Positions 1 to 64,000 of a stretch of 64,000 nucleotides of DNA are shown here, one piece after another. The DNA lies in assembly GCA_031261485.1 (NCBI GenBank), contig JAISJO010000100.1, positions 4,491 to 68,490 on the forward strand. The letters are read 5' to 3'. The translations under genes and the position numbers were made by a program. Below the pieces are notes generated by a model. That model was not told where the DNA came from. It did not search any database and was given only the letters and a program-made list of their open reading frames with translations. How positions within the stretch are numbered: the first letter of the stretch is position 1; every line of letters begins with the position of its first letter. The DNA comes from Propionibacteriaceae bacterium (GTDB lineage Bacteria; Actinomycetota; Actinomycetes; Propionibacteriales; Propionibacteriaceae).

Positions 1-972
1 ATTGGCAACGGAATCGGCAATCTGGCTGCTGGGAACGCCGTCGTGTTCAACGCGCATCCCGGCGCGAAAGCGACCTCACGGCGCACAGTCGAGTTGGTCA
101 ACGAAGCCATCACCGAGGTCGGAGGACCGGAGAACCTCTTCGTCATGGTCGCGGACCCAGATCTTCAGACCTTGGACGACATCATGGCGCATCCTGCTGT
201 GAAACTCCTTGTCGGCACAGGTGGACCGGCCATGGTCCATACCCTGATGACATCGGGCAAGAAGGTCATCGCAGCGGGCGCGGGCAATCCTCCCTCCATT
301 ATCGACGAGACGGCCGACCTCAAGAAGGCGGCTGCCGGTGTACTCGGGTCGGCTTCTTTCGACAACAACCTCTTGTGCATCGCGGAGAAGGAAATCTTCG
401 TGGTCGACGCCATCTTCGATGAGTTCATGGCCGAGTTCGAGAAGGCCGGGGCGTACATCCTCACCCCCGAGCAGGGCCAATCCTTGCGCGAAATATGCCT
501 TGTCCAGACTCCCGACGGTTGGGTCGCCAACAAGGCATGGGTCGGCAAGATGGCCAACAAGATTCTGGAAGCAGCCGGGATTCTCATCGACTCCGACCCG
601 CGCATCGCGGTGTACGAGACTGGCTTCGACGACCCGCTGGTCCACACCGAGCAGATGATGCCCATTATCCCCATTGTTCGTTGCGCGACCTTCGAGCAGG
701 CGATGGAGTGGGCGTACGAGGCTGAGCACGGCTGTGTGCATTCGGCGTCGATCTGGTCGAAGGACATCGACCATGTGACTGCGTTCGGCACCCTCATCAA
801 CACCACTATCTTTGTGCAAAATGGGGGGACCATGGCCGCCTTTGGTATCGGGGGCTCCGGCACCAATGCGCCAACAATCGCCACGCCCACAGGCGAAGGT
901 GTCACAGGTCCCCAGAGCTTCGTTCGTCGTCGCCGCTTCTGCATGGCTGACGGTGGCAACTATCTTCTGTGA
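1..972 (+). CDS. CoA-acylating aldehyde dehydrogenase (PduP/EutE-like), 5' end outside the window
   Basis: Frame 1 is open from base 1 (IGNGIGNLAAGNAVVFNAHP...). Motifs AGAGNPPSIIDETADL and NNLLCIAEKEIFV are typical of acylating ALDHs with a catalytic Cys. The stop overlaps the next gene. Confidence 0.85.
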   Translation: MGNGIGNLAAGNAVVFNAHPGAKATSRRTVELVNEAITEVGGPENLFVMVADPDLQTLDDIMAHPAVKLLVGTGGPAMVHTLMTSGKKVIAAGAGNPPSIIDETADLKKAAAGVLGSASFDNNLLCIAEKEIFVVDAIFDEFMAEFEKAGAYILTPEQGQSLREICLVQTPDGWVANKAWVGKMANKILEAAGILIDSDPRIAVYETGFDDPLVHTEQMMPIIPIVRCATFEQAMEWAYEAEHGCVHSASIWSKDIDHVTAFGTLINTTIFVQNGGTMAAFGIGGSGTNAPTIATPTGEGVTGPQSFVRRRRFCMADGGNYLL

Positions 973-980
973 GGTCAGAC

Positions 981-1895
981 ATGACTATCGAATCATTTCC
1001 CGATATCGCACGAACAGTCCAGGCGGCGCCCCGCAAGGCCCGTGTCGCCATCGTGTCCGCCAACGACCGGCACACCGTGGAGAGCGCTGTGCTGGGGCAG
1101 AAGGACGGCCTCATTGAGGCCATACTCATCGGCGACGACACGTCGATTCGCTCCCACCTCGACGAACTAGGGGAGAGCCCGTCGGACTACACCATCGTGA
1201 CCGCTGAGGGCAACGAAGACGCTCTGGCACAAGCCGTGGCCATGGTCCACTCCGGTGACGCGACCATCTTGATGAAGGGGCAGTTGGAGACCGGCGACTT
1301 CATGCGGGCCATCCTTGACCGTGCCAATGACTTGCGGCGCAGCCCTGTCTTGTCAGTGGCGGGCCTCTACGCTGTCGAGCGTTACCACAAGCTCATCGCG
1401 GTGTCGGACCAGGCCATCAACACCTACCCCGACCTGGACCAGAAGGCGGCCATCACGCGCAATGCGGTCACATTGCTCCACGCCATCGGGGTGGAGCGGC
1501 CCAAGGTCGCCATCTTGGCTGCTGTCGAGAAGGTCAATCCGAAGATGAAAGAGACCGTCGACGCGGACGCCCTCAAGCAGATGAACGTTGCCGGAGAGAT
1601 AGCTGGGTGTGTTATCGACGGGCCCCTGTCTTTCGACATCGCAACGATGCCTGAGGCGGCCCAGGTCAAGGGGTATGCCTCTGAGGTCGCCGGTGACGCT
1701 GACCTGCTCATCGTCCCTGACCTGGTCTGTGGCAATGTCTTGGTCAAGGCGCTGACTGGGTTCGCGGGTGCGTTGACAGCGGGGACGGTCTTGGGAGCGG
1801 TCGTGCCGGTGGTCCTTGTGCCTCGTTCGGCTGAGGCTTCTGACAAGTACTATTCGCTCGCACTGGCAGCCCTCAGGGCGCAGCAAGGACTGTGA
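981..1895 (+). CDS. ptb: phosphate butyryltransferase / phosphotransacylase family
   Basis: MTIESF...RVAIVSANDRHTVESA...LMKGQLETGDFMRAIL...DGPLSFD match the Ptb/Pta fold. GAGG lies 6 nt before the ATG at 981; an alternative GTG at 969 overlaps the upstream stop. Confidence 0.8.
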   Translation: MTIESFPDIARTVQAAPRKARVAIVSANDRHTVESAVLGQKDGLIEAILIGDDTSIRSHLDELGESPSDYTIVTAEGNEDALAQAVAMVHSGDATILMKGQLETGDFMRAILDRANDLRRSPVLSVAGLYAVERYHKLIAVSDQAINTYPDLDQKAAITRNAVTLLHAIGVERPKVAILAAVEKVNPKMKETVDADALKQMNVAGEIAGCVIDGPLSFDIATMPEAAQVKGYASEVAGDADLLIVPDLVCGNVLVKALTGFAGALTAGTVLGAVVPVVLVPRSAEASDKYYSLALAALRAQQGL

Positions 1896-1896
1896 C

Positions 1897-2997
1897 ATGT
1901 ACACGATTCTTGCTATCAACCCTGGTTCCACTTCGACGAAGGTCGCGGTCTTTGAGGACGAGCACGAGGTCTTGTCCCGCAACGTCGCCCACGACCCGGC
2001 AGAGCTCAGTGCATTCGCGGATATCCAAGACCAACTGGTCTACCGCAAAGAGGCAGTGGAGCATGTCCTCGCCATCGACCACATCGACCTGTCCAGCATC
2101 GACATCTTCGTCGGACGCGGCGGTGGTCTCGTGCCGGTCAAGTCTGGCGCCTACGAGGTCTCGCCCCGGCTGCTCCAAGACGCATCCAAGGGCATGGCCG
2201 GTCAGCATCCCGCCCAACTCGCTTCCCAGATTTGCGACCTCTACGTCAAGCAATACGGTGGCGTCGCGTATATCGTCAACGCTCCTGACGTGGACGAGTA
2301 TGACGAGATTGCCCGTGTCAGCGGACTGAAAGACATCGTCCGGCAGTGTCACATGCACACCCTCAACCAAAAGGAAATCGCCCTGCGATACTGCGCTGAC
2401 AACGGAATTGACTATTACGGGGTTAACCTGATCATCGCGCACATGGGAGGCGGCATCTCTGTCGCGGCCCACCGCCGAGGTGCCATGGTCGACGGCAACG
2501 ACATCATCAAGGGCGAGGGACCGATGATGCCAAACCGTGCTGGTTCCTTGCCATCGCTGGACCTGTTTGCCCTGTGTTACTCGGGCAAGTACACCCAGAA
2601 AGAAATGAAGGATCGCCTCTCCCGCACTGGTGGTCTCATGGACCATCTGGGTATCGATGACGCGCGGGAGATTGAACGGCGCATCGCGGACGGTGATGAG
2701 TACGCCAAGCTCGTCTACGAGGCGATGCTCTACCAGGTGGCCAAGTGCGTGGGGTCTGCGGCGGCGGTCCTCAAGGGTTGTGTCACGGGCATCATCCTCA
2801 CTGGTGGTATGGCGAACAGCGCCTATGTCACCCGCTACATCAGTGACTATGTCGCGTGGATCGCGCCTGTGACGGTGATGGCGGGGGAGTTCGAGATGGA
2901 GGCCTTGGCTGCTGGCGCTCTGCGCGTGGCACGAGGCGAAGAAACGGCCCAACAATACGACGGAATCCCAGTATGGACGGGATTTACCAAGAAATGA
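1897..2997 (+). CDS. buk: butyrate (short-chain acyl) kinase
   Basis: The N-terminus MYTILAINPGSTSTKVAVFEDE and the motif IIAHMGGGISVAAH are classic Buk/ASKHA signatures. The ATG at 1897 overlaps the ptb stop. Confidence 0.9.
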   Translation: MYTILAINPGSTSTKVAVFEDEHEVLSRNVAHDPAELSAFADIQDQLVYRKEAVEHVLAIDHIDLSSIDIFVGRGGGLVPVKSGAYEVSPRLLQDASKGMAGQHPAQLASQICDLYVKQYGGVAYIVNAPDVDEYDEIARVSGLKDIVRQCHMHTLNQKEIALRYCADNGIDYYGVNLIIAHMGGGISVAAHRRGAMVDGNDIIKGEGPMMPNRAGSLPSLDLFALCYSGKYTQKEMKDRLSRTGGLMDHLGIDDAREIERRIADGDEYAKLVYEAMLYQVAKCVGSAAAVLKGCVTGIILTGGMANSAYVTRYISDYVAWIAPVTVMAGEFEMEALAAGALRVARGEETAQQYDGIPVWTGFTKK

Positions 2998-3018
2998 ACA
3001 AGAGAAAGGAGTGAGAGA

Positions 3019-4986
3019 ATGTACGAGAAACTGTTCTCTCCGATCACTATCGGGGGACTAGCGGTACCGAACCGCGTAGTCATGACAGCAATGGGCAATC
3101 ATATGGCTTTGCCAGGCGGAGAAGCCTCAGACATTGATGTCGAGTTTTATGGGGCACGCGCCAAAGGTGGTGTGGGTCTCGTCATCACTGAGTGCATGAC
3201 GATTGACTATGAGCATGGGAAGGGCAACTTCGGCCAAATGTCGGCTGACGATGACCGTTTCATCCCAGGACTGCGCCGGGTCGCCGATGCGGTCCACGCC
3301 CACGGCTCAGTCATCGCCGCGCAGATCTACCATCCTGGCCGCCAAGGCATCGCCGCCCTCAACGGTGTGGAATCCATGCCATCGGCCAGCACAGTCGAAT
3401 GCCAGGCTGTCCATCAGCCAGTCCATGAGATGACCAAGGAAGAAATCGGGGATGTCGTCACCAAGTTTGGTGCGGCGGCGAAGCGTCTGAAGGAGGCTGG
3501 GTTCGACGGTGTCGAGGTCCACGCTGCTCATGGTTACCTCATCACGCAGTTCATCAGTTCCTACACCAACAAGCGCGAGGACGAGTACGGCGGTTCGCTG
3601 GAGAATCGTATGCGCTTGGGCAAGGAGATCATGGAGGAGATTCAGGCCCAGTGCGGCAAGGACTTCCCCATCATCGTCAGGGTGTCCGTAGATGAGCACT
3701 TGGAGTTCGTTGGGGCCCCCGGCGCTGGCATCACGCTCGCCGAAGGCATCGAGGTGTGCAAGTTGTTCGAGCAGTACGGCGCGTGCTGCCTCGACGTGAG
3801 CTGTGGCATTTACGAGACGATGAACACCGCGTGGGAGCCGATTGGTTTCGACGAAGGCTGGAAGATCGACGCTGTCGAAGCGGTAAAGAAAGAAGTAGGC
3901 GTTCCTGTCATCGGTGTGTCGGTCATCCGCAACCCCGACTACGCCGAGCAGATTCTGGAACAGGGTAAGTGCGACCTCGTGGGTTCTGCGCGTCAGTTCT
4001 TCGCTGACCCCGACTGGGCAGTCAAAGCCCAGCAAGGTCGGGTGTGCGAGATTCGTCGCTGCATCTCCTGCATGTACTGCATGGAAACCCTCATGGAAAC
4101 CGACATTACCCATGTCACCGTGGCGTGTGCCATCAACTGGCAGGGCGGGCGCGAGAAGGAGTACGGCGACGACGCCCTCGTCAAGGACGGCGCTGGTCGC
4201 ACGGTTGCCATCATCGGTGGCGGACCTTCAGGCCTTGAGGCCGCGATTGTCCTGGCCAAGCGCGGGTTCAAGCCCATCGTCTTCGAGAAGAAGACAGAAC
4301 TCGGCGGACAACTCCTCTATGCCTCCAAGCCACCAAAGAAAGAGAAAATGCTATGGCTGCTGGATTACCAGAAGGCCATGATTGAGAAGCTGGGCGTCGA
4401 GGTCCGGTTGGGTGTTTCCCCCACGATTGACGAGCTGAAAGCGCTCGACCCCTATGGCGTCATTGTCGCACAGGGCTCGTCGCCGATTCTGCCCGCCTCG
4501 ATTGAGGGGTTGGACGGCGCGAACGTATACACACCGCTGCAGATCCTCGGTGAGGAAGTCAGCTTGGAAGGTAAGAGTGTTGCCATCATCGGTTCGGGCA
4601 TGACCGGGCTTGAGACAGCGGAATACCTGGCCTCCAAGGGCGCCAAGGTCTCCATCTTCGAGATGCAGCCTGAGATTGGCCCAGGACTGTTCTTCCAGAA
4701 TCTCATCGACATCATGAGTCGTCTGGGAGCTCACGAACCGGAAATCCACACGCAGCACACCCTCGTCAAGCTCGACTCCGACACTGCCTGGTTCGAGAAT
4801 GAGGGCGAGACGAAGACGTACACCGCTGATGCGTTCGTCGTGTCGCTCGGTGTGGCGCCGAACACGACCCTGGTCGATGCGATCAAGGAGCACTTCCCCA
4901 AGGCCGTCGTCGTTGGAGACGCAGTCGCGGGCGGACGGCTCGCCCCGGCCATCGGCACAGGTTACGTGGCGGGTTTCTCGCTCTAG
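3019..4986 (+). CDS. 2-enoate reductase / 2,4-dienoyl-CoA reductase family flavoenzyme (OYE domain, Fe-S, FAD/NAD domain)
   Basis: An OYE motif (HAAHGYLITQFISSYTNKREDEYGGSLENR), a Cys cluster (CISCMYCMETL...ACAINW) and two Rossmann GxGxxG motifs (IIGGGPSGLE, IIGSGMTGLE) are present. An AGGAG RBS precedes the start. Confidence 0.85.
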   Translation: MYEKLFSPITIGGLAVPNRVVMTAMGNHMALPGGEASDIDVEFYGARAKGGVGLVITECMTIDYEHGKGNFGQMSADDDRFIPGLRRVADAVHAHGSVIAAQIYHPGRQGIAALNGVESMPSASTVECQAVHQPVHEMTKEEIGDVVTKFGAAAKRLKEAGFDGVEVHAAHGYLITQFISSYTNKREDEYGGSLENRMRLGKEIMEEIQAQCGKDFPIIVRVSVDEHLEFVGAPGAGITLAEGIEVCKLFEQYGACCLDVSCGIYETMNTAWEPIGFDEGWKIDAVEAVKKEVGVPVIGVSVIRNPDYAEQILEQGKCDLVGSARQFFADPDWAVKAQQGRVCEIRRCISCMYCMETLMETDITHVTVACAINWQGGREKEYGDDALVKDGAGRTVAIIGGGPSGLEAAIVLAKRGFKPIVFEKKTELGGQLLYASKPPKKEKMLWLLDYQKAMIEKLGVEVRLGVSPTIDELKALDPYGVIVAQGSSPILPASIEGLDGANVYTPLQILGEEVSLEGKSVAIIGSGMTGLETAEYLASKGAKVSIFEMQPEIGPGLFFQNLIDIMSRLGAHEPEIHTQHTLVKLDSDTAWFENEGETKTYTADAFVVSLGVAPNTTLVDAIKEHFPKAVVVGDAVAGGRLAPAIGTGYVAGFSL

Positions 4987-5060
4987 AGACACCCAACACC
5001 TCGAAGGAGCGGGGCGCTGTCTGGAGGCGCCCCGCACCAACCACAACATAAGGAGTTACT

Positions 5061-6161
5061 ATGAAAATCCAAGCAGCCATCACCCACGAGGCAGGCAAGC
5101 TCGCCATCGAAGAAGCCGAGGTCGCCACTCCCAAGGCAACCGAAGTGCTTGTCAGAATGGTCGCAGCCGGGGTCTGCCACACTGACGCCGCTGGCATCCA
5201 ACAGTTCATCCCCGTGACATTGCCCGCTATCTTCGGGCACGAGGGCGTGGGCGTCGTGGAGGAGGTTGGCGAAGCTGTCGATGACCTGAAGCCGGGGGAC
5301 AGGGTCATCATGACGTACCCGTCTTGCGGATATTGCGAGAACTGCCGTGACGGACATCCGTTCGCCTGCGAGTCCTTCAACTTCCTGGCCTTCTCGGGCA
5401 CGTTCAAGGACGGCACCAAGCGCTTCAGCCAGAACGGAGTGGATATCTCGTCCTTCTTCGGGCAGGGCTCGTTTGCGACGTACGCCATTGTCGATTCACG
5501 CAACGCCATCAAGGTCGAGGGGGTGGATGACGAAGAACTGGCGTACATGTGCTCGCTCGGCTGCGGTGTGCAGACCGGCGCTGGCATGGTGTTCAATGTG
5601 TTCAAGCCACGTCCGGCCACATCCATTGCCGTCTTTGGCTGTGGAGGGGTCGGCATGGCCGCGCTCATGGCCGCGAAACTGGCGGGTTGCGTCAAGATCA
5701 TCGCCGTTGACGTCAATCCTGATCGTCTGGCACTGGCCAGGGAGATAGGCGCCACCGACACCGTCAACCCCAAGGAAGTCGAAGACACTGTGCAGGCCAT
5801 CAAGGACCTGTCCGGGGGCGGCGTGCATTACGCGGCAGAGTCCTCCGGCATCCCGGCGCTCACCCTCACTGCTGTCCAGTCGCTGCGTCGACTCGGCCAT
5901 GCGTGCGTCGTCTCCGTCACGGGACCAGGCACCATCGAGTTGCCCATCGAACCCGCTCTGATGAACCCCAGTTGCACTCTGACTGGCATCACCGAGGGTG
6001 GCGCGAATCCGAAGGTCTTCATCCCGCAACTAGCGGCGTATTACAAAGCTGGGCTCTTGCCCATCGACCGGCTCGTCAAGTTCTACGACTTCGCCGACAT
6101 CCAACAGGCCTTCGATGATTCTCACGCTGGCGTGACCATCAAACCGATTCTGAGGTTCTGA
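5061..6161 (+). CDS. Zn-dependent (aryl-)alcohol dehydrogenase
   Basis: GVCHTDAA, GHEGVGVVEEVG, CGYCENCRDG (structural Zn) and GCGGVGMAA (NAD) match the MDR family. An AAGGAG RBS is present. Confidence 0.85.
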   Translation: MKIQAAITHEAGKLAIEEAEVATPKATEVLVRMVAAGVCHTDAAGIQQFIPVTLPAIFGHEGVGVVEEVGEAVDDLKPGDRVIMTYPSCGYCENCRDGHPFACESFNFLAFSGTFKDGTKRFSQNGVDISSFFGQGSFATYAIVDSRNAIKVEGVDDEELAYMCSLGCGVQTGAGMVFNVFKPRPATSIAVFGCGGVGMAALMAAKLAGCVKIIAVDVNPDRLALAREIGATDTVNPKEVEDTVQAIKDLSGGGVHYAAESSGIPALTLTAVQSLRRLGHACVVSVTGPGTIELPIEPALMNPSCTLTGITEGGANPKVFIPQLAAYYKAGLLPIDRLVKFYDFADIQQAFDDSHAGVTIKPILRF

Positions 6162-6242
6162 TTCCAACAATCTCTTGGAGCGGGCGGACTCTTTCTGTAT
6201 CCAACAACCGCCCGCTCCCACCCAAGAAAGGACAAAGACATC

Positions 6243-7097
6243 ATGGGTAAAGCAATACTAAAGGCTGGCTTGATTGGCGGCTGCTACGGTCTCCTCTGCG
6301 AGGCACTCTACTGCATCTATCGGGCCATCCTCGGCCCAGAAAACACGTATCTGTCGGCATTCTCCCTGGTCACAGGTGGTCTGATCGTCGGGATTCTGTA
6401 TGTCTGCGGCATCATGCAGAAGATCGAGCCTCATGGCGGATTCGGTTCCATCATCCCCCTGATCGGGTTGACCTCGGCAGTGGCAGGCGGCATCAACGCC
6501 ACGCGCAAGAATGAGAAGAAGACGTTCATCGACTCCTTCTGGAGCGCTGGCAAACCATCAATGATTATGCTCATGTCGGGCCTGGTTGTCTCGATGATTC
6601 TGGCGATGGTCTTCACTCAACTCATGCCGAATGCCGATGCTGGAGTGCCTCCGCTCCTCATCGCCACACCGGCTCCCGTGGCGATCTGGCTGGAGTTCAT
6701 CTTCTCCTTCCTCATCATGGCTGTCATTGGCGCGGTGGGACAGATCTTCCTCATGCTCCTCAAGCCGACATTCACCGGCGTCATGGGCATGTTGTTCGCC
6801 GCGTACGTCCTCGGCTGCATCCTCGCCATGTTCGGCGTGATCCAGGCGCTGGCTGTCCTCGGCCATGGCGGCATGGACGTCCCGATCCTCGGTGGCGGCG
6901 AGTTCGTCTTCACGTCGATCTGGCTTGGTGAAGGCGGCTTCGCACCGTGGTTCGTGACATTCGTCAGACTCACCATCTTCTCCGGAATCATCGCATCGCA
7001 GTACCTGTGGGGCGGCCTTGCAGCAGCCATTCGCGGCAAGCTCCATCCCGAAGAAGTACTTCCTGACGAGGTCGCGGCAGAACCTGTCGCGGCATAG
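6243..7097 (+). CDS. polytopic membrane protein, tentatively SpoVAC/SpoVAEB-like
   Basis: Multiple hydrophobic spans. The segment KIEPHGGFGSIIPLIGLTSAVAGGINATRKNE resembles the SpoVAC signature RIGQFAGAGSAVPVTGFANS...EYKSEG. This comparison is from memory and was not searched. Confidence 0.55.
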   Translation: MGKAILKAGLIGGCYGLLCEALYCIYRAILGPENTYLSAFSLVTGGLIVGILYVCGIMQKIEPHGGFGSIIPLIGLTSAVAGGINATRKNEKKTFIDSFWSAGKPSMIMLMSGLVVSMILAMVFTQLMPNADAGVPPLLIATPAPVAIWLEFIFSFLIMAVIGAVGQIFLMLLKPTFTGVMGMLFAAYVLGCILAMFGVIQALAVLGHGGMDVPILGGGEFVFTSIWLGEGGFAPWFVTFVRLTIFSGIIASQYLWGGLAAAIRGKLHPEEVLPDEVAAEPVAA

Positions 7098-7123
7098 AGG
7101 GACGGCATAGAGGGACGGCATAG
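7091..7123. repeat. 13-bp tandem duplication (ggcatagagggac x2.5) spanning a stop codon
   Basis: Read directly as ggcatagagggac ggcatagagggac ggcatag. Confidence 0.85.
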
Positions 7124-7139
7124 CCACACCGCTGCGCCT

Positions 7140-7205
7140 GTGGAGACCCGGCTCGACCCAAGGGGGCTGGGTCTCCACGTTCTCCCCTGCGAACATCGCA
7201 GGGGA
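7140..7205 (+). terminator. two consecutive GC-rich hairpins between the SpoVAC-like gene and the MFS gene
   Basis: The first is gtggagaccc-N19-gggtctccac (7140..7178). The second is tcccctgcga-aca-tcgcagggga (7183..7205). There is no clear U-tract. Confidence 0.5.
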
Positions 7206-7237
7206 CTGGTCGAATCGTTTCCACCAAGGACGACAAA

Positions 7238-8452
7238 ATGAGAAACAACAAATGGAGCATGTTGACAGTGGGCACTGTCCTCATGCTCATCATGGGGCTT
7301 ATTTACGCATGGTCGATTTTCCGTGCTCCGCTCTCTGAAGCATTCCCCGCCTGGTCAGCCACGGACTTGTCGCTGACTTTCACCTTGTCCATGGTCTTCT
7401 TCTGTATCGGCGGCTTCGTCGGCGGGAGATTGGTGCCGCACATCAAGCATCGAGGCGTCCTGCTGCTGGCGGGTATCTTGCTCGCCATCGGGTTCTTGGG
7501 GCTGTCGTTCTACAGACCTGACAACGGGCCAGCCTCCTTGATCATGTTGTACGTCTTCTACGGCGTGATTGGCGGTTTCGCCATCGGGTTGGGGTACAAC
7601 TGTGTCATGAGCGCTGTCACACGCGCCTTCCCTGGGCGGGTCGGCTTCGCCTCTGGTGTGCTGCTCATGGGGTTCGGACTGGGCGGGATGATTCTGGGCA
7701 GCGTGGTCAACCTGCTGACCGGAGTCTGGGATCTGCCCGCAGTCTTCCGATTCCTCGGCGTCCTCATGTTCGTGGTCCTTGTCGCAGGCGCTTTCCTCAT
7801 GGGGACGCCGACTCCCGTGGCGACTGGCGCTACGCCCAGTGCCGGTTCAGTCGAAGACAAGACAACCACGCAGATGCTGAAGACCAGCGCTTTCTGGTTC
7901 TTCGCTTTGTGGATGATCGTCATTTCCAGCGCTGGGTTGCTCATCATCAACAGTGCGGCGACAATCTCCCTTGCGTTTGGGGGCGCGGCAGTCTTGGGGT
8001 TGATTGTGTCGGTGTTCAACGGTTTGGGTCGCGTCATCTTTGGCGCGCTCTTCGACAAGGTGGGGCGCGTCGTCTCCATGACCATTTCCACCGGCGTCAT
8101 GCTTCTTGCGGGAGTCGTCTTGATCGTCGGGGCACTGACGGGCAGTCTCGTCCTCATCTTGGTTGGCCTGCCCCTGGTGGGTATCGCGTACGGTTCCGCC
8201 CCCACCATCACGTCGGCCACTGTGACGCAGTTCTATGGCCCCACGCACTACGGATCCAACTTCGCCACCATCAACTTCGCCATCATTCCTGCGGCGATTC
8301 TCGGGCCACTTCTCGCCAGTCGACTCCAGGAGAGTTCCTCCGGGGACTACACCACGACTTTCGTTATGGTCGCTGTGCTGGCAGTGGTCGCCTATGGCTT
8401 CTTCTGGGCCGTCACAACTGCAGGTAAGAGACTGCACCCCAAGGCCGACTGA
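7238..8452 (+). CDS. MFS transporter, oxalate/formate antiporter (OFA)-like
   Basis: The N-terminus WSMLTVGTVLMLIMGLIYAWSIFRAPL is typical of OFA-family MFS proteins. About 12 hydrophobic spans. Confidence 0.8.
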   Translation: MRNNKWSMLTVGTVLMLIMGLIYAWSIFRAPLSEAFPAWSATDLSLTFTLSMVFFCIGGFVGGRLVPHIKHRGVLLLAGILLAIGFLGLSFYRPDNGPASLIMLYVFYGVIGGFAIGLGYNCVMSAVTRAFPGRVGFASGVLLMGFGLGGMILGSVVNLLTGVWDLPAVFRFLGVLMFVVLVAGAFLMGTPTPVATGATPSAGSVEDKTTTQMLKTSAFWFFALWMIVISSAGLLIINSAATISLAFGGAAVLGLIVSVFNGLGRVIFGALFDKVGRVVSMTISTGVMLLAGVVLIVGALTGSLVLILVGLPLVGIAYGSAPTITSATVTQFYGPTHYGSNFATINFAIIPAAILGPLLASRLQESSSGDYTTTFVMVAVLAVVAYGFFWAVTTAGKRLHPKAD

Positions 8453-8496
8453 CTTCGGCCTTTGATGCTGGACTGCCGGAGGCCGGTGTCTTGATG

Positions 8497-9306
8497 TCAC
8501 CAGCCTGCGTTCCAGAGCAGTCGATAGAACCTGATCTTGGTCTCGTCGGGTGTCGTTTCGTAGGCGGCGTAGAAGATGTCGTCCCACCCGGGTCCGAAGT
8601 TCCATCCGAGCGACCACGTGGCCACAGCCAGGTCGGCCCAGCGGTCCGCGACACCCAGGTCGGCGATATCCACGAGGCCTGAGAACTCGCCATGTTCGAC
8701 GATAGTGTTGGGCGCGCACGAGTCGCCGTGGCAGACGACCAAGTCTTGGGCCAGGTTCACCCCCTCGGCGAGAATGGCGCGGGCGTCGTCAGCGCTCCAG
8801 GAAGCAAGGTAGTCGTCGGGCGCGTCTTGCCAGTCATCGGTTTCGATACGACGGTGGGCGCGTCGCACTTGGTCCGCCATGTCGCGGGTGAAAGGGCAGT
8901 CGTGGACCGGCGTGCCATCATGGAGTCGTCTCAGGCCCGTTGCCATGGCGATCACAGACTGCTCAGGATGTGCCAGCCCCCAGTCGCTGACCGCGGAGTC
9001 CCCAGGTATGGCCGCCGACGTCGTCCACCAGCCACCCAGACCAGGGTGTACCGGTGTGAACTGCGGCACACGGATGTACGCAGACGCCCATGCCGACCGA
9101 CGCGAAGCATCATCGAGGCGCGAACATTGGTCATGTGGCACCCAGGTCAGGTAACGCCCGTCGTCGCCGTAGCGGAAAGTGAATCCCCCGTCATCGTTGC
9201 GCCACACAAACTGGGCCTCATCACACCCGACCAAAGCCGCAGCATCGACAGCACTGACCGCGTCAGTGGGCAGCGGCGACTTCTGTTGGAGATGGTCAGA
9301 AAGCAC
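8497..9306 (-). CDS. aminoglycoside phosphotransferase (APH)-family kinase
   Basis: The catalytic loop VVCHGDSCAPNTIV and the motif DIADLGVADRWADLA (Brenner and DxG-like) match APH(3')-like proteins. Confidence 0.75.
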   Translation of the reverse strand: MLSDHLQQKSPLPTDAVSAVDAAALVGCDEAQFVWRNDDGGFTFRYGDDGRYLTWVPHDQCSRLDDASRRSAWASAYIRVPQFTPVHPGLGGWWTTSAAIPGDSAVSDWGLAHPEQSVIAMATGLRRLHDGTPVHDCPFTRDMADQVRRAHRRIETDDWQDAPDDYLASWSADDARAILAEGVNLAQDLVVCHGDSCAPNTIVEHGEFSGLVDIADLGVADRWADLAVATWSLGWNFGPGWDDIFYAAYETTPDETKIRFYRLLWNAGW

Positions 9307-9372
9307 AGGAGAAGTTTATCGCCAGATGCCAAGCGACGGCTTGGGGCTACCGTCAGAGGATAAACTGGCCTC

Positions 9373-10302
9373 ATGGGAAAGGTCATCGTCATCGCACCGC
9401 GCGGGTACTGCGCGGGGGTGGACCGGGCGGTCGCCACGGTGGAGCGAGCCTTGGAGATACACGGGCCTGGGGTGTACGTCCGGCGCGAGATTGTACACAA
9501 CAAACATGTCGTTGATTCTCTGCGCGCGAAGGGCGCCATCTTCGTGTCAGAGGTCGAAGAAATCCCGCCGGGTTCGGTCGTCGTCTTCTCCGCCCATGGG
9601 GTTTCCCCGTCCGTCCGTGACGCTGCGGCGGCACGCGGGCTCCTGACCATCGACGCCACCTGCCCCCTGGTCACCAAGGTACACAAGGAAGCGAAACGCC
9701 TGGCCAACTCAGGAATGGAGATTCTCCTCATCGGGCACGCGGGCCATGAAGAAGTCGAGGGGACCAAGGGCGAGGCGCCCGATTCCATACGCCTTATCGA
9801 GCGCCCCGACGATGTGGACGCCATCGAGGTCGCCGACCCCTCCCATGTCGCGTGGCTAAGTCAAACAACATTGTCCGTAGATGAGACGCGGGAGGTCGTG
9901 GCCCGCCTGAGGGACAAATACCCGAACCTGGCCGACCCTCCCAGCGAGGACATCTGCTACGCGACGAGCAATCGCCAAGGAGCGGTCAGAGAGGTCGCCC
10001 CCGGTTGCGACCTGATGCTGGTCGTCGGATCGGCCAACTCGTCCAACTCCGTGCGCCTGGCCGAGGTCGCCGAACATGCGGGCGCAGGCATGTCCCACCT
10101 CATCGACGACGTGTCGCGGATCGATCCAGCCTGGCTGACAGGCGTCGAGGTCGTAGGTGTCACCTCTGGGGCATCCGTCCCCGAGTACCTCGTCCAAGAG
10201 GTCGTCGAATACTTGGCCGAGCATGGATACGCCGATGTAGAACAATATCGTTGCGTAGAAGAGACACTAACCTTCTCCCTCCCACCCCAAGTCAGAGGGT
10301 AA
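9373..10302 (+). CDS. ispH: 4-hydroxy-3-methylbut-2-enyl diphosphate reductase
   Basis: [30 protein letters not shown] and GSANSSNS are IspH/LytB signatures. Confidence 0.92.
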
Positions 10303-10352
10303 GACACGCCACCTCCAAGGGTGTGGGAAGCATCACACGCGCAGGCTGGGGG

Positions 10353-10499
10353 CAAGGCGTGGACAGCATGTCTCATGTGCAGGTCGTTACGCGAGGCGAT
10401 GGCTGCGCCATCTTATCGCCTCGCTCCACTATGGGCACCCCAAATCGGTGGGACGATTTGAGCCCAAGCCTGCGCATGAGACATGCTGCCCACGCCTTG
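10353..10499. repeat. 147-bp element bounded by 31-bp inverted repeats (29/31 complementary) with an internal 10-bp-stem hairpin
   Basis: The left arm is caaggcgtggacagcatgtctcatgtgcagg (10353..10383) and the right arm is cctgcgcatgagacatgctgcccacgccttg (10469..10499). An inner gcgaggcgat...atcgcctcgc hairpin is present. Confidence 0.85.
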
Positions 10500-10525
10500 G
10501 GGTGGTGGAGAAGGTCGAAGCCTAC

Positions 10526-12649
10526 CTATGTCAGCAGGTAGAACTCGTTACCCGGAAGCATGAAAACGAAGGTGGAACCGATGATTCGTGGAGGTGTCTT
10601 TGCTGGCACATTCCACAGGGTGGGGAAGTCTTTGGACTTCGTGTCGTGGGCCGTCAGGGTGAAAGCGTAGGCGTCCCAGGTGTACAGCACACGCTCGCCA
10701 GCGAAAACAGCGTCAACGCGGTCGAAGGTGGTGGCGACCGCATGGGAAGAGGAATCAACAACGATGACCGTATGAGAAACGAGGTCGTAGACAACGACGT
10801 ACTTCCCCACTGCGGCGGCCGGCTGTCCGCTCACTGCCTCTGCAGTCCAGTCGAGGGCGCCAGAGCCCAGGTGATAGGCGTTCAAGGCGCCATCGACTAC
10901 CGCATAGATGCGACTGTCATCGGTGAAGAATGACGAGGCCAGCAGTTCGTTCTTCCATAATGGCTTGTCAGAGGTGGTATTCCACTTTGTGAAGGAGATG
11001 GAGGATGGGCGGGTCCTCTGCCAAGTCGCGCGGAAGACATTACCTTGGTTGTCGGTCGTGTAGGACGTACACACCCCTGTTGCCTCACAGCCGATATCGA
11101 CTCCGAACGAGGCAGGTTGCCCGTCTGCGACTCGGAGATAGCCACCTTGGGCGCAGGTCCATTGCCCAGCGAGGATGCGTCCTGTGCAGGTCTCGCTGAA
11201 GTATGGTTCAGCGACATCTTTGGTCCATGCCAGATCGCCAGAGTCCTTGTATGCGACGAGTCGGCCATCACCGCTCTCTTCGGTGTACAACAAGACAGTG
11301 TCGTTTGCATATCCCAGGACGACGGAGGCTGCGGGGATGGTGACCAGACCGGCTGTGGCTCCGTCCGCAACGGACAAAACAAGGAGCGCCGAAGGCTGTC
11401 CATCCTGGGATGGGCGTACAAGCATGGCGACTTTGCCCTGGCCGTTGGGAGCGGGGATGGACGGCAGGAAGGCTTGAGAAAGACCGGTGTCGGCCAGATC
11501 GAAGGTCCACACGATGGAAGCGTCGGTCAGGGAGAATCCGACGATGCGGGAGGTCTGTGCCAACTCGACGGGGGCATGGGCTTGGGTGGCTCCGGGCGTG
11601 GCGTCGACACCATCAGTGAAGCCGTCGTGATAGCCAGCCTTGGAAGAGAAACTGGCGAGAGAGCCGATGTACTTGCTGAAGCAATACGTGGGGAGGTTGG
11701 TGGACCAGAGTATCCATCCGAGGGGATCACTGATGCGGTTGGGCTGGGGGGTCGCCTGACAACGGGTGCCATCAGCCAGTCCGGCGGCGTAGTCCTCGTC
11801 ATACCCCTCGTACCAGGTCGCGTCCTGATTGTCTTGCGCATACTGGGCGAAGTCCACGTTGGTGGCGACCAGTCCCACCTTAGTGGAGCCAGCGTCGAAC
11901 AGGGTGGAGTGATAGTAAAAAGCGAACTGGGGGTCCATTCCGACTGTCGCCAGGACGGGTGCGGTTTGTGTGGGCTGATTGAGTAGGTCTGGGACGACAC
12001 TGTCGGAGTTGGGAGAGGAAGTCACGAGGGGGCGCACAACGAACCATCCGATCAGAGCGAGAACGAGCACAAGGATGACCGCACCGCCAAGGATGAATGG
12101 CCAACGCCTCGGTAGGGTGAGGCGACGTTCCTTGGTGGGAGGGCCAGGGATGGGTGTCACAGCGGGCGTGAAGGAGATGTTCTGGGGTGGGGGGAATTGT
12201 TGGGAGTCCCAGGTGGCTCCCTGCGGCAGTCCTGTGTTGTAGACAAAGGTGGGCGAAGAAGGGCTCGGACCTTGCGCCGACGCTTGGGGCGGGGAGAGGG
12301 GAGCACCAGCGACGACAGAAGCATTGCTGTTATCTTGTTCCGATGGCGGGACTGGAATCGGAGCCGACGATTCGGCGGGTCGAGGAGGCGCCATGGTGGG
12401 CGAAGAGTCTTTGGAGACAGGTGCGGCCGTCGATGCCCTCTGTGCCAAAGCAGCATGCACCTCGTCATCTCCGACTTGGTCGAGCCAGTCGAGCAGAGCG
12501 GGATACGCATTGCGGTGCCGGGCGATTCGCGTCCACAAACCAGGTTGCGCCAGGGCGATTGCCATGAGGTCAGCGGCAGGGGTCGCTGGGTCGCGTACTG
12601 CCACCGTCGCGGTGATGAGATCGCTGAAGTCGGGCATACCCTCTCCCAT
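10526..12649 (-). CDS. membrane-anchored protein: cytoplasmic helical-repeat N-domain, Pro-rich linker, TM, Cys-pair module and PQQ-like beta-propeller ectodomain
   Basis: I take the start at MGEGMPDFSDL (12649). A TM span (WPFILGGAVILVLVLALIGWFVV) is present. It shares the module WYEGYDEDY...C...C...GYHDGFTDGV with the adjacent paralog, followed by repetitive beta-strand-rich sequence. Confidence 0.72.
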   Translation of the reverse strand: MGEGMPDFSDLITATVAVRDPATPAADLMAIALAQPGLWTRIARHRNAYPALLDWLDQVGDDEVHAALAQRASTAAPVSKDSSPTMAPPRPAESSAPIPVPPSEQDNSNASVVAGAPLSPPQASAQGPSPSSPTFVYNTGLPQGATWDSQQFPPPQNISFTPAVTPIPGPPTKERRLTLPRRWPFILGGAVILVLVLALIGWFVVRPLVTSSPNSDSVVPDLLNQPTQTAPVLATVGMDPQFAFYYHSTLFDAGSTKVGLVATNVDFAQYAQDNQDATWYEGYDEDYAAGLADGTRCQATPQPNRISDPLGWILWSTNLPTYCFSKYIGSLASFSSKAGYHDGFTDGVDATPGATQAHAPVELAQTSRIVGFSLTDASIVWTFDLADTGLSQAFLPSIPAPNGQGKVAMLVRPSQDGQPSALLVLSVADGATAGLVTIPAASVVLGYANDTVLLYTEESGDGRLVAYKDSGDLAWTKDVAEPYFSETCTGRILAGQWTCAQGGYLRVADGQPASFGVDIGCEATGVCTSYTTDNQGNVFRATWQRTRPSSISFTKWNTTSDKPLWKNELLASSFFTDDSRIYAVVDGALNAYHLGSGALDWTAEAVSGQPAAAVGKYVVVYDLVSHTVIVVDSSSHAVATTFDRVDAVFAGERVLYTWDAYAFTLTAHDTKSKDFPTLWNVPAKTPPRIIGSTFVFMLPGNEFYLLT

Positions 12650-12702
12650 AGTCAGCTTCCAGCATACAGTCCCTGGCCGTGCCCTCAGGTTCAGCAGGCA
12701 GA

Positions 12703-14433
12703 CTAGGACAGGACGCGGACGATTCCGGAATCGCCCCAGACGAGGAAGACGCGGGACATGAGGGCGAGGTGCTGTCCTTGCTGCATGGTCAGGGTCCACG
12801 CATTGGCCACTTGAGACTCCACGATTCTCCTGGCGGACAAGCTCTGAGATTCTGGGTTTGAGAGGTAGACCATGCTGGGGCCCAAGAAGACCTGCGGTCC
12901 CGAACCCACGGCAGTGACTTCCCCCGTGTCCAAATCGAGGGCCGACACCTGGTTGCCGCTACCTTCCACGATAAGACTGCGACCGGCTATGCCCAGGATC
13001 GTTCCTGACAGACTCGGCGTGCCAATCTTCTCCGACCACGCGGATTTCCCGCTACCGAGGATATGCGCACCGATCGGGGTCCCCGATGTGTACACGATGG
13101 AGTCATAGACAGTCACGAAAGGCGAACTGACGAGTAGGGGTGTGCCCCAGACGTTCGTGTTCGTCTTCACATCGATGAGCGCGAGAGTGTGTGCTGTTTC
13201 GTCGTATCGGAAGACCGACCCATCGCTGGACTCGACGTAGGACACCGTGGCCGAGGAATCTCCACCAAAGGAGGCTTTACGCCCATCCATGAGCGCGACG
13301 TAGCCGTCACCAGTGAACACCCAGTCATCGCCAATGACAACTGCTGCTTGTCCCTCATAGTCGGGAGAGACTCTGTTTGGGCTGGTCCACAGTGGCGTCC
13401 CCAAGTTGGACAGCGCCGTCGTTCCAGTCGCTCCCGTGATGACCAGAATCGAATCGACAAAGGCCAGAATCTGAGCCGTGGGATCGGGCCATGCGATGGC
13501 GCCTCCCACGGCTCCCGTCGTGGCGTCCAGGATGACAAGCTTGGTCACTGGGGTCTGGGTCTCGTCGACGCCGGAGACGAGGAAGGCGATGCGTCCCTTG
13601 CCGTTGGCTGCGATGTGGGTGTTGGGCGCTGGGTCAGAAGGTTTGACTGCGCTCTGGTACGTCAATCTCTTCAGGGAGGGCCACGTCACGCCCAAGTCTT
13701 CCAAAGTGTACGTCCACAGCGCGCGCCCGTCTGCCAAGGCGAAGCCCATCAGGAACGAACCCTGTTCTAGTACTTCGCGCCGGTTGACTTCGTGTACACC
13801 GGGCGTGCCTTGCACCCCATCGACCCAACCCGCGCGATAGCCCGAAGTCGCGTCGTTGCTGTACTTCTCGGCGTCGCCCAAAGAGGGATTGGCGAAACGA
13901 TTACAGAATGGGAACTTATAGTTGTTGGTTACATCAGCCTCGGGGGTCCACGCTCCCCAAGCGGCGTAGTCCCAGTACGGAGGTTCTGGGACACCGGCAC
14001 ATGCTTGTCCAGCGGCGAAAGCGTCGCTGTAATCCTCGGCGAACCCCTCGTACCACCCAGCCGAGGGATGGTCGAGCTCGAGTTGGTTATAGTCTCCCTG
14101 GGAATAGGTCAACCCAATCCCAGCGGTGACAGGGTCTTCGGCCGTATTCGTGTAGTAGTAGCGGTCCAGGTCCTCGACCTTGCCCAAGATATTCGTGCCA
14201 GCCGAGACAGACGGGTTTTGAGCCAAGTCGGGTCCGGGATTCTTGGGTGGGGCCAGCGGTTCCGGTTGGCGCAGGAGGAACCACCAGGCAGCGACTCCGC
14301 CAGTGACAAGGACTACGACGATAAGGAGCACAAGCAGGAATACCCACCAACGTCGGCCTTCTCGTTCCGGCTCTTCCTCGTTGGTTTCTTCGATGATTCC
14401 CCTGCGCGGGGCATCTGGCTCCTGTCCCGACAT
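12703..14433 (-). CDS. membrane-anchored PQQ-like beta-propeller protein, paralog of 10526..12649
   Basis: An acidic N-terminus precedes a TM span (WWVFLLVLLIVVVLVTGGVAAWWFLL). The module WYEGFAEDY...C...C...GYRAGWVDGV is followed by propeller-like repeats (ALWTY, PLWTS, NVWGT). Confidence 0.72.
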   Translation of the reverse strand: MSGQEPDAPRRGIIEETNEEEPEREGRRWWVFLLVLLIVVVLVTGGVAAWWFLLRQPEPLAPPKNPGPDLAQNPSVSAGTNILGKVEDLDRYYYTNTAEDPVTAGIGLTYSQGDYNQLELDHPSAGWYEGFAEDYSDAFAAGQACAGVPEPPYWDYAAWGAWTPEADVTNNYKFPFCNRFANPSLGDAEKYSNDATSGYRAGWVDGVQGTPGVHEVNRREVLEQGSFLMGFALADGRALWTYTLEDLGVTWPSLKRLTYQSAVKPSDPAPNTHIAANGKGRIAFLVSGVDETQTPVTKLVILDATTGAVGGAIAWPDPTAQILAFVDSILVITGATGTTALSNLGTPLWTSPNRVSPDYEGQAAVVIGDDWVFTGDGYVALMDGRKASFGGDSSATVSYVESSDGSVFRYDETAHTLALIDVKTNTNVWGTPLLVSSPFVTVYDSIVYTSGTPIGAHILGSGKSAWSEKIGTPSLSGTILGIAGRSLIVEGSGNQVSALDLDTGEVTAVGSGPQVFLGPSMVYLSNPESQSLSARRIVESQVANAWTLTMQQGQHLALMSRVFLVWGDSGIVRVLS

Positions 14434-14439
14434 GATTGC

Positions 14440-15201
14440 CTACCGTCCTCGCATCGCCGAACGTGCGCCCTTCATGTTGGGCAGGGGACCCTTGGGCAGT
14501 GGTATGCGGGGTCGCGCCTCATCGAGGGCTTTGAGGCGGGCCTGTATCTGCGTGACCTCGGCGCCTTTGATGACCTTGGGCAGCTTGCGGATGTACTTGT
14601 CCAACCTGTTGAGTGGGACCTGATTGGGGGCGTCGCCCATGACGATGGCAGTGACCGGAACGGCGTACTTGATGGATTCGTGCCTCTTGGTTTCGGTGTT
14701 CAGCATTTCGCGCACACGCCCAGCTGCACCTTCGCCAACGAGGACGATGCCAGCAGGACCTACCGCGCGATGGACAATGTCTTGATAACGATTGACCGCG
14801 ATGGCTGGAGTCTTCACCCATGCCTTGGGCAGGAGATTCAGGCCCACTTCGGCTGAACCAGGCTGGCCCTTGTACCGGATGAACATGGCAATCTTGGCTC
14901 GCCACGACAGGATGTACATCGCAGCGAGAAGGCCGAACATGACCCCGATGACAGTCCACATCCACCAAGGAGTGAGCCACAGCAAGCCGACGACCGTGAA
15001 GATGGCGACGCACGCGATGAATCCACCCACCATGAGCCAGACGGCTGCCTTGTCATTCTCCCGCGTGACGCGGAAGACTTCCTTCATCTGGCGTATCCGT
15101 CCCCAGTCCGCTGGGTTGTCGGAGTTTTTCTTCCGTAATTTGGCGGCCTTGACCTCTGCCTTCTGTTCAGCAGCCAGTTTCTTTGCGGCTTCGCTTGCCA
15201 T
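14440..15201 (-). CDS. DUF4191 family membrane protein
   Basis: A Lys-rich N-terminus, the motif RIRQMKEVFRVTRENDK and two TM spans give an architecture typical of actinobacterial DUF4191 genes found next to sucB. Confidence 0.8.
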   Translation of the reverse strand: MASEAAKKLAAEQKAEVKAAKLRKKNSDNPADWGRIRQMKEVFRVTRENDKAAVWLMVGGFIACVAIFTVVGLLWLTPWWMWTVIGVMFGLLAAMYILSWRAKIAMFIRYKGQPGSAEVGLNLLPKAWVKTPAIAVNRYQDIVHRAVGPAGIVLVGEGAAGRVREMLNTETKRHESIKYAVPVTAIVMGDAPNQVPLNRLDKYIRKLPKVIKGAEVTQIQARLKALDEARPRIPLPKGPLPNMKGARSAMRGR

Positions 15202-15215
15202 ATGTCTCCCGTGTG

Positions 15216-18116
15216 TCAGAACTCAGCGCCGAAGTCTCCGACTTCGAGGCGCGTCTTGATTGTACCCAAGAATTGTGCGGCATCCGAGGTGCCAATAACG
15301 CGATGGTCGTACGACAATGACAAATACACCATATCTCGGACCGCCACAATCTCGCCCAAACGCGGATCGTCGACCACAACAGGACGCTTGACGACGGAAC
15401 CGACCGACGCGATGCCAACTTGAGGTGTGATGATGACCGGGGTGTCCATGAGGGTGCCAGACCTGGAGTGGTCGACCAAGGAGAAAGTTCCTCCCACAAG
15501 GTCGTTTTCGGCAATTTGTCCCGCAGATGCTCGGGTGGCGAGGTCATGGATGCGCGAGGCGAGTCCGGCCACGGAAAGGTCGCCGGCATCACGGATGACC
15601 GGGAATGCCAATCCTTGAGGTGTGCTCATGGGGAGGGTGAGATGCTCGGCACTCGCGTAGGTGACAGTGCCTGCGTTGGAGTCAATCGTCGCATTGAACA
15701 TGGGGAAGAGTCTCAGTGCTTCCAGGATGGCCTTGGCGACGAAGGGAATGTACGTCAACTCGAAACCATGCCGGGCAAGGAAAGCAGCACTCGCCGACGT
15801 GCGCAGCCGTGCAATCGCGGTGACATCAGCTTCGACAACGGATGTCAGTTGGACTGGACCGCTCGCAACTGAAGCGGTGCGACTGGGCGTCAGAGGTTCA
15901 ATCCTGCCCGAGGTGGTGGCCAAGGCAACTGCAGAAGGGGGAGGGAAGACCTGAGGGTCGGTCAAGTCAACTGGCTCGACGAGGTCGCCGGATTCGCTGG
16001 TTTGGTCGGCCTTGGCCGGTTGTGCGGCGTCAGGAACCGAATCGGTCTCGGGAACGACTTGCGTGGTCTGATCTGGTTCGGCAGCAGGCTTGTCTGGCTG
16101 GTCCGGTTGTGTCGGGATGGGTTCCGTTGGTTCGGCTGACGGTGTTGTCGAGTCGTCTGGAGTTTCGCCTTGCTCGACCTCTTCCGGAGTGTCCGGTCGA
16201 GACACGGGAGCGATTCCGTCGTCTATCATGTCAGGCACGTCGTCTGCGTCCTTGGTCGGTTGGGCTGTTTCTTCCGCTGCGGATTCAGGTTCGGCTGACT
16301 GGTCTGATTGTGTCTGGTCCGATGTGTCGACCACCGTGTCTGTCGTCTCCTTTGATTTCTCAGGTTTCTTCGTGTCTTCTGCGGTGTCTTCGACTTTCTC
16401 GGGTTTCATGGTGTCTTCCACGACCACGGTTTCCTCCTGCGCAGAAAGGTCTTCCTTGGTTTCCGCTGCCTCGGCCGTTTCCTTCGGTGCCGATTCCTGG
16501 GTCGACTCTGTCGTCTCTTCCTGCTCGGAGATTTCCTCCACGAAGTCCTTCGTTTCTTCGCCCTTGTCGGTGCTCAGGACACCATCATCGGCAGTGTCTT
16601 TGTCAGTGCGAGGAGGTAATTCGCGTGCCGCCGCCTCTACGTCTTTCTTGCGAATCCTGCCACCGACTCCAGTGCCTTGTATGGTGTCCAAATCGACGCC
16701 GCTTTCCTTGGCAAGTTTGCGCACCAGCGGAGTGATGTAGGGGCCGGAAGCCACGGGCGGGACGGCCTTCGGGGGCTTCAGAGGCACCGGAACAAAGCGG
16801 GTGTCGGGAGTGGTGGATGCGCCCTGGGATTCGGGAGTCGGACCTGGGAAGGTAGGCGGGAAATCTTCGGCGGCAACTGTGGCAGTGGCCTGCGTCGCAG
16901 TCGGTGTCTCCAGCGTGACACCTGGCTGGTCGGACGCGGAAGGCGCGGTGGGTACGTCGGAAGCGGCGAAAGAAGTCAGTGGCTGCGTCAGGGACGGTTC
17001 CATCACAATCTCGGGAATCGGGTCGGCCACGAACATGTCAGGGGCGGACGGGGCTTGCGCAGGCTGCGTTGGAGGCACAGGGGCAGGCGGGACAGGCTCG
17101 CTGAGGGGAGGCGCGGGTGGCGGCGGGGGTGTGAGCAGGGCTGGCGTTGGAGACACCTGTGGTGTCCTGGGCAAGGTGACCGTGTCTGCCACGGTTCCGC
17201 CCCAGGGCGCCGCACCTGTGCCCGCAGTGTAAGGAGAGGGTGCATCAGCGCGAGGCGTACCACCGTGGGAGAGATTGCTGGACACAGACGAGGAAAGTGG
17301 ACTGACTGGAGAAGTCGGCACACTCACTCCAACTGGCCCGGGAGGGGTTGGTAAGCCGGAGGCATGGGTGGCGACTTGGTGGAAGTCTGGCATGACCAAG
17401 GGGCCGGGAGAGGGCGAGGGCGCAACGGCGGGAGCGGGCCCGGAAGGTCTCTTGTCGTCCGTGTGGGAATGATTGGAGTTGCCGCGTTGAGATCCTTGAT
17501 TGGGATTGGTCCATGCCGACGGAAGACCGACAGGGGAAGGGCTAGGCATCACCGGGGCGTTGGACCCGGCCAGTGTGCCACCAGTCGCCCTAGGCGTCGG
17601 TCCTGAAGGAAGGGGAGTCAGCGGCGCGATGGGCCTTGAATCCTGGCCAGCGGGGACAGGAGAACCCGGCGCGAACTTCCCAGCAGGAGGTGCGGGCAGA
17701 GAAAGGCCAGGGGGCGAAGCCGGACGTGGTGGGGCAGGGTCGGCCAGCGGAATGCGCAGAGAACTCAGTGTGACTGGTTCCGCAGTCTGGGTAGCGCTTG
17801 GGCCCTCGAAGCCACTGGGATGCGCGCCAAAAACGGAGAAATCGGAAGGCTCAAAAGGGGAGCGCGATGACATCGACACAGGGTCACCCACGACAGCAAG
17901 GATGGTTCCCACACTGACCACTTGGTCCTCGTGAGCGCGGATTTCGAGTATGACGCCGGTGGCGGGGGAAGGAATTTGGGCATCGACCTTGTCGGTGCTG
18001 ACTTCCACAATCGGCTCGCCCTCGGCGACAGGGTCACCCACACGTTTCAGCCAACGCGAGACAGTACCCTCGGTGACGGATTCTCCGAGAAGCGGCAGTG
18101 TGACTGCGGTGGACAT
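15216..18116 (-). CDS. sucB: dihydrolipoyllysine-residue acyl(succinyl)transferase E2 with two giant disordered linkers
   Basis: Contains a lipoyl domain (VEVSTDKVDAQIPSP), a PSBD (PYITPLVRKLAKESGVDLDTIQGTGVGGRIRKKDV) and a catalytic domain (SLSYDHRVIGTSDAAQF). GGAG lies 5 nt before the ATG at 18116. Confidence 0.85.
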   Translation of the reverse strand: MSTAVTLPLLGESVTEGTVSRWLKRVGDPVAEGEPIVEVSTDKVDAQIPSPATGVILEIRAHEDQVVSVGTILAVVGDPVSMSSRSPFEPSDFSVFGAHPSGFEGPSATQTAEPVTLSSLRIPLADPAPPRPASPPGLSLPAPPAGKFAPGSPVPAGQDSRPIAPLTPLPSGPTPRATGGTLAGSNAPVMPSPSPVGLPSAWTNPNQGSQRGNSNHSHTDDKRPSGPAPAVAPSPSPGPLVMPDFHQVATHASGLPTPPGPVGVSVPTSPVSPLSSSVSSNLSHGGTPRADAPSPYTAGTGAAPWGGTVADTVTLPRTPQVSPTPALLTPPPPPAPPLSEPVPPAPVPPTQPAQAPSAPDMFVADPIPEIVMEPSLTQPLTSFAASDVPTAPSASDQPGVTLETPTATQATATVAAEDFPPTFPGPTPESQGASTTPDTRFVPVPLKPPKAVPPVASGPYITPLVRKLAKESGVDLDTIQGTGVGGRIRKKDVEAAARELPPRTDKDTADDGVLSTDKGEETKDFVEEISEQEETTESTQESAPKETAEAAETKEDLSAQEETVVVEDTMKPEKVEDTAEDTKKPEKSKETTDTVVDTSDQTQSDQSAEPESAAEETAQPTKDADDVPDMIDDGIAPVSRPDTPEEVEQGETPDDSTTPSAEPTEPIPTQPDQPDKPAAEPDQTTQVVPETDSVPDAAQPAKADQTSESGDLVEPVDLTDPQVFPPPSAVALATTSGRIEPLTPSRTASVASGPVQLTSVVEADVTAIARLRTSASAAFLARHGFELTYIPFVAKAILEALRLFPMFNATIDSNAGTVTYASAEHLTLPMSTPQGLAFPVIRDAGDLSVAGLASRIHDLATRASAGQIAENDLVGGTFSLVDHSRSGTLMDTPVIITPQVGIASVGSVVKRPVVVDDPRLGEIVAVRDMVYLSLSYDHRVIGTSDAAQFLGTIKTRLEVGDFGAEF

Positions 18117-18306
18117 GACCACTCCTTCCTTTAAGTCACAAGCCTACAGCGTGACTCCATTTCGCGCCCGTGCGATACAGATTTGTGGTGGTGTTCGGGT
18201 GTGCGAGAACTCGTGCTGGCAAGGGCATTGGCTCTTCTCTCAGGTAGGGATGGAGGTTGATGCGTACACTATCTTCAGTCGAGTTGAGGCTTTTGATGGG
18301 AGTTGT

Positions 18307-19464
18307 ATGTCGCTGGTTTCGTCCCCGCTAGAGGGTGTACACAAGGCGTTGGGCGCGAAGTTCGCGCAGTTCGGTGGTTGGGAAATGCCTCTGGAGTATG
18401 CCGGGGTCCTGGCTGAGCACCAGGCCGTGCGAGAGCGTGTGGGAGTGTTCGATGTGTCCCATCTCGGAACGTTCCTTGTGGCGGGGTCGGGCGCGAAGGA
18501 CTGGTTGAACTCCCGACTCACCAATGACTTGGACCGCATTTCCGCAGGTCAGGCGCAGTACACCCTGCTGCTCGACGAGGCTGGTGGAGTCGTGGACGAC
18601 ATGATTGTGTACGTGTTTTCGCCTGACAAGGTCATGGTCATTCCCAATGCGTCCAACTCCGACGAAGTCATTGCTCGTCTGCGTGCTGGGGCTCCAGCGG
18701 ATTTGTCGTGGACTGACTTTCACCAACAGGCTGCCACTATCGCCGTCCAAGGACCACGCAGCGCCGATGTGCTCGCCGAAGTTGGTTTGCCGACTGACTT
18801 GGCGTACATGAGTTTTGCCGAGGTGGGCGAGTCCGATGGCCTCAAACAGACGGGACAAGAGGGACAAGAGGGACCGTCCCCTTTAGTCCCAATCCCGGAT
18901 GACGTGGCACTGACGGTGTGCCGAACCGGCTACACCGGCGAGAAAGGGTACGAAATCGTCGCGCCTGCTTCTCGCGCGGTCGAGTTGTGGGAGTCGCTCA
19001 TGCGAGCGGGGGAGAAGTATGGCATTGCTCCTTGCGGACTAGGGGCGAGGGACACTCTGCGCACAGAGATGGGCTACCCCCTCCACGGCAACGACCTGTC
19101 CCGGTCCATTTCGCCAGTCGAGGCCAGAGTGGGATGGGCAGTCGGGTGGAAGAAGGAGCACTTCGATGGTGATGGGCCAGCCCGAGCACTCAAGGCTTCA
19201 GGCCCATCGCGGGTGCTCTTGGGTATTCGCGCTTGTGGGCGGGGGATTCCGCGCCATGGCATGTCGGTGGTGGACGATCAAGGGGCAACCGTCGGCGAGG
19301 TGACTTCCGGCACTTTCTCTCCGACCCTCAAGGTCGGCGTCGGACTGGCCTTCCTGCCTGCGGAAACGAAGGTTGGCGACGAAGTCCTGGTTCAGATTCG
19401 CAATCGCACCGAGGCATTCGAGGTGGTCAAGCCGCCCTTTGTCGCCTCCCATGTCACCGACTAG
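18307..19464 (+). CDS. gcvT: glycine cleavage system aminomethyltransferase T
   Basis: SPLEGVHKALGAKFAQFGGWEMPLEY, GVFDVSHLG, RTGYTGEKGYEI and GARDTLRTEMGYPLHGNDL match GcvT. I chose the ATG at 18307 because the upstream part of the ORF overlaps sucB. Confidence 0.88.
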   Translation: MSLVSSPLEGVHKALGAKFAQFGGWEMPLEYAGVLAEHQAVRERVGVFDVSHLGTFLVAGSGAKDWLNSRLTNDLDRISAGQAQYTLLLDEAGGVVDDMIVYVFSPDKVMVIPNASNSDEVIARLRAGAPADLSWTDFHQQAATIAVQGPRSADVLAEVGLPTDLAYMSFAEVGESDGLKQTGQEGQEGPSPLVPIPDDVALTVCRTGYTGEKGYEIVAPASRAVELWESLMRAGEKYGIAPCGLGARDTLRTEMGYPLHGNDLSRSISPVEARVGWAVGWKKEHFDGDGPARALKASGPSRVLLGIRACGRGIPRHGMSVVDDQGATVGEVTSGTFSPTLKVGVGLAFLPAETKVGDEVLVQIRNRTEAFEVVKPPFVASHVTD

Positions 19465-19468
19465 GGAC

Positions 19469-19528
19469 GTGCTGGTTAGCCAGTGGTTCCCTGGGGAAGT
19501 GCTGATTCGCCAGCGGTTCGCTAGAGCC
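19469..19528. repeat. 30-bp imperfect tandem repeat x2 between gcvT and the convergent small ORF
   Basis: The two units are gtgctggttagccagtggttccctggggaa and gtgctgattcgccagcggttcgctagagcc. Confidence 0.7.
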
Positions 19529-19730
19529 CGGCCTCTTCGTCGAGGGCCATCGTGTACACGGCCTGGTCGCCATCGAGGAGGGTCAACTCGTGGACGTCTT
19601 CGGCGAGCAGGTCTTCGTAGGCGCCTGTCAGCCAGGATTCAGCGTCTTCGCGTGACTCCCAACCCAAGGACATGTCCTCGGCCAAGTCACGGTTCGTCAG
19701 GTCGGCGGGAGGCTGCCAGAACCAGGTCAT
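19521..19730 (-). CDS. small acidic hypothetical protein (69 aa)
   Basis: ORF with an ATG start, 9 nt downstream of the DUF3043 gene on the same strand. No family recognised. Confidence 0.45.
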   Translation of the reverse strand: MTWFWQPPADLTNRDLAEDMSLGWESREDAESWLTGAYEDLLAEDVHELTLLDGDQAVYTMALDEEAGL

Positions 19731-19739
19731 CGCTGCTGC

Positions 19740-20408
19740 CTACTTCGTTGTTTCAGTCTTGGTCTTGGTCGCTTCAGGCTTGGTCTTCTCGGCCTTAGGC
19801 TTCACCGGATCGGGCTCGGGCACATTGGGCCACATCCACGGCGAACCCCTCTTGACGCGCGGGGATGGCTGGCGGGAGCGTCGCATGAGGTACGTGCGGG
19901 CAATCGCATACCCCAACTTGCCCTTCAGCGACCCATTGGGGAAGAACTTCAGGAGTTGTTTCCTGCATCCACGCCACATGATGAAGGAGTCCAAGGCAAA
20001 GAGCAAGACTAGTGCGTACACAGCGTACATGCCCACTGCCATGGCCGGAGGCCACCAGTATGCACTCACGACAAGGGAGAACACGAGGGAAATCAACATG
20101 ACGGGCAGTAGGAACTCCCCGACGTTCCAGCGCCGATCCACCCAGTCGCGGATAAGCGTGTTGGCTGGCAGAGCATGAGTCTTGGTCAGAGCTTCGTCGC
20201 GGGCTTTGTTCTTGGCGTCGCGCTCTCTGGCCTTGGCTTGCTTCGGAGTGAGCGTGGGCGATATACGTTGCCGTCTGGCCTCCTCGGCCTGTCTGCGCGT
20301 GGGTGTGGCGATGGCCTTCTTCTGCGGGCCTCTGCTCGCCTGCCCGATTTCCGCGCTCGGATACTCGGGTGTCGCCTTCTGCGTGGGTTCGGGTTTCGTC
20401 GCTGCCAC
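19740..20408 (-). CDS. DUF3043 family membrane protein
   Basis: A basic N-terminus (PTRRQAEEARRQRISPTLTPKQAKARERD) is followed by RDWVDRRWNVGEFLLPVML and TM spans, typical of DUF3043. Confidence 0.75.
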   Translation of the reverse strand: MAATKPEPTQKATPEYPSAEIGQASRGPQKKAIATPTRRQAEEARRQRISPTLTPKQAKARERDAKNKARDEALTKTHALPANTLIRDWVDRRWNVGEFLLPVMLISLVFSLVVSAYWWPPAMAVGMYAVYALVLLFALDSFIMWRGCRKQLLKFFPNGSLKGKLGYAIARTYLMRRSRQPSPRVKRGSPWMWPNVPEPDPVKPKAEKTKPEATKTKTETTK

Positions 20409-20520
20409 GGTGCCTCCTGGTCTGTTCTCGGTTCATTCTACTGTGGTGACGGACGCTGTCCTGCCGCACCCCATGCGGGCAATAGTAGGCGAGCGCACAA
20501 CGCATGGGTAGGGTGGTCCC

Positions 20521-20937
20521 GTGATTCTTCTGCTCAGCCATGTACAGACCCCCGCAGGTCGGGAGGTCGTGGAGTGGGCCGCTCAAGGACTCTCGGGGTC
20601 GTCGAACACGGTGGAGTCGGTGGATTTGGACGTGGTCTTCGCCGAGGCGACTGGACTCATTACCCGAGCTCCAGCAGTGCGGGAATTGCGGGAGCGTTTC
20701 AGGGGTGCGGACTTGGTGGTGTACGTCGGAGACCAGGTCATTTTCGCCGATGGCGGCGGGGTCCACTTGAGACAAGTGAGCACCTGGGCCGAGGAGGCGG
20801 CGGTCCCCGTCGTGGCCCTGGCGCCGCACATCGAGATTTCCACCCGAGAGTTACGTACCCTCGGAGTCGAGGCTGGGTATGGAGTGAGTTCGCCCGCCGA
20901 CGTCGCTGCGGTTGTACAGACGTGGTTGCCCGCCTGA
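20521..20937 (+). CDS. hypothetical protein resembling only the C-terminal part of glycerate kinase
   Basis: GADLVVYVGDQVIFADGGG...AAVPVVALAPHIE...LRTLGVEAGY resembles the GlxK C-terminus (ADLVITGEG...GVPVVALAG). It is 138 aa versus about 375 aa for a full enzyme and uses a GTG start. Confidence 0.4.
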   Translation: MILLLSHVQTPAGREVVEWAAQGLSGSSNTVESVDLDVVFAEATGLITRAPAVRELRERFRGADLVVYVGDQVIFADGGGVHLRQVSTWAEEAAVPVVALAPHIEISTRELRTLGVEAGYGVSSPADVAAVVQTWLPA

Positions 20938-20987
20938 CCTCAGAAAATGTCGTACCCTCGTTATAGGTTGTACGCAAGGAGGCGTAT

Positions 20988-23522
20988 ATGTCTGGGAAGC
21001 GGAAAATACTCATCGGGGTGCTGGTGTGCGCCTTGGTCATTGCCGGGGGCATCGTTTTCGTTCTGGAGAGCCAGAGCCGACATGAGCCCAAGCCTCCTAG
21101 GGTCCCATCGGAATACACCCTCGCCGGGACCTTCCAGGACGAATTGGGGTGCGCCGAGGACTGGATGACCACCTGCCCCAACACTGGGCTTGTGAAGGAT
21201 GAGGCGACCGGGTTGTGGAAGGCGACTCTGAGCATTCCGCAGGGAACATGGGAGTTCAAGATCGTCCACGGCTCGACCTGGGACGATTCGTTCGGGAAGG
21301 ACGGCGGGTCGGACAATATCCCACTCTCGCTTGCGGGCTACACGCCGGTGACCTTTGTCTACGATCCAGTCGCGCGGCAACTTGGCTTTACTCTTTCTGA
21401 CACACGTGGGGGATATGAGAAGGCCGACAAGACCCTCATCGCTGACCCCGCTGTGGACCCCGGCGCGGGCAATGTCTTTTACTTCGTCATGACTGACCGG
21501 TTTGCCGACTCCGACCCAAGCAACAACACCGCCTTCATTTCCTCGACAGGGGCTCTGACAAGCTCAGACGACCCTGAAGTCTCGGGGCACAAGCCGACTG
21601 ACTCCGGCTATTACCTGGGCGGCGACATCCAGGGAATCATCGACAAATTGGACTACATCCAAGGTTTGGGGACAACTGCGATTTGGTTGACCCCACCCTT
21701 CGTGAACAACCCTGTGCAATCCGGATCGGCGGGATACCACGGCTACTGGATCACCGATTTCACCCAGATCGACCCACACCTTGGCGGTGACAAGGCCATG
21801 AAGGCGCTCATCAAAGCAGCCCACGACAAGGGCATGAAGGTCTTCTTCGACATCATCTGCAATCACACGGCTGACCTCATCTCTTATGAAGGCGACGATT
21901 TCGCTCCCTACGTGACGCAAGCCCAGAAACCGTACACCGACGCGGCAGGAGCCCCATTCGACCCGGCGACCTATGCTGCCGGGACCGCTGGTCCGTTCCC
22001 CATCCTCGACGCGGCAACCTCATTCCCCTACGTGCCCTATCGCCCGGCAGGCAAACCAGCCTTGGTTCCCGACGCCCTGTCCGATGTGACGCTGTACCAC
22101 AACAGGGGCGACATCATGAATTGGGACAACCAAGAGCAGGCTCAGGACGGCGACTTTTCGGGCCTGGACGATCTGATGACGGAGAACCCTGCTGTGGTCG
22201 ATCTCATGGTGGACATTTACACCGCGTGGATGGGTTGGGGAGTCGACGGATACCGCATCGACACGGTCAAACACGTCAACATGGAGTTCTGGACTCAGTT
22301 CACCGCTGCCATTTCTGCTTATCAGGCGTCGGGCGCGGCGGGGGTGAATCGGGACTTCTTCATGTTCGGCGAGGTCTATTCCGGCGACGTCGCCAATGCG
22401 ACCAGCCCGTACTTCCACTCCACCGACATGAACTCCCTTCTGGACTTCCCCTTCGCCCTGGGTGTGCGCGGCTATCTCGGCGGAGGCAGCGCCGATGATC
22501 TGTCCCGGCTCTACGCCGCCGACGATTACTACATCACGGGCCACTCTGACCCTTCCGACTTGGTGACCTTCTTGGGCAACCATGACATGGGCCGCATCGG
22601 CTGGATACTGGCGGATCAGCGCGTGGACAATCCGGAGGCCCGTCTCGGGCTGGCCAACGACCTGCTCTATCTCACACGAGGACAACCGGTCGTTTACTAC
22701 GGCGACGAGCAGGGGATACTCGGAACAGGCGGAGATAAGGCGGCGCGGCAGCCTCTGTTCCCCACGCAAGTCCGGGAGTACCAGGATTCGCCGCTGGCCG
22801 ACGGGTCGACACTGGGAATCAGCGACCATTATTCGACGACGACCGCGCAGTATGAGCAGTTGGCCACCTTGGCCGCCTTGCGACTGGACCACCCAGCCTT
22901 GGCCACGGGGGCCCAGGTCGAATTGGCGGTCTCGGGCCCGGTGTACGCCTTCTCGCGCGTGGACCCAAGCGAGAAAGTGGAAATTGTTGTAGCGCTCAAC
23001 TCGTCGACTGAGGCGATGACTGTGGACCTGACCACGTTGACCCAGTCAGCCACCTACACAACTCTCTACCAATCGGGTTCTGGTTCCAGTATTGGCTCTC
23101 TCACTTCGGATGACGCGGCCAATCTGGAAGTCACTGTGCCAGCGTTGGGAGCCATCGTCCTTCAGGCGAACAAGCAGGTCAGCGCGCCCTCGGTTCCCCT
23201 GACCGACGGCGAGACCGGTTCGTTCACCATTTCGGCGGGCGGCAACAATGAGACTCGCGTGGAGGGTATGGCGGCCATCACAGCCACCGCTCCTGACCTG
23301 GTCTGGAGTCAGACGACCTTCTGGGTGAGGCAGGCTGGCGATGACGAGTGGACTCTGCTCGGGACCGACACTGGGGCGAATCCCAGAGTCTTCGACGACA
23401 CGGCGAGATATCCTGCTGGCGCCCTGCTGGAATACCGAGCGGTCAACGTCGATGCGGCAGGCCATGTGGTCGCGGCCTCTCAAGTGGCGGGAGTGGGGAT
23501 GTACGCGGCGGTGCCGAAGTAG
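20988..23522 (+). CDS. secreted or membrane-anchored GH13 alpha-amylase family glycosidase with an N-terminal carbohydrate-binding module
   Basis: An N-terminal TM/signal segment is followed by a CBM-like stretch (GTFQDELGC...GTWEFKIVHGSTWDDSFG). GH13 regions are GYHGYWITDF, FFDIICNHT, GYRIDTVKHV, FGEVY and FLGNHDMGR. Confidence 0.88.
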   Translation: MSGKRKILIGVLVCALVIAGGIVFVLESQSRHEPKPPRVPSEYTLAGTFQDELGCAEDWMTTCPNTGLVKDEATGLWKATLSIPQGTWEFKIVHGSTWDDSFGKDGGSDNIPLSLAGYTPVTFVYDPVARQLGFTLSDTRGGYEKADKTLIADPAVDPGAGNVFYFVMTDRFADSDPSNNTAFISSTGALTSSDDPEVSGHKPTDSGYYLGGDIQGIIDKLDYIQGLGTTAIWLTPPFVNNPVQSGSAGYHGYWITDFTQIDPHLGGDKAMKALIKAAHDKGMKVFFDIICNHTADLISYEGDDFAPYVTQAQKPYTDAAGAPFDPATYAAGTAGPFPILDAATSFPYVPYRPAGKPALVPDALSDVTLYHNRGDIMNWDNQEQAQDGDFSGLDDLMTENPAVVDLMVDIYTAWMGWGVDGYRIDTVKHVNMEFWTQFTAAISAYQASGAAGVNRDFFMFGEVYSGDVANATSPYFHSTDMNSLLDFPFALGVRGYLGGGSADDLSRLYAADDYYITGHSDPSDLVTFLGNHDMGRIGWILADQRVDNPEARLGLANDLLYLTRGQPVVYYGDEQGILGTGGDKAARQPLFPTQVREYQDSPLADGSTLGISDHYSTTTAQYEQLATLAALRLDHPALATGAQVELAVSGPVYAFSRVDPSEKVEIVVALNSSTEAMTVDLTTLTQSATYTTLYQSGSGSSIGSLTSDDAANLEVTVPALGAIVLQANKQVSAPSVPLTDGETGSFTISAGGNNETRVEGMAAITATAPDLVWSQTTFWVRQAGDDEWTLLGTDTGANPRVFDDTARYPAGALLEYRAVNVDAAGHVVAASQVAGVGMYAAVPK

Positions 23523-23597
23523 GGGGGCAAGGCGATTCGTGCGTTCGGGATGACTGCGGGCCCAATTCGGGAAACGCTGGTCATTGATCAAGTTCTC

Positions 23598-23627
23598 CGT
23601 CATTCTGCGACTTCGCGCAGAATGACG
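23598..23627. repeat. REP-like palindrome, copy a (CGTCATTCTGCG-N6-CGCAGAATGACG)
   Basis: A perfect 12-bp stem lies 76 nt after the amylase stop. Confidence 0.85.
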
Positions 23628-23695
23628 ATAGACGTTGATGAGTGGTTCCTTGGAGTGTCCAACTGGAGGTGCCGACGGCCTAGTAGAATAGGGGC

Positions 23696-24217
23696 GTGCC
23701 CGAGGAACTGATTGTTGGTTTCAACCCCATGGCTGCGACGCAGCGGGTTGCGTCTTGTGCGTCCATGATTCGTTCGCGCCTGATGTGGCTTCTGGTTTCC
23801 GTGGTGATTTGCGTGTGGATTTACATCTGGAAACGCGACTCGTTGACCGGTGTAACGGTCGTTGCGCTCTTCGCTGCGGGCATTGGGTACTCCGTCTTGT
23901 GGGTTGTCATCTCGCTGGTTTCCTGGATTCGGGCCAAGGCGGCTCTGGGGGACATCACGCCAGGGGTGGCCACGAAGATTGACCGCAACGGCATCTGGAT
24001 GCAGTCGGTGTCTTTGCCGTGGTCGGGCATCGACAAGATTGTCGCCCAATCGGGGCGTTTCGGGCGTCCCGCCACTATTCGCGTGTACAACCAAGTCGGT
24101 GAGGCCGCACGTGTGCCCATCAATGTCTTGGACGTCATGCCCGGAACCATCGACGCTTCCATCCGTGCCTTCTCCAACGGCGCCCACTGGATCGACACGT
24201 CCAAACTCGGCAACTGA
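23696..24217 (+). CDS. hypothetical membrane protein (2 TM plus a small soluble domain)
   Basis: ORF with two hydrophobic spans. No family recognised. GTG start, with an alternative ATG at 23729. Confidence 0.45.
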   Translation: MPEELIVGFNPMAATQRVASCASMIRSRLMWLLVSVVICVWIYIWKRDSLTGVTVVALFAAGIGYSVLWVVISLVSWIRAKAALGDITPGVATKIDRNGIWMQSVSLPWSGIDKIVAQSGRFGRPATIRVYNQVGEAARVPINVLDVMPGTIDASIRAFSNGAHWIDTSKLGN

Positions 24218-24368
24218 GGAACTACACTTGTCACGAAGGGCAGTGTCCAGGTTCTGAACGCTCACACGACCGGTCTTGGACCCATATTCCCCTGCGACAT
24301 CACCGGGCTTTGAGCGCGTAGAATAACGTCAGGCCGATTCGGCCAATGTCATATACAGGAGAATATCA

Positions 24369-25394
24369 ATGCCTATTGCAAACCCTGAGGTTTACGCCGA
24401 AATGATCAAGCGGGCCAAGGAAGGTTCCTATGCCTATCCCGCCATCAACATCACCTCATCCCAGACCCTCAACGCCGCCATTGCCGGTTTTGTGGCCGCA
24501 GGCTCTGACGGCATCGTGCAGGTCTCGACGGGTGGAGCGGAATACGCCTCGGGTCCCACCATCAAGAACATGGTGTCCGGCGCGGTGGCTCTGGCCGAGT
24601 ACGCCCATGTCGTCGCCAAGAACTGCCCGGTCAACATCGCCCTTCACACCGACCATTGCCCCAAGGACAAGCTGGAAGGCTACGTCCGTCCGCTGCTCGC
24701 CATCTCCGCCGAGCGCGTGAAGAAGGGCCAAGACCCGCTGTTCGGCTCCCACATGTGGGATGGTTCGGCTGTCGGCACGAAGGAAAACCTCCAGATCGCC
24801 CAGGAACTCATCAAGCTCACGGCGGCCAATCACCAGATTCTCGAAATTGAGGTCGGCGTGGTCGGCGGCGAAGAAGATGGCGTCTCCGCTGAGATCAACG
24901 AGAAGTTGTACACCACGGTCGAGGATGGCCTGGCCACCGTTGAGGCCCTCGGCCTCGGGGAGAACGGTCCTTACATCACAGCGCTGACATTCGGCAATGT
25001 GCATGGCGTGTACAAGCCCGGTTCGGTCAAACTCCGCCCGGCAGTCCTCAAGGAGATTCAGGACGCAGTCGGCGCGAAATATGGCGTTGACAAGCCCTTT
25101 GCCTTGGTCTTCCACGGCGGCTCCGGCTCGACGGCACAGGAGATCTCCGACGCGGTGGATTACGGCGTCATCAAGATGAACATCGACACCGACGCTCAGT
25201 ACACCTTCACTCGTCCGGTCGTGGAGCACATGTTCCGCAACTACGACGGGGTGCTCAAGGTCGATGGCGAGGTTGGCAACAAGAAGATGTACGACCCGCG
25301 CGCATGGGGCAAGGCTGCTGAGGCTGGCATGGCTGCTCGTGTCGTGGAAGCTGCCGAGCAACTGCGTTCAGCGGGCAAGCATTTCGACGCCTGA
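24369..25394 (+). CDS. fbaA: class II fructose-bisphosphate aldolase
   Basis: YAYPAINITSSQTLNA, LHTDHCP, HMWDGS and FVFHGGSGS-like (LVFHGGSGST) are class II FBA signatures. An AGGAGA RBS is present. Confidence 0.92.
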   Translation: MPIANPEVYAEMIKRAKEGSYAYPAINITSSQTLNAAIAGFVAAGSDGIVQVSTGGAEYASGPTIKNMVSGAVALAEYAHVVAKNCPVNIALHTDHCPKDKLEGYVRPLLAISAERVKKGQDPLFGSHMWDGSAVGTKENLQIAQELIKLTAANHQILEIEVGVVGGEEDGVSAEINEKLYTTVEDGLATVEALGLGENGPYITALTFGNVHGVYKPGSVKLRPAVLKEIQDAVGAKYGVDKPFALVFHGGSGSTAQEISDAVDYGVIKMNIDTDAQYTFTRPVVEHMFRNYDGVLKVDGEVGNKKMYDPRAWGKAAEAGMAARVVEAAEQLRSAGKHFDA

Positions 25395-25455
25395 CATCGA
25401 AAGAAAAGCACAACGGGCTGGATATCCTTGGGAATCATTGACAGTTGTCCTGCAT

Positions 25456-25483
25456 CGTCATTCTGCGCGTAGTCGCAGAATCC
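25456..25483. repeat. REP-like palindrome, copy b (degenerate)
   Basis: cgtcattctgcg-cgtagt-cgcagaatcc forms an 8-bp stem downstream of fbaA. Confidence 0.7.
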
Positions 25484-25639
25484 AGATGTGGTTCGTGTGG
25501 TCCTGTGACTACGCGCAAGGATGACACGAGGTCATGATTTCAGGGTTGTTCAAAATCGCTGGAAGGGCACCTCTCTTGGGGTGCCCTTTCGCATTGTGAG
25601 CGAGTTGCCAGATGTTGCCGCGACGACTAGGGTAGTGGC

Positions 25640-26677
25640 GTGGATGTTGCACATGTTGAACCCGATGACGACCGGCCCGTCACCATTTACGAGGTCGCGG
25701 CTGCCGCAGGCGTGAGCCCTTCGACTGTGTCGCGCACCTTCTCTCGTCCAGGTCGAGTGTCCGTGCGTACAGCCGACCATGTGCGAGCCGTGGCCGCCGA
25801 GATGGGATACCGCGAGGACGCGATCTTCCGCCCCCTCACCCAGGGCCGCAACCGCACCATCGGCATTGCCATTTCCGACGTGACGAACCCTTTCTACTTT
25901 GGCATTCTGCGCGGAGCGGAAGCACAGGCAATGAAGTCGGATTACACGGTCCTGCTTGTGGACGCCCAAGAGTCCGGCACGCGAGAACGCCACAACCTTG
26001 ACCGTTTGTTGCCGCATGTGGATGGACTGATTGTCGCGTCGTCGCGCATGTCCGACACGGTCCTTCGTTCTGTCGCCAAGTCGCATCCGGTCGTCGTTCT
26101 GAACAGATACGTGGGGGGCTTGCCGTCCGTGGTGCCCGACACGAGCCACGGCATGAAACAGGCCATTGCGCATTTGCTGCAACTGGGTCACACCACCGTG
26201 CATTACCTCGCTGGCCCTGATGCTTCCTGGATTTCCGGCATGCGCTGGCTGGCTGTGCGCGCCGCCGCCCAGTCGATGGGATTCACCGCCCATCGCATCG
26301 GCCCGGTCGTGCCCACGGTCGAGGGTGGCGTTTCCGCCGCCAACCAGATCATCGCCCGTCGCGCGACCGCGGTCATCTGCTACAACGACCTGACCGCCAT
26401 GGGGTTGATGAGGGCGCTGGCCCGCAAAGGGGTCTCCACGCCAGGCGATGTCTCGGTCATCGGATGCGACAACATCTTTTCGTCTGACCTTGTCACACCG
26501 CCTCTGACGACAATTGCCGCACCCATGGGTGTGCTCGGGGACACCGCCGTGAAAAACATTGTCGCTATGTTGGGCGGTGCGAAGCCTCAGCTTGCCGCGC
26601 CCATCACGGTGCCGGTCAAACTCATCGTGCGCAACTCGACCGGACCCTGCCACGGTTTCAGGGACACGGCGGAGTAA
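25640..26677 (+). CDS. LacI family transcriptional regulator
   Basis: The HTH VTIYEVAAAAGVSPSTVSRTFS is followed by a periplasmic-binding-fold core (VICYNDLTAMGLMRAL..VSVIGCDN). Confidence 0.88.
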   Translation: MDVAHVEPDDDRPVTIYEVAAAAGVSPSTVSRTFSRPGRVSVRTADHVRAVAAEMGYREDAIFRPLTQGRNRTIGIAISDVTNPFYFGILRGAEAQAMKSDYTVLLVDAQESGTRERHNLDRLLPHVDGLIVASSRMSDTVLRSVAKSHPVVVLNRYVGGLPSVVPDTSHGMKQAIAHLLQLGHTTVHYLAGPDASWISGMRWLAVRAAAQSMGFTAHRIGPVVPTVEGGVSAANQIIARRATAVICYNDLTAMGLMRALARKGVSTPGDVSVIGCDNIFSSDLVTPPLTTIAAPMGVLGDTAVKNIVAMLGGAKPQLAAPITVPVKLIVRNSTGPCHGFRDTAE

Positions 26678-26837
26678 AGCCGCCGCGAAACCTCCGGACC
26701 AAGTCGGCACAGAGCCGCAGATGCGGGTCGTTGTCGGACCGGGTTGAGGTGTAAACCGCTGAAACACCATGCAAGACTGACCTGTGGGCCGTGTGAGACC
26801 GAGAGAATGGTAAGTGTTCCCCACCTCAAGGAGTGAA

Positions 26838-28280
26838 ATGTCCCCGCTTCCCGGTTCCGCACAGATCGGCGTCATCGGCATGGCCGTCATGGGTTCCAAC
26901 CTGGCGCGCAACCTCGCCCATCACGGTTACCACGTCGCCATTTACAATCGGACGACGGCCAAGACCCTCGAAGTCGCGGCTGAGTTCCCCGAAGAAGGGT
27001 TCATCGTTGCCGAGGACCTGGAGAGTTTCGTTGCTTCCCTGGAGAAGCCCCGGCGGATGATTCTCATGGTCAAGGCAGGCGCGCCGACAGACGCGACCAT
27101 CGACCAACTCATTCCGCTCCTGGAACCCGGCGACATCGTGGTGGACGGTGGCAACTCCTTCTTCCAAGACACCCGGCGCCGCGAAGCCAAGTTGCGCGAA
27201 GTCGGCCTGCACTTTGTCGGCACAGGCATCTCCGGTGGCGAAGTGGGCGCCTTGGAAGGCCCCGCCATCATGCCCGGTGGGTCGCAACACTCTTACGACT
27301 ACGTGGGCAAGATATTGGAGGACATTTCCGCGAAGTATGAAGGTGAGCCCTGCTGCGCGTACATCGGCACAGACGGCGCGGGCCACTTCGTGAAGATGGT
27401 CCACAACGGTATCGAGTATGCGGACATGCAGTTCATCGGCGAGGCCTACGAACTGCTCAAGAGCGCGGGATTCGCAGCGGCGGAAATGGCGGATATCTTC
27501 GCCACATGGAACACTGGCGACCTGGATTCCTACCTCATCGAAATCACGTCCGAGGTCCTGCGCCAAGTCGACGCCAAGACCGGCAGGCCGTTGGTGGACA
27601 TCGTGGTGGACGCTGCCGGCATGAAGGGCACCGGGACGTGGACTGTCCAAGAAGCCTTGTCACTTGGGGTCCCTGCTGCAGCTATTGCCGAGTCGGTCTT
27701 CGCCCGGGCGACCTCCTCAACTCCCGACTTGCGCGAGGCAGGAGTCAAGGCACTAGCCGGGCCTGATGGCCAGGTCAAGGTGGAGGACCGTGCCCAGTTC
27801 GTGGACGACATCCGACAAGCACTGTGGGCGTCCAAGGTCGTCGCCTACGCCCAAGGTTTGCATGAAATCAAGGTCGCAGCGGCTGACTATGGCTGGGATA
27901 TCGACGTGGCATCAGTGGCGCGCATCTGGCGGGCGGGGTGCATCATCCGCGCCAAACTGCTGGACCGCATCGCCAATGAGTACGCAGCCAATAACCTTGT
28001 TACGTTGTTGGAAGCCCCCTCTATTGCGGAGGAATTGGGCAAGAGCCAAGACGCATGGCGCCGGGTCATTTCGGCGGCGGTCGAGGCGGGTGTCCCAGTT
28101 CCAGGCTTTTCCTCGGCCCTGTCGTACTACGACCAGGTACGTGCCCCGCGAGTCAATGCCGCCCTCACGCAGGGCTTGCGGGACTTCTTCGGCGCCCACA
28201 CCTATCGCCGTATCGATGAGCCCGGCAGTTTCCATACCTTGTGGAGCGGCGACCGCTCTGAGATCAAGACTTCTGACTGA
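26838..28280 (+). CDS. gnd: 6-phosphogluconate dehydrogenase (decarboxylating)
   Basis: IGVIGMAVMGSNLARN, GTGISGGEVGALEGPAIMPGG, HFVKMVHNGIEYADMQ and RDFFGAHTY match Gnd. The ATG at 26838 follows GGAG. Confidence 0.92.
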   Translation: MSPLPGSAQIGVIGMAVMGSNLARNLAHHGYHVAIYNRTTAKTLEVAAEFPEEGFIVAEDLESFVASLEKPRRMILMVKAGAPTDATIDQLIPLLEPGDIVVDGGNSFFQDTRRREAKLREVGLHFVGTGISGGEVGALEGPAIMPGGSQHSYDYVGKILEDISAKYEGEPCCAYIGTDGAGHFVKMVHNGIEYADMQFIGEAYELLKSAGFAAAEMADIFATWNTGDLDSYLIEITSEVLRQVDAKTGRPLVDIVVDAAGMKGTGTWTVQEALSLGVPAAAIAESVFARATSSTPDLREAGVKALAGPDGQVKVEDRAQFVDDIRQALWASKVVAYAQGLHEIKVAAADYGWDIDVASVARIWRAGCIIRAKLLDRIANEYAANNLVTLLEAPSIAEELGKSQDAWRRVISAAVEAGVPVPGFSSALSYYDQVRAPRVNAALTQGLRDFFGAHTYRRIDEPGSFHTLWSGDRSEIKTSD

Positions 28281-28339
28281 CGGCAAGCAAGGGCAGCAGC
28301 GATGAATGAGCAGGGTCGGCGTGTCGGAGTGAGGCGCTC

Positions 28340-29194
28340 ATGACCCTCAGTGTGGGGGCATGGCTCCTGCTGGCTGCTGCCGCCCTTGTGGTGGGGATAT
28401 CGAAGACCTCCATCGGCGGCCTCGCGTCCCTGGCCGTGGCCGCATTCGCCATGGTCTTGCCCGCCAAGGAATCCACAGCGGCGGTCCTCCTCCTGCTCAT
28501 CACTGGCGACATTGTCGCTGTTCTTCTATATCGCAAGCAGGCGGATTGGAGTCAGCTCAAGAAACTCCTGCCTGCGGTTATCCCCGGTATCGTGCTCGGC
28601 GCGGTCTTCATGAAGTTCGTGTCCGACCAGGTGCTCTTGTTATCTGTGGCAGCATGCTTGTTGATTGCTGTGGGATTGCAGGTGGGGATGAGAGTGCGTG
28701 ACGCCCGAAGGGCTGCGGTGGGGGCGAGCGCTCTCGTCGCAGGCGATGACGGGGGCTCTGACGACGATGGAGTGGCATCCGGCGCGGCCGTCGCTGAGTC
28801 CTCCCCGGCCCACGAGTCGAGTCGCGCCAAGAGTATGGCCGCGCCCATTGCCGCCGGTGTGGCGGCGGGCTTCACGACCATGGTGGCCAACGCGGCAGGA
28901 GCGGTCATGGCGCTGTACCTGCTCGCCATCAAAGCGGACAAAGCCCGATTCGTCGCCACAGGCGCATGGTTCTTCTTCCTTGTGAATCTGTCGAAAGTAC
29001 CGTTCTCCATTGGCCTGGGACTCATTCACACTCACACCCTGATCATCCTTGCCGCAGTCATTCCGGTGGTTCTCGTAGGGACGTGGATCGGGCGTACCTT
29101 CCTCAAGAAGCTCAAGCAGGGGTCGTTCGAGTGGTTGACCATCGCCGCATCCGCCTTGTCCGCAATAGTTCTGCTTCTGAAGGGGTTGCTCTAG
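28340..29194 (+). CDS. TauE/SafE family sulfite/anion exporter-like membrane protein
   Basis: A polytopic protein with N- and C-halves of similar pattern (GISKTSIGG / AGFTTMVANAAG), typical of TauE/SafE. Confidence 0.78.
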   Translation: MTLSVGAWLLLAAAALVVGISKTSIGGLASLAVAAFAMVLPAKESTAAVLLLLITGDIVAVLLYRKQADWSQLKKLLPAVIPGIVLGAVFMKFVSDQVLLLSVAACLLIAVGLQVGMRVRDARRAAVGASALVAGDDGGSDDDGVASGAAVAESSPAHESSRAKSMAAPIAAGVAAGFTTMVANAAGAVMALYLLAIKADKARFVATGAWFFFLVNLSKVPFSIGLGLIHTHTLIILAAVIPVVLVGTWIGRTFLKKLKQGSFEWLTIAASALSAIVLLLKGLL

Positions 29195-29206
29195 GGGCCG
29201 GGCGTC

Positions 29207-30283
29207 TTAGCGGTTCTTGAATAGAGTGAACAGTCGGCTTTCGCGGACGGTCCACACTGCCAGGACGGCTCCGATGAGTGACGCTGCTCCTCCGGTGACG
29301 ATGGGACGCATGCCCAGGAGGGCGATATGTCGGGTTTCTGCTTGTGCTGGGTACGCGCCGACTACAACGCCGACGAGCGCAAGGATGCACGCGGGAATGA
29401 TCCAGGACAGGGCCTCGACTAGGCACTGCACACCGAGGAAAGACTTGGGGATGCCCGCGTGGAGATCGCTGGCGTACTCCAGACGCCTCGTCGCTGTGGC
29501 GGCAATACCGATGAGGAAACCAGCAGCGGCTGTTGCTAGCGGTATCCATCGGGTCAGGCGCGTGGCGAAGCCGGTGTACCCGTCGAAAGAGGACGCGAAA
29601 GTGGGGTTGGCCTGGCTGAGTTTCACGTTCTGTGCTGTCATCATGGGGTCGCCCATGGCGGGCAGGACAGCCGTGTACGTGAGCATGGCGGTGTTCTGAC
29701 TGGGCGGCCAGATGCGTATCCAGCACTCGTCGAAAGGGGCCTGACTTGGGGTGACGGACAGAGCCGCGAAACCCAACCCGGAACGGCGGCCGTCATCGGG
29801 ATAGGGGTACGTCCCGCCGACAAGGACTGTTCCGTTGGCCAAGCCGAGAGTGTCGGGAGCGGTCAGGCCATAGCGAGCAGCCACGTTGTCGGAGACAACC
29901 AGTCCACCGGAGCCGGTTGCCGAGGCAACGCCCAAGAATCCTGGTGTCACTGAATACAGAGGTATGGGCGCTCGCGGCAGGGCGAGAGTGCGCAACCCGT
30001 CTCGCTCGGCTCGTGCGGCCCCGGCGGCCAATACCGAATCGGCGCTGCCCAATGCGTCACAAGCCTCGCCGGAAATCTGGCCGGGCGCTTCGAGAACCCA
30101 GGTGGAGCCATTGTGTTGGAGGTAGTCGGCCGCGTCATTCGTGAGGGAAGTCACCCAGGTTGTGTCCAGCCATGCGCCTGCCGCGACGACGGCCAGCAGG
30201 AGCAGGCACCAACGCACCATGTGCGTCGTCCCCGACCACACGTTGCGCCAGGCTTCCCGGAAGGCCTCTCGGAAGCGAATCAT
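29207..30283 (-). CDS. MacB/FtsX-type ABC transporter permease
   Basis: TM1 is followed by an extracytoplasmic domain of about 220 aa and three C-terminal TMs. The start overlaps the ATPase stop by 4 nt. Confidence 0.72.
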   Translation of the reverse strand: MIRFREAFREAWRNVWSGTTHMVRWCLLLLAVVAAGAWLDTTWVTSLTNDAADYLQHNGSTWVLEAPGQISGEACDALGSADSVLAAGAARAERDGLRTLALPRAPIPLYSVTPGFLGVASATGSGGLVVSDNVAARYGLTAPDTLGLANGTVLVGGTYPYPDDGRRSGLGFAALSVTPSQAPFDECWIRIWPPSQNTAMLTYTAVLPAMGDPMMTAQNVKLSQANPTFASSFDGYTGFATRLTRWIPLATAAAGFLIGIAATATRRLEYASDLHAGIPKSFLGVQCLVEALSWIIPACILALVGVVVGAYPAQAETRHIALLGMRPIVTGGAASLIGAVLAVWTVRESRLFTLFKNR

Positions 30284-31017
30284 GTTGATTGCTCCGCAAA
30301 GACGCTGGATGTGTCTGGGCCAGAGGGGACGGCTGGGTGGCTGACTCCCTCGGATTCGGCCCCTATGCCGAGAACATTGCTCGCAGGTTCGGAAGAGTCG
30401 CTGTGCGCCACTTCTCCGGCCAGGTCGATGACGTCACTACACATGGCGCGGGTGTGGGGGTCATGGGTGGCAATGACGACGATGCCTTGTCCGGCAAGAC
30501 TGCTCATGACGGCGTTCACTTCGTCTGCGGTGGTGCGATCAAGTTGGGCAGTCGGTTCGTCGATGAGGAAGACGTCAGGGGACGTCGCCAGTCCGCGCGC
30601 CAGCATGAGGCGTTGCGCTTCACCGCCCGAGAGCGCAGCGAATGGGGAGTCGGCGATGCCTTCCAAGTGGAAGCGAGTGAGCATGTCCATTGCTGCAAGA
30701 TCAGCGTCTTTGCGCTTGAAACCTTGTCCGATGTAGGCAAGGGCGACATGGTCGAGAGCGGTTCTTCGGGGGACGCCGTGAGGGTTCTGGAAGACCCAAC
30801 GAATGGTGTCAGCGTGTCGAGTCACTGTGCCTTCACTCGGGCCCAACCATCCAGCAATGATAGAAAGCAAAGTGGACTTGCCCGATCCGGATGGGCCAGT
30901 CACGGCGTACACATGCTGAGGCACCAAGTCGAAGGAGAAATCGCGGAAGAGCCAATGGTCATGCACGAACCAATGCCCCAATCCTTGTGCGGTGACGCGC
31001 GCGTCGAGGTTGGGCAT
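30280..31017 (-). CDS. ABC transporter ATP-binding protein (MacB-type)
   Basis: Walker A GPSGSGKST, signature LSGGEAQR, Walker B VFLIDEPTAQLD and an H-loop ATHD are present. Confidence 0.9.
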   Translation of the reverse strand: MPNLDARVTAQGLGHWFVHDHWLFRDFSFDLVPQHVYAVTGPSGSGKSTLLSIIAGWLGPSEGTVTRHADTIRWVFQNPHGVPRRTALDHVALAYIGQGFKRKDADLAAMDMLTRFHLEGIADSPFAALSGGEAQRLMLARGLATSPDVFLIDEPTAQLDRTTADEVNAVMSSLAGQGIVVIATHDPHTRAMCSDVIDLAGEVAHSDSSEPASNVLGIGAESEGVSHPAVPSGPDTSSVFAEQST

Positions 31018-32057
31018 CAGCAGGCCAGGTCGTTGGGCGGGTACAGGTCCACGCGAGCCGGAGGTGTGCCGGTGAAGGTGACATAGGAGGAGCCGATCTG
31101 CGAGGAGACCACCGACACGCGCAGCGGATTACCATCCCCGAGCACACAGGCCGAGCCGGAGGAGGGTCGGATGGCGGCGGCGGGGACGACAGACACGGGC
31201 ACAGGTGTGGCGAGCGTCCATTTGCCCTGGATGGAGTTGAGGGAGGAAGGGTCCATGGCATACACAATTGCTGGTGTGGTGGCGAGAGTGGACAGCGAGT
31301 CGGCATCGGTGATGGTGCCGTCCTGATTCGCGGCAATGGGGACGTCGTTGACTGTCAAGACTCTATCTCCGGCGAGGAAACCCGACAGGTCAGTTGTGAT
31401 ACGGGCGGTCACGAGAGTGGAAGCGAAGTGCGCCACGACTTGTCCCGTGGTGACCTGGGCAGCTTTGGGCACGTCACAGGAGGCGACCCCAACCGAGGGA
31501 GCGGGTAGCCAGGCGACCATAGACAGAGGAATTGTCCATCCAGGAATATCGACCCGAGCGGCACCGAGGCTGACGGCCAGATCAGCGAATGCGTTGGTGA
31601 GGGCGAGGGTCGCTGCCGCATAGGCATCCCCCGAGAAGACGCCCAAACGGGAGAGTTCACTTGCGACGGCTACGACATCGGCTCCTTGCATCCCGACGAC
31701 GATGTCGCGCCACATCGGCGTGGTCGTTGCCAGGGACACGACCGGGACGCCGTTGACCGCGAAGAGGGATTGGCCGGATGTAGATGTCCCGCCAAGGGCG
31801 CAGGACATGGACGAGACGACTCCAGAGGCGGGGGAGACCAGAGTAGATTGGGGCCCCATCGTTGCGGCAAGACTCACAGTTTGAGGGTCAGTGAAATCCA
31901 CATGGGTGACTTCCGCCGAGCCTTCCTGAGTGGGTTTGGCGAGGATGTCGGGCGGGTCATCCCACAGCCAAGCTGCTGCCCCCGCAGCCCCCGCGACGAG
32001 CAAGCACAGTCCGGTCGCCAGTGCGACGAGAACCCGAGGTCCTTTTCCTTTAGCCAT
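31017..32057 (-). CDS. membrane-anchored periplasmic-adaptor-like protein with an embedded peptidoglycan-binding-like segment
   Basis: An N-terminal TM is followed by a barrel-sandwich-like segment (GVVSS...GQSLFAVNGVPVVSL). The stretch MQGADVVAVASELSRLGVFSGD resembles a PG_binding_1 helix pair. The stop abuts the ATPase start (shared base at 31017). Confidence 0.62.
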   Translation of the reverse strand: MAKGKGPRVLVALATGLCLLVAGAAGAAAWLWDDPPDILAKPTQEGSAEVTHVDFTDPQTVSLAATMGPQSTLVSPASGVVSSMSCALGGTSTSGQSLFAVNGVPVVSLATTTPMWRDIVVGMQGADVVAVASELSRLGVFSGDAYAAATLALTNAFADLAVSLGAARVDIPGWTIPLSMVAWLPAPSVGVASCDVPKAAQVTTGQVVAHFASTLVTARITTDLSGFLAGDRVLTVNDVPIAANQDGTITDADSLSTLATTPAIVYAMDPSSLNSIQGKWTLATPVPVSVVPAAAIRPSSGSACVLGDGNPLRVSVVSSQIGSSYVTFTGTPPARVDLYPPNDLAC

Positions 32058-32169
32058 GCATCTCCTCCATCCACGTCACACTCTATCGGGTATAGCCGTT
32101 GTTCGTCGCGCGATGCCCGGCAGAGATTGGTCACGCAACATCGTTGGGTGGATGGGCAGGTCCACTAGG

Positions 32170-32190
32170 CGTCATCCTGTGCGCAGTGAT
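32170..32190. repeat. REP-like palindrome, copy d (degenerate)
   Basis: cgtcatcctgtgcgcagtgat lies between lipoprotein paralog 1 and the adaptor gene. Confidence 0.5.
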
Positions 32191-32233
32191 CCAGAATCCA
32201 TCCTCATCAGATGAATCCTGGATACCGCTATTC

Positions 32234-32839
32234 CTACTGAGCATGCAATGGGTCGTTGTTACACTCCCAGAACTTGGGATTACCCAATCCGCCAGGGAAG
32301 GTGAAGGATTCATCAATGGAATCATTGTCATAGTCTTCTGCAGTGTAACCCTCGGGTTCCAACCCGACCCTGACAAGGCACTCAGCCATCAGCACGCTGC
32401 CATCAAGCCCAGGGGGGTGAAGGACCTCATAACGTGTCATGACGAGTGCGAACCATCCGGTCTCTCCCCCACTGGAGCATTGGGTCTCCAGTTGAGCCAC
32501 TTCTTCTGCCATCATTCCTTCCGGAGCCTGGAATCCCTGTGAGCCATCATCGTTGACAGTGATGTCATTCATGCCTGCTGCCGAGAGGCAATCTATGTAG
32601 GTCTGCTTGACCGCGGCAAGTTCTTCATCAGTGACAACACCATCTGCCAAGGCTTCCACGGCCAGCGGTGCTGTTACCTCTCCACCTTCGAGCACGTGGG
32701 AACTTGGACTAACACCGTCCGAGTTACCAGTTGATCCCGAACATCCCGAAAGGAGTAGAACTGGCGCAACGAGAAAACAAATGACAACTGTTCTCACGCG
32801 GACTCGCTGCAAGCAAGACATCCGATAATGCGGCGACAT
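32234..32839 (-). CDS. predicted lipoprotein, four-Cys DPLHAQ-tail family, paralog 1
   Basis: Lipobox LLLSGC. Shared motifs are ADGVVTDEE, CLSAAG, GWF, ECLVRVGLEPEGYTAEDY and the C-terminal WECNNDPLHAQ. Confidence 0.7.
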   Translation of the reverse strand: MSPHYRMSCLQRVRVRTVVICFLVAPVLLLSGCSGSTGNSDGVSPSSHVLEGGEVTAPLAVEALADGVVTDEELAAVKQTYIDCLSAAGMNDITVNDDGSQGFQAPEGMMAEEVAQLETQCSSGGETGWFALVMTRYEVLHPPGLDGSVLMAECLVRVGLEPEGYTAEDYDNDSIDESFTFPGGLGNPKFWECNNDPLHAQ

Positions 32840-32870
32840 GAAGTTAACTCGATCTGCAATGTCAAATCAC

Positions 32871-33191
32871 TCAACGCCATACAATCTGGCCTAATCCCGA
32901 CCTGGCTCCAGAACGGTAGATGGAGGGCAAGACCGTGTTTTGGGACCAGTTCCCCTTCGTGACGAATGGGCCTGTGTAGAAATACTGGAATGTGCTTTGC
33001 TCATAAGCCGCGACGGTGGTGTTGCAGTTTACATTCTTGGCGCTGTACTGAGCAATCTCGACTTGGCAGGTGGGACTAGAGGCGGGCATAGACATGGCTG
33101 ATGCGGTCACGACCCCGGCGACGCCGAGGCTGGATGCAGCTAGGGCTGCTGCCGATGCGGCGATTGCGATGCGTTTCTTGAAGGTTTTCAT
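32871..33191 (-). CDS. small secreted two-Cys protein (106-aa precursor, about 74-aa mature)
   Basis: A Sec signal peptide (MKTFKKRIAIAASAAALAASSLGVAGVVTASA) precedes a mature part with Cys at PTCQV and NVNCN. An AAGGAGAA RBS lies 3 nt before the ATG. GC looks lower than in the neighbours. Confidence 0.65.
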   Translation of the reverse strand: MKTFKKRIAIAASAAALAASSLGVAGVVTASAMSMPASSPTCQVEIAQYSAKNVNCNTTVAAYEQSTFQYFYTGPFVTKGNWSQNTVLPSIYRSGARSGLGQIVWR

Positions 33192-33211
33192 GGGTTCTCC
33201 TTATGTAGTTT

Positions 33212-33231
33212 GGATTGACTAGTGTCAATCC
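33212..33231. promoter_or_regulatory. perfect palindrome GGATTGAC-TAGT-GTCAATCC upstream of the small secreted protein gene
   Basis: 8-bp arms lie 21-40 nt upstream of the ATG at 33191, inside the only markedly AT-rich intergenic stretch of the window. Confidence 0.55.
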
Positions 33232-33409
33232 TTAGGTTGAGAGGGTCAGGTCTGCTTCTTTCGAAATCCGCTTGTTCCCCATCTGCGACGCTACTGGGGG
33301 GGCAAGTGAGTGTCAAGACCCGATAGGTAACAGTCTCATAACACTTATTGATAGTTTAGTTTACTAACAAATACCTGTGCCTTGATGGACATTGGTTGTT
33401 CGGCGACCC

Positions 33410-34057
33410 TCACTGGGCATGCAGCGGGTCGAAGTTACACGCACGGAACTTTTGTCCTTCGGGAGTTTCTTGATTCTCGAGATAGGGAATGAAATGGGCA
33501 TTCTCCAAGTCCGACATGTACTGCTCGGCGGTGTATCCCTCAGATTCCAGACCAACTCGGACTAGGCATTCCACCATGAGGTCAGCGATATCCTGATTCT
33601 CAGGATTCCTCGTCATTTGGGTGTAGAGCCAGCCTATGGTGGACCAGCTCGTCTGCACCTCACATTGTTGCTGCAGCTCACCGGTTCGTTGGGTGAGAAC
33701 TTCAAACGACTCGCCATCCTCTTGGGGTGGACGAATGTTTGCCGAGCCGTCAGGGTTGAGTTCCAAGACCACACATCCCAGGTTCTCCAGACACTCCTTC
33801 TGCGCCGCTCTGACCTCTTCCATTTCCTCGTCAGTGATGACACCATCCGCCAAGATGGCCTTGGCTACCGGACTAGACACGTTTTCATATGCTTGTTGTA
33901 ACTCGATAGCCCACGGCCCGGAAAAGCCGGGGGTGGCATCATCCACTTCCGAAGCGCACCCAACCAAGCCCAGTACTAACGCCACAGAGGTGGCTATCCA
34001 AAGGGTCAACATGGCGCGCACACGATGGCTATCCGCCACTTGTCGTCTGAATGCCAT
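33410..34057 (-). CDS. predicted lipoprotein, four-Cys DPLHAQ-tail family, paralog 2
   Basis: Lipobox GLVGC. Motifs are FSGPW, ADGVITDEE, ECLENLG, GWL, ECLVRVGLESEGYTAEQY and the C-terminal ACNFDPLHAQ. Confidence 0.7.
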   Translation of the reverse strand: MAFRRQVADSHRVRAMLTLWIATSVALVLGLVGCASEVDDATPGFSGPWAIELQQAYENVSSPVAKAILADGVITDEEMEEVRAAQKECLENLGCVVLELNPDGSANIRPPQEDGESFEVLTQRTGELQQQCEVQTSWSTIGWLYTQMTRNPENQDIADLMVECLVRVGLESEGYTAEQYMSDLENAHFIPYLENQETPEGQKFRACNFDPLHAQ

Positions 34058-34141
34058 CTTGTTCCTTACCGCCAGTGTCAGGCTATCGCATTTGTAGTGA
34101 CCGCCCTGGTGGAGCCGGGGGTGTTGGCCATTCGGTGGTCC

Positions 34142-34756
34142 CTACTGGGCGTGGAGGGGGTCGTTCTGGCATTCCCAGAGCTTCGGGTTGTCGGCTATGT
34201 CGGAGAACGCATTGTCGCCACTGTATTCGTTGTTCAAGTCGGCAAGACTGTACCCTTCTGGTCGCAATCCGAGCCTGACTAGGCAGTCTGCGGTCAACTG
34301 GTCTTTGTCGACATTGTCGGGGTTGGTACGCACATTGTTGTACAGCATGTTGACTGGGAACCACCCTGTGTCGTCCTCGCATGCCCTCTCTTGAGCATTC
34401 ACAGTTGCTGCGTCGCTGCCCGGAGGAATGGAAATCCCGAGTTGGCCGTACTCGCTGATTCGAACCTCGGTCAGGCCAGCAGCCTCAAGGCACTCACGAA
34501 ACCTGTCATTGATCTCGGCTGCCTCAGCCTCAGTGATGACTCCATCGCACAGTATCTCCCGGACGATGCTCACCGAAGTGTGCGCATACGCCTTCGAGAA
34601 GTCATCCTTCCATGGCCCCGAGAACTCAGGCATGTCGGTCGCCAACACACAGGACATTGCCGGCAAGGATGGTGTGTCTGGTACAGGAGACGAGCAGCCC
34701 GACAGCGCACCTATGGCCATGCATAGGCACGCAAGCAGGTGAATCCTCCGTCTCAT
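34142..34756 (-). CDS. predicted lipoprotein, four-Cys DPLHAQ-tail family, paralog 3
   Basis: Lipobox ALSGC. Motifs are FSGPW, CDGVITEAE, ECLEAAG, GWF, DCLVRLGLRPEGYSLADL and the C-terminal WECQNDPLHAQ. Confidence 0.7.
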   Translation of the reverse strand: MRRRIHLLACLCMAIGALSGCSSPVPDTPSLPAMSCVLATDMPEFSGPWKDDFSKAYAHTSVSIVREILCDGVITEAEAAEINDRFRECLEAAGLTEVRISEYGQLGISIPPGSDAATVNAQERACEDDTGWFPVNMLYNNVRTNPDNVDKDQLTADCLVRLGLRPEGYSLADLNNEYSGDNAFSDIADNPKLWECQNDPLHAQ

Positions 34757-34892
34757 AGCAACACTGTAGTCCTATTGGGTATGCCGCAGGCCGCTATCCT
34801 GGGCCGTTTCCCTGTGCGAAGTCGCGGGGCGCAGGATCTACTCGACCAACATCACCGGCAGTATCCACTCGACCTGGCATCCCCTCCACATA

Positions 34893-35028
34893 ACCCATCC
34901 GCAAACGTGCCCGATTTGTGCCTTGTTGTCGGTTGAGGATGGGTAATGTCGCCAAAATCGGCCGTGAGACGACATTTCCCATCCGTAAACGTCGCGGACG
35001 GGTCCGAGCGGTCCGTTTGAGGATGGGC
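34893..35028. repeat. two tandem copies (about 85-bp period) of a 52-nt hairpin-forming element
   Basis: Copy 1 (34893..34944) is ACCCATCCGCAAACG-N22-CGGTTGAGGATGGGT. Copy 2 (34977..35028) is TCCCATCCGTAAACG-N20-TCCGTTTGAGGATGGGC. The outer stem CCCATCC/GGATGGG is conserved. Confidence 0.8.
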
Positions 35029-35138
35029 TATGCGTGAAAAGTGGAAGTGTCCACTCGGCCTGCCGCAACTCATCTTCTTGAGTCCGTACGGCGGTCGTCG
35101 TTCGGGCTGTGCGCGAACCTGTGGCATAGGCTGGTGCA

Positions 35139-35522
35139 ATGAACATCGCAATTTCCACGAGCAGCGCCCCCGCCGCCATCGGACCGTACTCCCAAGCAGT
35201 GGACACAGGAAGACTCATCTTTGTCTCCGGGCAACTGGGGTTGGACCCGGCAACCGGGGACTTTGCTGGGGCAGGAGTGGCCGAACAAGCAAAGCAGGCG
35301 CTCTCCAACCTGGAAGCGATTCTGGTCGAAGCGGGGTTGGGACTTACCGATGTGGTCAAGGCGACCGTCTTCCTGAAGGACATGGCGGACTTTGCCGTTG
35401 TCAATCAGGTGTACGCCGAGCGCTTCACTGGCCCGATTCTGCCCGCACGTTCAGCAGTACAGGTCGCGGCGCTACCCAAGGGTGGCCTGGTCGAGATTGA
35501 AGCCATCGCGGTGCGAGGCTAG
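35139..35522 (+). CDS. ridA: RidA family reactive-intermediate deaminase
   Basis: [20 protein letters not shown] and [20 protein letters not shown] are YjgF/RidA signatures. Confidence 0.88.
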
Positions 35523-36793
35523 TCAGTGATTCCCTGGCCGCGTGGCGGGTGTTCCCACACGGATGAGATTGGCAAGTAGTGCAGGCGAGAACCCAGAGTC
35601 ATGCCTTCGGAACCGGTTCCCAGGACAATGCCAGCGATGAGTCGGTCTCCAAGTCGTTCGGCAAAGTACCGCAGACTTGTGAAGGCGCTCGCTGGGTGGC
35701 TGGCGGTGGTCTTGACTTCGACAAGGACGACGCGGCCATCCGCGTATTCGATGACAAGGTCCACTTCGGTCCCAGTCTTGTCTCGATAGTGGAACAGGCG
35801 TGCGCGTTCAGCGGACCACGATAACTGTTTCGCCAATTCTGAGGCCACGAAACCTTCCATGAGTCCGCCAATGGCTGGATTGGCAAGTACGGGCGCTAGT
35901 TGTTGTTCGGTCAGGGCGCTCAACCAGGCTGCCACTGCTGAGTCAGTGACCCATGCTTTGGGGCGCCCGATTTCTCTCCGCGTCAGATTCGCGGTCCATG
36001 GATGTACCTCGCTGACAAGGAAGAGGTTCTTCAGTGTGTCGAGGTAATTGGTCATGGAAGACTCGGACACACCTGCTTGATTGGCGACACGTGACTTCAC
36101 CAACTCACCCGACTGATTCGCCGCAAGCAGACGAAGCACTGACTCCAGTCTGTTCGGGGACAAGTGGCGAATGTCCTGTGCGTCTCGCTGCAATAGACCG
36201 AGGACATAGGTGTCCAGCCACATGTCTCGATGGTGGTCAGTCATTGTTCGAAGTTCTGGGTATCCACCTCGCAATATCGCCTGAACGTACTGTTGTCGTG
36301 CCCACGATGAATGGACCTCCGCCGGCTTGAATGAGTCGCCACGAATCCAGTGAGCGAAGTCTTCGACCTGTCCTGCCAACTCACCTTGGCTCAAGCCACA
36401 TAGAGTCACGTTGATTGAGCGCCCAACGAGTGAATCGGGGCTGCCAGGCATGTGAAGGAGGTCAGACGAGCCTGTGAGAATGAACCGTCCAGGGCGTCGC
36501 AGACGGTCAACGGCGGCCTTGACGGCAAGAATCGCTTTGGGTTCGCGCTGTACTTCGTCCAGCACCACCGTCTCGTCGGGATACTGTTCAAGGAAAGCTC
36601 GTGCGTCCTCGGCGAGAATCGTCCGTACGTCATCATCATCCAAGGTGAACATCCTGTGGGGTCGGTTGGCGACGAGCTGAGCAGCGAAAGTGGATTTTCC
36701 GACCTGCCTGGCACCTTGGATGACCAAAAGGGGGAAGGCATCGAGGGCACTAGTTGCGGTGTCGTAGAGATTGCGTCTGAGGAGCTTTTCCAT
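35519..36793 (-). CDS. AAA-superfamily ATPase with a DUF4143-type C-terminal domain
   Basis: Walker [11 protein letters not shown], Walker B VVLDEVQ and a C-terminal segment with a restriction-endonuclease-like pattern ([19 protein letters not shown]) match COG1373-like proteins. Confidence 0.78.
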
Positions 36794-36822
36794 GAGGCAA
36801 CACTAGCACCTGACAAGAAATT

Positions 36823-36937
36823 CCGCAGATTTGGTACCCCTCTCGCCGCAGATTTGGCACCCCATGCGCCGCAGATTTGGCTAGCGGGGCTCCGCAGGTT
36901 TGGACGGCGTCAGGCCGCAGAATTGGCCGTTCGAATC
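36823..36937. repeat. five direct repeats in exact 23-bp register (12-bp core CCGCAGATTTGG plus 11-bp variable spacer)
   Basis: Cores start at 36823, 36846, 36869, 36892 and 36915. Three are perfect, one is CCGCAGGTTTGG and one is CCGCAGAATTGG. The array lies 30-133 nt upstream of the DUF4143 ATPase start. Confidence 0.9.
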
Positions 36938-36957
36938 GGAACGACCGAGGACTGCCT

Positions 36958-37821
36958 CTAGTCCAGGCTGTACTGGCTGAGCGTGTCCCGCAGGGGGCCG
37001 GTGAGGGGAGTGGGGCGTCCATCGGCGGTTGCGAAGACTGCAACGGCGGCGGCTTGTGCGCAGATCGCGCCGGTGAGTGGGTCGTCCACCTGTGAGGAGA
37101 AAGTCAGCGAGGTATTGCCGATTTTCGCCACGCCCGTTCGCACAATGTACGGGTCTTTGCGCAATGTGACCGACTCAAGGTACCACGCATCTTGTCGCAC
37201 AAGGAACCACATGTATTCGGGTTCGTCGGGCGCGCCCTGCATCCCCCGCAGAGGAGCGGCGGTGAACTGGATACGTCCCTCTTGGACGAAGTCGAAGATC
37301 TTGGCATTGTTGACGTGGTCGTAGGCGTCCACATCGGACCAGCGAACTTTCATTGTGGACACCTTCGCGCGCTCGTTCATGTCGTGCCAGGCGATGGGAC
37401 GCAGAGGCTCGATGGGTTCGAGGATGGAGGCGAACATGTCCTGTGCGTAGTCAGGCAGCGATTTGCGCGTATGGGTGGACAGGTCGTAACCGCACAGCGT
37501 CGTATAGGCGGTGGCAACCTTCGTGTCTGCTTGAAACAGTTTGTACGCCAGGGTCACCGAGTCGTCATCCATGGCGCACACGCCCACGTCGACGAGCAGA
37601 GGGTCGGGGGAGAAGAAACCGGGCGCGCTGTACTCAATCTGATTGGTGACAACGGTAAAGCCTTCCTTCAGCAAGTGGACGATGCCTAACTCATGGAGGA
37701 AATCAGCACGTGCGTCTTGCAGATAGTCAATATAGCGGGCATTGTTGATATGTCCCTGTGCGTCAAGGTCGCCCCAACGCAGCGGAACCTCAATTCTCAC
37801 TGCCCGCCTCCTTGTCGGCAT
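36958..37821 (-). CDS. tandem hot-dog acyl-CoA thioesterase
   Basis: There are two YbgC/4HBT-like repeats (LRWGDLDAQGHINNARY and VRWSDVDAYDHVNNAKI). The start is uncertain (37821 or 37869) and overlaps the end of the upstream ligase gene. Confidence 0.75.
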   Translation of the reverse strand: MPTRRRAVRIEVPLRWGDLDAQGHINNARYIDYLQDARADFLHELGIVHLLKEGFTVVTNQIEYSAPGFFSPDPLLVDVGVCAMDDDSVTLAYKLFQADTKVATAYTTLCGYDLSTHTRKSLPDYAQDMFASILEPIEPLRPIAWHDMNERAKVSTMKVRWSDVDAYDHVNNAKIFDFVQEGRIQFTAAPLRGMQGAPDEPEYMWFLVRQDAWYLESVTLRKDPYIVRTGVAKIGNTSLTFSSQVDDPLTGAICAQAAAVAVFATADGRPTPLTGPLRDTLSQYSLD

Positions 37822-39661
37822 TGTCGTCGAAGAGACCGTCGACGATGTCTTGGTACATGGCAATGACATTGCGGCGCTTGATCTTGAGGGATTCGGTCAC
37901 CGCGCCGGATTCGACAGTCAACTGAGTGTCAAGAATGGCGTATTGTTTCACTGTCTCCCAGCGCTCCAAATGCTCATTGGCTTTGGCCACGTACTTGTCG
38001 ATGCTCGCTCTGATGCGCGGTTCCCGTGTCAACTCTTCGTACGTCGCCTTGGCGTGACCGTGGTTGTGGCCCCACTTCATGAGCAGGTCGCGGTCCAGGA
38101 CCAGCAAAGCACCAATGTACTTATGTCCATCGCCCACGGCAATTGCTTGTTCAATGTAGGGGATATTGGCCATGAGGGCAGCCTCGACTTTGGCTGGTGC
38201 GACGTACTTCCCGCCCGAGGTCTTCATGAGGTCCTTCTTGCGGTCAGTGATTCTCAGACCGCCGTCGTCGCCGAGGTAACCGATGTCACCAGTGTGCAAC
38301 CAACCGTCGGGCTCCAGAACCTCAGCGGTGGCCTCGGGCTTCTTGTGGTACCCGTCCATGACCAGGGGCGCTCTCATCAGAACTTCGCCGTCGTCGGCGA
38401 CCTTTACTTCCAAGCCGGGGATGGGCGCGCCCAGGGAACCGAAAGCAGGAGTCTTGTAGTGGTTGACCGCGTTGACCGTGGCAGTTTCCGTCATGCCGTA
38501 CCCCTCGACAACGATGATGCCAGCGGCATAGAACCACTTCTGCACTTGCGGGCTGAGTTTCGCGGCGCCCGAAATCATGAAGCGGATGTTGCCGCCCATC
38601 TGTTCGCGCAGTTTTGAGAATACGAGCTTGTCAGCGACGGCAAAACGCGCGGCCAGAAGGGGAGGCAGGGGTTTGCCAGCCAAGCGATAGGGAACAGACC
38701 GATACCCCTGGGCAAAGGACCAATGCGCAATGCGTCCCTTGATTCCGCGGGACGTGTCACCGGTCAGCATGGCCGCACGCACCTTCTCGAAAATGCGAGG
38801 AACCCCGCACATGAAGGACGGTTTGACGATGCCGAGGTTTTCCACGATCCGGTCGATGCGCCCGTCGATGGCGGTGCGGAAACCATACTTTACTTGGAAA
38901 GCCATCATGGACTTGCCGAATGAGTGGCTCAGGGGCAGCCAGAGATAGGCCAAGAGGTCGGGGGTGACGAGTTCCATCAGTTCGACGGACTCAGTGAGGA
39001 AGGTCCATGCGCCGTGCTTGAGGCGCACACCCTTGGGCTGACCCGTGGTGCCCGAGGTGTAGATGAGCGTGGCGAGCGAGTCCTTGGTGGTGGCAGCGAG
39101 GCGGTCGTTCACGCTTGTCGGATGTGCTTCGAGGTAATCGCGGCCCTGAGCGAGGAAGTCCTCGAAGGTGACCACACGGCCCCCATCAGAGTTGCCGTCC
39201 ATGACGACGATGGTGTCAATGACATCGTCCAGCTCGTGGTGCGCGGTGATCTTCTCGACCTGGGACCAGTCCTCCGCGACGGCCAGGCGAGTGTCTGAAT
39301 CAGACAAGATGTAATTGACGTCGCCGACCTGGGTGTTCGGGTAAATGGTGGTGGTCGCACATCCGGCGAGCGCGATGCCATAGTCAGCCAACGCCCATTC
39401 GATACGAGTCTTGGCAATGATGCTGACGCGATCTTCGGGGGCCAGGCCATGTGCGAGCAGCGCGGCTGCAAAGGCGAAGGCACGCTCACCGACTTCGGTC
39501 CACGTCATCTCCAGCCAGTTCTCGTCCTTGTCAGGGTAGAGGAAAGCTTGTGCATCGGGGGCGATGCGGATGCGCTCGACCAACATGGCTCCCAGGGATT
39601 GGGCGGCGCGTTCGTAAAGCTGAGCTTGAAGCTCGGCGGTGCCCTCAGGTGTGGACTGCAT
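37790..39661 (-). CDS. long-chain fatty-acid--CoA ligase (AMP-dependent synthetase)
   Basis: The AMP-binding motif IYTSGTTGQPKGV plus GYGMTET and GWLHTGDIG are present. The ATG at 39661 follows AGGAGA. Confidence 0.85.
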   Translation of the reverse strand: MQSTPEGTAELQAQLYERAAQSLGAMLVERIRIAPDAQAFLYPDKDENWLEMTWTEVGERAFAFAAALLAHGLAPEDRVSIIAKTRIEWALADYGIALAGCATTTIYPNTQVGDVNYILSDSDTRLAVAEDWSQVEKITAHHELDDVIDTIVVMDGNSDGGRVVTFEDFLAQGRDYLEAHPTSVNDRLAATTKDSLATLIYTSGTTGQPKGVRLKHGAWTFLTESVELMELVTPDLLAYLWLPLSHSFGKSMMAFQVKYGFRTAIDGRIDRIVENLGIVKPSFMCGVPRIFEKVRAAMLTGDTSRGIKGRIAHWSFAQGYRSVPYRLAGKPLPPLLAARFAVADKLVFSKLREQMGGNIRFMISGAAKLSPQVQKWFYAAGIIVVEGYGMTETATVNAVNHYKTPAFGSLGAPIPGLEVKVADDGEVLMRAPLVMDGYHKKPEATAEVLEPDGWLHTGDIGYLGDDGGLRITDRKKDLMKTSGGKYVAPAKVEAALMANIPYIEQAIAVGDGHKYIGALLVLDRDLLMKWGHNHGHAKATYEELTREPRIRASIDKYVAKANEHLERWETVKQYAILDTQLTVESGAVTESLKIKRRNVIAMYQDIVDGLFDDNADKEAGSEN

Positions 39662-39843
39662 CATTCTCCTTTTCTGCATGGAATCAGGGGAGTCTCGAAG
39701 GAATCTTCCCACATCCAAGTTACGGTTGCGTAGGTTAGTGTACTCGTCCTAATCGACATACGGCATGGCTATCTCAAGCCTAGTGGATGAACTGAGATAT
39801 GAGTTCTTGGCGGGCCAAGTCTGACAAATGAGAGGATAGAGCG

Positions 39844-42666
39844 GTGAGCTTGGACGATTTCCTTCACCGACTGGGACCGGATTCCTGTGTGGACGTTTCC
39901 GCGTTGGCGCGTGGGTTGTACTCGACGGACGCTTCTTTGTATCGCGTGGTGCCGGGTGCGGTGGCGACGCCTCGGACGGTGGACGAGTTGTTGGAGGTCA
40001 TTGACGCGGCTCGGGAGACTGGGGTGCCGATCACGGCGCGCGGGGCGGGTACATCGTGCGCGGGCAACGCTGTGGGACCGGGCGTGGTCATCGACATGCG
40101 CCGGCACCTGAACGCCATCCGCCACATCGACCCAGATGCTCGAACCGCAGTGGTCGAGCCGGGGGTGGTGCAGGAGACTTTGCAGTCAGCCGTGCGGCAA
40201 TATGGGTTGCGATTCGGGCCCGACCCGTCGACGTCGACTCGGTGCACGATTGGCGGGATAATTGGTAACAATGCGTGTGGCCCTCGGGCTTTGGGGTATG
40301 GAACGGGCGCGGCGAACCTGGTCGACGCCGATGTCGTTCTGGGGACGGGGGAGCGGGTGTCGTTAGGGACGTACGCGCCTGCTGAGCTGTTTGACCTTGT
40401 GGACTCGCATTTGGGTGTCATCCGCACGCAGTTCGGCCGCTTCTCTCGCCAAGTCTCTGGGTACTCTTTGGAACATCTCTTGCCTGAGAAGGGGCGCAAT
40501 GTGCCTCGCTTCTTTGCTGGCTCTGAGGGGACGCTCGGCATTGCCACTGGCCTGACTGTCCGACTCGTCGAAGACCCTGCGCACACCCTGACTCTGGCGC
40601 TTGGGTACCCTTCGATGGCTGACGCGGCGGATGCTGTGACGAGCGTACTGCCGTACACTCCTGTTGCCGTGGAGGGGATGGATTCTCGGCTCGTGGAGAT
40701 TGTGCGCCTCGGTGGGGGTTTCGTTCCCGATTTGCCGCGCGGTGAAGGGTGGATGTTCATTGAGCTTGCTGGCGACGATGAGAAAGAGCTTGTCAGCCGA
40801 GGGAATGCGCTCATCGCATCGGCCGGGGCTCTCGAAGGGTGGGTCGTTGAAGACAAGGTCCTGGCTGCTCGATTGTGGTCCCTGCGTTCGGACGGGGCGG
40901 GATTGGCCGGGGTCAGTTTGGAGAAGCCTGCGTACCCTGGTTGGGAGGATGCGGCGGTGCCGCCCGAGCGCCTGGGCGCTTACCTACGCGATTTCGAGGC
41001 ACTGTTGGAACAATACGGGTTCCACTCCTTGCCCTATGGGCATTTCGGCGAGGGATGTGTGCATGCGCGCATCGACTTCCCATTGACGAGCAAAGGTGGG
41101 GCAGCCCGTTACCGCGAATTCGTGACTGAGTGCGCCCGTCTGGTCGCCAGCTATGGTGGTTCGTTGTCTGGGGAGCATGGTGATGGGCGGGCTCGCTCTG
41201 AGCTGCTGCCGTTGATGTATAGCGCCGAGGCGCTGGGGCTATTTGGTGCTGTCAAGCACATCTTCGACCCGAAGAATCTGCTGAATCCTGGTGTCTTGGT
41301 TGACCCGGCGCCCGTGGATGAGGCCATTCGGTATTCGGGCGTCATTGACTCTCCACTGGCCAAGGCCCATCCCCACTTTTCCGCTCAAGTACATCGGTGC
41401 ACAGGCGTGGGCAAGTGTGTGGCGGCTCATCCGGTGGGGGTGATGTGCCCGTCGTACCAGGCCACGCGCGAGGAGAAGGATTCGACCAGAGGCCGCGCTC
41501 GTATCCTGCAAGAAATGGTCAATGGGTCTTTGATCCATGGTTGGGATTCTCCTGAAGTGGAGGCGGCTCTCGACCTGTGCTTGGGATGTAAGGGGTGCGC
41601 GACTGATTGTCCAACGGGGGTGGACATGGCCTCCGCGAAGTCTTATGTCTTGTCGCAGCGGTACCGCAAGAAGGTGCGTCCGACAAGCCATTATGTCCTG
41701 GGTTGGTTGCCTCGTTGGGGTCGACTCGTGTCTGCGTTGCACTTGGGTCCGCTGGCCAATTCGCTGCTGGGGGCTCCGGGTGTTGGGGCCTTGGCGAAGA
41801 GGGTCGCAGGAGTGGATCCGCGTCGGCCCTTGCCGAAGTTCTCGTTCGGGTCGGCTCGGGCTTCGGGGTCTCGGCTCGTGTCGTCGGGTGGGGGGCCGGG
41901 TTCAGGGCGGCGGACGACGGTTCGGACAGGCAGCAATGCGCATGTACGAGCGAAGGGTTCGGTGCCAGACCGTGGTCCTGTGGCGATTTGGGTGGATTCG
42001 TTCACCGATTCCTTCCAATCCACGGCGCTTCCTGCGCTGGTCAAAGTGCTCTTGGCTGCGGGATACACACCCACGGTCATCACGGAAACCGCGTGCTGTG
42101 GGCTGACCTGGATCACAACCGGGCAGAGGGACGCCGCCGCTCGCCAGATTCGTCATGCCCTTGAGGTCCTGGCTCCCATCGCGGAACGGGGAACGCCCAT
42201 TGTGGGAATGGAACCGTCGTGCATCGCGGTGTGGCGCTCGGATGCCTCCGAGTTGCTGGACGATCCGCGTGTGGCGAGCGTGAGTGGTGCTATCCGAACC
42301 CTCGCCGAACTCTTGGGCCAGTCCGACTGGAGACCGCCTGACTTGGCCGGGCATGAGATTGTCGCTCAACCTCACTGCCACCATGCGTCCGTCCTGGGTT
42401 GGGAAGCTGACGCGGCGCTGCTTGGCCGAATGGGGGCGAAGGTCACCACACTGGGCGGATGCTGTGGGTTGGCCGGCAATTTCGGGGTCGAGCAGGGGCA
42501 TTACGAAACGTCGCTTGCTGTCGCTGAGAACGAACTGTTACCCGCTCTACGGGCGAATCCTCACGCCATCGTTCTCGCAGACGGGTTTTCTTGTCGCAAG
42601 CAGGTGTCAGACCTCACCCGTCGTCAGGCGATGACCATGGCTGAGTTGATTGCTGCCCATCTGTGA
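39844..42666 (+). CDS. fused FAD-linked oxidase (GlcD-like), 4Fe-4S and CCG-domain (GlcF-like) oxidoreductase
   Basis: An FAD PCMH domain (ARGAGTSCAGNAVG) is followed by Fe-S motifs (CTGVGKCVAAHP...MCPS; CLGCKGCATDCP) and C-terminal Cys-rich CCG repeats (ETACCGL, GGCCGLAG). Confidence 0.85.
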   Translation: MSLDDFLHRLGPDSCVDVSALARGLYSTDASLYRVVPGAVATPRTVDELLEVIDAARETGVPITARGAGTSCAGNAVGPGVVIDMRRHLNAIRHIDPDARTAVVEPGVVQETLQSAVRQYGLRFGPDPSTSTRCTIGGIIGNNACGPRALGYGTGAANLVDADVVLGTGERVSLGTYAPAELFDLVDSHLGVIRTQFGRFSRQVSGYSLEHLLPEKGRNVPRFFAGSEGTLGIATGLTVRLVEDPAHTLTLALGYPSMADAADAVTSVLPYTPVAVEGMDSRLVEIVRLGGGFVPDLPRGEGWMFIELAGDDEKELVSRGNALIASAGALEGWVVEDKVLAARLWSLRSDGAGLAGVSLEKPAYPGWEDAAVPPERLGAYLRDFEALLEQYGFHSLPYGHFGEGCVHARIDFPLTSKGGAARYREFVTECARLVASYGGSLSGEHGDGRARSELLPLMYSAEALGLFGAVKHIFDPKNLLNPGVLVDPAPVDEAIRYSGVIDSPLAKAHPHFSAQVHRCTGVGKCVAAHPVGVMCPSYQATREEKDSTRGRARILQEMVNGSLIHGWDSPEVEAALDLCLGCKGCATDCPTGVDMASAKSYVLSQRYRKKVRPTSHYVLGWLPRWGRLVSALHLGPLANSLLGAPGVGALAKRVAGVDPRRPLPKFSFGSARASGSRLVSSGGGPGSGRRTTVRTGSNAHVRAKGSVPDRGPVAIWVDSFTDSFQSTALPALVKVLLAAGYTPTVITETACCGLTWITTGQRDAAARQIRHALEVLAPIAERGTPIVGMEPSCIAVWRSDASELLDDPRVASVSGAIRTLAELLGQSDWRPPDLAGHEIVAQPHCHHASVLGWEADAALLGRMGAKVTTLGGCCGLAGNFGVEQGHYETSLAVAENELLPALRANPHAIVLADGFSCRKQVSDLTRRQAMTMAELIAAHL

Positions 42667-42702
42667 TGGTTCGGAAACCACAGATTATCGGCCATTCCAA
42701 CT

Positions 42703-42724
42703 GTCATCCTGCGCGCAGAATGAC
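42703..42724. repeat. REP-like palindrome, copy c
   Basis: gtcatcctgcgcgcagaatgac is a near-perfect palindrome 37 nt after the oxidoreductase stop. Confidence 0.8.
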
Positions 42725-42786
42725 GACATGCGTCAATCAGTGTTTCATTGACGGACACTTGGGCGGCAAGCGGTGAAGTAACCTTC

Positions 42787-43884
42787 TTACTTGCGTCTCG
42801 GCGCCTGCCCACGGCGGTAGGGCCCAGCCATCGGTGAAGGCGCGCCCAAGGCGGCCGCAGCTTGTTCAGGCCAACCCGGGTTTCGCAGGGCTTCACGTCC
42901 AATCATGACCGCGTCGGCCTGGCCGGAACGCAGAATCTGCTCGGCGGCGCCGGGCTCTGTGATGAGTCCAACTGCCGTCGTGGGAATGTCCGCCTCGGTC
43001 CGTACCCTCTGAGCGAAGGAGACCTGATACCCCGGTCCAATCGGAATAGAAGCGTTGACATTGCCGCCTGTTGACACATCGATGAGGTCGACACCGAGGG
43101 CCCTCAACTCTTTGGCCAGGGCCACGGTGTCGTCGCCATTCCATCCGCCGTCTGTCCAATCTGTGGCTGACAAGCGCATGAAGAGCGGCTTGGAGTCGGG
43201 CCAGACGGCGCGGACTGCCTGCGTGACCTCGCGGATGAGGCGCGTCCTGCCCTCGAAATCACCGCCGTACTCGTCGGTGCGCGTGTTGGTCAGGGGGGAG
43301 TAGAACTGGTGAAGGAGGTACCCATGTGCGCCATGAATCTCCACGACATCGATACCCGCCTTGTCGGCGCGGATGGCGGCCTGCGCGAACAGGCCAGGAA
43401 TCTGGGCGACTTCGGCGGTCGTGAGCGCGCGAGGAGTCACCCAATCGGCGGCAGGTTCATCGCCGGGACCCACAGGTATCCATCCGCCCTGGTCAACGGG
43501 CTGGACGCCGACAGGGAAGCGTGGATTGTCGGGCCACGACGACCCTTTCCGTCCGGAGTGTTGGAGTTGCACAGCGACAGCTGCGCCCTGGGCGTGACAG
43601 AAGTCCACAACCCGACGGAAGGGCTCAACCTGCGAATCGTCCCACAGTCCGAGGTCGCCTGGCGTGATGCGGCCCTCAGGAACAATTCCCGTGGCCTCCA
43701 TGACGAGTAGGCCGAATCCCTGTGCAGCGCGGGCACCATAGTGGACAAGGTGCCAATCAGTGGGTTTCCCGTCGCGGGTGTCCACCATGTACTGGCACAT
43801 GGGTGGCATCCACACCCGGTTCCGAACAGTCAGATCGCGCAAAGTGATGGGGTCGAAGAGCATGTCGTACCTTTCCGCATACAA
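42787..43884 (-). CDS. NADPH-dependent Old Yellow Enzyme family flavin oxidoreductase (NamA-like)
   Basis: NRVWMPPMCQY, HSGRKGS and HGAHGYLLHQFYSPLTNTRTDEYGG match the OYE family. Confidence 0.88.
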   Translation of the reverse strand: MYAERYDMLFDPITLRDLTVRNRVWMPPMCQYMVDTRDGKPTDWHLVHYGARAAQGFGLLVMEATGIVPEGRITPGDLGLWDDSQVEPFRRVVDFCHAQGAAVAVQLQHSGRKGSSWPDNPRFPVGVQPVDQGGWIPVGPGDEPAADWVTPRALTTAEVAQIPGLFAQAAIRADKAGIDVVEIHGAHGYLLHQFYSPLTNTRTDEYGGDFEGRTRLIREVTQAVRAVWPDSKPLFMRLSATDWTDGGWNGDDTVALAKELRALGVDLIDVSTGGNVNASIPIGPGYQVSFAQRVRTEADIPTTAVGLITEPGAAEQILRSGQADAVMIGREALRNPGWPEQAAAALGAPSPMAGPYRRGQAPRRK

Positions 43885-43959
43885 GTCTAGTCGCGGACGT
43901 GGCGCTGGGGACGACTGGTCTCAGTTCTGGGTCGGTGTCCCCAAGCCCGCGTGAGGCCC

Positions 43960-45642
43960 CTACCCCCTCGTCAGTTTGCGGTGGGTGGTGCGATGGGGGC
44001 GCGCTGCTTCGACGCCGAGGCGGGACACCTTGTTTGCCTCATAGTCCTCGAAGTTGCCTTCGAACCAGAACCACTTGCCGGAGTCCTCGTCGTCGCCTTC
44101 CCACGCAAGTATGTGGGTCGCCACGCGATTGAGGAACCAGCGATCATGGGAGATGACTACCGCGCAGCCGGGGTACTCCAGGAGGGCGTCTTCGAGAGAC
44201 TGGAGGGTTTCGACGTCGAGGTCATTGGTGGGTTCGTCCAGGAGCAGAACATTGCCGCCCTGTTTGAGGGTCAACGCCAGGTTGAGGCGGTTGCGCTCTC
44301 CACCGGAGAGTACACCAGCGAGTTTCTGCTGGTCAGGGCCCTTGAAACCGAAGCTGGCCACGTACGCCCGGGACGGCATTTCGTAGGACCCGACTTTGAT
44401 GAAGTCGAGGGTGTCTGAGACGACCTCCCACACATTCTTGTCCGGCGCGATGCCAGAACGGCCCTGATCCACATAGGAGAACTTGACGGTTTGGCCAACC
44501 TTGACCGTTCCCGCATCGGGCTTCTCTTCGCCGATGAGCATCTTGAACAGAGTCGTCTTGCCCACGCCGTTCGGGCCGATGACACCGACGATTCCCGCTC
44601 TCGGCAAGGAGAACGACAGCCCATCGATGAGAACGCGGTCATCGAAACCCTTGACCAGCTTCTTCACCTCAATGACGTCGGAGCCCAGGCGAGGACCTGC
44701 AGGAATATTGATTTCCGCCAGGTCCAAGGGCTTGTTGCGTTCCGCTTCCGTTGCCAGTTCCTCGTACCGCGCAAGACGGGCCTTGGACTTCGCCTGGCGG
44801 GCTTTGGGATTAGCCCGCACCCATTCCAGTTCGCGCTCCAACATCTTGGCCCTCTTGGCGTCCTTCTTGCCCTCAATCTGCAGACGGGCGCGCTTGGTTT
44901 CAAGGTACGTGGAGTAGTTGCCCTCGTACGGGTGCAACTGCCCACGATCCACTTCGCCAATCCAGCCCACCACGTTGTCGAGGAAGTACCGATCATGAGT
45001 GACGAGCAGCACAGCCCCAGGGTAGTTCTTCAGATGGCCTTCCAGCCACGAGACCGATTCAGCGTCCAAGTGGTTGGTTGGCTCGTCCAGCAGCAGCAGG
45101 TCCGGTTGCTGCAGCAGGAGCTTGCACAAGGCCACCCGTCGGCGCTCGCCACCGGAAAGGATGTCCACATTCGCGTCGGGTTCCGGGCACCGCAAGGCGT
45201 CCATCGCCTGGTCCAATTGCGCGTCGATGTCCCAAGCCTGGCTGTGGTCCAATTCCTCTTGCAACTCACCCATCTCGGCCAAGAGGGCGTCAAAATCAGC
45301 TTCAGGATCGGCCATGGCGGCCGATATTTCGTTGAAGCGGTCCAGCTTCGCGTAGGTGTCGGCCACAGCCTCCTTGATGTTCTCAAGGACTGTCACGCCC
45401 GGCGTCAACGGTGGCTCTTGGAGGAGGATTCCAACCGTGGCGTCCTTAGCCAAGTACACTTCGCCGTTGTTCGGCTTCTCCAATCCTGCCATGAGCTTGA
45501 GCAAAGTGGACTTGCCAGCGCCATTAGGCCCAACGACGCCAATCTTCGCTCCTGGCAGGAAGCTCATGGTGAGATTCTCGAAAATCACCTTGTCGCCCAG
45601 CGTCTTGCGCACGTTGTGCATCGTGAGAATGAACTCAGCCAT
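43960..45642 (-). CDS. ettA: ABC-F translational throttle protein EttA
   Basis: MAEFILTMHNVRK is followed by two ABC cassettes (GPNGAGKST/LSGGERRR and GPNGVGKTT/LSGGERNR), about 560 aa in total. Confidence 0.92.
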   Translation of the reverse strand: MAEFILTMHNVRKTLGDKVIFENLTMSFLPGAKIGVVGPNGAGKSTLLKLMAGLEKPNNGEVYLAKDATVGILLQEPPLTPGVTVLENIKEAVADTYAKLDRFNEISAAMADPEADFDALLAEMGELQEELDHSQAWDIDAQLDQAMDALRCPEPDANVDILSGGERRRVALCKLLLQQPDLLLLDEPTNHLDAESVSWLEGHLKNYPGAVLLVTHDRYFLDNVVGWIGEVDRGQLHPYEGNYSTYLETKRARLQIEGKKDAKRAKMLERELEWVRANPKARQAKSKARLARYEELATEAERNKPLDLAEINIPAGPRLGSDVIEVKKLVKGFDDRVLIDGLSFSLPRAGIVGVIGPNGVGKTTLFKMLIGEEKPDAGTVKVGQTVKFSYVDQGRSGIAPDKNVWEVVSDTLDFIKVGSYEMPSRAYVASFGFKGPDQQKLAGVLSGGERNRLNLALTLKQGGNVLLLDEPTNDLDVETLQSLEDALLEYPGCAVVISHDRWFLNRVATHILAWEGDDEDSGKWFWFEGNFEDYEANKVSRLGVEAARPHRTTHRKLTRG

Positions 45643-45743
45643 GGTTGTCCTCGCCTCTGGTCCTGACAATTTGCCTATGGACCGAGGAACCATTATGCCG
45701 TAGAAGCCAAGGACTCACTCATTCGTGTGGGCGCGGCACCGAC

Positions 45744-46277
45744 TCAGGCAGCCGCGTCAGCGAGTGCATCCTCCGCAGTGTCGGCCTTCTCGACGAGCTG
45801 TGTGTCATCTTCCGCGAACTCATCAGTAGTCTCGGTCGCGGCCAGGTCATCACCCGCGTCCGTGAGGGTCTCGTCAGCATCGGCTTTGGGACGCTCATCC
45901 TGCTTGTGGTCCCCATACGGTTTGAAAGGCGTCTTCCTGAACGTGGCCGTTCCGCGCCGCAGGTCGTGTCCGACGGTGTCAGCCTCCAGGACGGTCCGCT
46001 CATGGTTCTGACCAGTTTTGTCCACCCATGCCTGCGTGCGCACCCGTCCCTCCACAAAGACCGGGTCGCCTTTGAAGACGCTGTCCGACACATTCTGGGC
46101 CAGGTCTCGATAGCAGACCACAGTCGTCCACGTCGTGTTGCCATCTGCCCATGACTCCCCACGCTTCACACGCGGAGTCGTCCCCACCCGGAATGTGGCG
46201 AAAGCCTGACCTGCCTTGGTCGTCTTCTTCTCAATTTCATTGCCAACATATCCTGTCAGCGTCACGGTTGATTCCAT
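45744..46277 (-). CDS. ssb: single-stranded DNA-binding protein paralog (SsbB-like, lacks the canonical acidic ...PF tip)
   Basis: The OB fold reads VTLTGYVGNE...TTWTTVVCYRDLAQNV...GDPVFVEGRVRTQAW. The tail ends ...EDALADAAA rather than D-D-x-P-F. Confidence 0.85.
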   Translation of the reverse strand: MESTVTLTGYVGNEIEKKTTKAGQAFATFRVGTTPRVKRGESWADGNTTWTTVVCYRDLAQNVSDSVFKGDPVFVEGRVRTQAWVDKTGQNHERTVLEADTVGHDLRRGTATFRKTPFKPYGDHKQDERPKADADETLTDAGDDLAATETTDEFAEDDTQLVEKADTAEDALADAAA

Positions 46278-46346
46278 CTGAACTCCTTTCACCGCTATGG
46301 GGACTATGGAGCTACTGGTGGAGAGCTGGACCACAAGAGACGAATC

Positions 46347-46385
46347 TGTGGATAACTATTCTTCGCTGGGAAATCCTGTGGATAA
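46347..46385 (-). promoter_or_regulatory. two perfect consensus DnaA boxes (TTATCCACA) 30 bp apart in the same orientation
   Basis: TGTGGATAA occurs on the plus strand at 46347..46355 and 46377..46385, which is 70-108 nt upstream of the ssb-paralog start. Confidence 0.7.
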
Positions 46386-46570
46386 GTGGCCAGAGCGTCT
46401 CGAGGATGTTCATTGTCTTGGGTGGATTGCACAAACAGCTGCAACGAGGAAATCGGGACGAAGACTATCTGAACGCGATGATCGCGTCAGGACAGGTTTG
46501 TCACGAGGTTGCCCGGAAGGCAGCGACAACAGGCAAAGAGCAGACAAGGAGAAGGAAGTGACTGTTTCGA

Positions 46571-48169
46571 CTATTTCAGGATCTTGTCGAGGGCCACCCG
46601 TGCTGCGTCGTGGCGATGCAACTCCTGGTTCAGCGGGTCGATGATCTCGTTGGAGGCCACATGGTCGGTGGTCTTGCGCAGGCGACGCACTGCCGCGATG
46701 GCTTTCACACTCGCTCCAAGATTGACCAACACACGGGAGATGAGCGCGAGCAAGAGGCCAGCGGCCACGCCACCGATGGCCAGGCATGTGGGCAACGGAA
46801 GATTGCCGATCATGGGCACGGGGAGCTCGGGAAGGGCAAGATAGGACTTCAGAATGAAGTTCACGCCAAGCCATCCCAGCCCGCCGATGGCCGTCACGAG
46901 GATGAGCCACTGAAGAACTCTCACCACGGTCCACCAACGGTGTCCTTCGTTGAGTCCGAGATCAGTTCGAGCGACGGCTTGGTCCAGTGTGTCTGACAGG
47001 GACGACGTGTGGTCTTTGAGGAGACGGTCGATGGCTGTGCGCCAAGAGGCGGGCAGGCGAGACGCAGCCTCGTCGCCGACAGCGCGCACGGCGGTATCGA
47101 CGCGGGCTCTAGAGACAGGGTGTGCCGTGATTGAGGTCTTCGTCAGTTCGGCAGCTTCGATTTGTTTCTTGCGCGAGCGGAACTGGTCCAGGTGTAGGCG
47201 CTTGAGGGGATCCGCCTTGAGACCGCTGACCCACGACAGCAAGGGCCAACCTGTGGCAAGCGCTCCTCTGCGTTTCCAAGAGCCCTTGACAGCCTCTCCG
47301 ACGCCTTCAGACCCTGCTGCTTCGGCCAAAGTGTTGGACAAGTCGGTGATGTTGTTCTTGGATATCTCACCTGCGGAGGAGGAATTGAGGCACTTGCGTA
47401 GTGACTTGGCTTGTTCGATGACATCAGCCTCAAGGCGAGCGGTGACACTCTTCTTGCTGGCTTGGACATTCTGCAAACCCTTGCGCAGTGCGTCGATGCC
47501 TTGGCCGCTGACGGCGGAGACCTCATAGATGACGGGGTCGTGGATACCGTCGGCTTCCAAGAGACGGACGAAATCGCGGTGGATGGCCTCAACTTGGTCT
47601 GTCTCTAGGCGGTCGACTTGGTTGAGCACGAAGGCCATCACCTGGGCATGCCCGGCGAATCGGGCCAGATACCGGTCGTGCAAGACAGCGTCCGCGTACT
47701 TCTGCGGGTCGACGACCCACAAGAACGTGTCCACGATCTCGACCAAGCGGTCGACTTCCTCTCGGTGGGTGGCTTCCACTGAGTCGTAGTCAGCCAGGTC
47801 GAGCAGGACGATGCCGTCGAGACCCTGGCTCGCCGTCACATGGCGGCGGGACACTCCGAGCCAGTCCAGCAATGCTGTGGTGTCTTTCGCGCCGAAGGTG
47901 ACGGCCATGGCCTGCTGGGTCATGGGGCGCTGAACTCCCGCAGTGGCCAAGGCAGTGCGCGACAGGGCGTTGAACAAACTTGACTTGCCCGATCCAGTGG
48001 CTCCTGCGATGGCAACGACTGTTACATCCCCTGTCAGGGTGAGACGACGGTCGACACGGTCGGCGACAGTCTTGGCTTGGTCGTACACCCGCTGGTCGAT
48101 CCGACCCTTGCATGCGGTCAGAGCGCCGGACAGCGACACGATGTCTTCGGAGAGGACCCTACGCGCCAT
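46571..48169 (-). CDS. dynamin-like / YfjP-type GTPase with C-terminal TM segments (second of a pair)
   Basis: P-loop GATGSGKSS, VLLDLADYDS, WVVDPQKY and C-terminal hydrophobic hairpins are present. I chose the ATG at 48169, which overlaps the upstream stop by 11 nt. Confidence 0.72.
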   Translation of the reverse strand: MARRVLSEDIVSLSGALTACKGRIDQRVYDQAKTVADRVDRRLTLTGDVTVVAIAGATGSGKSSLFNALSRTALATAGVQRPMTQQAMAVTFGAKDTTALLDWLGVSRRHVTASQGLDGIVLLDLADYDSVEATHREEVDRLVEIVDTFLWVVDPQKYADAVLHDRYLARFAGHAQVMAFVLNQVDRLETDQVEAIHRDFVRLLEADGIHDPVIYEVSAVSGQGIDALRKGLQNVQASKKSVTARLEADVIEQAKSLRKCLNSSSAGEISKNNITDLSNTLAEAAGSEGVGEAVKGSWKRRGALATGWPLLSWVSGLKADPLKRLHLDQFRSRKKQIEAAELTKTSITAHPVSRARVDTAVRAVGDEAASRLPASWRTAIDRLLKDHTSSLSDTLDQAVARTDLGLNEGHRWWTVVRVLQWLILVTAIGGLGWLGVNFILKSYLALPELPVPMIGNLPLPTCLAIGGVAAGLLLALISRVLVNLGASVKAIAAVRRLRKTTDHVASNEIIDPLNQELHRHDAARVALDKILK

Positions 48170-50078
48170 GAGACACCTCCGAATCAGTCTCGCTCGGAAC
48201 CGCCGAATCAGTCTCGCTCGGTACCACTGAATCGGTCTCGCTCGGAACCGCCGGCTGGGTTTCCTGTGGGGGTGTGCCGTCTTGTTCGACAGCACCGTCT
48301 GAATCGGTTGCGTCTTCGCCTGCTTCGAGCATGGCCGAGGTCAAGTCCTGGTCAATATCCGAGGAGAGGGTGTCCAGTCGGCTGGCTTCTTCGAGTTGTT
48401 GCGCGGCGACTTCGCCAGCGAGAGCGCGCAGGCCAGCAGCGTCGGTACTCTCAGGCGGGAAACGGTCCAAGGTGAGGGCGAGGATGCGCTGATGCTCAGA
48501 CTCCAATACCTCGGTCACTCGGGCACTCAGGAACTCTTCTGTGCGGGCGGCTAGGCGACGAATGGCGTCGTCTCCGAAGACCAGTTCCAGCACCTTTTGG
48601 GCGACGACTGCGGTGCCTCCGGCGATGCCAATCTCGGCACCTGCCAACCCACCAGTATGAGCGAACGCGACGATCATGAGAGCGACGCCAACAGCGTTGA
48701 CACCCAGAGCGGCGAAACGCGCCTTGATACGCTTGTTTGCGCCCTCTTGGGAGACGAGTTCCATGACATCCTGCTGCCACAAGCGGATAGCCTGCTCCAC
48801 TCGGGCGGGGAAGTCTGGAGGCACCATCGAGATGTCGGCCCCAGCCCACTGCACAAGGAAACGTCCGGCAGGGTCGGCCAGCCATGATGCCTCGACACGC
48901 TCCGCTGCGGATTGCCCGGCTTCGATGACCAGAGATTCCAGACCCGACTTGACCGCCACCTTCACGTCGGCTGCCCTGTCGGTCTCTCCGGTGAATATCC
49001 GTCCAATTCGGTCGCGCAAGCGTCCCACTCGGGTCTCGACAGAGCGCATGAACTCGCCCGTGCCCACGAAGTCTTGCCAGCGCGCCATGACCTCACCACG
49101 CAAGAGAGTGCCGTCTGAACTCTGGTTGCGCACCGATCTGACGACTTCAGCGAAGATAGTGTCGGCGTCCGCGCGCAACCGGGATAGTGCGTTGTTCTGC
49201 GCGTCCACCTGGTCGGCGAGTTGCATCACCCCAGTGACGAGCGCACCTACCGCCCCGTCGAGGGTCTTCATAACGACGCGGGCGCGGGTCACCTTCGACG
49301 AGGCCAAGTCCAACAACCATACCTTGATGGGTTCCACCGCAGCGGGCGGGAGCAATCCACGCTCGTCGGTCACCGTTTCAGGGACGGCGAATAGGGGAGA
49401 ATCTCCCAGCCCGCGCTCGGTCATCATGCGCGCGAGATGAGGCGGCACTGCTGACATTGCGGCAGGCGGCACGCGGTCCACGACCACCGCCACGGCAGCC
49501 CCACGCCCGGCAGCGCGAGTGAGATAGTCCCAGGGAACGGCATCGGCGTACCGGGCAGCAGAGGTGATGAACAGCCACAAGTCTGCCGCCGCGAGGAGTT
49601 GCGCCGCCAAAGTACGATTGTCCACATCGACCGAGTCAATATCTGGCGCATCGAGGAGAGCGAGTCCCGGAGGCAGCGCGTACGACCCAATGATTTGCAG
49701 ACTGCGCGGATTCACACTCGACTCGGTGGAGCGCGCCAATGTCGGCAGGATGCGGTCGTTATTGAACCACTTCTCGTCCTCGGGGTTGTGGACGAGGACG
49801 GGAGCTTTGGTGGTCGGTCTGATGACTCCGGGTGTCGTCAGGACTTGCCCCAAGAGGGAGTTGACCAGTGTTGACTTGCCCGCTCCCGTGGAGCCTCCGA
49901 CCACGGTCAACAAGGGAGCTTCAATAGTGGCCAGGCGAGGCAAGATGTAGTCGCTCAACTGTGCGACTGCGGCTGAGGCCCAGGTTCGATAGGCATCGGC
50001 GTTGGGCAAAGGAATGGTGAGGCGCACGCCAGCAAGTGACTGGCGCAGTTGGGTCAAAGCCGATGACAGTGTGGCCAC
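48159..50078 (-). CDS. dynamin-like / YfjP-type GTPase (first of a pair) with a C-terminal VPSETDS repeat tail
   Basis: P-loop GGSTGAGKST, LLDAPDIDS, a long helical stalk-like region and a hydrophobic segment (LGVNAVGVALMIVAFAHTGGLAGA) are present. Confidence 0.72.
   Translation of the reverse strand: MATLSSALTQLRQSLAGVRLTIPLPNADAYRTWASAAVAQLSDYILPRLATIEAPLLTVVGGSTGAGKSTLVNSLLGQVLTTPGVIRPTTKAPVLVHNPEDEKWFNNDRILPTLARSTESSVNPRSLQIIGSYALPPGLALLDAPDIDSVDVDNRTLAAQLLAAADLWLFITSAARYADAVPWDYLTRAAGRGAAVAVVVDRVPPAAMSAVPPHLARMMTERGLGDSPLFAVPETVTDERGLLPPAAVEPIKVWLLDLASSKVTRARVVMKTLDGAVGALVTGVMQLADQVDAQNNALSRLRADADTIFAEVVRSVRNQSSDGTLLRGEVMARWQDFVGTGEFMRSVETRVGRLRDRIGRIFTGETDRAADVKVAVKSGLESLVIEAGQSAAERVEASWLADPAGRFLVQWAGADISMVPPDFPARVEQAIRLWQQDVMELVSQEGANKRIKARFAALGVNAVGVALMIVAFAHTGGLAGAEIGIAGGTAVVAQKVLELVFGDDAIRRLAARTEEFLSARVTEVLESEHQRILALTLDRFPPESTDAAGLRALAGEVAAQQLEEASRLDTLSSDIDQDLTSAMLEAGEDATDSDGAVEQDGTPPQETQPAVPSETDSVVPSETDSAVPSETDSEVSHGA
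48181..48252. repeat. 24-bp tandem repeat x3 inside the GTPase gene (encodes a VPSETDS-x octapeptide repeat)
   Basis: The units are gaatcagtctcgctcggaaccgcc, gaatcagtctcgctcggtaccact and gaatcggtctcgctcggaaccgcc. Confidence 0.92.
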
Positions 50079-50093
50079 GGTTCCCCGCCTTCC

Positions 50094-51491
50094 CTAAACT
50101 GGAGGACCCCAGCGAGGGTCCACTGCTGAATACTTTAGAGGTACTAGCCCCTGTGAGAGCGACATTTGCCGCGAGTGGGCGGTTGTGCGCGCGGCGAGGG
50201 CACGAATCTTGTGCCGCCAGGGGAGATATGGCCGCAATCCTGTGCCGTCGGCGAGCGCCTTCTTGTTCTCCAACTCGCCGATGCGTTCGATGAGGTCCCG
50301 CTCTGACCATAGTCCCGCCTGGTCCACAACCCCGCGTGTGATGGATTCGCGCAAGAAGGCTAGTTCGGTGACGGTGCGCTGGAGTTGCCAGGTGCGCCAC
50401 ACATTGCCGTGCCACGGGCTCATGATCAGAGTCCATGCCCGCCGCCGCATGCGTGAGAAGGCGGCTGGGTATGTTTCCGGTAGCCAGCCCATGGTGACGT
50501 AGTCGCTGAGTCGGGCTGACACTGTGCGCCCCTGCTTCACTGATGTCATGACCACGCGGATAGCGACGATGACGACCATGGGCAAGCCGAACCACAGATA
50601 CACCTGCAACAACCCACCTTCGCCCATGACGGATGCCAAACCATTGAACACCATGTGGAGGAAGGCGGCGGTGAGGTACCCGGCGACGGGCGCGACCACC
50701 CGTACAATCTTGGAGCGGCTCGCCACTGCGAAAGCCACACCCACCCCGGTCATGAGGGTGAACAGGGGATGCCCGAAACAGGTGTACACCCCACGCAGCA
50801 TGACCAGATCGCGCACTGCGGCGGCCACATCCCCCGCACTCTGCGTGTACGACCCGTACACGATGGCGCGTGCATAATAGACAATGTTTTCTGTGAATGC
50901 GAAACCGGCACCAGCCAACCCGCCGATGACGGCGCCAGAAACCCGCGATGAGAAGCGATTTCGGTCGAGGACTGCGATGAGGAAGATGATGCAGGCCTTC
51001 GAGAACTCTTCCACAAATGGCGCGACAAACACTGCGGCGCGAATTGCTTCCACGCCTGACATTTGGTCGAAGACAGCCATCTTTGAAGCGATCCACGAAT
51101 TGGCGTAGTAGGACAGGGTCACAGCGACACACGCGCCCCAGCCCACGACGAGCAGCAGGACTTTCCAGTATTGAGGTTTGTAGCGGTCGACCAGCCAGAA
51201 GCAGGCTGTCCAAAACAGCAGGGTGAATGCGGCGTACCCCGCCGACATACGCAGGGCGTCACCGTTGAGTCCGGGGATGACCGAGCCATCCTCCGTCGAG
51301 CGAGACTGCATGAGGTCCCAGAACAACAAGGAGGCGCTGCCCACGAAGAGGATAAGCAGGGTATAGGTGGCTATCATCCACTTGCTGGTCCAGTACGCGC
51401 GAGTGGTGAAGGGCTTGGGGGGCGCGGCCACGGCAGAGCGGCGACGCAGGTACGCAACTATTCCCGGTGGGGTTGTATCGCGTTCTGCCAC
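50094..51491 (-). CDS. PrsW family intramembrane metalloprotease with a C-terminal cytoplasmic extension
   Basis: The EExxK motif (FVEEFSKA) and HxxxN motif (FLHMVFNGL) sit in a polytopic core. Only 15 nt separate it from the downstream GTPase gene. Confidence 0.8.
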   Translation of the reverse strand: MAERDTTPPGIVAYLRRRSAVAAPPKPFTTRAYWTSKWMIATYTLLILFVGSASLLFWDLMQSRSTEDGSVIPGLNGDALRMSAGYAAFTLLFWTACFWLVDRYKPQYWKVLLLVVGWGACVAVTLSYYANSWIASKMAVFDQMSGVEAIRAAVFVAPFVEEFSKACIIFLIAVLDRNRFSSRVSGAVIGGLAGAGFAFTENIVYYARAIVYGSYTQSAGDVAAAVRDLVMLRGVYTCFGHPLFTLMTGVGVAFAVASRSKIVRVVAPVAGYLTAAFLHMVFNGLASVMGEGGLLQVYLWFGLPMVVIVAIRVVMTSVKQGRTVSARLSDYVTMGWLPETYPAAFSRMRRRAWTLIMSPWHGNVWRTWQLQRTVTELAFLRESITRGVVDQAGLWSERDLIERIGELENKKALADGTGLRPYLPWRHKIRALAARTTAHSRQMSLSQGLVPLKYSAVDPRWGPPV

Positions 51492-51525
51492 TGTTCAAGG
51501 ATACCTTGTCGGCGGCGTTCCCGGG

Positions 51526-52938
51526 CTAGTCGTCGCTTTCTTGCACAAGGATAGTCGTCGCTGAGTCGTTTGAACGCTGTTCAGCAGCGAGTTCGTGTAC
51601 ATGCCCGGCTGCGGAGTGGCGAATCCAGTATCCAAGCCACATGGCCCCGACAATGGAGAATGCTCCGAGTGAAACGGTGGCGGCAGCCAGGGAGAACAAG
51701 GTGGTGATGATGGACAGAGCGACGGGGCCCAGTGCGTTGCCGGCATCTCCGAACACGCGCCATCCCGACAGGAACTGTGTACGCCCCACGCTCGGAGAGG
51801 CATCGGAACCCAGTGTCATGACGATGCCAGAGCCGATGCCGTTACCCAAACCGATGACGCCAGCGACGATGACGACGCCCCAGCCGTTGTGTGCTAGGGC
51901 AAGACTCGCCAGGCCGAGACCGAGAATGACCATCGACGGCACAGCCACCCACATACGTCCGAAGCGGTCCATGATGAATCCGCCGAGGAAGAACATCGAC
52001 ATATCGAGAGCCATGGACACTGCGTAGATGAGGGACGTCTGGGAGGCATCGAATCCAAGCGATTCCGACCACAAAGGCAAGACGGTTTGTCTGACCGCGC
52101 GTGCGAATCCCACGCAGAAGACGCCGAGTCCGAGAGTGGCGAATGTGTGTACATGTGCGCGCAAGACGGTAAAGAGGCGCGGCCCTCCTTCAGGTCCGGC
52201 TCGGCGCGCTCGTACATCGGCGGGCAGATCGGGCAGGAGCAGGGTCACCCCGGCGGCCAGAATGGACATGATGGCGGCAAAGGCATAGGCAGCGGACAGG
52301 TTCCATGTGGCGATGATGGCAGCCCCGATGAGCGGGCCGATGAATCCGCCGATTCGGAAGGTGCCGCCCAAACTCGACAGTGCGCGGGCACGATACTTCA
52401 GAGGCACAGCTTCAGTGATATAGCTTTGTCGGGCGAGGCCAAAAACAGAGCCCGACAAGCCGAAACAGAACACGGCAAGAGACAATACGGGAAGAGTGGA
52501 GGCTGAGAATGCAACGGCCAGGCAGAGGGCATCCCATAGACAGGCCAAGGCAATGGCCTTCTTTTCACCCAGTCGAGTGGCGACCCACGAGGCTGGCAGG
52601 TCACCCAGAATGGTTCCGATTCCGGTCAGGCCAGTGATGAGAGCTGAGAGTCCGACCCCTGCGCCAAGGCTGAGGGCTGACAGGGCGACTAGCGGCATGA
52701 CTGCCCCATACCCGATAGTGGACAGGAAGGTCGGGCCGTAGGCGGACGCGATGAAACGCGGCCAGTCGAAGCGGGGCGAGGGACCCCCGACGGTGGTGTG
52801 CTGCGCAAGTTCGGCGGAAGCCGGGTCAGAGTCAGTCGGAAGCCGGAGAGCAGGGTCACGGCTAGCGCCAAGCCCACTGTCGGTCGTTTCGTTCCCGAGG
52901 GCAGGGGCCAGATTCGGGGGCAGAACGGGCTCAGGCAC
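51526..52938 (-). CDS. MFS transporter
   Basis: About 12 hydrophobic spans and MFS-like loops (GDLPASWVATRLGEKK; MDRFGRM). The start is uncertain because the ORF start abuts tRNA-Arg. Confidence 0.72.
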   Translation of the reverse strand: MPEPVLPPNLAPALGNETTDSGLGASRDPALRLPTDSDPASAELAQHTTVGGPSPRFDWPRFIASAYGPTFLSTIGYGAVMPLVALSALSLGAGVGLSALITGLTGIGTILGDLPASWVATRLGEKKAIALACLWDALCLAVAFSASTLPVLSLAVFCFGLSGSVFGLARQSYITEAVPLKYRARALSSLGGTFRIGGFIGPLIGAAIIATWNLSAAYAFAAIMSILAAGVTLLLPDLPADVRARRAGPEGGPRLFTVLRAHVHTFATLGLGVFCVGFARAVRQTVLPLWSESLGFDASQTSLIYAVSMALDMSMFFLGGFIMDRFGRMWVAVPSMVILGLGLASLALAHNGWGVVIVAGVIGLGNGIGSGIVMTLGSDASPSVGRTQFLSGWRVFGDAGNALGPVALSIITTLFSLAAATVSLGAFSIVGAMWLGYWIRHSAAGHVHELAAEQRSNDSATTILVQESDD

Positions 52939-52939
52939 G

Positions 52940-53013
52940 CGCCCCGGAGAGGATTCGAACCTCCGACCTGCAGATTAGAAGTCTGTAGCTCTATCCAGCT
53001 GAGCTACCGGGGC
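52940..53013 (-). tRNA. tRNA-Arg (anticodon UCU)
   Basis: Hand-folded cloverleaf: GCCCCGG/CCGGGGC acceptor, GCTC/GAGC D-stem, anticodon loop CTTCTAA and T-loop TTCGAAT. It is 74 nt with no encoded CCA. Confidence 0.9.
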
Positions 53014-53167
53014 ATACCCGTCCATTCTAGTCAGGTCCCGCCAAGTGTCTGGCGAGATGGGACAAAGTGGGCAGCATTGGGGAAAGTGGGCGACTGTGGG
53101 TGAGGTGCCCTGGGACGGCGTGTTCTCGACTCGGCAAGGGGTGGGTTTCGCGGGTACAGTGGGCGCA

Positions 53168-53785
53168 ATGGAAAACTTAGTGTGGATTGACTGTGAGATG
53201 ACCGGGCTCGACATGGCCGGTGATGCGCTCATCGAAGTGGCGGCCCTTGTGACCGATGCCGACCTCAACGTCTTGGGGGAGGGGGTCGATGTCATCATCA
53301 AACCGCCCGCTGGCGCGTTGGAGTCGATGGACCCCTTCGTCACGCAGATGCATACGACCTCGGGCCTTATCACGGAGTTGGACGCGGGGCTCGACATGGC
53401 GACGGCGGAAATACAAGTCATGGAGTACATCCGGGCGTGGATCCCTGAAGCGGGCAAGTCTCCCTTGTGCGGTAACACGATCTCCACCGACCGGGCCTTC
53501 TTGCGTCGCGACATGCCGACCCTGGAGGGGTACCTGCATTACCGCAACATCGATGTGAGTTCACTCAAGGAATTGGTCCGCCGCTGGTACCCGAGGGTGT
53601 TCTTCTCTGCACCTGAGAAAACGGGCAATCATCGTGCGCTCGGCGACATCAAGGACTCCATCAACGAGTTGAGGTACTACCGTCAGACGGTGATGGTGGG
53701 GTTGCCTGGACCGTCACGGGATGAGGCTGTAGCTATCGCCAAGCGCCTCGCGCCGTTCACCAATCAGGTTCCCGAAGCCGAGTAG
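53168..53785 (+). CDS. orn: oligoribonuclease
   Basis: LVWIDCEMTGLD (DEDD exo I), GNTISTDRAFL and HRALGDIKDSINEL (exo III) are present. ATG at 53168. Confidence 0.9.
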   Translation: MENLVWIDCEMTGLDMAGDALIEVAALVTDADLNVLGEGVDVIIKPPAGALESMDPFVTQMHTTSGLITELDAGLDMATAEIQVMEYIRAWIPEAGKSPLCGNTISTDRAFLRRDMPTLEGYLHYRNIDVSSLKELVRRWYPRVFFSAPEKTGNHRALGDIKDSINELRYYRQTVMVGLPGPSRDEAVAIAKRLAPFTNQVPEAE

Positions 53786-53932
53786 GGGTCCCTGGGTCTC
53801 TTGGGGCTCAGGCAGGCTTGGTTGCATCAGCCATGCCGCGCGCCAACAAAGAGTCGTGTGGGCATACCCGCTCGGGCGCAACCCCTCCGCTCCGAGTCCG
53901 ATGGACTGGAGCGAAGAGATGGTCCGGACCGG

Positions 53933-54364
53933 CTAGCCCTTCTGCGCGCGGAAGAACCAGGCAGCCTTGTCAAGACCAGCGACAATGCCAATGAGCACAT
54001 CCTGGCTCGCCAAGTCATCTTCCAAGTCAGCGAACTTGGATGAAATGGCCTGTGAAGTGGCAGTCAGACGGTCAGTGAACACCGTGACAACGTCTGTGTC
54101 GAGCAGCGGACCAGCAGTCAGCGTGGGGACTGTGGAGGTGGAGACGATAGCGGTCGCCCGCCCATCTGGGTTCCCGCCCAGCGCAGAAATACGCTCCGCG
54201 ACTTCGTCTTGCCAGCTAATGAGTTGCTCCACGAGTTCGTCGAGTTGGAGATGGACGGAGCGGAACGCGGGGCCATGCACATTCCAGTGGGCCTGTTTGC
54301 CCTGAAGGCCGAGATCGAGAAGGTCAACCAGAACAGACTGGAGAACTGAAGTTGATTGAGACAT
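53933..54364 (-). CDS. dps: Dps family DNA-protection/ferritin-like protein
   Basis: LQGKQAHWNVHGPAFRSVHLQLDE is the Dps ferroxidase-site signature. Confidence 0.88.
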   Translation of the reverse strand: MSQSTSVLQSVLVDLLDLGLQGKQAHWNVHGPAFRSVHLQLDELVEQLISWQDEVAERISALGGNPDGRATAIVSTSTVPTLTAGPLLDTDVVTVFTDRLTATSQAISSKFADLEDDLASQDVLIGIVAGLDKAAWFFRAQKG

Positions 54365-54636
54365 GGGATGTCCTTTCTTGAAGGGTTCAATTCTTTACGT
54401 CCCATAGCTTAGTAGGTAGGTCGGACATTTCTGGGGAGCGGGTCCATGCTCGCGTGGACATGTGTCCTGAGGCAGGGGTAACAAACTGTGTCGCGCAGTG
54501 CTGAAGCCATGTCGTTTCGTCCCCAATCGACACAGCTCAACGATGCCGCGCGCGTGGGTGTTGCCCCAGAGCCAGTCCGATTTCGTGGTGCGCCTGACTA
54601 TCCCGTACACTAATTCACTGGCGTTTCAAGCGCCAT

Positions 54637-54713
54637 GGTGGCTGTAGCTCAGTTGGTAGAGCTCCTGGTTGTGGTCCAGGAGGTCGCGGGTTCGAGTCCC
54701 GTCAGCCACCCCA
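54637..54713 (+). tRNA. tRNA-His (anticodon GUG) with G-1 and encoded CCA
   Basis: An extra 5' G pairs with discriminator C. The acceptor is GTGGCTG/CAGCCAC, the anticodon loop is TTGTGGT and the T-loop is TTCGAGT. Confidence 0.92.
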
Positions 54714-54769
54714 ACGCAGGTCAAGAGAGTATCAAGACACAGAGCGACCACCTCGTAGAATGGGGTTCT

Positions 54770-55651
54770 ATGCCTGAACTGCCTGAAGTGGAAACCGTGC
54801 GCTGCGGCCTGCAACGTTTGTTGGTAGGACGACGCATCAGCGAAGTCGAGGCGCTCAGTCCTGGGTCGTTTCAAGCAGCACCAGCGGACATCAGCCAGCA
54901 CGTCGTCGGTGCCACGGTGACGGCGGCCCGTCGGCTCGCCAAAGTCTTGATGATCGACCTTGACAACGACTATTCGCTGGTGGCTCATCTCAAAATGACG
55001 GGCCAACTGGTGATCGTGGCGGATGGCGGAGCCAGCGGCGAACGGTGGGGCGGCGGACATCCCAACGACTCGTTGGTGGATCGTCTGCCCGACCGTTCCA
55101 CCCGCGTCATCATCACGCTGGATGACGGTGCCGCCCGTCTTTTCTTCAACGATCAACGCAAGTTTGGCTGGATGAAAGTCATGCCCACCGCCGACGTCGG
55201 CACGCTCGATTTCATCGCCCAACTGGGTCCCGAACCGCTGGACGGTGACCCGACACCCGAGTTTCTTCGTCGCATCCGTCATCACCAAGCCACCACCGTC
55301 AAGGCGGCTATCCTCAACCAAACCGTCATCGCTGGCATCGGCAATATCTATGCCGACGAGTCCTGTTGGGTGGCGCAAGTGCATCCCGCCAGCCGGGTCG
55401 GTGATCTCAACGACCGCCAACTGAAAGCCATCCTCAACGCCGCCATCGACGTCATGACCACCTCGATTAACCTGGGCGGCTCAACCGACCGCAACTATGT
55501 CGACGCCGAAGGCCACCGTGGTGCCTATCTGGGGTTCGCCAAGGTCTTTCGCCGTGAAGGCCAACCCTGTCAACGCTGCGGCACTACCATCATCAAAACT
55601 CGCGTCGCCGGACGCGGCACCCACCTCTGCCCCCACTGTCAGCGCTTGTGA
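54770..55651 (+). CDS. mutM: formamidopyrimidine-DNA glycosylase
   Basis: The N-terminal MPELPEVE and the C-terminal zinc finger CQRCG...CPHCQ match Fpg. Confidence 0.9.
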   Translation: MPELPEVETVRCGLQRLLVGRRISEVEALSPGSFQAAPADISQHVVGATVTAARRLAKVLMIDLDNDYSLVAHLKMTGQLVIVADGGASGERWGGGHPNDSLVDRLPDRSTRVIITLDDGAARLFFNDQRKFGWMKVMPTADVGTLDFIAQLGPEPLDGDPTPEFLRRIRHHQATTVKAAILNQTVIAGIGNIYADESCWVAQVHPASRVGDLNDRQLKAILNAAIDVMTTSINLGGSTDRNYVDAEGHRGAYLGFAKVFRREGQPCQRCGTTIIKTRVAGRGTHLCPHCQRL

Positions 55652-55936
55652 CGCGAATCTCCACGCCGTGCGCCGACCACGACCAACGCCGATGGTGGTG
55701 CCGGTGTACATGGCGACGTTCGACAGGGAGGACACCGTGTCGCGCGCCTGGCCCGCACCGGCTTGGAGGGCGGCTATCACGACGGGGAACACGAAGCCGC
55801 CAGCGCACATGATGATCGCCGACAGTGCCACAGCGCGGACGCCATTGAGCACTACCTCGCCACACTCGAACCTAGCGCTCCCGGCATCGTCCCCGAATCG
55901 AGTTTCGTTCGTCAGTAAACTCGACGGCCTCGTCAT
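55652..55936 (-). pseudogene. possible remnant of an MFS efflux transporter C-terminus downstream of the TetR gene
   Basis: The minus-strand ORF fragment ...AVALSAIIMCAGGFVFPVVIAALQAGAGQARDTVSSLSNVAMYTGTTIGV looks like the last MFS helices. It has no credible N-terminal half and its frame runs into mutM. Confidence 0.3.
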
Positions 55937-56019
55937 GCGAGCAAACTCGCCCGCCTTCGATGCGATCGTCTTGCCGGTCGGCCAGCTCGCCGTAGCGTTG
56001 GGGCGGGCGGCTGCTGGTT

Positions 56020-56568
56020 TCAGGTCCCTTCGTTAAGCTGGCTCAGCAGGTCGGCGAGTTCGCCGATGGGGACGGTGCAGCCCTGGCTGATCCAGTGGAC
56101 AATCAGGGAGGCGCTGCCTTGTTCGAGGAAGGTCTGCATGTAGTCGATCATTTCGTCTGAGAGGTCGGGGTATTTGGCTCGGCAGCGGTCGGTGGAGTAG
56201 GCCCGGTTCAGCGCCAGGCAGCGCCCGACGAGTCGTCCTTGTGGGATGGAGAATAGCAGCGCCAATAGGTCGCGTTGGCTAGCCAGACCGGTCAGCACCA
56301 ACGTCCAGTAGTCCTGCGGGGTGGCGGTGGCGTCCTTGGCTTGCAGGTGCGACTCGAACATGTCGAGCACACTGTCTTCGATGTCGGCGAGCAGGTCGGC
56401 TGTGTCGTCGTAGTGCAGATAGAACGTGCCGCGTGCCACGTCGGCCTCGCCGCACAGCTTGGTGACGGTGATCTGGTCGAACGGGGTCGTCTTCAACAAG
56501 TCGAGCAAAGCTTGGCGCAGAACCGTTTTGGTGTATTTGACGCGGCGGGATTCCTCTGGCATGGCCAT
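56020..56568 (-). CDS. TetR/AcrR family transcriptional regulator
   Basis: The HTH FDQITVTKLCGEADVARGTFYLHY is present. Confidence 0.85.
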   Translation of the reverse strand: MAMPEESRRVKYTKTVLRQALLDLLKTTPFDQITVTKLCGEADVARGTFYLHYDDTADLLADIEDSVLDMFESHLQAKDATATPQDYWTLVLTGLASQRDLLALLFSIPQGRLVGRCLALNRAYSTDRCRAKYPDLSDEMIDYMQTFLEQGSASLIVHWISQGCTVPIGELADLLSQLNEGT

Positions 56569-56722
56569 GTTCAACCTTCCTTCGTTGGACAATCCGACGG
56601 CGGCTGTCTATTTCCTGACGGCGCCAGCCGTTTTGTTGATGGAATCGCGGCGGCGACTCACATACACTCGATTGTACAACCTGTCTACTACTAGACACTT
56701 GTCAAGAAAGGGGGCGTGAGAG

Positions 56723-57418
56723 ATGCGCATCCGACCACACGACTACATCACCCAAGCGACCTTGTTCGCCGCACTGTTCCCGATGAACTGCTACCTGGTG
56801 AAAGAGGACGACGGGCTGACCCTTGTCGACACCACCATAGGTCTTGGCGCGCCACGGCTGGCCAGGATCATCCAGGCTAGCGGGAAGCCGTTGCGGCGTA
56901 TCGCCCTGACCCATGTTCATGCCGACCATGTCGGCGGCCTGGACGGGCTGAAGGCCGTCTTCCCGGACGTCCAAGTGCTCGTCCCCGCCCGCAGCGTCCC
57001 ATTTCTGAACGGTGACCTGGCCGTGCTCGTAGGGGAAGACCCCAGCCCGGTGAAGGGGCGCTTCGTGAATGTTGCCACCACCCCGGACGTGCTGCTGGCC
57101 GACGGCGACCGAGTTGGGTCGCTGAGAGTGATCGCCTCGCCTGGCCACAGCCCGGACTCTGTCTCGCTCCAGGACGAGCGGACAGGCGCGCTGATCTGCG
57201 GGGACGCCTTCCAAACGCGCGGCGGACTCGCTGTCTCCGGCGATTCGCGCTGGGTGTTCCCATTCGTCGCCGCCGCGACCTGGAGTCGCGCAACCGCGCT
57301 CGCCAGCGCGAAACAACTCCTATCCTTGCAGCCAACGGCGCTGATGCCTGGACATGGCGACATCTTGGAGCAACCATATTCCGCCATGAAGGGTGCGATC
57401 TCCCGCGTCTCCGCATGA
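56723..57418 (+). CDS. MBL-fold metallo-hydrolase
   Basis: The HxHxDH motif (THVHADHVGG) plus SPGHSPDS and a C-terminal PGHG are present. Confidence 0.85.
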   Translation: MRIRPHDYITQATLFAALFPMNCYLVKEDDGLTLVDTTIGLGAPRLARIIQASGKPLRRIALTHVHADHVGGLDGLKAVFPDVQVLVPARSVPFLNGDLAVLVGEDPSPVKGRFVNVATTPDVLLADGDRVGSLRVIASPGHSPDSVSLQDERTGALICGDAFQTRGGLAVSGDSRWVFPFVAAATWSRATALASAKQLLSLQPTALMPGHGDILEQPYSAMKGAISRVSA

Positions 57419-57516
57419 TATGGATGGATGCCCGCAAGGCCTGAAACGTGGTAACCGTGTCCGTTCGGGGTGAGCTGGCGCGGCGCAACGCCAACGCCGA
57501 GAAATCGTCGGCGGTG

Positions 57517-58119
57517 TCAAACCAGGCTAAGCCGCACGACTGGGCGGTGGGGACTGGCGCGGGCGATCTCGGTGAAGCCCTCGGCGAGGAAGAGCGCCAA
57601 CGGGCCGGTGTACAACTCGGCGCCGGAGGCACGGCATCCCAGGCTCGCGGCGTCGACGGGGCGGCCAAGCAAAGTGTGCGCGCCCGAGGCGCGGGCGAAG
57701 GCGATTCCTTGGCGCAGCAGGGCCGTCGCCACGCCCTGCCGGCGGTGGCCAACGCGCACGACGAAACAGGACGCCACCCAGGTGTTCTCATCGGTGGCTG
57801 TCACCGCGCCGTCTTGGGGGCGCGCGAATGTCCTGGCCAATCGGGGCAGGACCCCTAGTGGCCCGACGCGCAGCCAACCGACCGGCTCGTCGCCGCGATA
57901 GGCCACCACCCCCGGGGGCGTCGCCCGCTCGAACTCCTGGCGGAAGGTGTCCCGGTTGGCGGTGGAGTCGCCGTAGTCGATGAACCATTGGCACCAGCAC
58001 CGCGCGGCATCACCCCGCGTGCCGAAGACCGTCTCGACATCGGGCCAGCGCTGCGCCGTGGCCGACTCTACCCGCGCGTTCGGCTGTGCCCCCGGCGCGA
58101 GGGCGCTTTCGATATTCAC
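57517..58119 (-). CDS. GNAT family N-acetyltransferase
   Basis: The acetyl-CoA motif VRVGHRRQGVATALLRQGIAFA (R/Q-x-x-G-x-A) is present. Confidence 0.8.
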   Translation of the reverse strand: MNIESALAPGAQPNARVESATAQRWPDVETVFGTRGDAARCWCQWFIDYGDSTANRDTFRQEFERATPPGVVAYRGDEPVGWLRVGPLGVLPRLARTFARPQDGAVTATDENTWVASCFVVRVGHRRQGVATALLRQGIAFARASGAHTLLGRPVDAASLGCRASGAELYTGPLALFLAEGFTEIARASPHRPVVRLSLV

Positions 58120-58397
58120 AGATTCAGTTTATTCTGTGACGCGCGCTCGGCGACATGGGCCGTGCGGCAACCATGCTCGGCGCGACCACCGAGCAAGCCA
58201 GCCGTGCCCGCCAATTTCTGGATGCCTATGGGGCCACCAGTTCACCTGTGCCAGATGGGCTTCCAGCCGATCCCAATCTCAGACGAATACGAGCGGGTAT
58301 CCAACTACCGCGCCGACCTGCCGGTGCCGGAAGATGTCGCCGCCGCGCATCTGGGCGCTGCCTACAGGCTGGAACACGACCTCGAGCGTGAGGTGTC

Positions 58398-58982
58398 GTG
58401 GGCGTGTTGACGGCTCGGTTGCGGCTCGGCCCCGTCAGCCTTAGTGATGCGGACGCCATTGCCAGCCTGGTTCGTATTTATCGTGATCCGGCGGTTTGGG
58501 CGCACCTCCCGGAGGCCCGGCCGGTCAGTGACCAGGCCATAGAGACTCGTCTGGCAGGTAATGCTCGGTCATGGGCGGCCAATGGGTTGGATTGGTGGAT
58601 TGTCAGGCTGCGTGGCCCGCTCGGAGGGCTACCCGCTGGAGAGATCGTCGGCCTGGGCGGGGTCAGCATGGACGGGTCTGGCCTCGACGCGTGGAATCTG
58701 GGATACCGGCTGTCACCCGCCGCTTGGTGGCACGGCTTGGCGACCGAGATCGCCCAGGCTAGCCTCGCTGCCGCCCGCGAAACCAGGCCCCACACGCCTG
58801 TCACGGCCCGCGTGCTGGAACGCAATCCTGCCTCGTGGAGGGTGCTCGGCAAGGTGCTCACCGTAGCTTGGCAAGGGGTCGCTGACGGCGATGACCGGCT
58901 TACCGCAGACCTGCCCCGCCGGGTGTACACCGACCGCCCACTCAGCCATGACATGCTCGCCGCGCTCATCGCCGTGGTCTGA
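58398..58982 (+). CDS. GNAT family N-acetyltransferase (RimJ/RimL-like)
   Basis: LTARLRLGPVSLSDADAI ... WNLGYRLSPAAWWHGLATE is a RimJ-like pattern. GTG start. Confidence 0.78.
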   Translation: MGVLTARLRLGPVSLSDADAIASLVRIYRDPAVWAHLPEARPVSDQAIETRLAGNARSWAANGLDWWIVRLRGPLGGLPAGEIVGLGGVSMDGSGLDAWNLGYRLSPAAWWHGLATEIAQASLAAARETRPHTPVTARVLERNPASWRVLGKVLTVAWQGVADGDDRLTADLPRRVYTDRPLSHDMLAALIAVV

Positions 58983-60179
58983 TTGAGGTGTACCCCAGGG
59001 CGCCTCAGGCAGACCGCAAATAGGACCCGTACCTTCGTCTGCCTCATCGCTGACGCTTGGACAAAGCGAAAGTTGGGGGAAGTGGCCGAGTTCTTTGATG
59101 AGCAACGTATCCCTATTGAAAGCGGCCTTCGTAAGAGGGGGCCATACCCCTACTACGGGGCAACAGGGATCGTTGATTTCGTTGATGGGTACATCTTTGA
59201 TGGAGAGTACATCCTCCTTGCGGAAGATGGAGCCAACATTATTGACCGAAGTAGCCCACTGGCCTACCTGGCGACAGGCAGATTCTGGTTAAACAATCAT
59301 GCCCACATTATGAAGATCATTGACGGCAGCAACCGATATCTCCTGCAAGTACTCGAACGACACAATTACTCGGCTTTGAACTCTGGCACAGCCCAACCGA
59401 AGCTGAACGCCAAATCTGTGAAGTCGATGATTCTTAGCTGGCCAGGAAGCAGAGAGCAAACTCGCATCGGCGTCTTCTTCCGCACGCTTGATGACCTGAT
59501 CGCTGCAAACGAGCGTAAGTGCGAACTTCTTCGCCAACTCAAGCGCGGCTACCTCCAACAACTCTTCCCCGCGCCCGGTTGCGCCACCCCGCGTCTCCGC
59601 TTCCGAGGGTTCGCCAGTGCTTGGATAAAGCGAAAACTTGGGGACGTGGCAGGCATTGTTGGTGGTGGTACTCCAGACACGAGCATTCCCGGGTTCTGGG
59701 ATGGTGACATCGACTGGTACACGCCCGCTGAGATCGGTGAAGATGTTTATGTGTCTGGAAGTCAACGCAAAATAACCGAGGATGGCTTGAGAAATAGTTC
59801 TGCAAAAATTCTTCCGCCCGACACGATTCTTTTCACCTCCAGAGCAGGCATCGGAAAGATCGCCATTCTCTCTAAAGAAGCTGCCACTAACCAAGGTTTC
59901 CAATCGATCATTCCGGGCGATAAACTCAACTCGTATTTTCTTTTCTCTCAATCTGAGTCACTGAAACACTACGGCGAGATGATGGGGGCCGGTTCCACGT
60001 TCGTAGAAGTCTCCGGCAAACAGATGGCGCAGATGCCGATAGCTCTTCCTGACTGGACGGAGCAGTCCCAGATCAGCAGCTTCTTCCGCGCGCTAGATAA
60101 CCTGATCGCTGCAAACGAGCACAAGGTCGAGCAGCTCCACCAACTCAAGCGCGCCTACCTCCAGACGATGTTCGTCTGA
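58983..60179 (+). CDS. hsdS: silent (promoterless, leaderless) hsdS cassette with two target-recognition domains
   Basis: The frame is merely open from the GNAT stop codon, and there is no ATG in the first 100 or so codons. Homology to the expressed hsdS starts at DAWTKRKLGEVA. Conserved regions are LDDLIAANERKCELLRQLKRGYLQQLF and LDNLIAANEHKVEQLHQLKRAYLQTMFV. Confidence 0.8.
   Translation: MRCTPGRLRQTANRTRTFVCLIADAWTKRKLGEVAEFFDEQRIPIESGLRKRGPYPYYGATGIVDFVDGYIFDGEYILLAEDGANIIDRSSPLAYLATGRFWLNNHAHIMKIIDGSNRYLLQVLERHNYSALNSGTAQPKLNAKSVKSMILSWPGSREQTRIGVFFRTLDDLIAANERKCELLRQLKRGYLQQLFPAPGCATPRLRFRGFASAWIKRKLGDVAGIVGGGTPDTSIPGFWDGDIDWYTPAEIGEDVYVSGSQRKITEDGLRNSSAKILPPDTILFTSRAGIGKIAILSKEAATNQGFQSIIPGDKLNSYFLFSQSESLKHYGEMMGAGSTFVEVSGKQMAQMPIALPDWTEQSQISSFFRALDNLIAANEHKVEQLHQLKRAYLQTMFV
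59050..59086. repeat. hsdS inverted repeat IR-A (partner 62279..62315)
   Basis: ctgacgcttggacaaagcgaaagttgggggaagtggc versus the reverse complement of 62279..62315 gives 35/37 identity. It encodes DAWTKRxLGEVA at the start of TRD1. Confidence 0.9.
59490..59570. repeat. hsdS inverted repeat IR-B, central conserved region (partner 61744..61824)
   Basis: 35 bp are identical (gatgacctgatcgctgcaaacgagcgtaagtgcga is the reverse complement of 61790..61824). A further 33-bp block has 1 mismatch (59538..59570 versus 61744..61776). Confidence 0.9.
60141..60160. repeat. hsdS inverted repeat IR-C, 3' conserved region (partner 61139..61158)
   Basis: caactcaagcgcgcctacct is the exact reverse complement of 61139..61158 (20 bp). 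Confidence 0.85.
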
Positions 60180-60199
60180 CCTGGCGTAGTGTCGAGGCA

Positions 60200-61123
60200 A
60201 TGGAACAGAGCCTACTGCTGACAACTTATTTCTCCGATTGGGTTGGGACCTACAAGCGTGACGCAGTGAGGGCTGTCACGCTCCGCAAGTATGAGACGAC
60301 GCTTAAACGTCTCTCTGAGATCGTCCCCGGTGTGACCTTGACAACCTTGGACCGGCGAACATACCAGGGCATCCTCAATACCTACGCCCAGACTCACGAG
60401 CGGCAAACAACGCTCGACTTTCACCACCAGCTTCGTGCCGCCATCCTTGATGCCGTTGACGATGGCCTGTTGAAGCAAGACCCAACGCGCCGCGCGGTTG
60501 CCAAGGGCACCATTCAACGACGGCACGCGACAAAGTATCTCAGCTTGAGCCAGACAGCGAACCTGCTCACAGCGCTTGATCTGAGCGGAGAAACCTCCTG
60601 GGATCACTTCATCTATCTCCTTGTGAAGACAGGTTTGCGTTTCGCGGAGGCTCTTGCCCTCACCCCTGGCGATGTCGATATCGCCAAGCGCACCGTGACC
60701 GTGTCGAAGACGTGGGACTACAAGTCTGCGACTCCAAGATTCGCGCCAGCCAAGAATCAGTCGTCGATGCGTACTCTCTCCCTAGACAAGAAATCCGCCC
60801 GAGTCCTTGCGCGGATTACTCAGCAAGTGCCCGCCGCCCAGACCATCTTTGTCACTCCGGGAAAGAGAGTGTTCAACGACACTGTGAACCGCCATCTTCG
60901 TCAGCGATGCACATCGGTTGGCATTCCTCAGATCACGCTGCATGGGCTACGACACACCCATGCCAGCATTCTGCTCTATGCCGGGGTCTCCGTGGCCAGC
61001 GTCGCAAGGCGGCTCGGTCATGCGAACATGACAACGACCCAGAAAACCTACCTGCATATCATCCAGGAGCTGGAAGCTCAGGATAACGAAAAGATCATTC
61101 GCTGCCTTGGCAACCTTTCCTAG
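60200..61123 (+). CDS. tyrosine site-specific recombinase (shufflon / hsdS invertase type)
   Basis: The C-terminal catalytic region reads GLRFAEALAL...HGLRHTHASILLYAGVSVASVARRLGHANMTTTQKTYLH (R..HxxR..Y). It lies between inverted hsdS copies. Confidence 0.88.
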   Translation: MEQSLLLTTYFSDWVGTYKRDAVRAVTLRKYETTLKRLSEIVPGVTLTTLDRRTYQGILNTYAQTHERQTTLDFHHQLRAAILDAVDDGLLKQDPTRRAVAKGTIQRRHATKYLSLSQTANLLTALDLSGETSWDHFIYLLVKTGLRFAEALALTPGDVDIAKRTVTVSKTWDYKSATPRFAPAKNQSSMRTLSLDKKSARVLARITQQVPAAQTIFVTPGKRVFNDTVNRHLRQRCTSVGIPQITLHGLRHTHASILLYAGVSVASVARRLGHANMTTTQKTYLHIIQELEAQDNEKIIRCLGNLS

Positions 61124-62364
61124 ACGAACATCTTCTGTAGGTAGGCGCGCTTGAGTTGGCGAAGGTGTTCGCACTTGCGCTGGTGAAGGGCGATGATGCG
61201 ATCTAGGTCGGTAAAGAGCCGTCCAACTTGTCTCTGTTCTTCAATACTTGGAACAGGAATAAGCATTTCCATAACCTTGCTCTTTGATATATTATATCGT
61301 GAAATCCCTTGCGCCAAGAAAACTAGTTTGTTACGAACGACTGATGAGCGTAACATAAAGGCAAAGAAATGTGGATCAATTCCAACTAGTGGTCGCCATC
61401 CAAAGCAGAAGCTATTTAGGTACACATTTTCCCTATTTCCAAGCCAAACAGAAGACATTCCGACTTCTTCCGGTGTTTCTGATGAGGTGGTGAAAAGGAC
61501 ATCACCATACTTAACTTCACTTTGGCGACTGTCAATTTCGACGCGTTCTGTTCCATCGATGGTAGCGAGCGGATTGCTAAACACGTTCATATATGTGATA
61601 AATTCAGCGTCGCCGTGTCCGAAGTCTTCTTTGGTCTTTCCCGATAGTCCGGTGAATGCAGTTCCCAAATCCCCTAGCCTCCTTTGTTTCCAAGGGTCCT
61701 CAAATCCCGGGCAGCGGAGGCGCGGGGTGGTGGAGCCAGGGGCGGGGAAGAGCTGTTGGAGGTAGCCGCGCTTGAGCTGACGGAGGTGATCGCACTTACG
61801 CTCGTTTGCAGCGATCAGGTCATCCAGCGTGCGCATGAGGTCAACAATCTCTCCCTGCTCAGCAAGAGCCGGAATAGTGACCAACCAGTTCGACATGTCG
61901 GCGATTGGTATCCGTTCCACTGTCCCACCCTGGATCGTGTGTTCCTTAATAACCTCTTGAAAAGATGATCCAAGGTAGACGAAGGTCAAGAACCACGGGT
62001 CGATACTTTCACTGGGTCGCAGTAGACCCATTCTCCGGCCAAGTGCTGCGGGTTCGTCGAAATCCCAGTATCCCGCTTCACCGATGCGAGTTTCATAGGA
62101 AAAGAGGGTGTCACCGGGAGATGGCGAGACCCTCCGACTCCATAGCGGTAGATCGTCTTCGGAAATATGAGCAGACAGGGAAAAGTCGAGATGGCCGTTG
62201 ACTAGGGAGGAAATACTCAGGTACCAAGGGCCACTCTCGGTCTTCGTCGGCGTAGCGTGAGGGCCATCGTAAATAGTCGCCACCTCCCCCAACTCTCGCT
62301 TTGTCCAAGCGTCAGTGAATCCATGGAAACGTAGCTTCGGCACGTTTCTTGAGTCATCACTCAT
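61120..62364 (-). CDS. hsdS: Type I restriction-modification specificity subunit (expressed copy)
   Basis: It has a proper ATG that overlaps the rhuM stop (ATGA). There are two TRDs with conserved regions LDDLIAANERKCDHLRQLKRGYLQQLF and LDRIIALHQRKCEHLRQLKRAYLQKMFV. Confidence 0.88.
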   Translation of the reverse strand: MSDDSRNVPKLRFHGFTDAWTKRELGEVATIYDGPHATPTKTESGPWYLSISSLVNGHLDFSLSAHISEDDLPLWSRRVSPSPGDTLFSYETRIGEAGYWDFDEPAALGRRMGLLRPSESIDPWFLTFVYLGSSFQEVIKEHTIQGGTVERIPIADMSNWLVTIPALAEQGEIVDLMRTLDDLIAANERKCDHLRQLKRGYLQQLFPAPGSTTPRLRCPGFEDPWKQRRLGDLGTAFTGLSGKTKEDFGHGDAEFITYMNVFSNPLATIDGTERVEIDSRQSEVKYGDVLFTTSSETPEEVGMSSVWLGNRENVYLNSFCFGWRPLVGIDPHFFAFMLRSSVVRNKLVFLAQGISRYNISKSKVMEMLIPVPSIEEQRQVGRLFTDLDRIIALHQRKCEHLRQLKRAYLQKMFV

Positions 62365-63398
62365 GCGTCCACCTCACCTTTGCTTTGCTTCTCAGCTTGT
62401 TGTGCGAGTGCTTTGATTTGGTCAAGATAGGATTTTTCGACCGGAGAGAGAGTACGCGCCTGGTAGGTGCGATACTCGGCTATCGCTTTCCGCTCGGCTT
62501 GTGTATGGGTCACCTTCCCGGCATCGGGCAGCACGCCTTTCCCATAGATTGCGGCGAATTGGTCGAGTTCAGCAACCCAGTCGCTCATCCTCATGGCGGT
62601 ATGTTCCTTCGCGCGCACTTCGGCGAGGTCGAAGAAGGCCGAGACAAGCCGGTTGAGGACGAACAGCTCGTCTTGTGTCAGGTAATTCTTGGCAATCTTG
62701 GCTTCGTTCAACGTCGGCAAGGCTCCTTGAAAGGTGGTCAAACCCATAAAGTCTTTGCTCGCGTCTGCCCGCGTATTGATGAGCTCAGCCGCAGTCTGTC
62801 GGTTCACCGCATAGTGGAGTTTGTTCTGCACGATCTTGAAGAAGCGCACTGACTCAGCACTCTTCGGATCATAATCAATCGAGGTGGCATAGAGATCAAG
62901 CACCTGCCGATAAAGGGCCTTCTCGCTACTGCGAATGTCTCGGATGCGGTCGAGTAGCTCTTTCCAGTAGGCACCACCGCCGTTTCCTTTGAGGCGCTCG
63001 TCGTCCATCGTGAAGCCTTTGACGATGTACTCATGCAGACGCTGTGAAGCCCATTGACGGAAGCGTGTGGCGGCCTTGCTGTTGACCCGATAGCCCAGTG
63101 AGATAATCTTGTCGAGGTTATAGAACCTCACCAAGCGACTCTGCGTCCTGCCGGGCATCGCGCCATGCTCAGTGGTGTGTAAGAAATCCTTACAGACCAC
63201 TTCTTCTTCGAGTTCTGCTTCCTCAAAGATGTTCTTAATGTGAGACGTGATATTTGGCCTTGATGTGCCGTAAAGCTCGGCCAACTGAGCTTGGTTCAGC
63301 CATACCGTCTCGTCTTCAAGGCGCACGTCAAGATGGGTCGTCCCATCGTCGCTTTGATAGATCTGGATTTCTGATCCGGGTAGGGTTTCCTCAGCCAT
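62361..63398 (-). CDS. RhuM family protein embedded in the Type I R-M operon
   Basis: EIQIYQSDDGTTHLDVRLEDETVWLNQAQLAELYGTSRPNITSHIKNIFEE and RFYNLDKIISLGYRVNSKAATRFRQWA are typical of RhuM. The ATG at 63398 overlaps the end of hsdM. Confidence 0.8.
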   Translation of the reverse strand: MAEETLPGSEIQIYQSDDGTTHLDVRLEDETVWLNQAQLAELYGTSRPNITSHIKNIFEEAELEEEVVCKDFLHTTEHGAMPGRTQSRLVRFYNLDKIISLGYRVNSKAATRFRQWASQRLHEYIVKGFTMDDERLKGNGGGAYWKELLDRIRDIRSSEKALYRQVLDLYATSIDYDPKSAESVRFFKIVQNKLHYAVNRQTAAELINTRADASKDFMGLTTFQGALPTLNEAKIAKNYLTQDELFVLNRLVSAFFDLAEVRAKEHTAMRMSDWVAELDQFAAIYGKGVLPDAGKVTHTQAERKAIAEYRTYQARTLSPVEKSYLDQIKALAQQAEKQSKGEVDA

Positions 63399-64000
63399 GG
63401 TCTTCGCTTCCCCCTTCAGGGTGCGCCGTATGTTCAGTGGCTTCGCTGATGTCCCGGGCTTCGTCAGTTTCGACGAGTTGGGCAACCATGGCGTCGAATT
63501 GTGCCCGAAGCCCAGTGATCTCAGCATCGGTGGCGGCCAGGTCTGCATAGACCTGGTTGATATCAATATCTGATTCTTCCTCGAAGGTGTCGACGTAACG
63601 AGGAATATTGAGGTTGAAGTCATTGGCCTCAATCTCGTCTAGATCGGCCACATGGGCATACTTCTTGACATCGCGTCGAGCTTGGTACGCATCAACAATC
63701 TTGGCGATGTTCTCCTCGCTGAGGGCGTTTTGGTTCTTGCCTTTGACGTAGTCAGCCGAGGCGTCAATGAACAGGATATCTTTGGTCGTCTTGTTTCTCT
63801 TGAGGATGAGGATGACGGTGGGAATGCTGGTGCCGTAAAACAGGTTGGGTGGCAGGCCAATGACCGCATCAAGATAATTCTTACGGATCAGAGTTTCACG
63901 AATGACACCTTCGGATGCTCCACGAAACAGGACGCCGTGGGGCAGAACAATGCCCATGGTGCCGGTCGCATTCAGGTGATAGAGACCGTGCAGAAGAAAA
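63391..64000 (-). CDS. hsdM: Type I R-M DNA methyltransferase subunit M, C-terminal part (gene continues beyond the window)
   Basis: GIVLPHGVLFRG, LIRKNYLDAVIGLPPNLFYGTSIPTVILIL and ANDFNLNIPRYVDT are present. The frame is open to base 64000. Confidence 0.9.
   Translation of the reverse strand, partial: FLLHGLYHLNATGTMGIVLPHGVLFRGASEGVIRETLIRKNYLDAVIGLPPNLFYGTSIPTVILILKRNKTTKDILFIDASADYVKGKNQNALSEENIAKIVDAYQARRDVKKYAHVADLDEIEANDFNLNIPRYVDTFEEESDIDINQVYADLAATDAEITGLRAQFDAMVAQLVETDEARDISEATEHTAHPEGGSEDHG

Follow-up and report, generated by a model that had tools for sequence, protein, structure and literature searches.

Acidic four-cysteine lipoproteins encoded beside a small secreted protein and a MacB/FtsX-like ABC transporter are candidate immunity or handling proteins in Actinobacteria

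The DNA analysed here (the window, 64,000 nucleotides from a Propionibacteriaceae bacterium) carries on its minus strand an operon with three paralogous lipoprotein genes at its head, followed by genes for a membrane-anchored adaptor, an ABC ATPase and a MacB/FtsX-like permease (Table 1). The interval described in the initial annotation as a triplicated lipoprotein family also holds a fourth gene that was left unmentioned there. It encodes a small secreted protein and sits between paralogs 2 and 1, with paralog 1 starting directly downstream of it. It is this partner gene and the operon context, both missed initially, from which the likely role of the family comes.

Table 1. Genes and non-coding features of the lipoprotein operon, in positions of the window.
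Feature	Coordinates	Strand	Description
Operon upstream region	34757..35138	.	ACGTTTRCGGATGGG in two exact copies and a degenerate one
Lipoprotein paralog 3	34142..34756	-	204 aa; signal peptide MRRRIHLLACLCMAIGALSG followed by C; from ORF, BLASTP and family HMM
Lipoprotein paralog 2	33410..34057	-	215 aa; lipobox LVGC; ribosome-binding site AAGGAA; from ORF and BLASTP
AT-rich intergenic region upstream of the small gene	33192..33409	-	GC 0.47; palindrome TTGACACTAGTCAA at 33215-33228
Small Sec-secreted protein	32871..33191	-	106 aa, mature part about 74 aa; strong ribosome-binding site AAGGAG 6 nt before the ATG
Lipoprotein paralog 1	32234..32839	-	201 aa; lipobox LSGC; from ORF, BLASTP and AF2 model
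Membrane-anchored adaptor	31017..32057	-	346 aa; one N-terminal TM helix (6-32); peptidoglycan-binding-like insert
ABC transporter ATPase	30280..31017	-	245 aa; PF00005 E = 1.2e-25
Four-helix permease	29207..30283	-	358 aa; TM1 and TM2 separated by an extracytoplasmic loop of about 200 aa; from hydropathy

The three lipoproteins had been aligned by eye along their whole length. Pairwise BLASTP (E = 8e-33, 4e-34 and 1e-30; 33-35% identity, nearly full length) shows that the paralogy is not an artefact of hand alignment, and the family HMM scores paralog 3 at E = 3e-64 and paralog 2 at E = 3e-60. As had been noted, each protein has a lipobox after a positive n-region and a hydrophobic h-region. 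All three fit the pattern [LVI][ASTVI][GAS]C of bacterial lipoprotein signals, with the cysteine at residue 30 (LSGC), 31 (LVGC) and 18 (LSGC), and the proteins are predicted to be diacylglyceryl-lipidated. The shared motifs and the four cysteines are found in all three as quoted, with FSGPW in paralogs 2 and 3; this motif is the family consensus, yet it is missing from paralog 1. The quoted 3' ends are exact and the only DNA repeat common to the three copies is 17 nt long, in agreement with the claim that the copies are well diverged, and a recent amplification was rejected on this ground. That they are old duplicates retained by the organism is further supported by the intact copies and by relatives in other contigs. 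Orthologs of paralog 2 share 47-70% identity in other Propionibacteriaceae-like contigs, and that of paralog 1 (locus L013, 47%) likewise lies downstream of a small gene like that of the window. For paralog 3, no ortholog above about 40% identity was found. The mature proteins have net charges of -20 to -26 (-20 for paralog 3, -26 for paralog 1) and a pI of about 4.1.

The family is unnamed but not rare. A word-index homolog search returned only 26 proteins, whereas an exhaustive profile search gave 1,894 clusters at 50% identity. A metagenome scan found four loci, and tblastn with three family members found no match in plasmids. The family was unrecognised in the initial annotation and remains so after our searches of Pfam, NCBIfam, PADLOC, PDB sequences, and the PDB and BFVD by Foldseek. 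The window lipoproteins gave nothing significant in Pfam or NCBIfam and nothing in PADLOC, 101 family members had no match in Pfam, and the lipoprotein profile matched no PDB sequence below E = 0.7. Among these 101 diverse members, the four cysteines and P197 are invariant. At least 90% of them have the lipobox cysteine, and D66 and E73 of the acidic loop DGV(I/V)T(D/E)xE are conserved to the same degree. The strict lipobox pattern occurs in 129 of 143 full-length members. The mature lipoproteins have a median net charge of -18.5 across the family. The invariance claimed for the terminal DPLHAQ holds for the three copies in the window and some close relatives, and across the family C-x-x-D-P alone is kept. 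The tail after it is variable and usually of 4-7 residues (most commonly LGL, AHA, LGI and LHA), which does not fit a functional invariant terminal peptide.

The proposal that the lipoproteins have a defined fold is borne out by the AF2 model, in which residues 51-200 have a pLDDT of about 85-98 per ten-residue block. The mature domain has about 150 structured residues and is mostly helical. Foldseek searches with this model against the PDB and BFVD gave nothing below E = 0.4, and the best PDB match had E = 1.6 and TM <= 0.2. Since the four cysteines are invariant and extracytoplasmic, it is plausible that each lipoprotein forms two disulfides. The cysteines are spaced 33-39 residues apart and lie at helix ends of the helical domain.

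Downstream of the lipoprotein genes, the adaptor has a weak resemblance to the HlyD/lipoyl barrel-sandwich (HlyD_D23 at E = 0.068, and HlyD_3 at E = 7e-3 for an ortholog). Its orthologs match PG_binding_1 at 2e-4, and their profile finds peptidoglycan-binding domains in the PDB at about 1e-3, with weak biotinyl/lipoyl matches at E = 0.15-1.5. The window adaptor itself gave nothing significant in Pfam or NCBIfam and nothing in PADLOC. The next protein is an ABC ATPase, scoring 91.2 bits for PF00005 (cut-off 25). TIGR03608, the ABC model of the lactococcin-972 group, is among its best NCBIfam matches and scores below the curated cut-off. The permease has predicted TM helices at about 21-45, 246-265, 282-315 and 327-346, the MacB/FtsX (type VII) topology. 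Two of its 10 orthologs match MacB_PCD (PF12704; best 5e-6) and two match FtsX (PF02687; best 4e-3). The window permease had no match in Pfam, NCBIfam or the PDB, nothing in PADLOC and no detectable relation to TIGR01654, and its ortholog profile had no match in the PDB.

This gene order is conserved. The adaptor gene follows the lipoprotein gene or genes in 19 of the 22 assessable loci (from Microbacterium, Actinomyces, Propionibacteriaceae and Acidimicrobiia), and the ABC genes do so in every contig long enough to include them. Neighbouring genes often overlap at their stop and start codons, as in L007, L021 and L022. There are one to five lipoprotein genes per locus, with both old and recent duplications. 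About 40% of the loci have no small gene, and often there is then a single lipoprotein gene (L004, L020, L021 and L022). Two contexts stand apart. The lipoprotein of L014 is paired with a different ABC transporter, which has a DrrA-like ATPase. In L012, from an organism of 30% GC, the modules lie inside a conflict island with TIR, SIR2-STALD and PT-HINT genes, the PT-HINT protein being encoded about 0.8 kb upstream of the array.

In the non-coding DNA of the operon, the intergenic region upstream of the small gene may be an internal promoter or operator, and the copies of ACGTTTRCGGATGGG in the upstream region are candidate regulatory sites. The three matches there compare with 0.33 expected, and 2 of 100 shuffles also reached three; the motif was not found in other loci. 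A consensus promoter scan of the locus gave no promoter-like site, a terminator scan turned up no candidate on the minus strand, where the genes lie, and tRNA and Rfam scans found nothing.

The small protein of the window has two cysteines, a net charge of +3 and 14% aromatic residues. It is a candidate bacteriocin-like partner or cargo, and it is solely its position and composition that point to a toxin. It has no significant match in Pfam or NCBIfam, nothing in PADLOC, and no match at E <= 1 to the lactococcin 972 models PF09683 and TIGR01653; its AF2 model has a pLDDT of 38.8. Genes of the same family (A7) lie directly upstream of a lipoprotein gene in the window and in L001, L003, L007, L012, L013, L016, L017 and L018, with two copies in L012. 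The L013 homolog is 59% identical to the small protein of the window, and this gene and the paralog-1-type lipoprotein gene are co-inherited in the two loci. Homologs occur in Microbacterium loci, and the protein is strongly conserved among Microbacterium species. The same slot is occupied by other small two-cysteine secreted ORFs in L008 and L009, and in L019 by two lactococcin-972-family genes. The first of these scores 35.2 bits for PF09683 and 33.9 for TIGR01653, above both cut-offs (22 and 32.1), and the second scores 22.0 bits, exactly at the PF09683 cut-off, and 26.0, below that of TIGR01653. When the small family was compared with this pair by hhalign, the probability was 0.1%, indicating no relation. 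Of the 12 small proteins tabulated, 9 have a net charge of +1 to +7 in their mature form, opposite to that of the lipoproteins.

We propose, with a probability of about 0.5, that these lipoproteins serve in immunity to, or handling of, a bacteriocin-like protein secreted by Sec and work together with the pump. Most likely, the lipoproteins would bind or neutralise the small secreted protein. The proposed system has five parts, namely the small Sec-secreted protein, one to five lipoproteins, the peptidoglycan-binding adaptor, the ABC ATPase and the MacB/FtsX-like permease. The small, mostly cationic, aromatic-rich two-cysteine protein would be the effector, exported by Sec. Each lipoprotein would be a membrane-tethered, extracytoplasmic, compact and mostly helical domain, probably with two disulfides and of extreme negative charge, which on the outer face of the producer membrane could take hold of the effector or keep it from its envelope target. 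The adaptor and the ABC pump could then expel the effector by ATP-driven movements of the large extracytoplasmic domain, the same logic as that of LanI plus LanFEG immunity. Paralog 1 may belong with the adjacent small gene as its cognate partner, while paralogs 2 and 3 may be 'orphan immunity' genes that widen protection to the variants of neighbours.

This proposal is supported by the conservation of the operon, the small partner gene, the behaviour of the lipoprotein arrays, the opposite charges, and the contexts of L014 and L012. Several observations argue against it. The small family has no detectable similarity to lactococcin 972, and the link to that bacteriocin comes from a single locus. 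The loci without a small gene count against it, and the single-copy lipoprotein of many genomes, translationally coupled to the adaptor, would fit an obligate subunit equally well. One lipoprotein family occurs with two unrelated families of small proteins, which is unexpected for a highly specific binder, and the conservation of the small protein in Microbacterium is unlike that of an arms-race toxin. Among the arrays that support the proposal, L027 has five lipoproteins and the pump with no bacteriocin gene in its sequenced part. This resembles the case of Cutibacterium acnes clade II, whose island is missing its lactococcin-972 gene and nothing else (PMC4746626).

A broader version, which we put forward more tentatively, is that the operon represents an undescribed, widespread actinobacterial antagonism system that combines new bacteriocins, immunity lipoproteins of a new fold, a MacB-like pump and immunity arrays. 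The bacteriocins would be Sec-secreted, disulfide-bonded proteins of about 60-90 aa, unrelated to lactococcin 972 in sequence yet able to stand in the operon in its stead. The hyper-acidic lipoprotein would be the immunity determinant, working with a peptidoglycan-anchored pump, and the tandem arrays would be a heritable immunity repertoire against neighbours' variants.

The most serious alternative, which we regard as somewhat unlikely, sees in the lipoprotein an obligate subunit, structural or accessory, of an envelope machine of the MacB/FtsX type with a housekeeping role, and takes the triplication for subfunctionalisation. Such a machine might export or position an envelope component, or mature or release the small protein for a non-antagonistic end such as signalling or wall remodelling. 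In favour of this, the four-gene core of lipoprotein, adaptor, ATPase and permease is conserved, its stop and start codons overlap, and it often has one lipoprotein gene and no small gene. The operon also lies among housekeeping genes, and its synteny with genes for a DUF4143 ATPase and FBP aldolase is conserved; the absence of plasmid matches, the peptidoglycan-binding domain of the adaptor and the conservation of the small protein within Microbacterium point the same way. What speaks against a subunit is the copy number of one to five with fast divergence of the paralogs, the bona fide lactococcin-972-family genes in the small-gene slot of L019, the different type of ABC transporter beside the L014 lipoprotein, and the presence of the family in the conflict island of the 30%-GC organism.

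Two further readings start from features of the lipoprotein itself, and both are improbable. In the first, the lipoproteins help cysteine-containing secreted and membrane partners with their folding or their thiol-disulfide chemistry outside the cytoplasm. Besides the four invariant cysteines of the lipoprotein, every extracytoplasmic partner has conserved ones, namely two in the small protein, four in the adaptor (C86, C194, C304 and C346) and two in the permease loop (C75 and C187). However, conserved cysteine pairs are common in secreted actinobacterial proteins, and the lipoprotein has no CxxC, no thioredoxin-like fold and no match to a redox family in Pfam or NCBIfam, with its cysteines 33-39 residues apart. 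The second, that of a Ca2+- or metal-binding lipoprotein with an EF-hand-like acidic loop and a functional C-terminal peptide, draws on the conservation of D66 and E73, the extreme acidity and a chain that always ends 4-7 residues past C-x-x-D-P. The EF-hand-like loop suggested initially is not supported. Canonical EF-hand loops have 12 residues with acidic or oxygen ligands at positions 1, 3, 5 and 12, are flanked by helices and usually come in pairs, whereas DGV(I/V)T(D/E)xE fits positions 5-12 only. The acidic ligands of positions 1 and 3 are lacking, with E/A in the first and L in the second, and there is one loop per protein. EF-hand Pfam models gave no match at E <= 1, and the Foldseek match to troponin C (E = 3.4, TM 0.13) is noise. 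We therefore reject the EF-hand reading, and likewise, as the sequence of the tail is variable, that of an invariant C-terminal peptide.

Least probable is a role in immunity within a polymorphic-toxin or T7SS-type system, or as the substrate-binding protein of an ABC importer. For the former, the PT-HINT protein near the L012 array speaks in one locus only, with no adjacent toxin-domain genes elsewhere. In Gram-positive bacteria importer binding proteins are lipoproteins too, but their alpha/beta fold has two lobes and about 250 aa or more. We reject this role given a helical mature domain of about 150 residues that is not two-lobed, no match to a substrate-binding-protein family in Pfam or NCBIfam and a permease topology that is not of the importer type.

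The closest parallel to immunity or handling by these lipoproteins is that of LanI proteins (NisI, SpaI) with LanFEG, where the gene for a surface lipoprotein neighbours those of the peptide and an ABC transporter. The two systems would share their division of labour, the lipoprotein capturing and the pump expelling the peptide, and in LanI systems too immunity genes can outlast the producer gene. Unlike NisI and SpaI, to which Pfam, NCBIfam, PDB sequence and Foldseek searches show no sequence or fold relation, the domain in the window is helical, highly acidic and probably disulfide-containing. The pump is MacB/FtsX-like with a peptidoglycan-binding adaptor rather than of the ABC-2 type, and the peptide, unlike lantibiotics, would be unmodified and Sec-dependent.

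The lactococcin 972 operon encodes a Sec-dependent bacteriocin, a multi-pass putative immunity membrane protein and an ABC ATPase (TIGR01653, TIGR01654 and TIGR03608). As there, a small Sec-secreted protein precedes an ABC transporter here, the L019 genes match lactococcin 972 models, and TIGR03608 is among the best matches of the window ATPase, yet below its cut-off. The small protein of the window falls outside that family, however, and the permease shows no detectable relation to TIGR01654. Neither a lipoprotein nor an adaptor is known from the lactococcal operon.

YknXYZ of B. subtilis, Spr0693-0695 of S. pneumoniae and MacAB of E. coli likewise combine an adaptor and an ABC ATPase with a permease that has four helices and a large extracytoplasmic domain, and such MacB-type pumps confer protection from peptide toxins and antimicrobial peptides. 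In contrast to these, the permease and adaptor of the window are too diverged for Pfam thresholds, the adaptor has a peptidoglycan-binding insert, and the operon adds a lipoprotein family of its own and a small secreted protein. In mycobacteria, LprG-Rv1410c is likewise an actinobacterial lipoprotein co-transcribed and working with an efflux transporter, but its fold is unrelated, the transporter is an MFS protein and the substrate is a lipid, and the paralog arrays and the small secreted partner occur only here. In the literature, we found no lipoprotein partner described for lactococcin-972-type or MacB-type systems in Actinobacteria.

Context thus supplies a concrete, testable role for a family of about 1,900 clusters that has no name, no model in Pfam or NCBIfam and no structural relative in the PDB or BFVD. 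If the small two-cysteine proteins are bacteriocins, they would form a new actinobacterial class of unmodified Sec-dependent antimicrobials, made by Microbacterium, Propionibacteriaceae and Acidimicrobiia among others, with a new immunity mechanism in which an acidic lipoprotein is coupled to a MacB-type pump. If the lipoprotein is instead an obligate pump subunit, the operon would represent a new four-component type VII ABC transporter architecture in monoderm bacteria. We would also like to point out that gene callers often place the starts of these lipoprotein genes downstream of the lipobox, which a family model would correct; the database versions of paralogs 3 and 1, of 171 aa and 153 aa, respectively, start past it.

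The three lipoproteins encoded in this part of the window are paralogs that belong to a large, uncharacterised protein family. That they are related over nearly their full length came from pairwise BLASTP (E = 8e-33, 4e-34 and 1e-30; 33-35% identity), and their three-way alignment contains the motifs and the four invariant cysteines that the initial annotation had listed. The lipoboxes it had read each follow a charged n-region and a hydrophobic stretch, and the 3' ends it had quoted for the three genes match the sequence exactly. Since the DNA common to the three copies is limited to one 17-nt stretch, we agree that they are old duplicates. The annotated interval (32234-34756) does hold three lipoprotein genes, but a fourth gene, encoding a small secreted protein, had been overlooked. 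The lipoprotein genes have a GC of 0.54-0.57, lower than the 0.60-0.64 of the ABC genes and the 0.60 of the whole window.

Features of the lipoprotein-pump operon and its intergenic regions
Feature	Position	Strand	Description
Paralog 1	32234-32839	-	ORF, 201 aa, lipobox LSGC
Paralog 2	33410-34057	-	ORF, 215 aa, lipobox LVGC
Paralog 3	34142-34756	-	ORF, 204 aa, lipobox LSGC
Small-protein gene	32871-33191	-	106 aa, between paralogs 2 and 1; AAGGAG ribosome-binding site, Sec-type signal peptide
Candidate adaptor	31017-32057	-	ORF, 346 aa, one N-terminal TM helix
ABC ATPase	30280-31017	-	PF00005, E = 1.2e-25
Permease	29207-30283	-	ORF, 358-aa membrane protein
Motif ACGTTTRCGGATGGG, three copies	34894-34908, 34978-34992, 35013-35027	-, -, +	Two exact, one with 2 mismatches
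Perfect palindrome TTGACACTAGTCAA	33215-33228		Within intergenic 33192-33409; read from sequence

In public gene calls, paralogs 3 and 1 are 171 and 153 aa long, with starts placed 3' of the lipobox so that the signal peptide is lost. Because the lipobox is conserved across the family, we favour the long ORFs, and start sites called too late are probably a systematic mis-annotation across the family. Paralog 1 and the lipoprotein of the related locus L013 are reciprocal best matches (47% identity), and a small gene of the same type precedes both. Orthologs of paralog 2 are 47-70% identical to it, and paralog 3 has none above about 40%.

A word-index homolog search returned 26 relatives, all called 'hypothetical protein', the named ones coming from Propionibacteriaceae MAGs. 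The impression of a small family was overturned by an exhaustive profile search of 1.84 billion cluster representatives, which gave 1,894 matches at E ≤ 1e-3, 1,111 at ≤ 1e-10 and 262 at ≤ 1e-30. Database members are named 'hypothetical protein' throughout, and neither a Pfam scan of 101 family members nor comparison of the window lipoproteins with Pfam, NCBIfam and PADLOC gave a match. When 101 diverse members were aligned, C84, C121, C154, C193 and P197 (paralog 1 numbering) proved invariant, and conservation of at least 90% was seen for the lipobox cysteine, D66, E73, G89, N141, P142, L155, Y165 and D196. At the C-terminus the family consensus reads C-x-x-D-P-L-G, and the tail after D-P is variable and usually of 4-7 residues, LGL, AHA, LGI and LHA being most frequent. 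As the residues after D-P vary across the family, the DPLHAQ ending is a local variant, and its proposed role as an invariant functional peptide is not supported.

The AF2 model of paralog 1 has a confident mature domain (from residue 51 onwards, ten-residue blocks have a pLDDT of about 85-98) made of seven helices and a two-strand hairpin. Foldseek found no relative of this model in the PDB (best E = 1.6, TM ≤ 0.2) or in BFVD (best E = 0.42), and the lipoprotein profile matched no PDB sequence. Comparisons with LanI, EF-hand proteins and substrate-binding proteins did not place the lipoproteins in any of these, nor in any other curated family. The mature paralogs, whose lipidation and disulfide pairing are predicted, are strongly acidic, with net charges of -26, -25 and -20 and a pI of about 4.05-4.12; the family median net charge is -18.5.

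The overlooked small gene has a strong ribosome-binding site, and the mature part of its product is about 74 aa with two cysteines. The L013 small protein is 59% identical to it, with the common motif STFQYxYxGPxVxKxNxSQNTVLPSIY. Clear relatives lie directly 5' of family lipoproteins in L013, L012 (twice), L016, L018 and the Microbacterium loci (motif ADGYCGYYSESRAVNSKSxC...GPYVTTGxTSWQ), and their alignment brings the two cysteines and a GP(Y/F/W)V motif into register. In L017 the slot holds a secreted two-Cys ORF that by eye looks similar to the L016 protein and was missed by the family profile, and L008 and L009 have other small two-Cys secreted ORFs at the equivalent position. The slot of L019 is occupied by two lactococcin-972 (Lcn972) family genes, in the layout [Lcn972][3 lipoproteins][Lcn972][2 lipoproteins][adaptor][ATPase][permease]. 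One product passes both cut-offs (35.2 bits against 22 for PF09683; 33.9 against 32.1 for TIGR01653), while the other is at the cut-off for PF09683 (22.0) and below that for TIGR01653 (26.0). Comparison of the two-Cys family with this pair detected no relation, and AF2 gave no confident structure for the small protein. The 12 tabulated mature small proteins have 61-89 aa, are 7-18% aromatic and rich in beta-formers, and carry a net charge of +1 to +7 in nine cases, a composition resembling that of the Lcn972-like proteins in the equivalent slot.

Downstream of the lipoprotein genes lies a putative pump. The order lipoprotein(s)-adaptor-ATPase-permease was seen in 19 of the 22 assessable loci, which come from Microbacterium, Actinomyces, Propionibacteriaceae-like MAGs and Acidimicrobiia, and overlapping stop/start codons are frequent in these operons. 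The permease is laid out like MacB/FtsX, with a loop of about 200 aa between TM1 and three more TM helices; it has no Pfam match itself, and among ten orthologs two match MacB_PCD (5e-6) and two FtsX (4e-3). The adaptor-ortholog profile found peptidoglycan-binding domains in the PDB (about 1e-3) and, weakly, biotinyl/lipoyl domains, and individual orthologs match PG_binding_1 and HlyD_3; from such sequence matches we read the 346-aa protein as a membrane-anchored, peptidoglycan-binding adaptor. Cysteines are also invariant in the adaptor (C86, C194, C304, C346) and the permease loop (C75, C187; window 29207-32057, ortholog alignments). As all extracytoplasmic partners have invariant cysteines, this suggests that the entire outer-face assembly may be held by disulfides.

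We argue, with a probability of roughly one half, that the surface-tethered acidic lipoproteins capture, or guard against, the Sec-secreted bacteriocin-like protein, with the MacB-like pump acting together with them; the binding, toxicity and immunity involved are putative. The main rival reading, in which the lipoprotein is an obligate pump subunit with a non-antagonistic role, seems to us less likely; it is supported by the single-copy, translationally coupled operons that have no small gene and by how strongly Microbacterium species conserve the small protein. If the lipoproteins do capture or protect against the small protein, extra paralogs could be additional or orphan immunities. Immunity by a lipoprotein with an ABC transporter (LanI and LanFEG, for lantibiotics) and ABC-based immunity to Lcn972 are established. 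Both are functional analogies to the proposed system: the likeness is in the way of working, whereas the lipoprotein fold is unrelated, the adaptor is peptidoglycan-binding, the permease is a diverged MacB/FtsX-like protein and the small-protein family is new. Lcn972 itself binds lipid II (PMC8538875).

The number of lipoprotein copies per locus ranges from one to five. In L027 five lipoproteins accompany the pump, with no bacteriocin gene within the available part of the locus. The Lcn972 island of Cutibacterium acnes clade II offers a parallel, the Lcn972 gene alone having been lost and the rest retained (PMC4746626). That island is described as carrying iron-type transport functions (PMC4746626), and the Iron_transport, FtrD-like and MacB_PCD/FtsX genes upstream of the [small + 3 lipoproteins + adaptor + ABC] array in L018 (1-3864) are reminiscent of it. 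L012 (GC 0.30; 1-7205) has two [small + 2 lipoprotein] modules among TIR, SIR2_2/STALD and PT-HINT genes and a two-component system, a conflict or defence island.

The copies of ACGTTTRCGGATGGG fall in the 382 nt that separate the operon from the divergent RidA gene, in a stretch about 85% identical to other contigs of the same metagenome and at which depth rises; the motif may be bound by a regulator or may represent a small repeated element. TTGACACTAGTCAA lies in a 218-nt AT-rich spacer (GC 0.47), about 25 nt ahead of the start codon of the small gene, and may serve this gene and paralog 1 as an operator or internal promoter.

The window derives from a termite gut metagenome. Housekeeping genes surround the operon and, as in L010 and L014, an AAA_14/DUF4143 ATPase is its neighbour. 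In the window the ATPase gene (35519-36793, minus strand) is near the lipoprotein end, beyond the RidA gene; in L010 (10066-11250) and L014 (8735-10003) no more than about 1.5 kb separates it from the lipoprotein genes, and in L014 it directly adjoins the lipoprotein gene. This synteny is conserved among the three. The L014 lipoprotein is preceded by a DrrA-like ABC ATPase, a 222-aa multi-pass protein and an HTH regulator (5947-7934), another type of transporter in place of the adaptor and MacB-like set.
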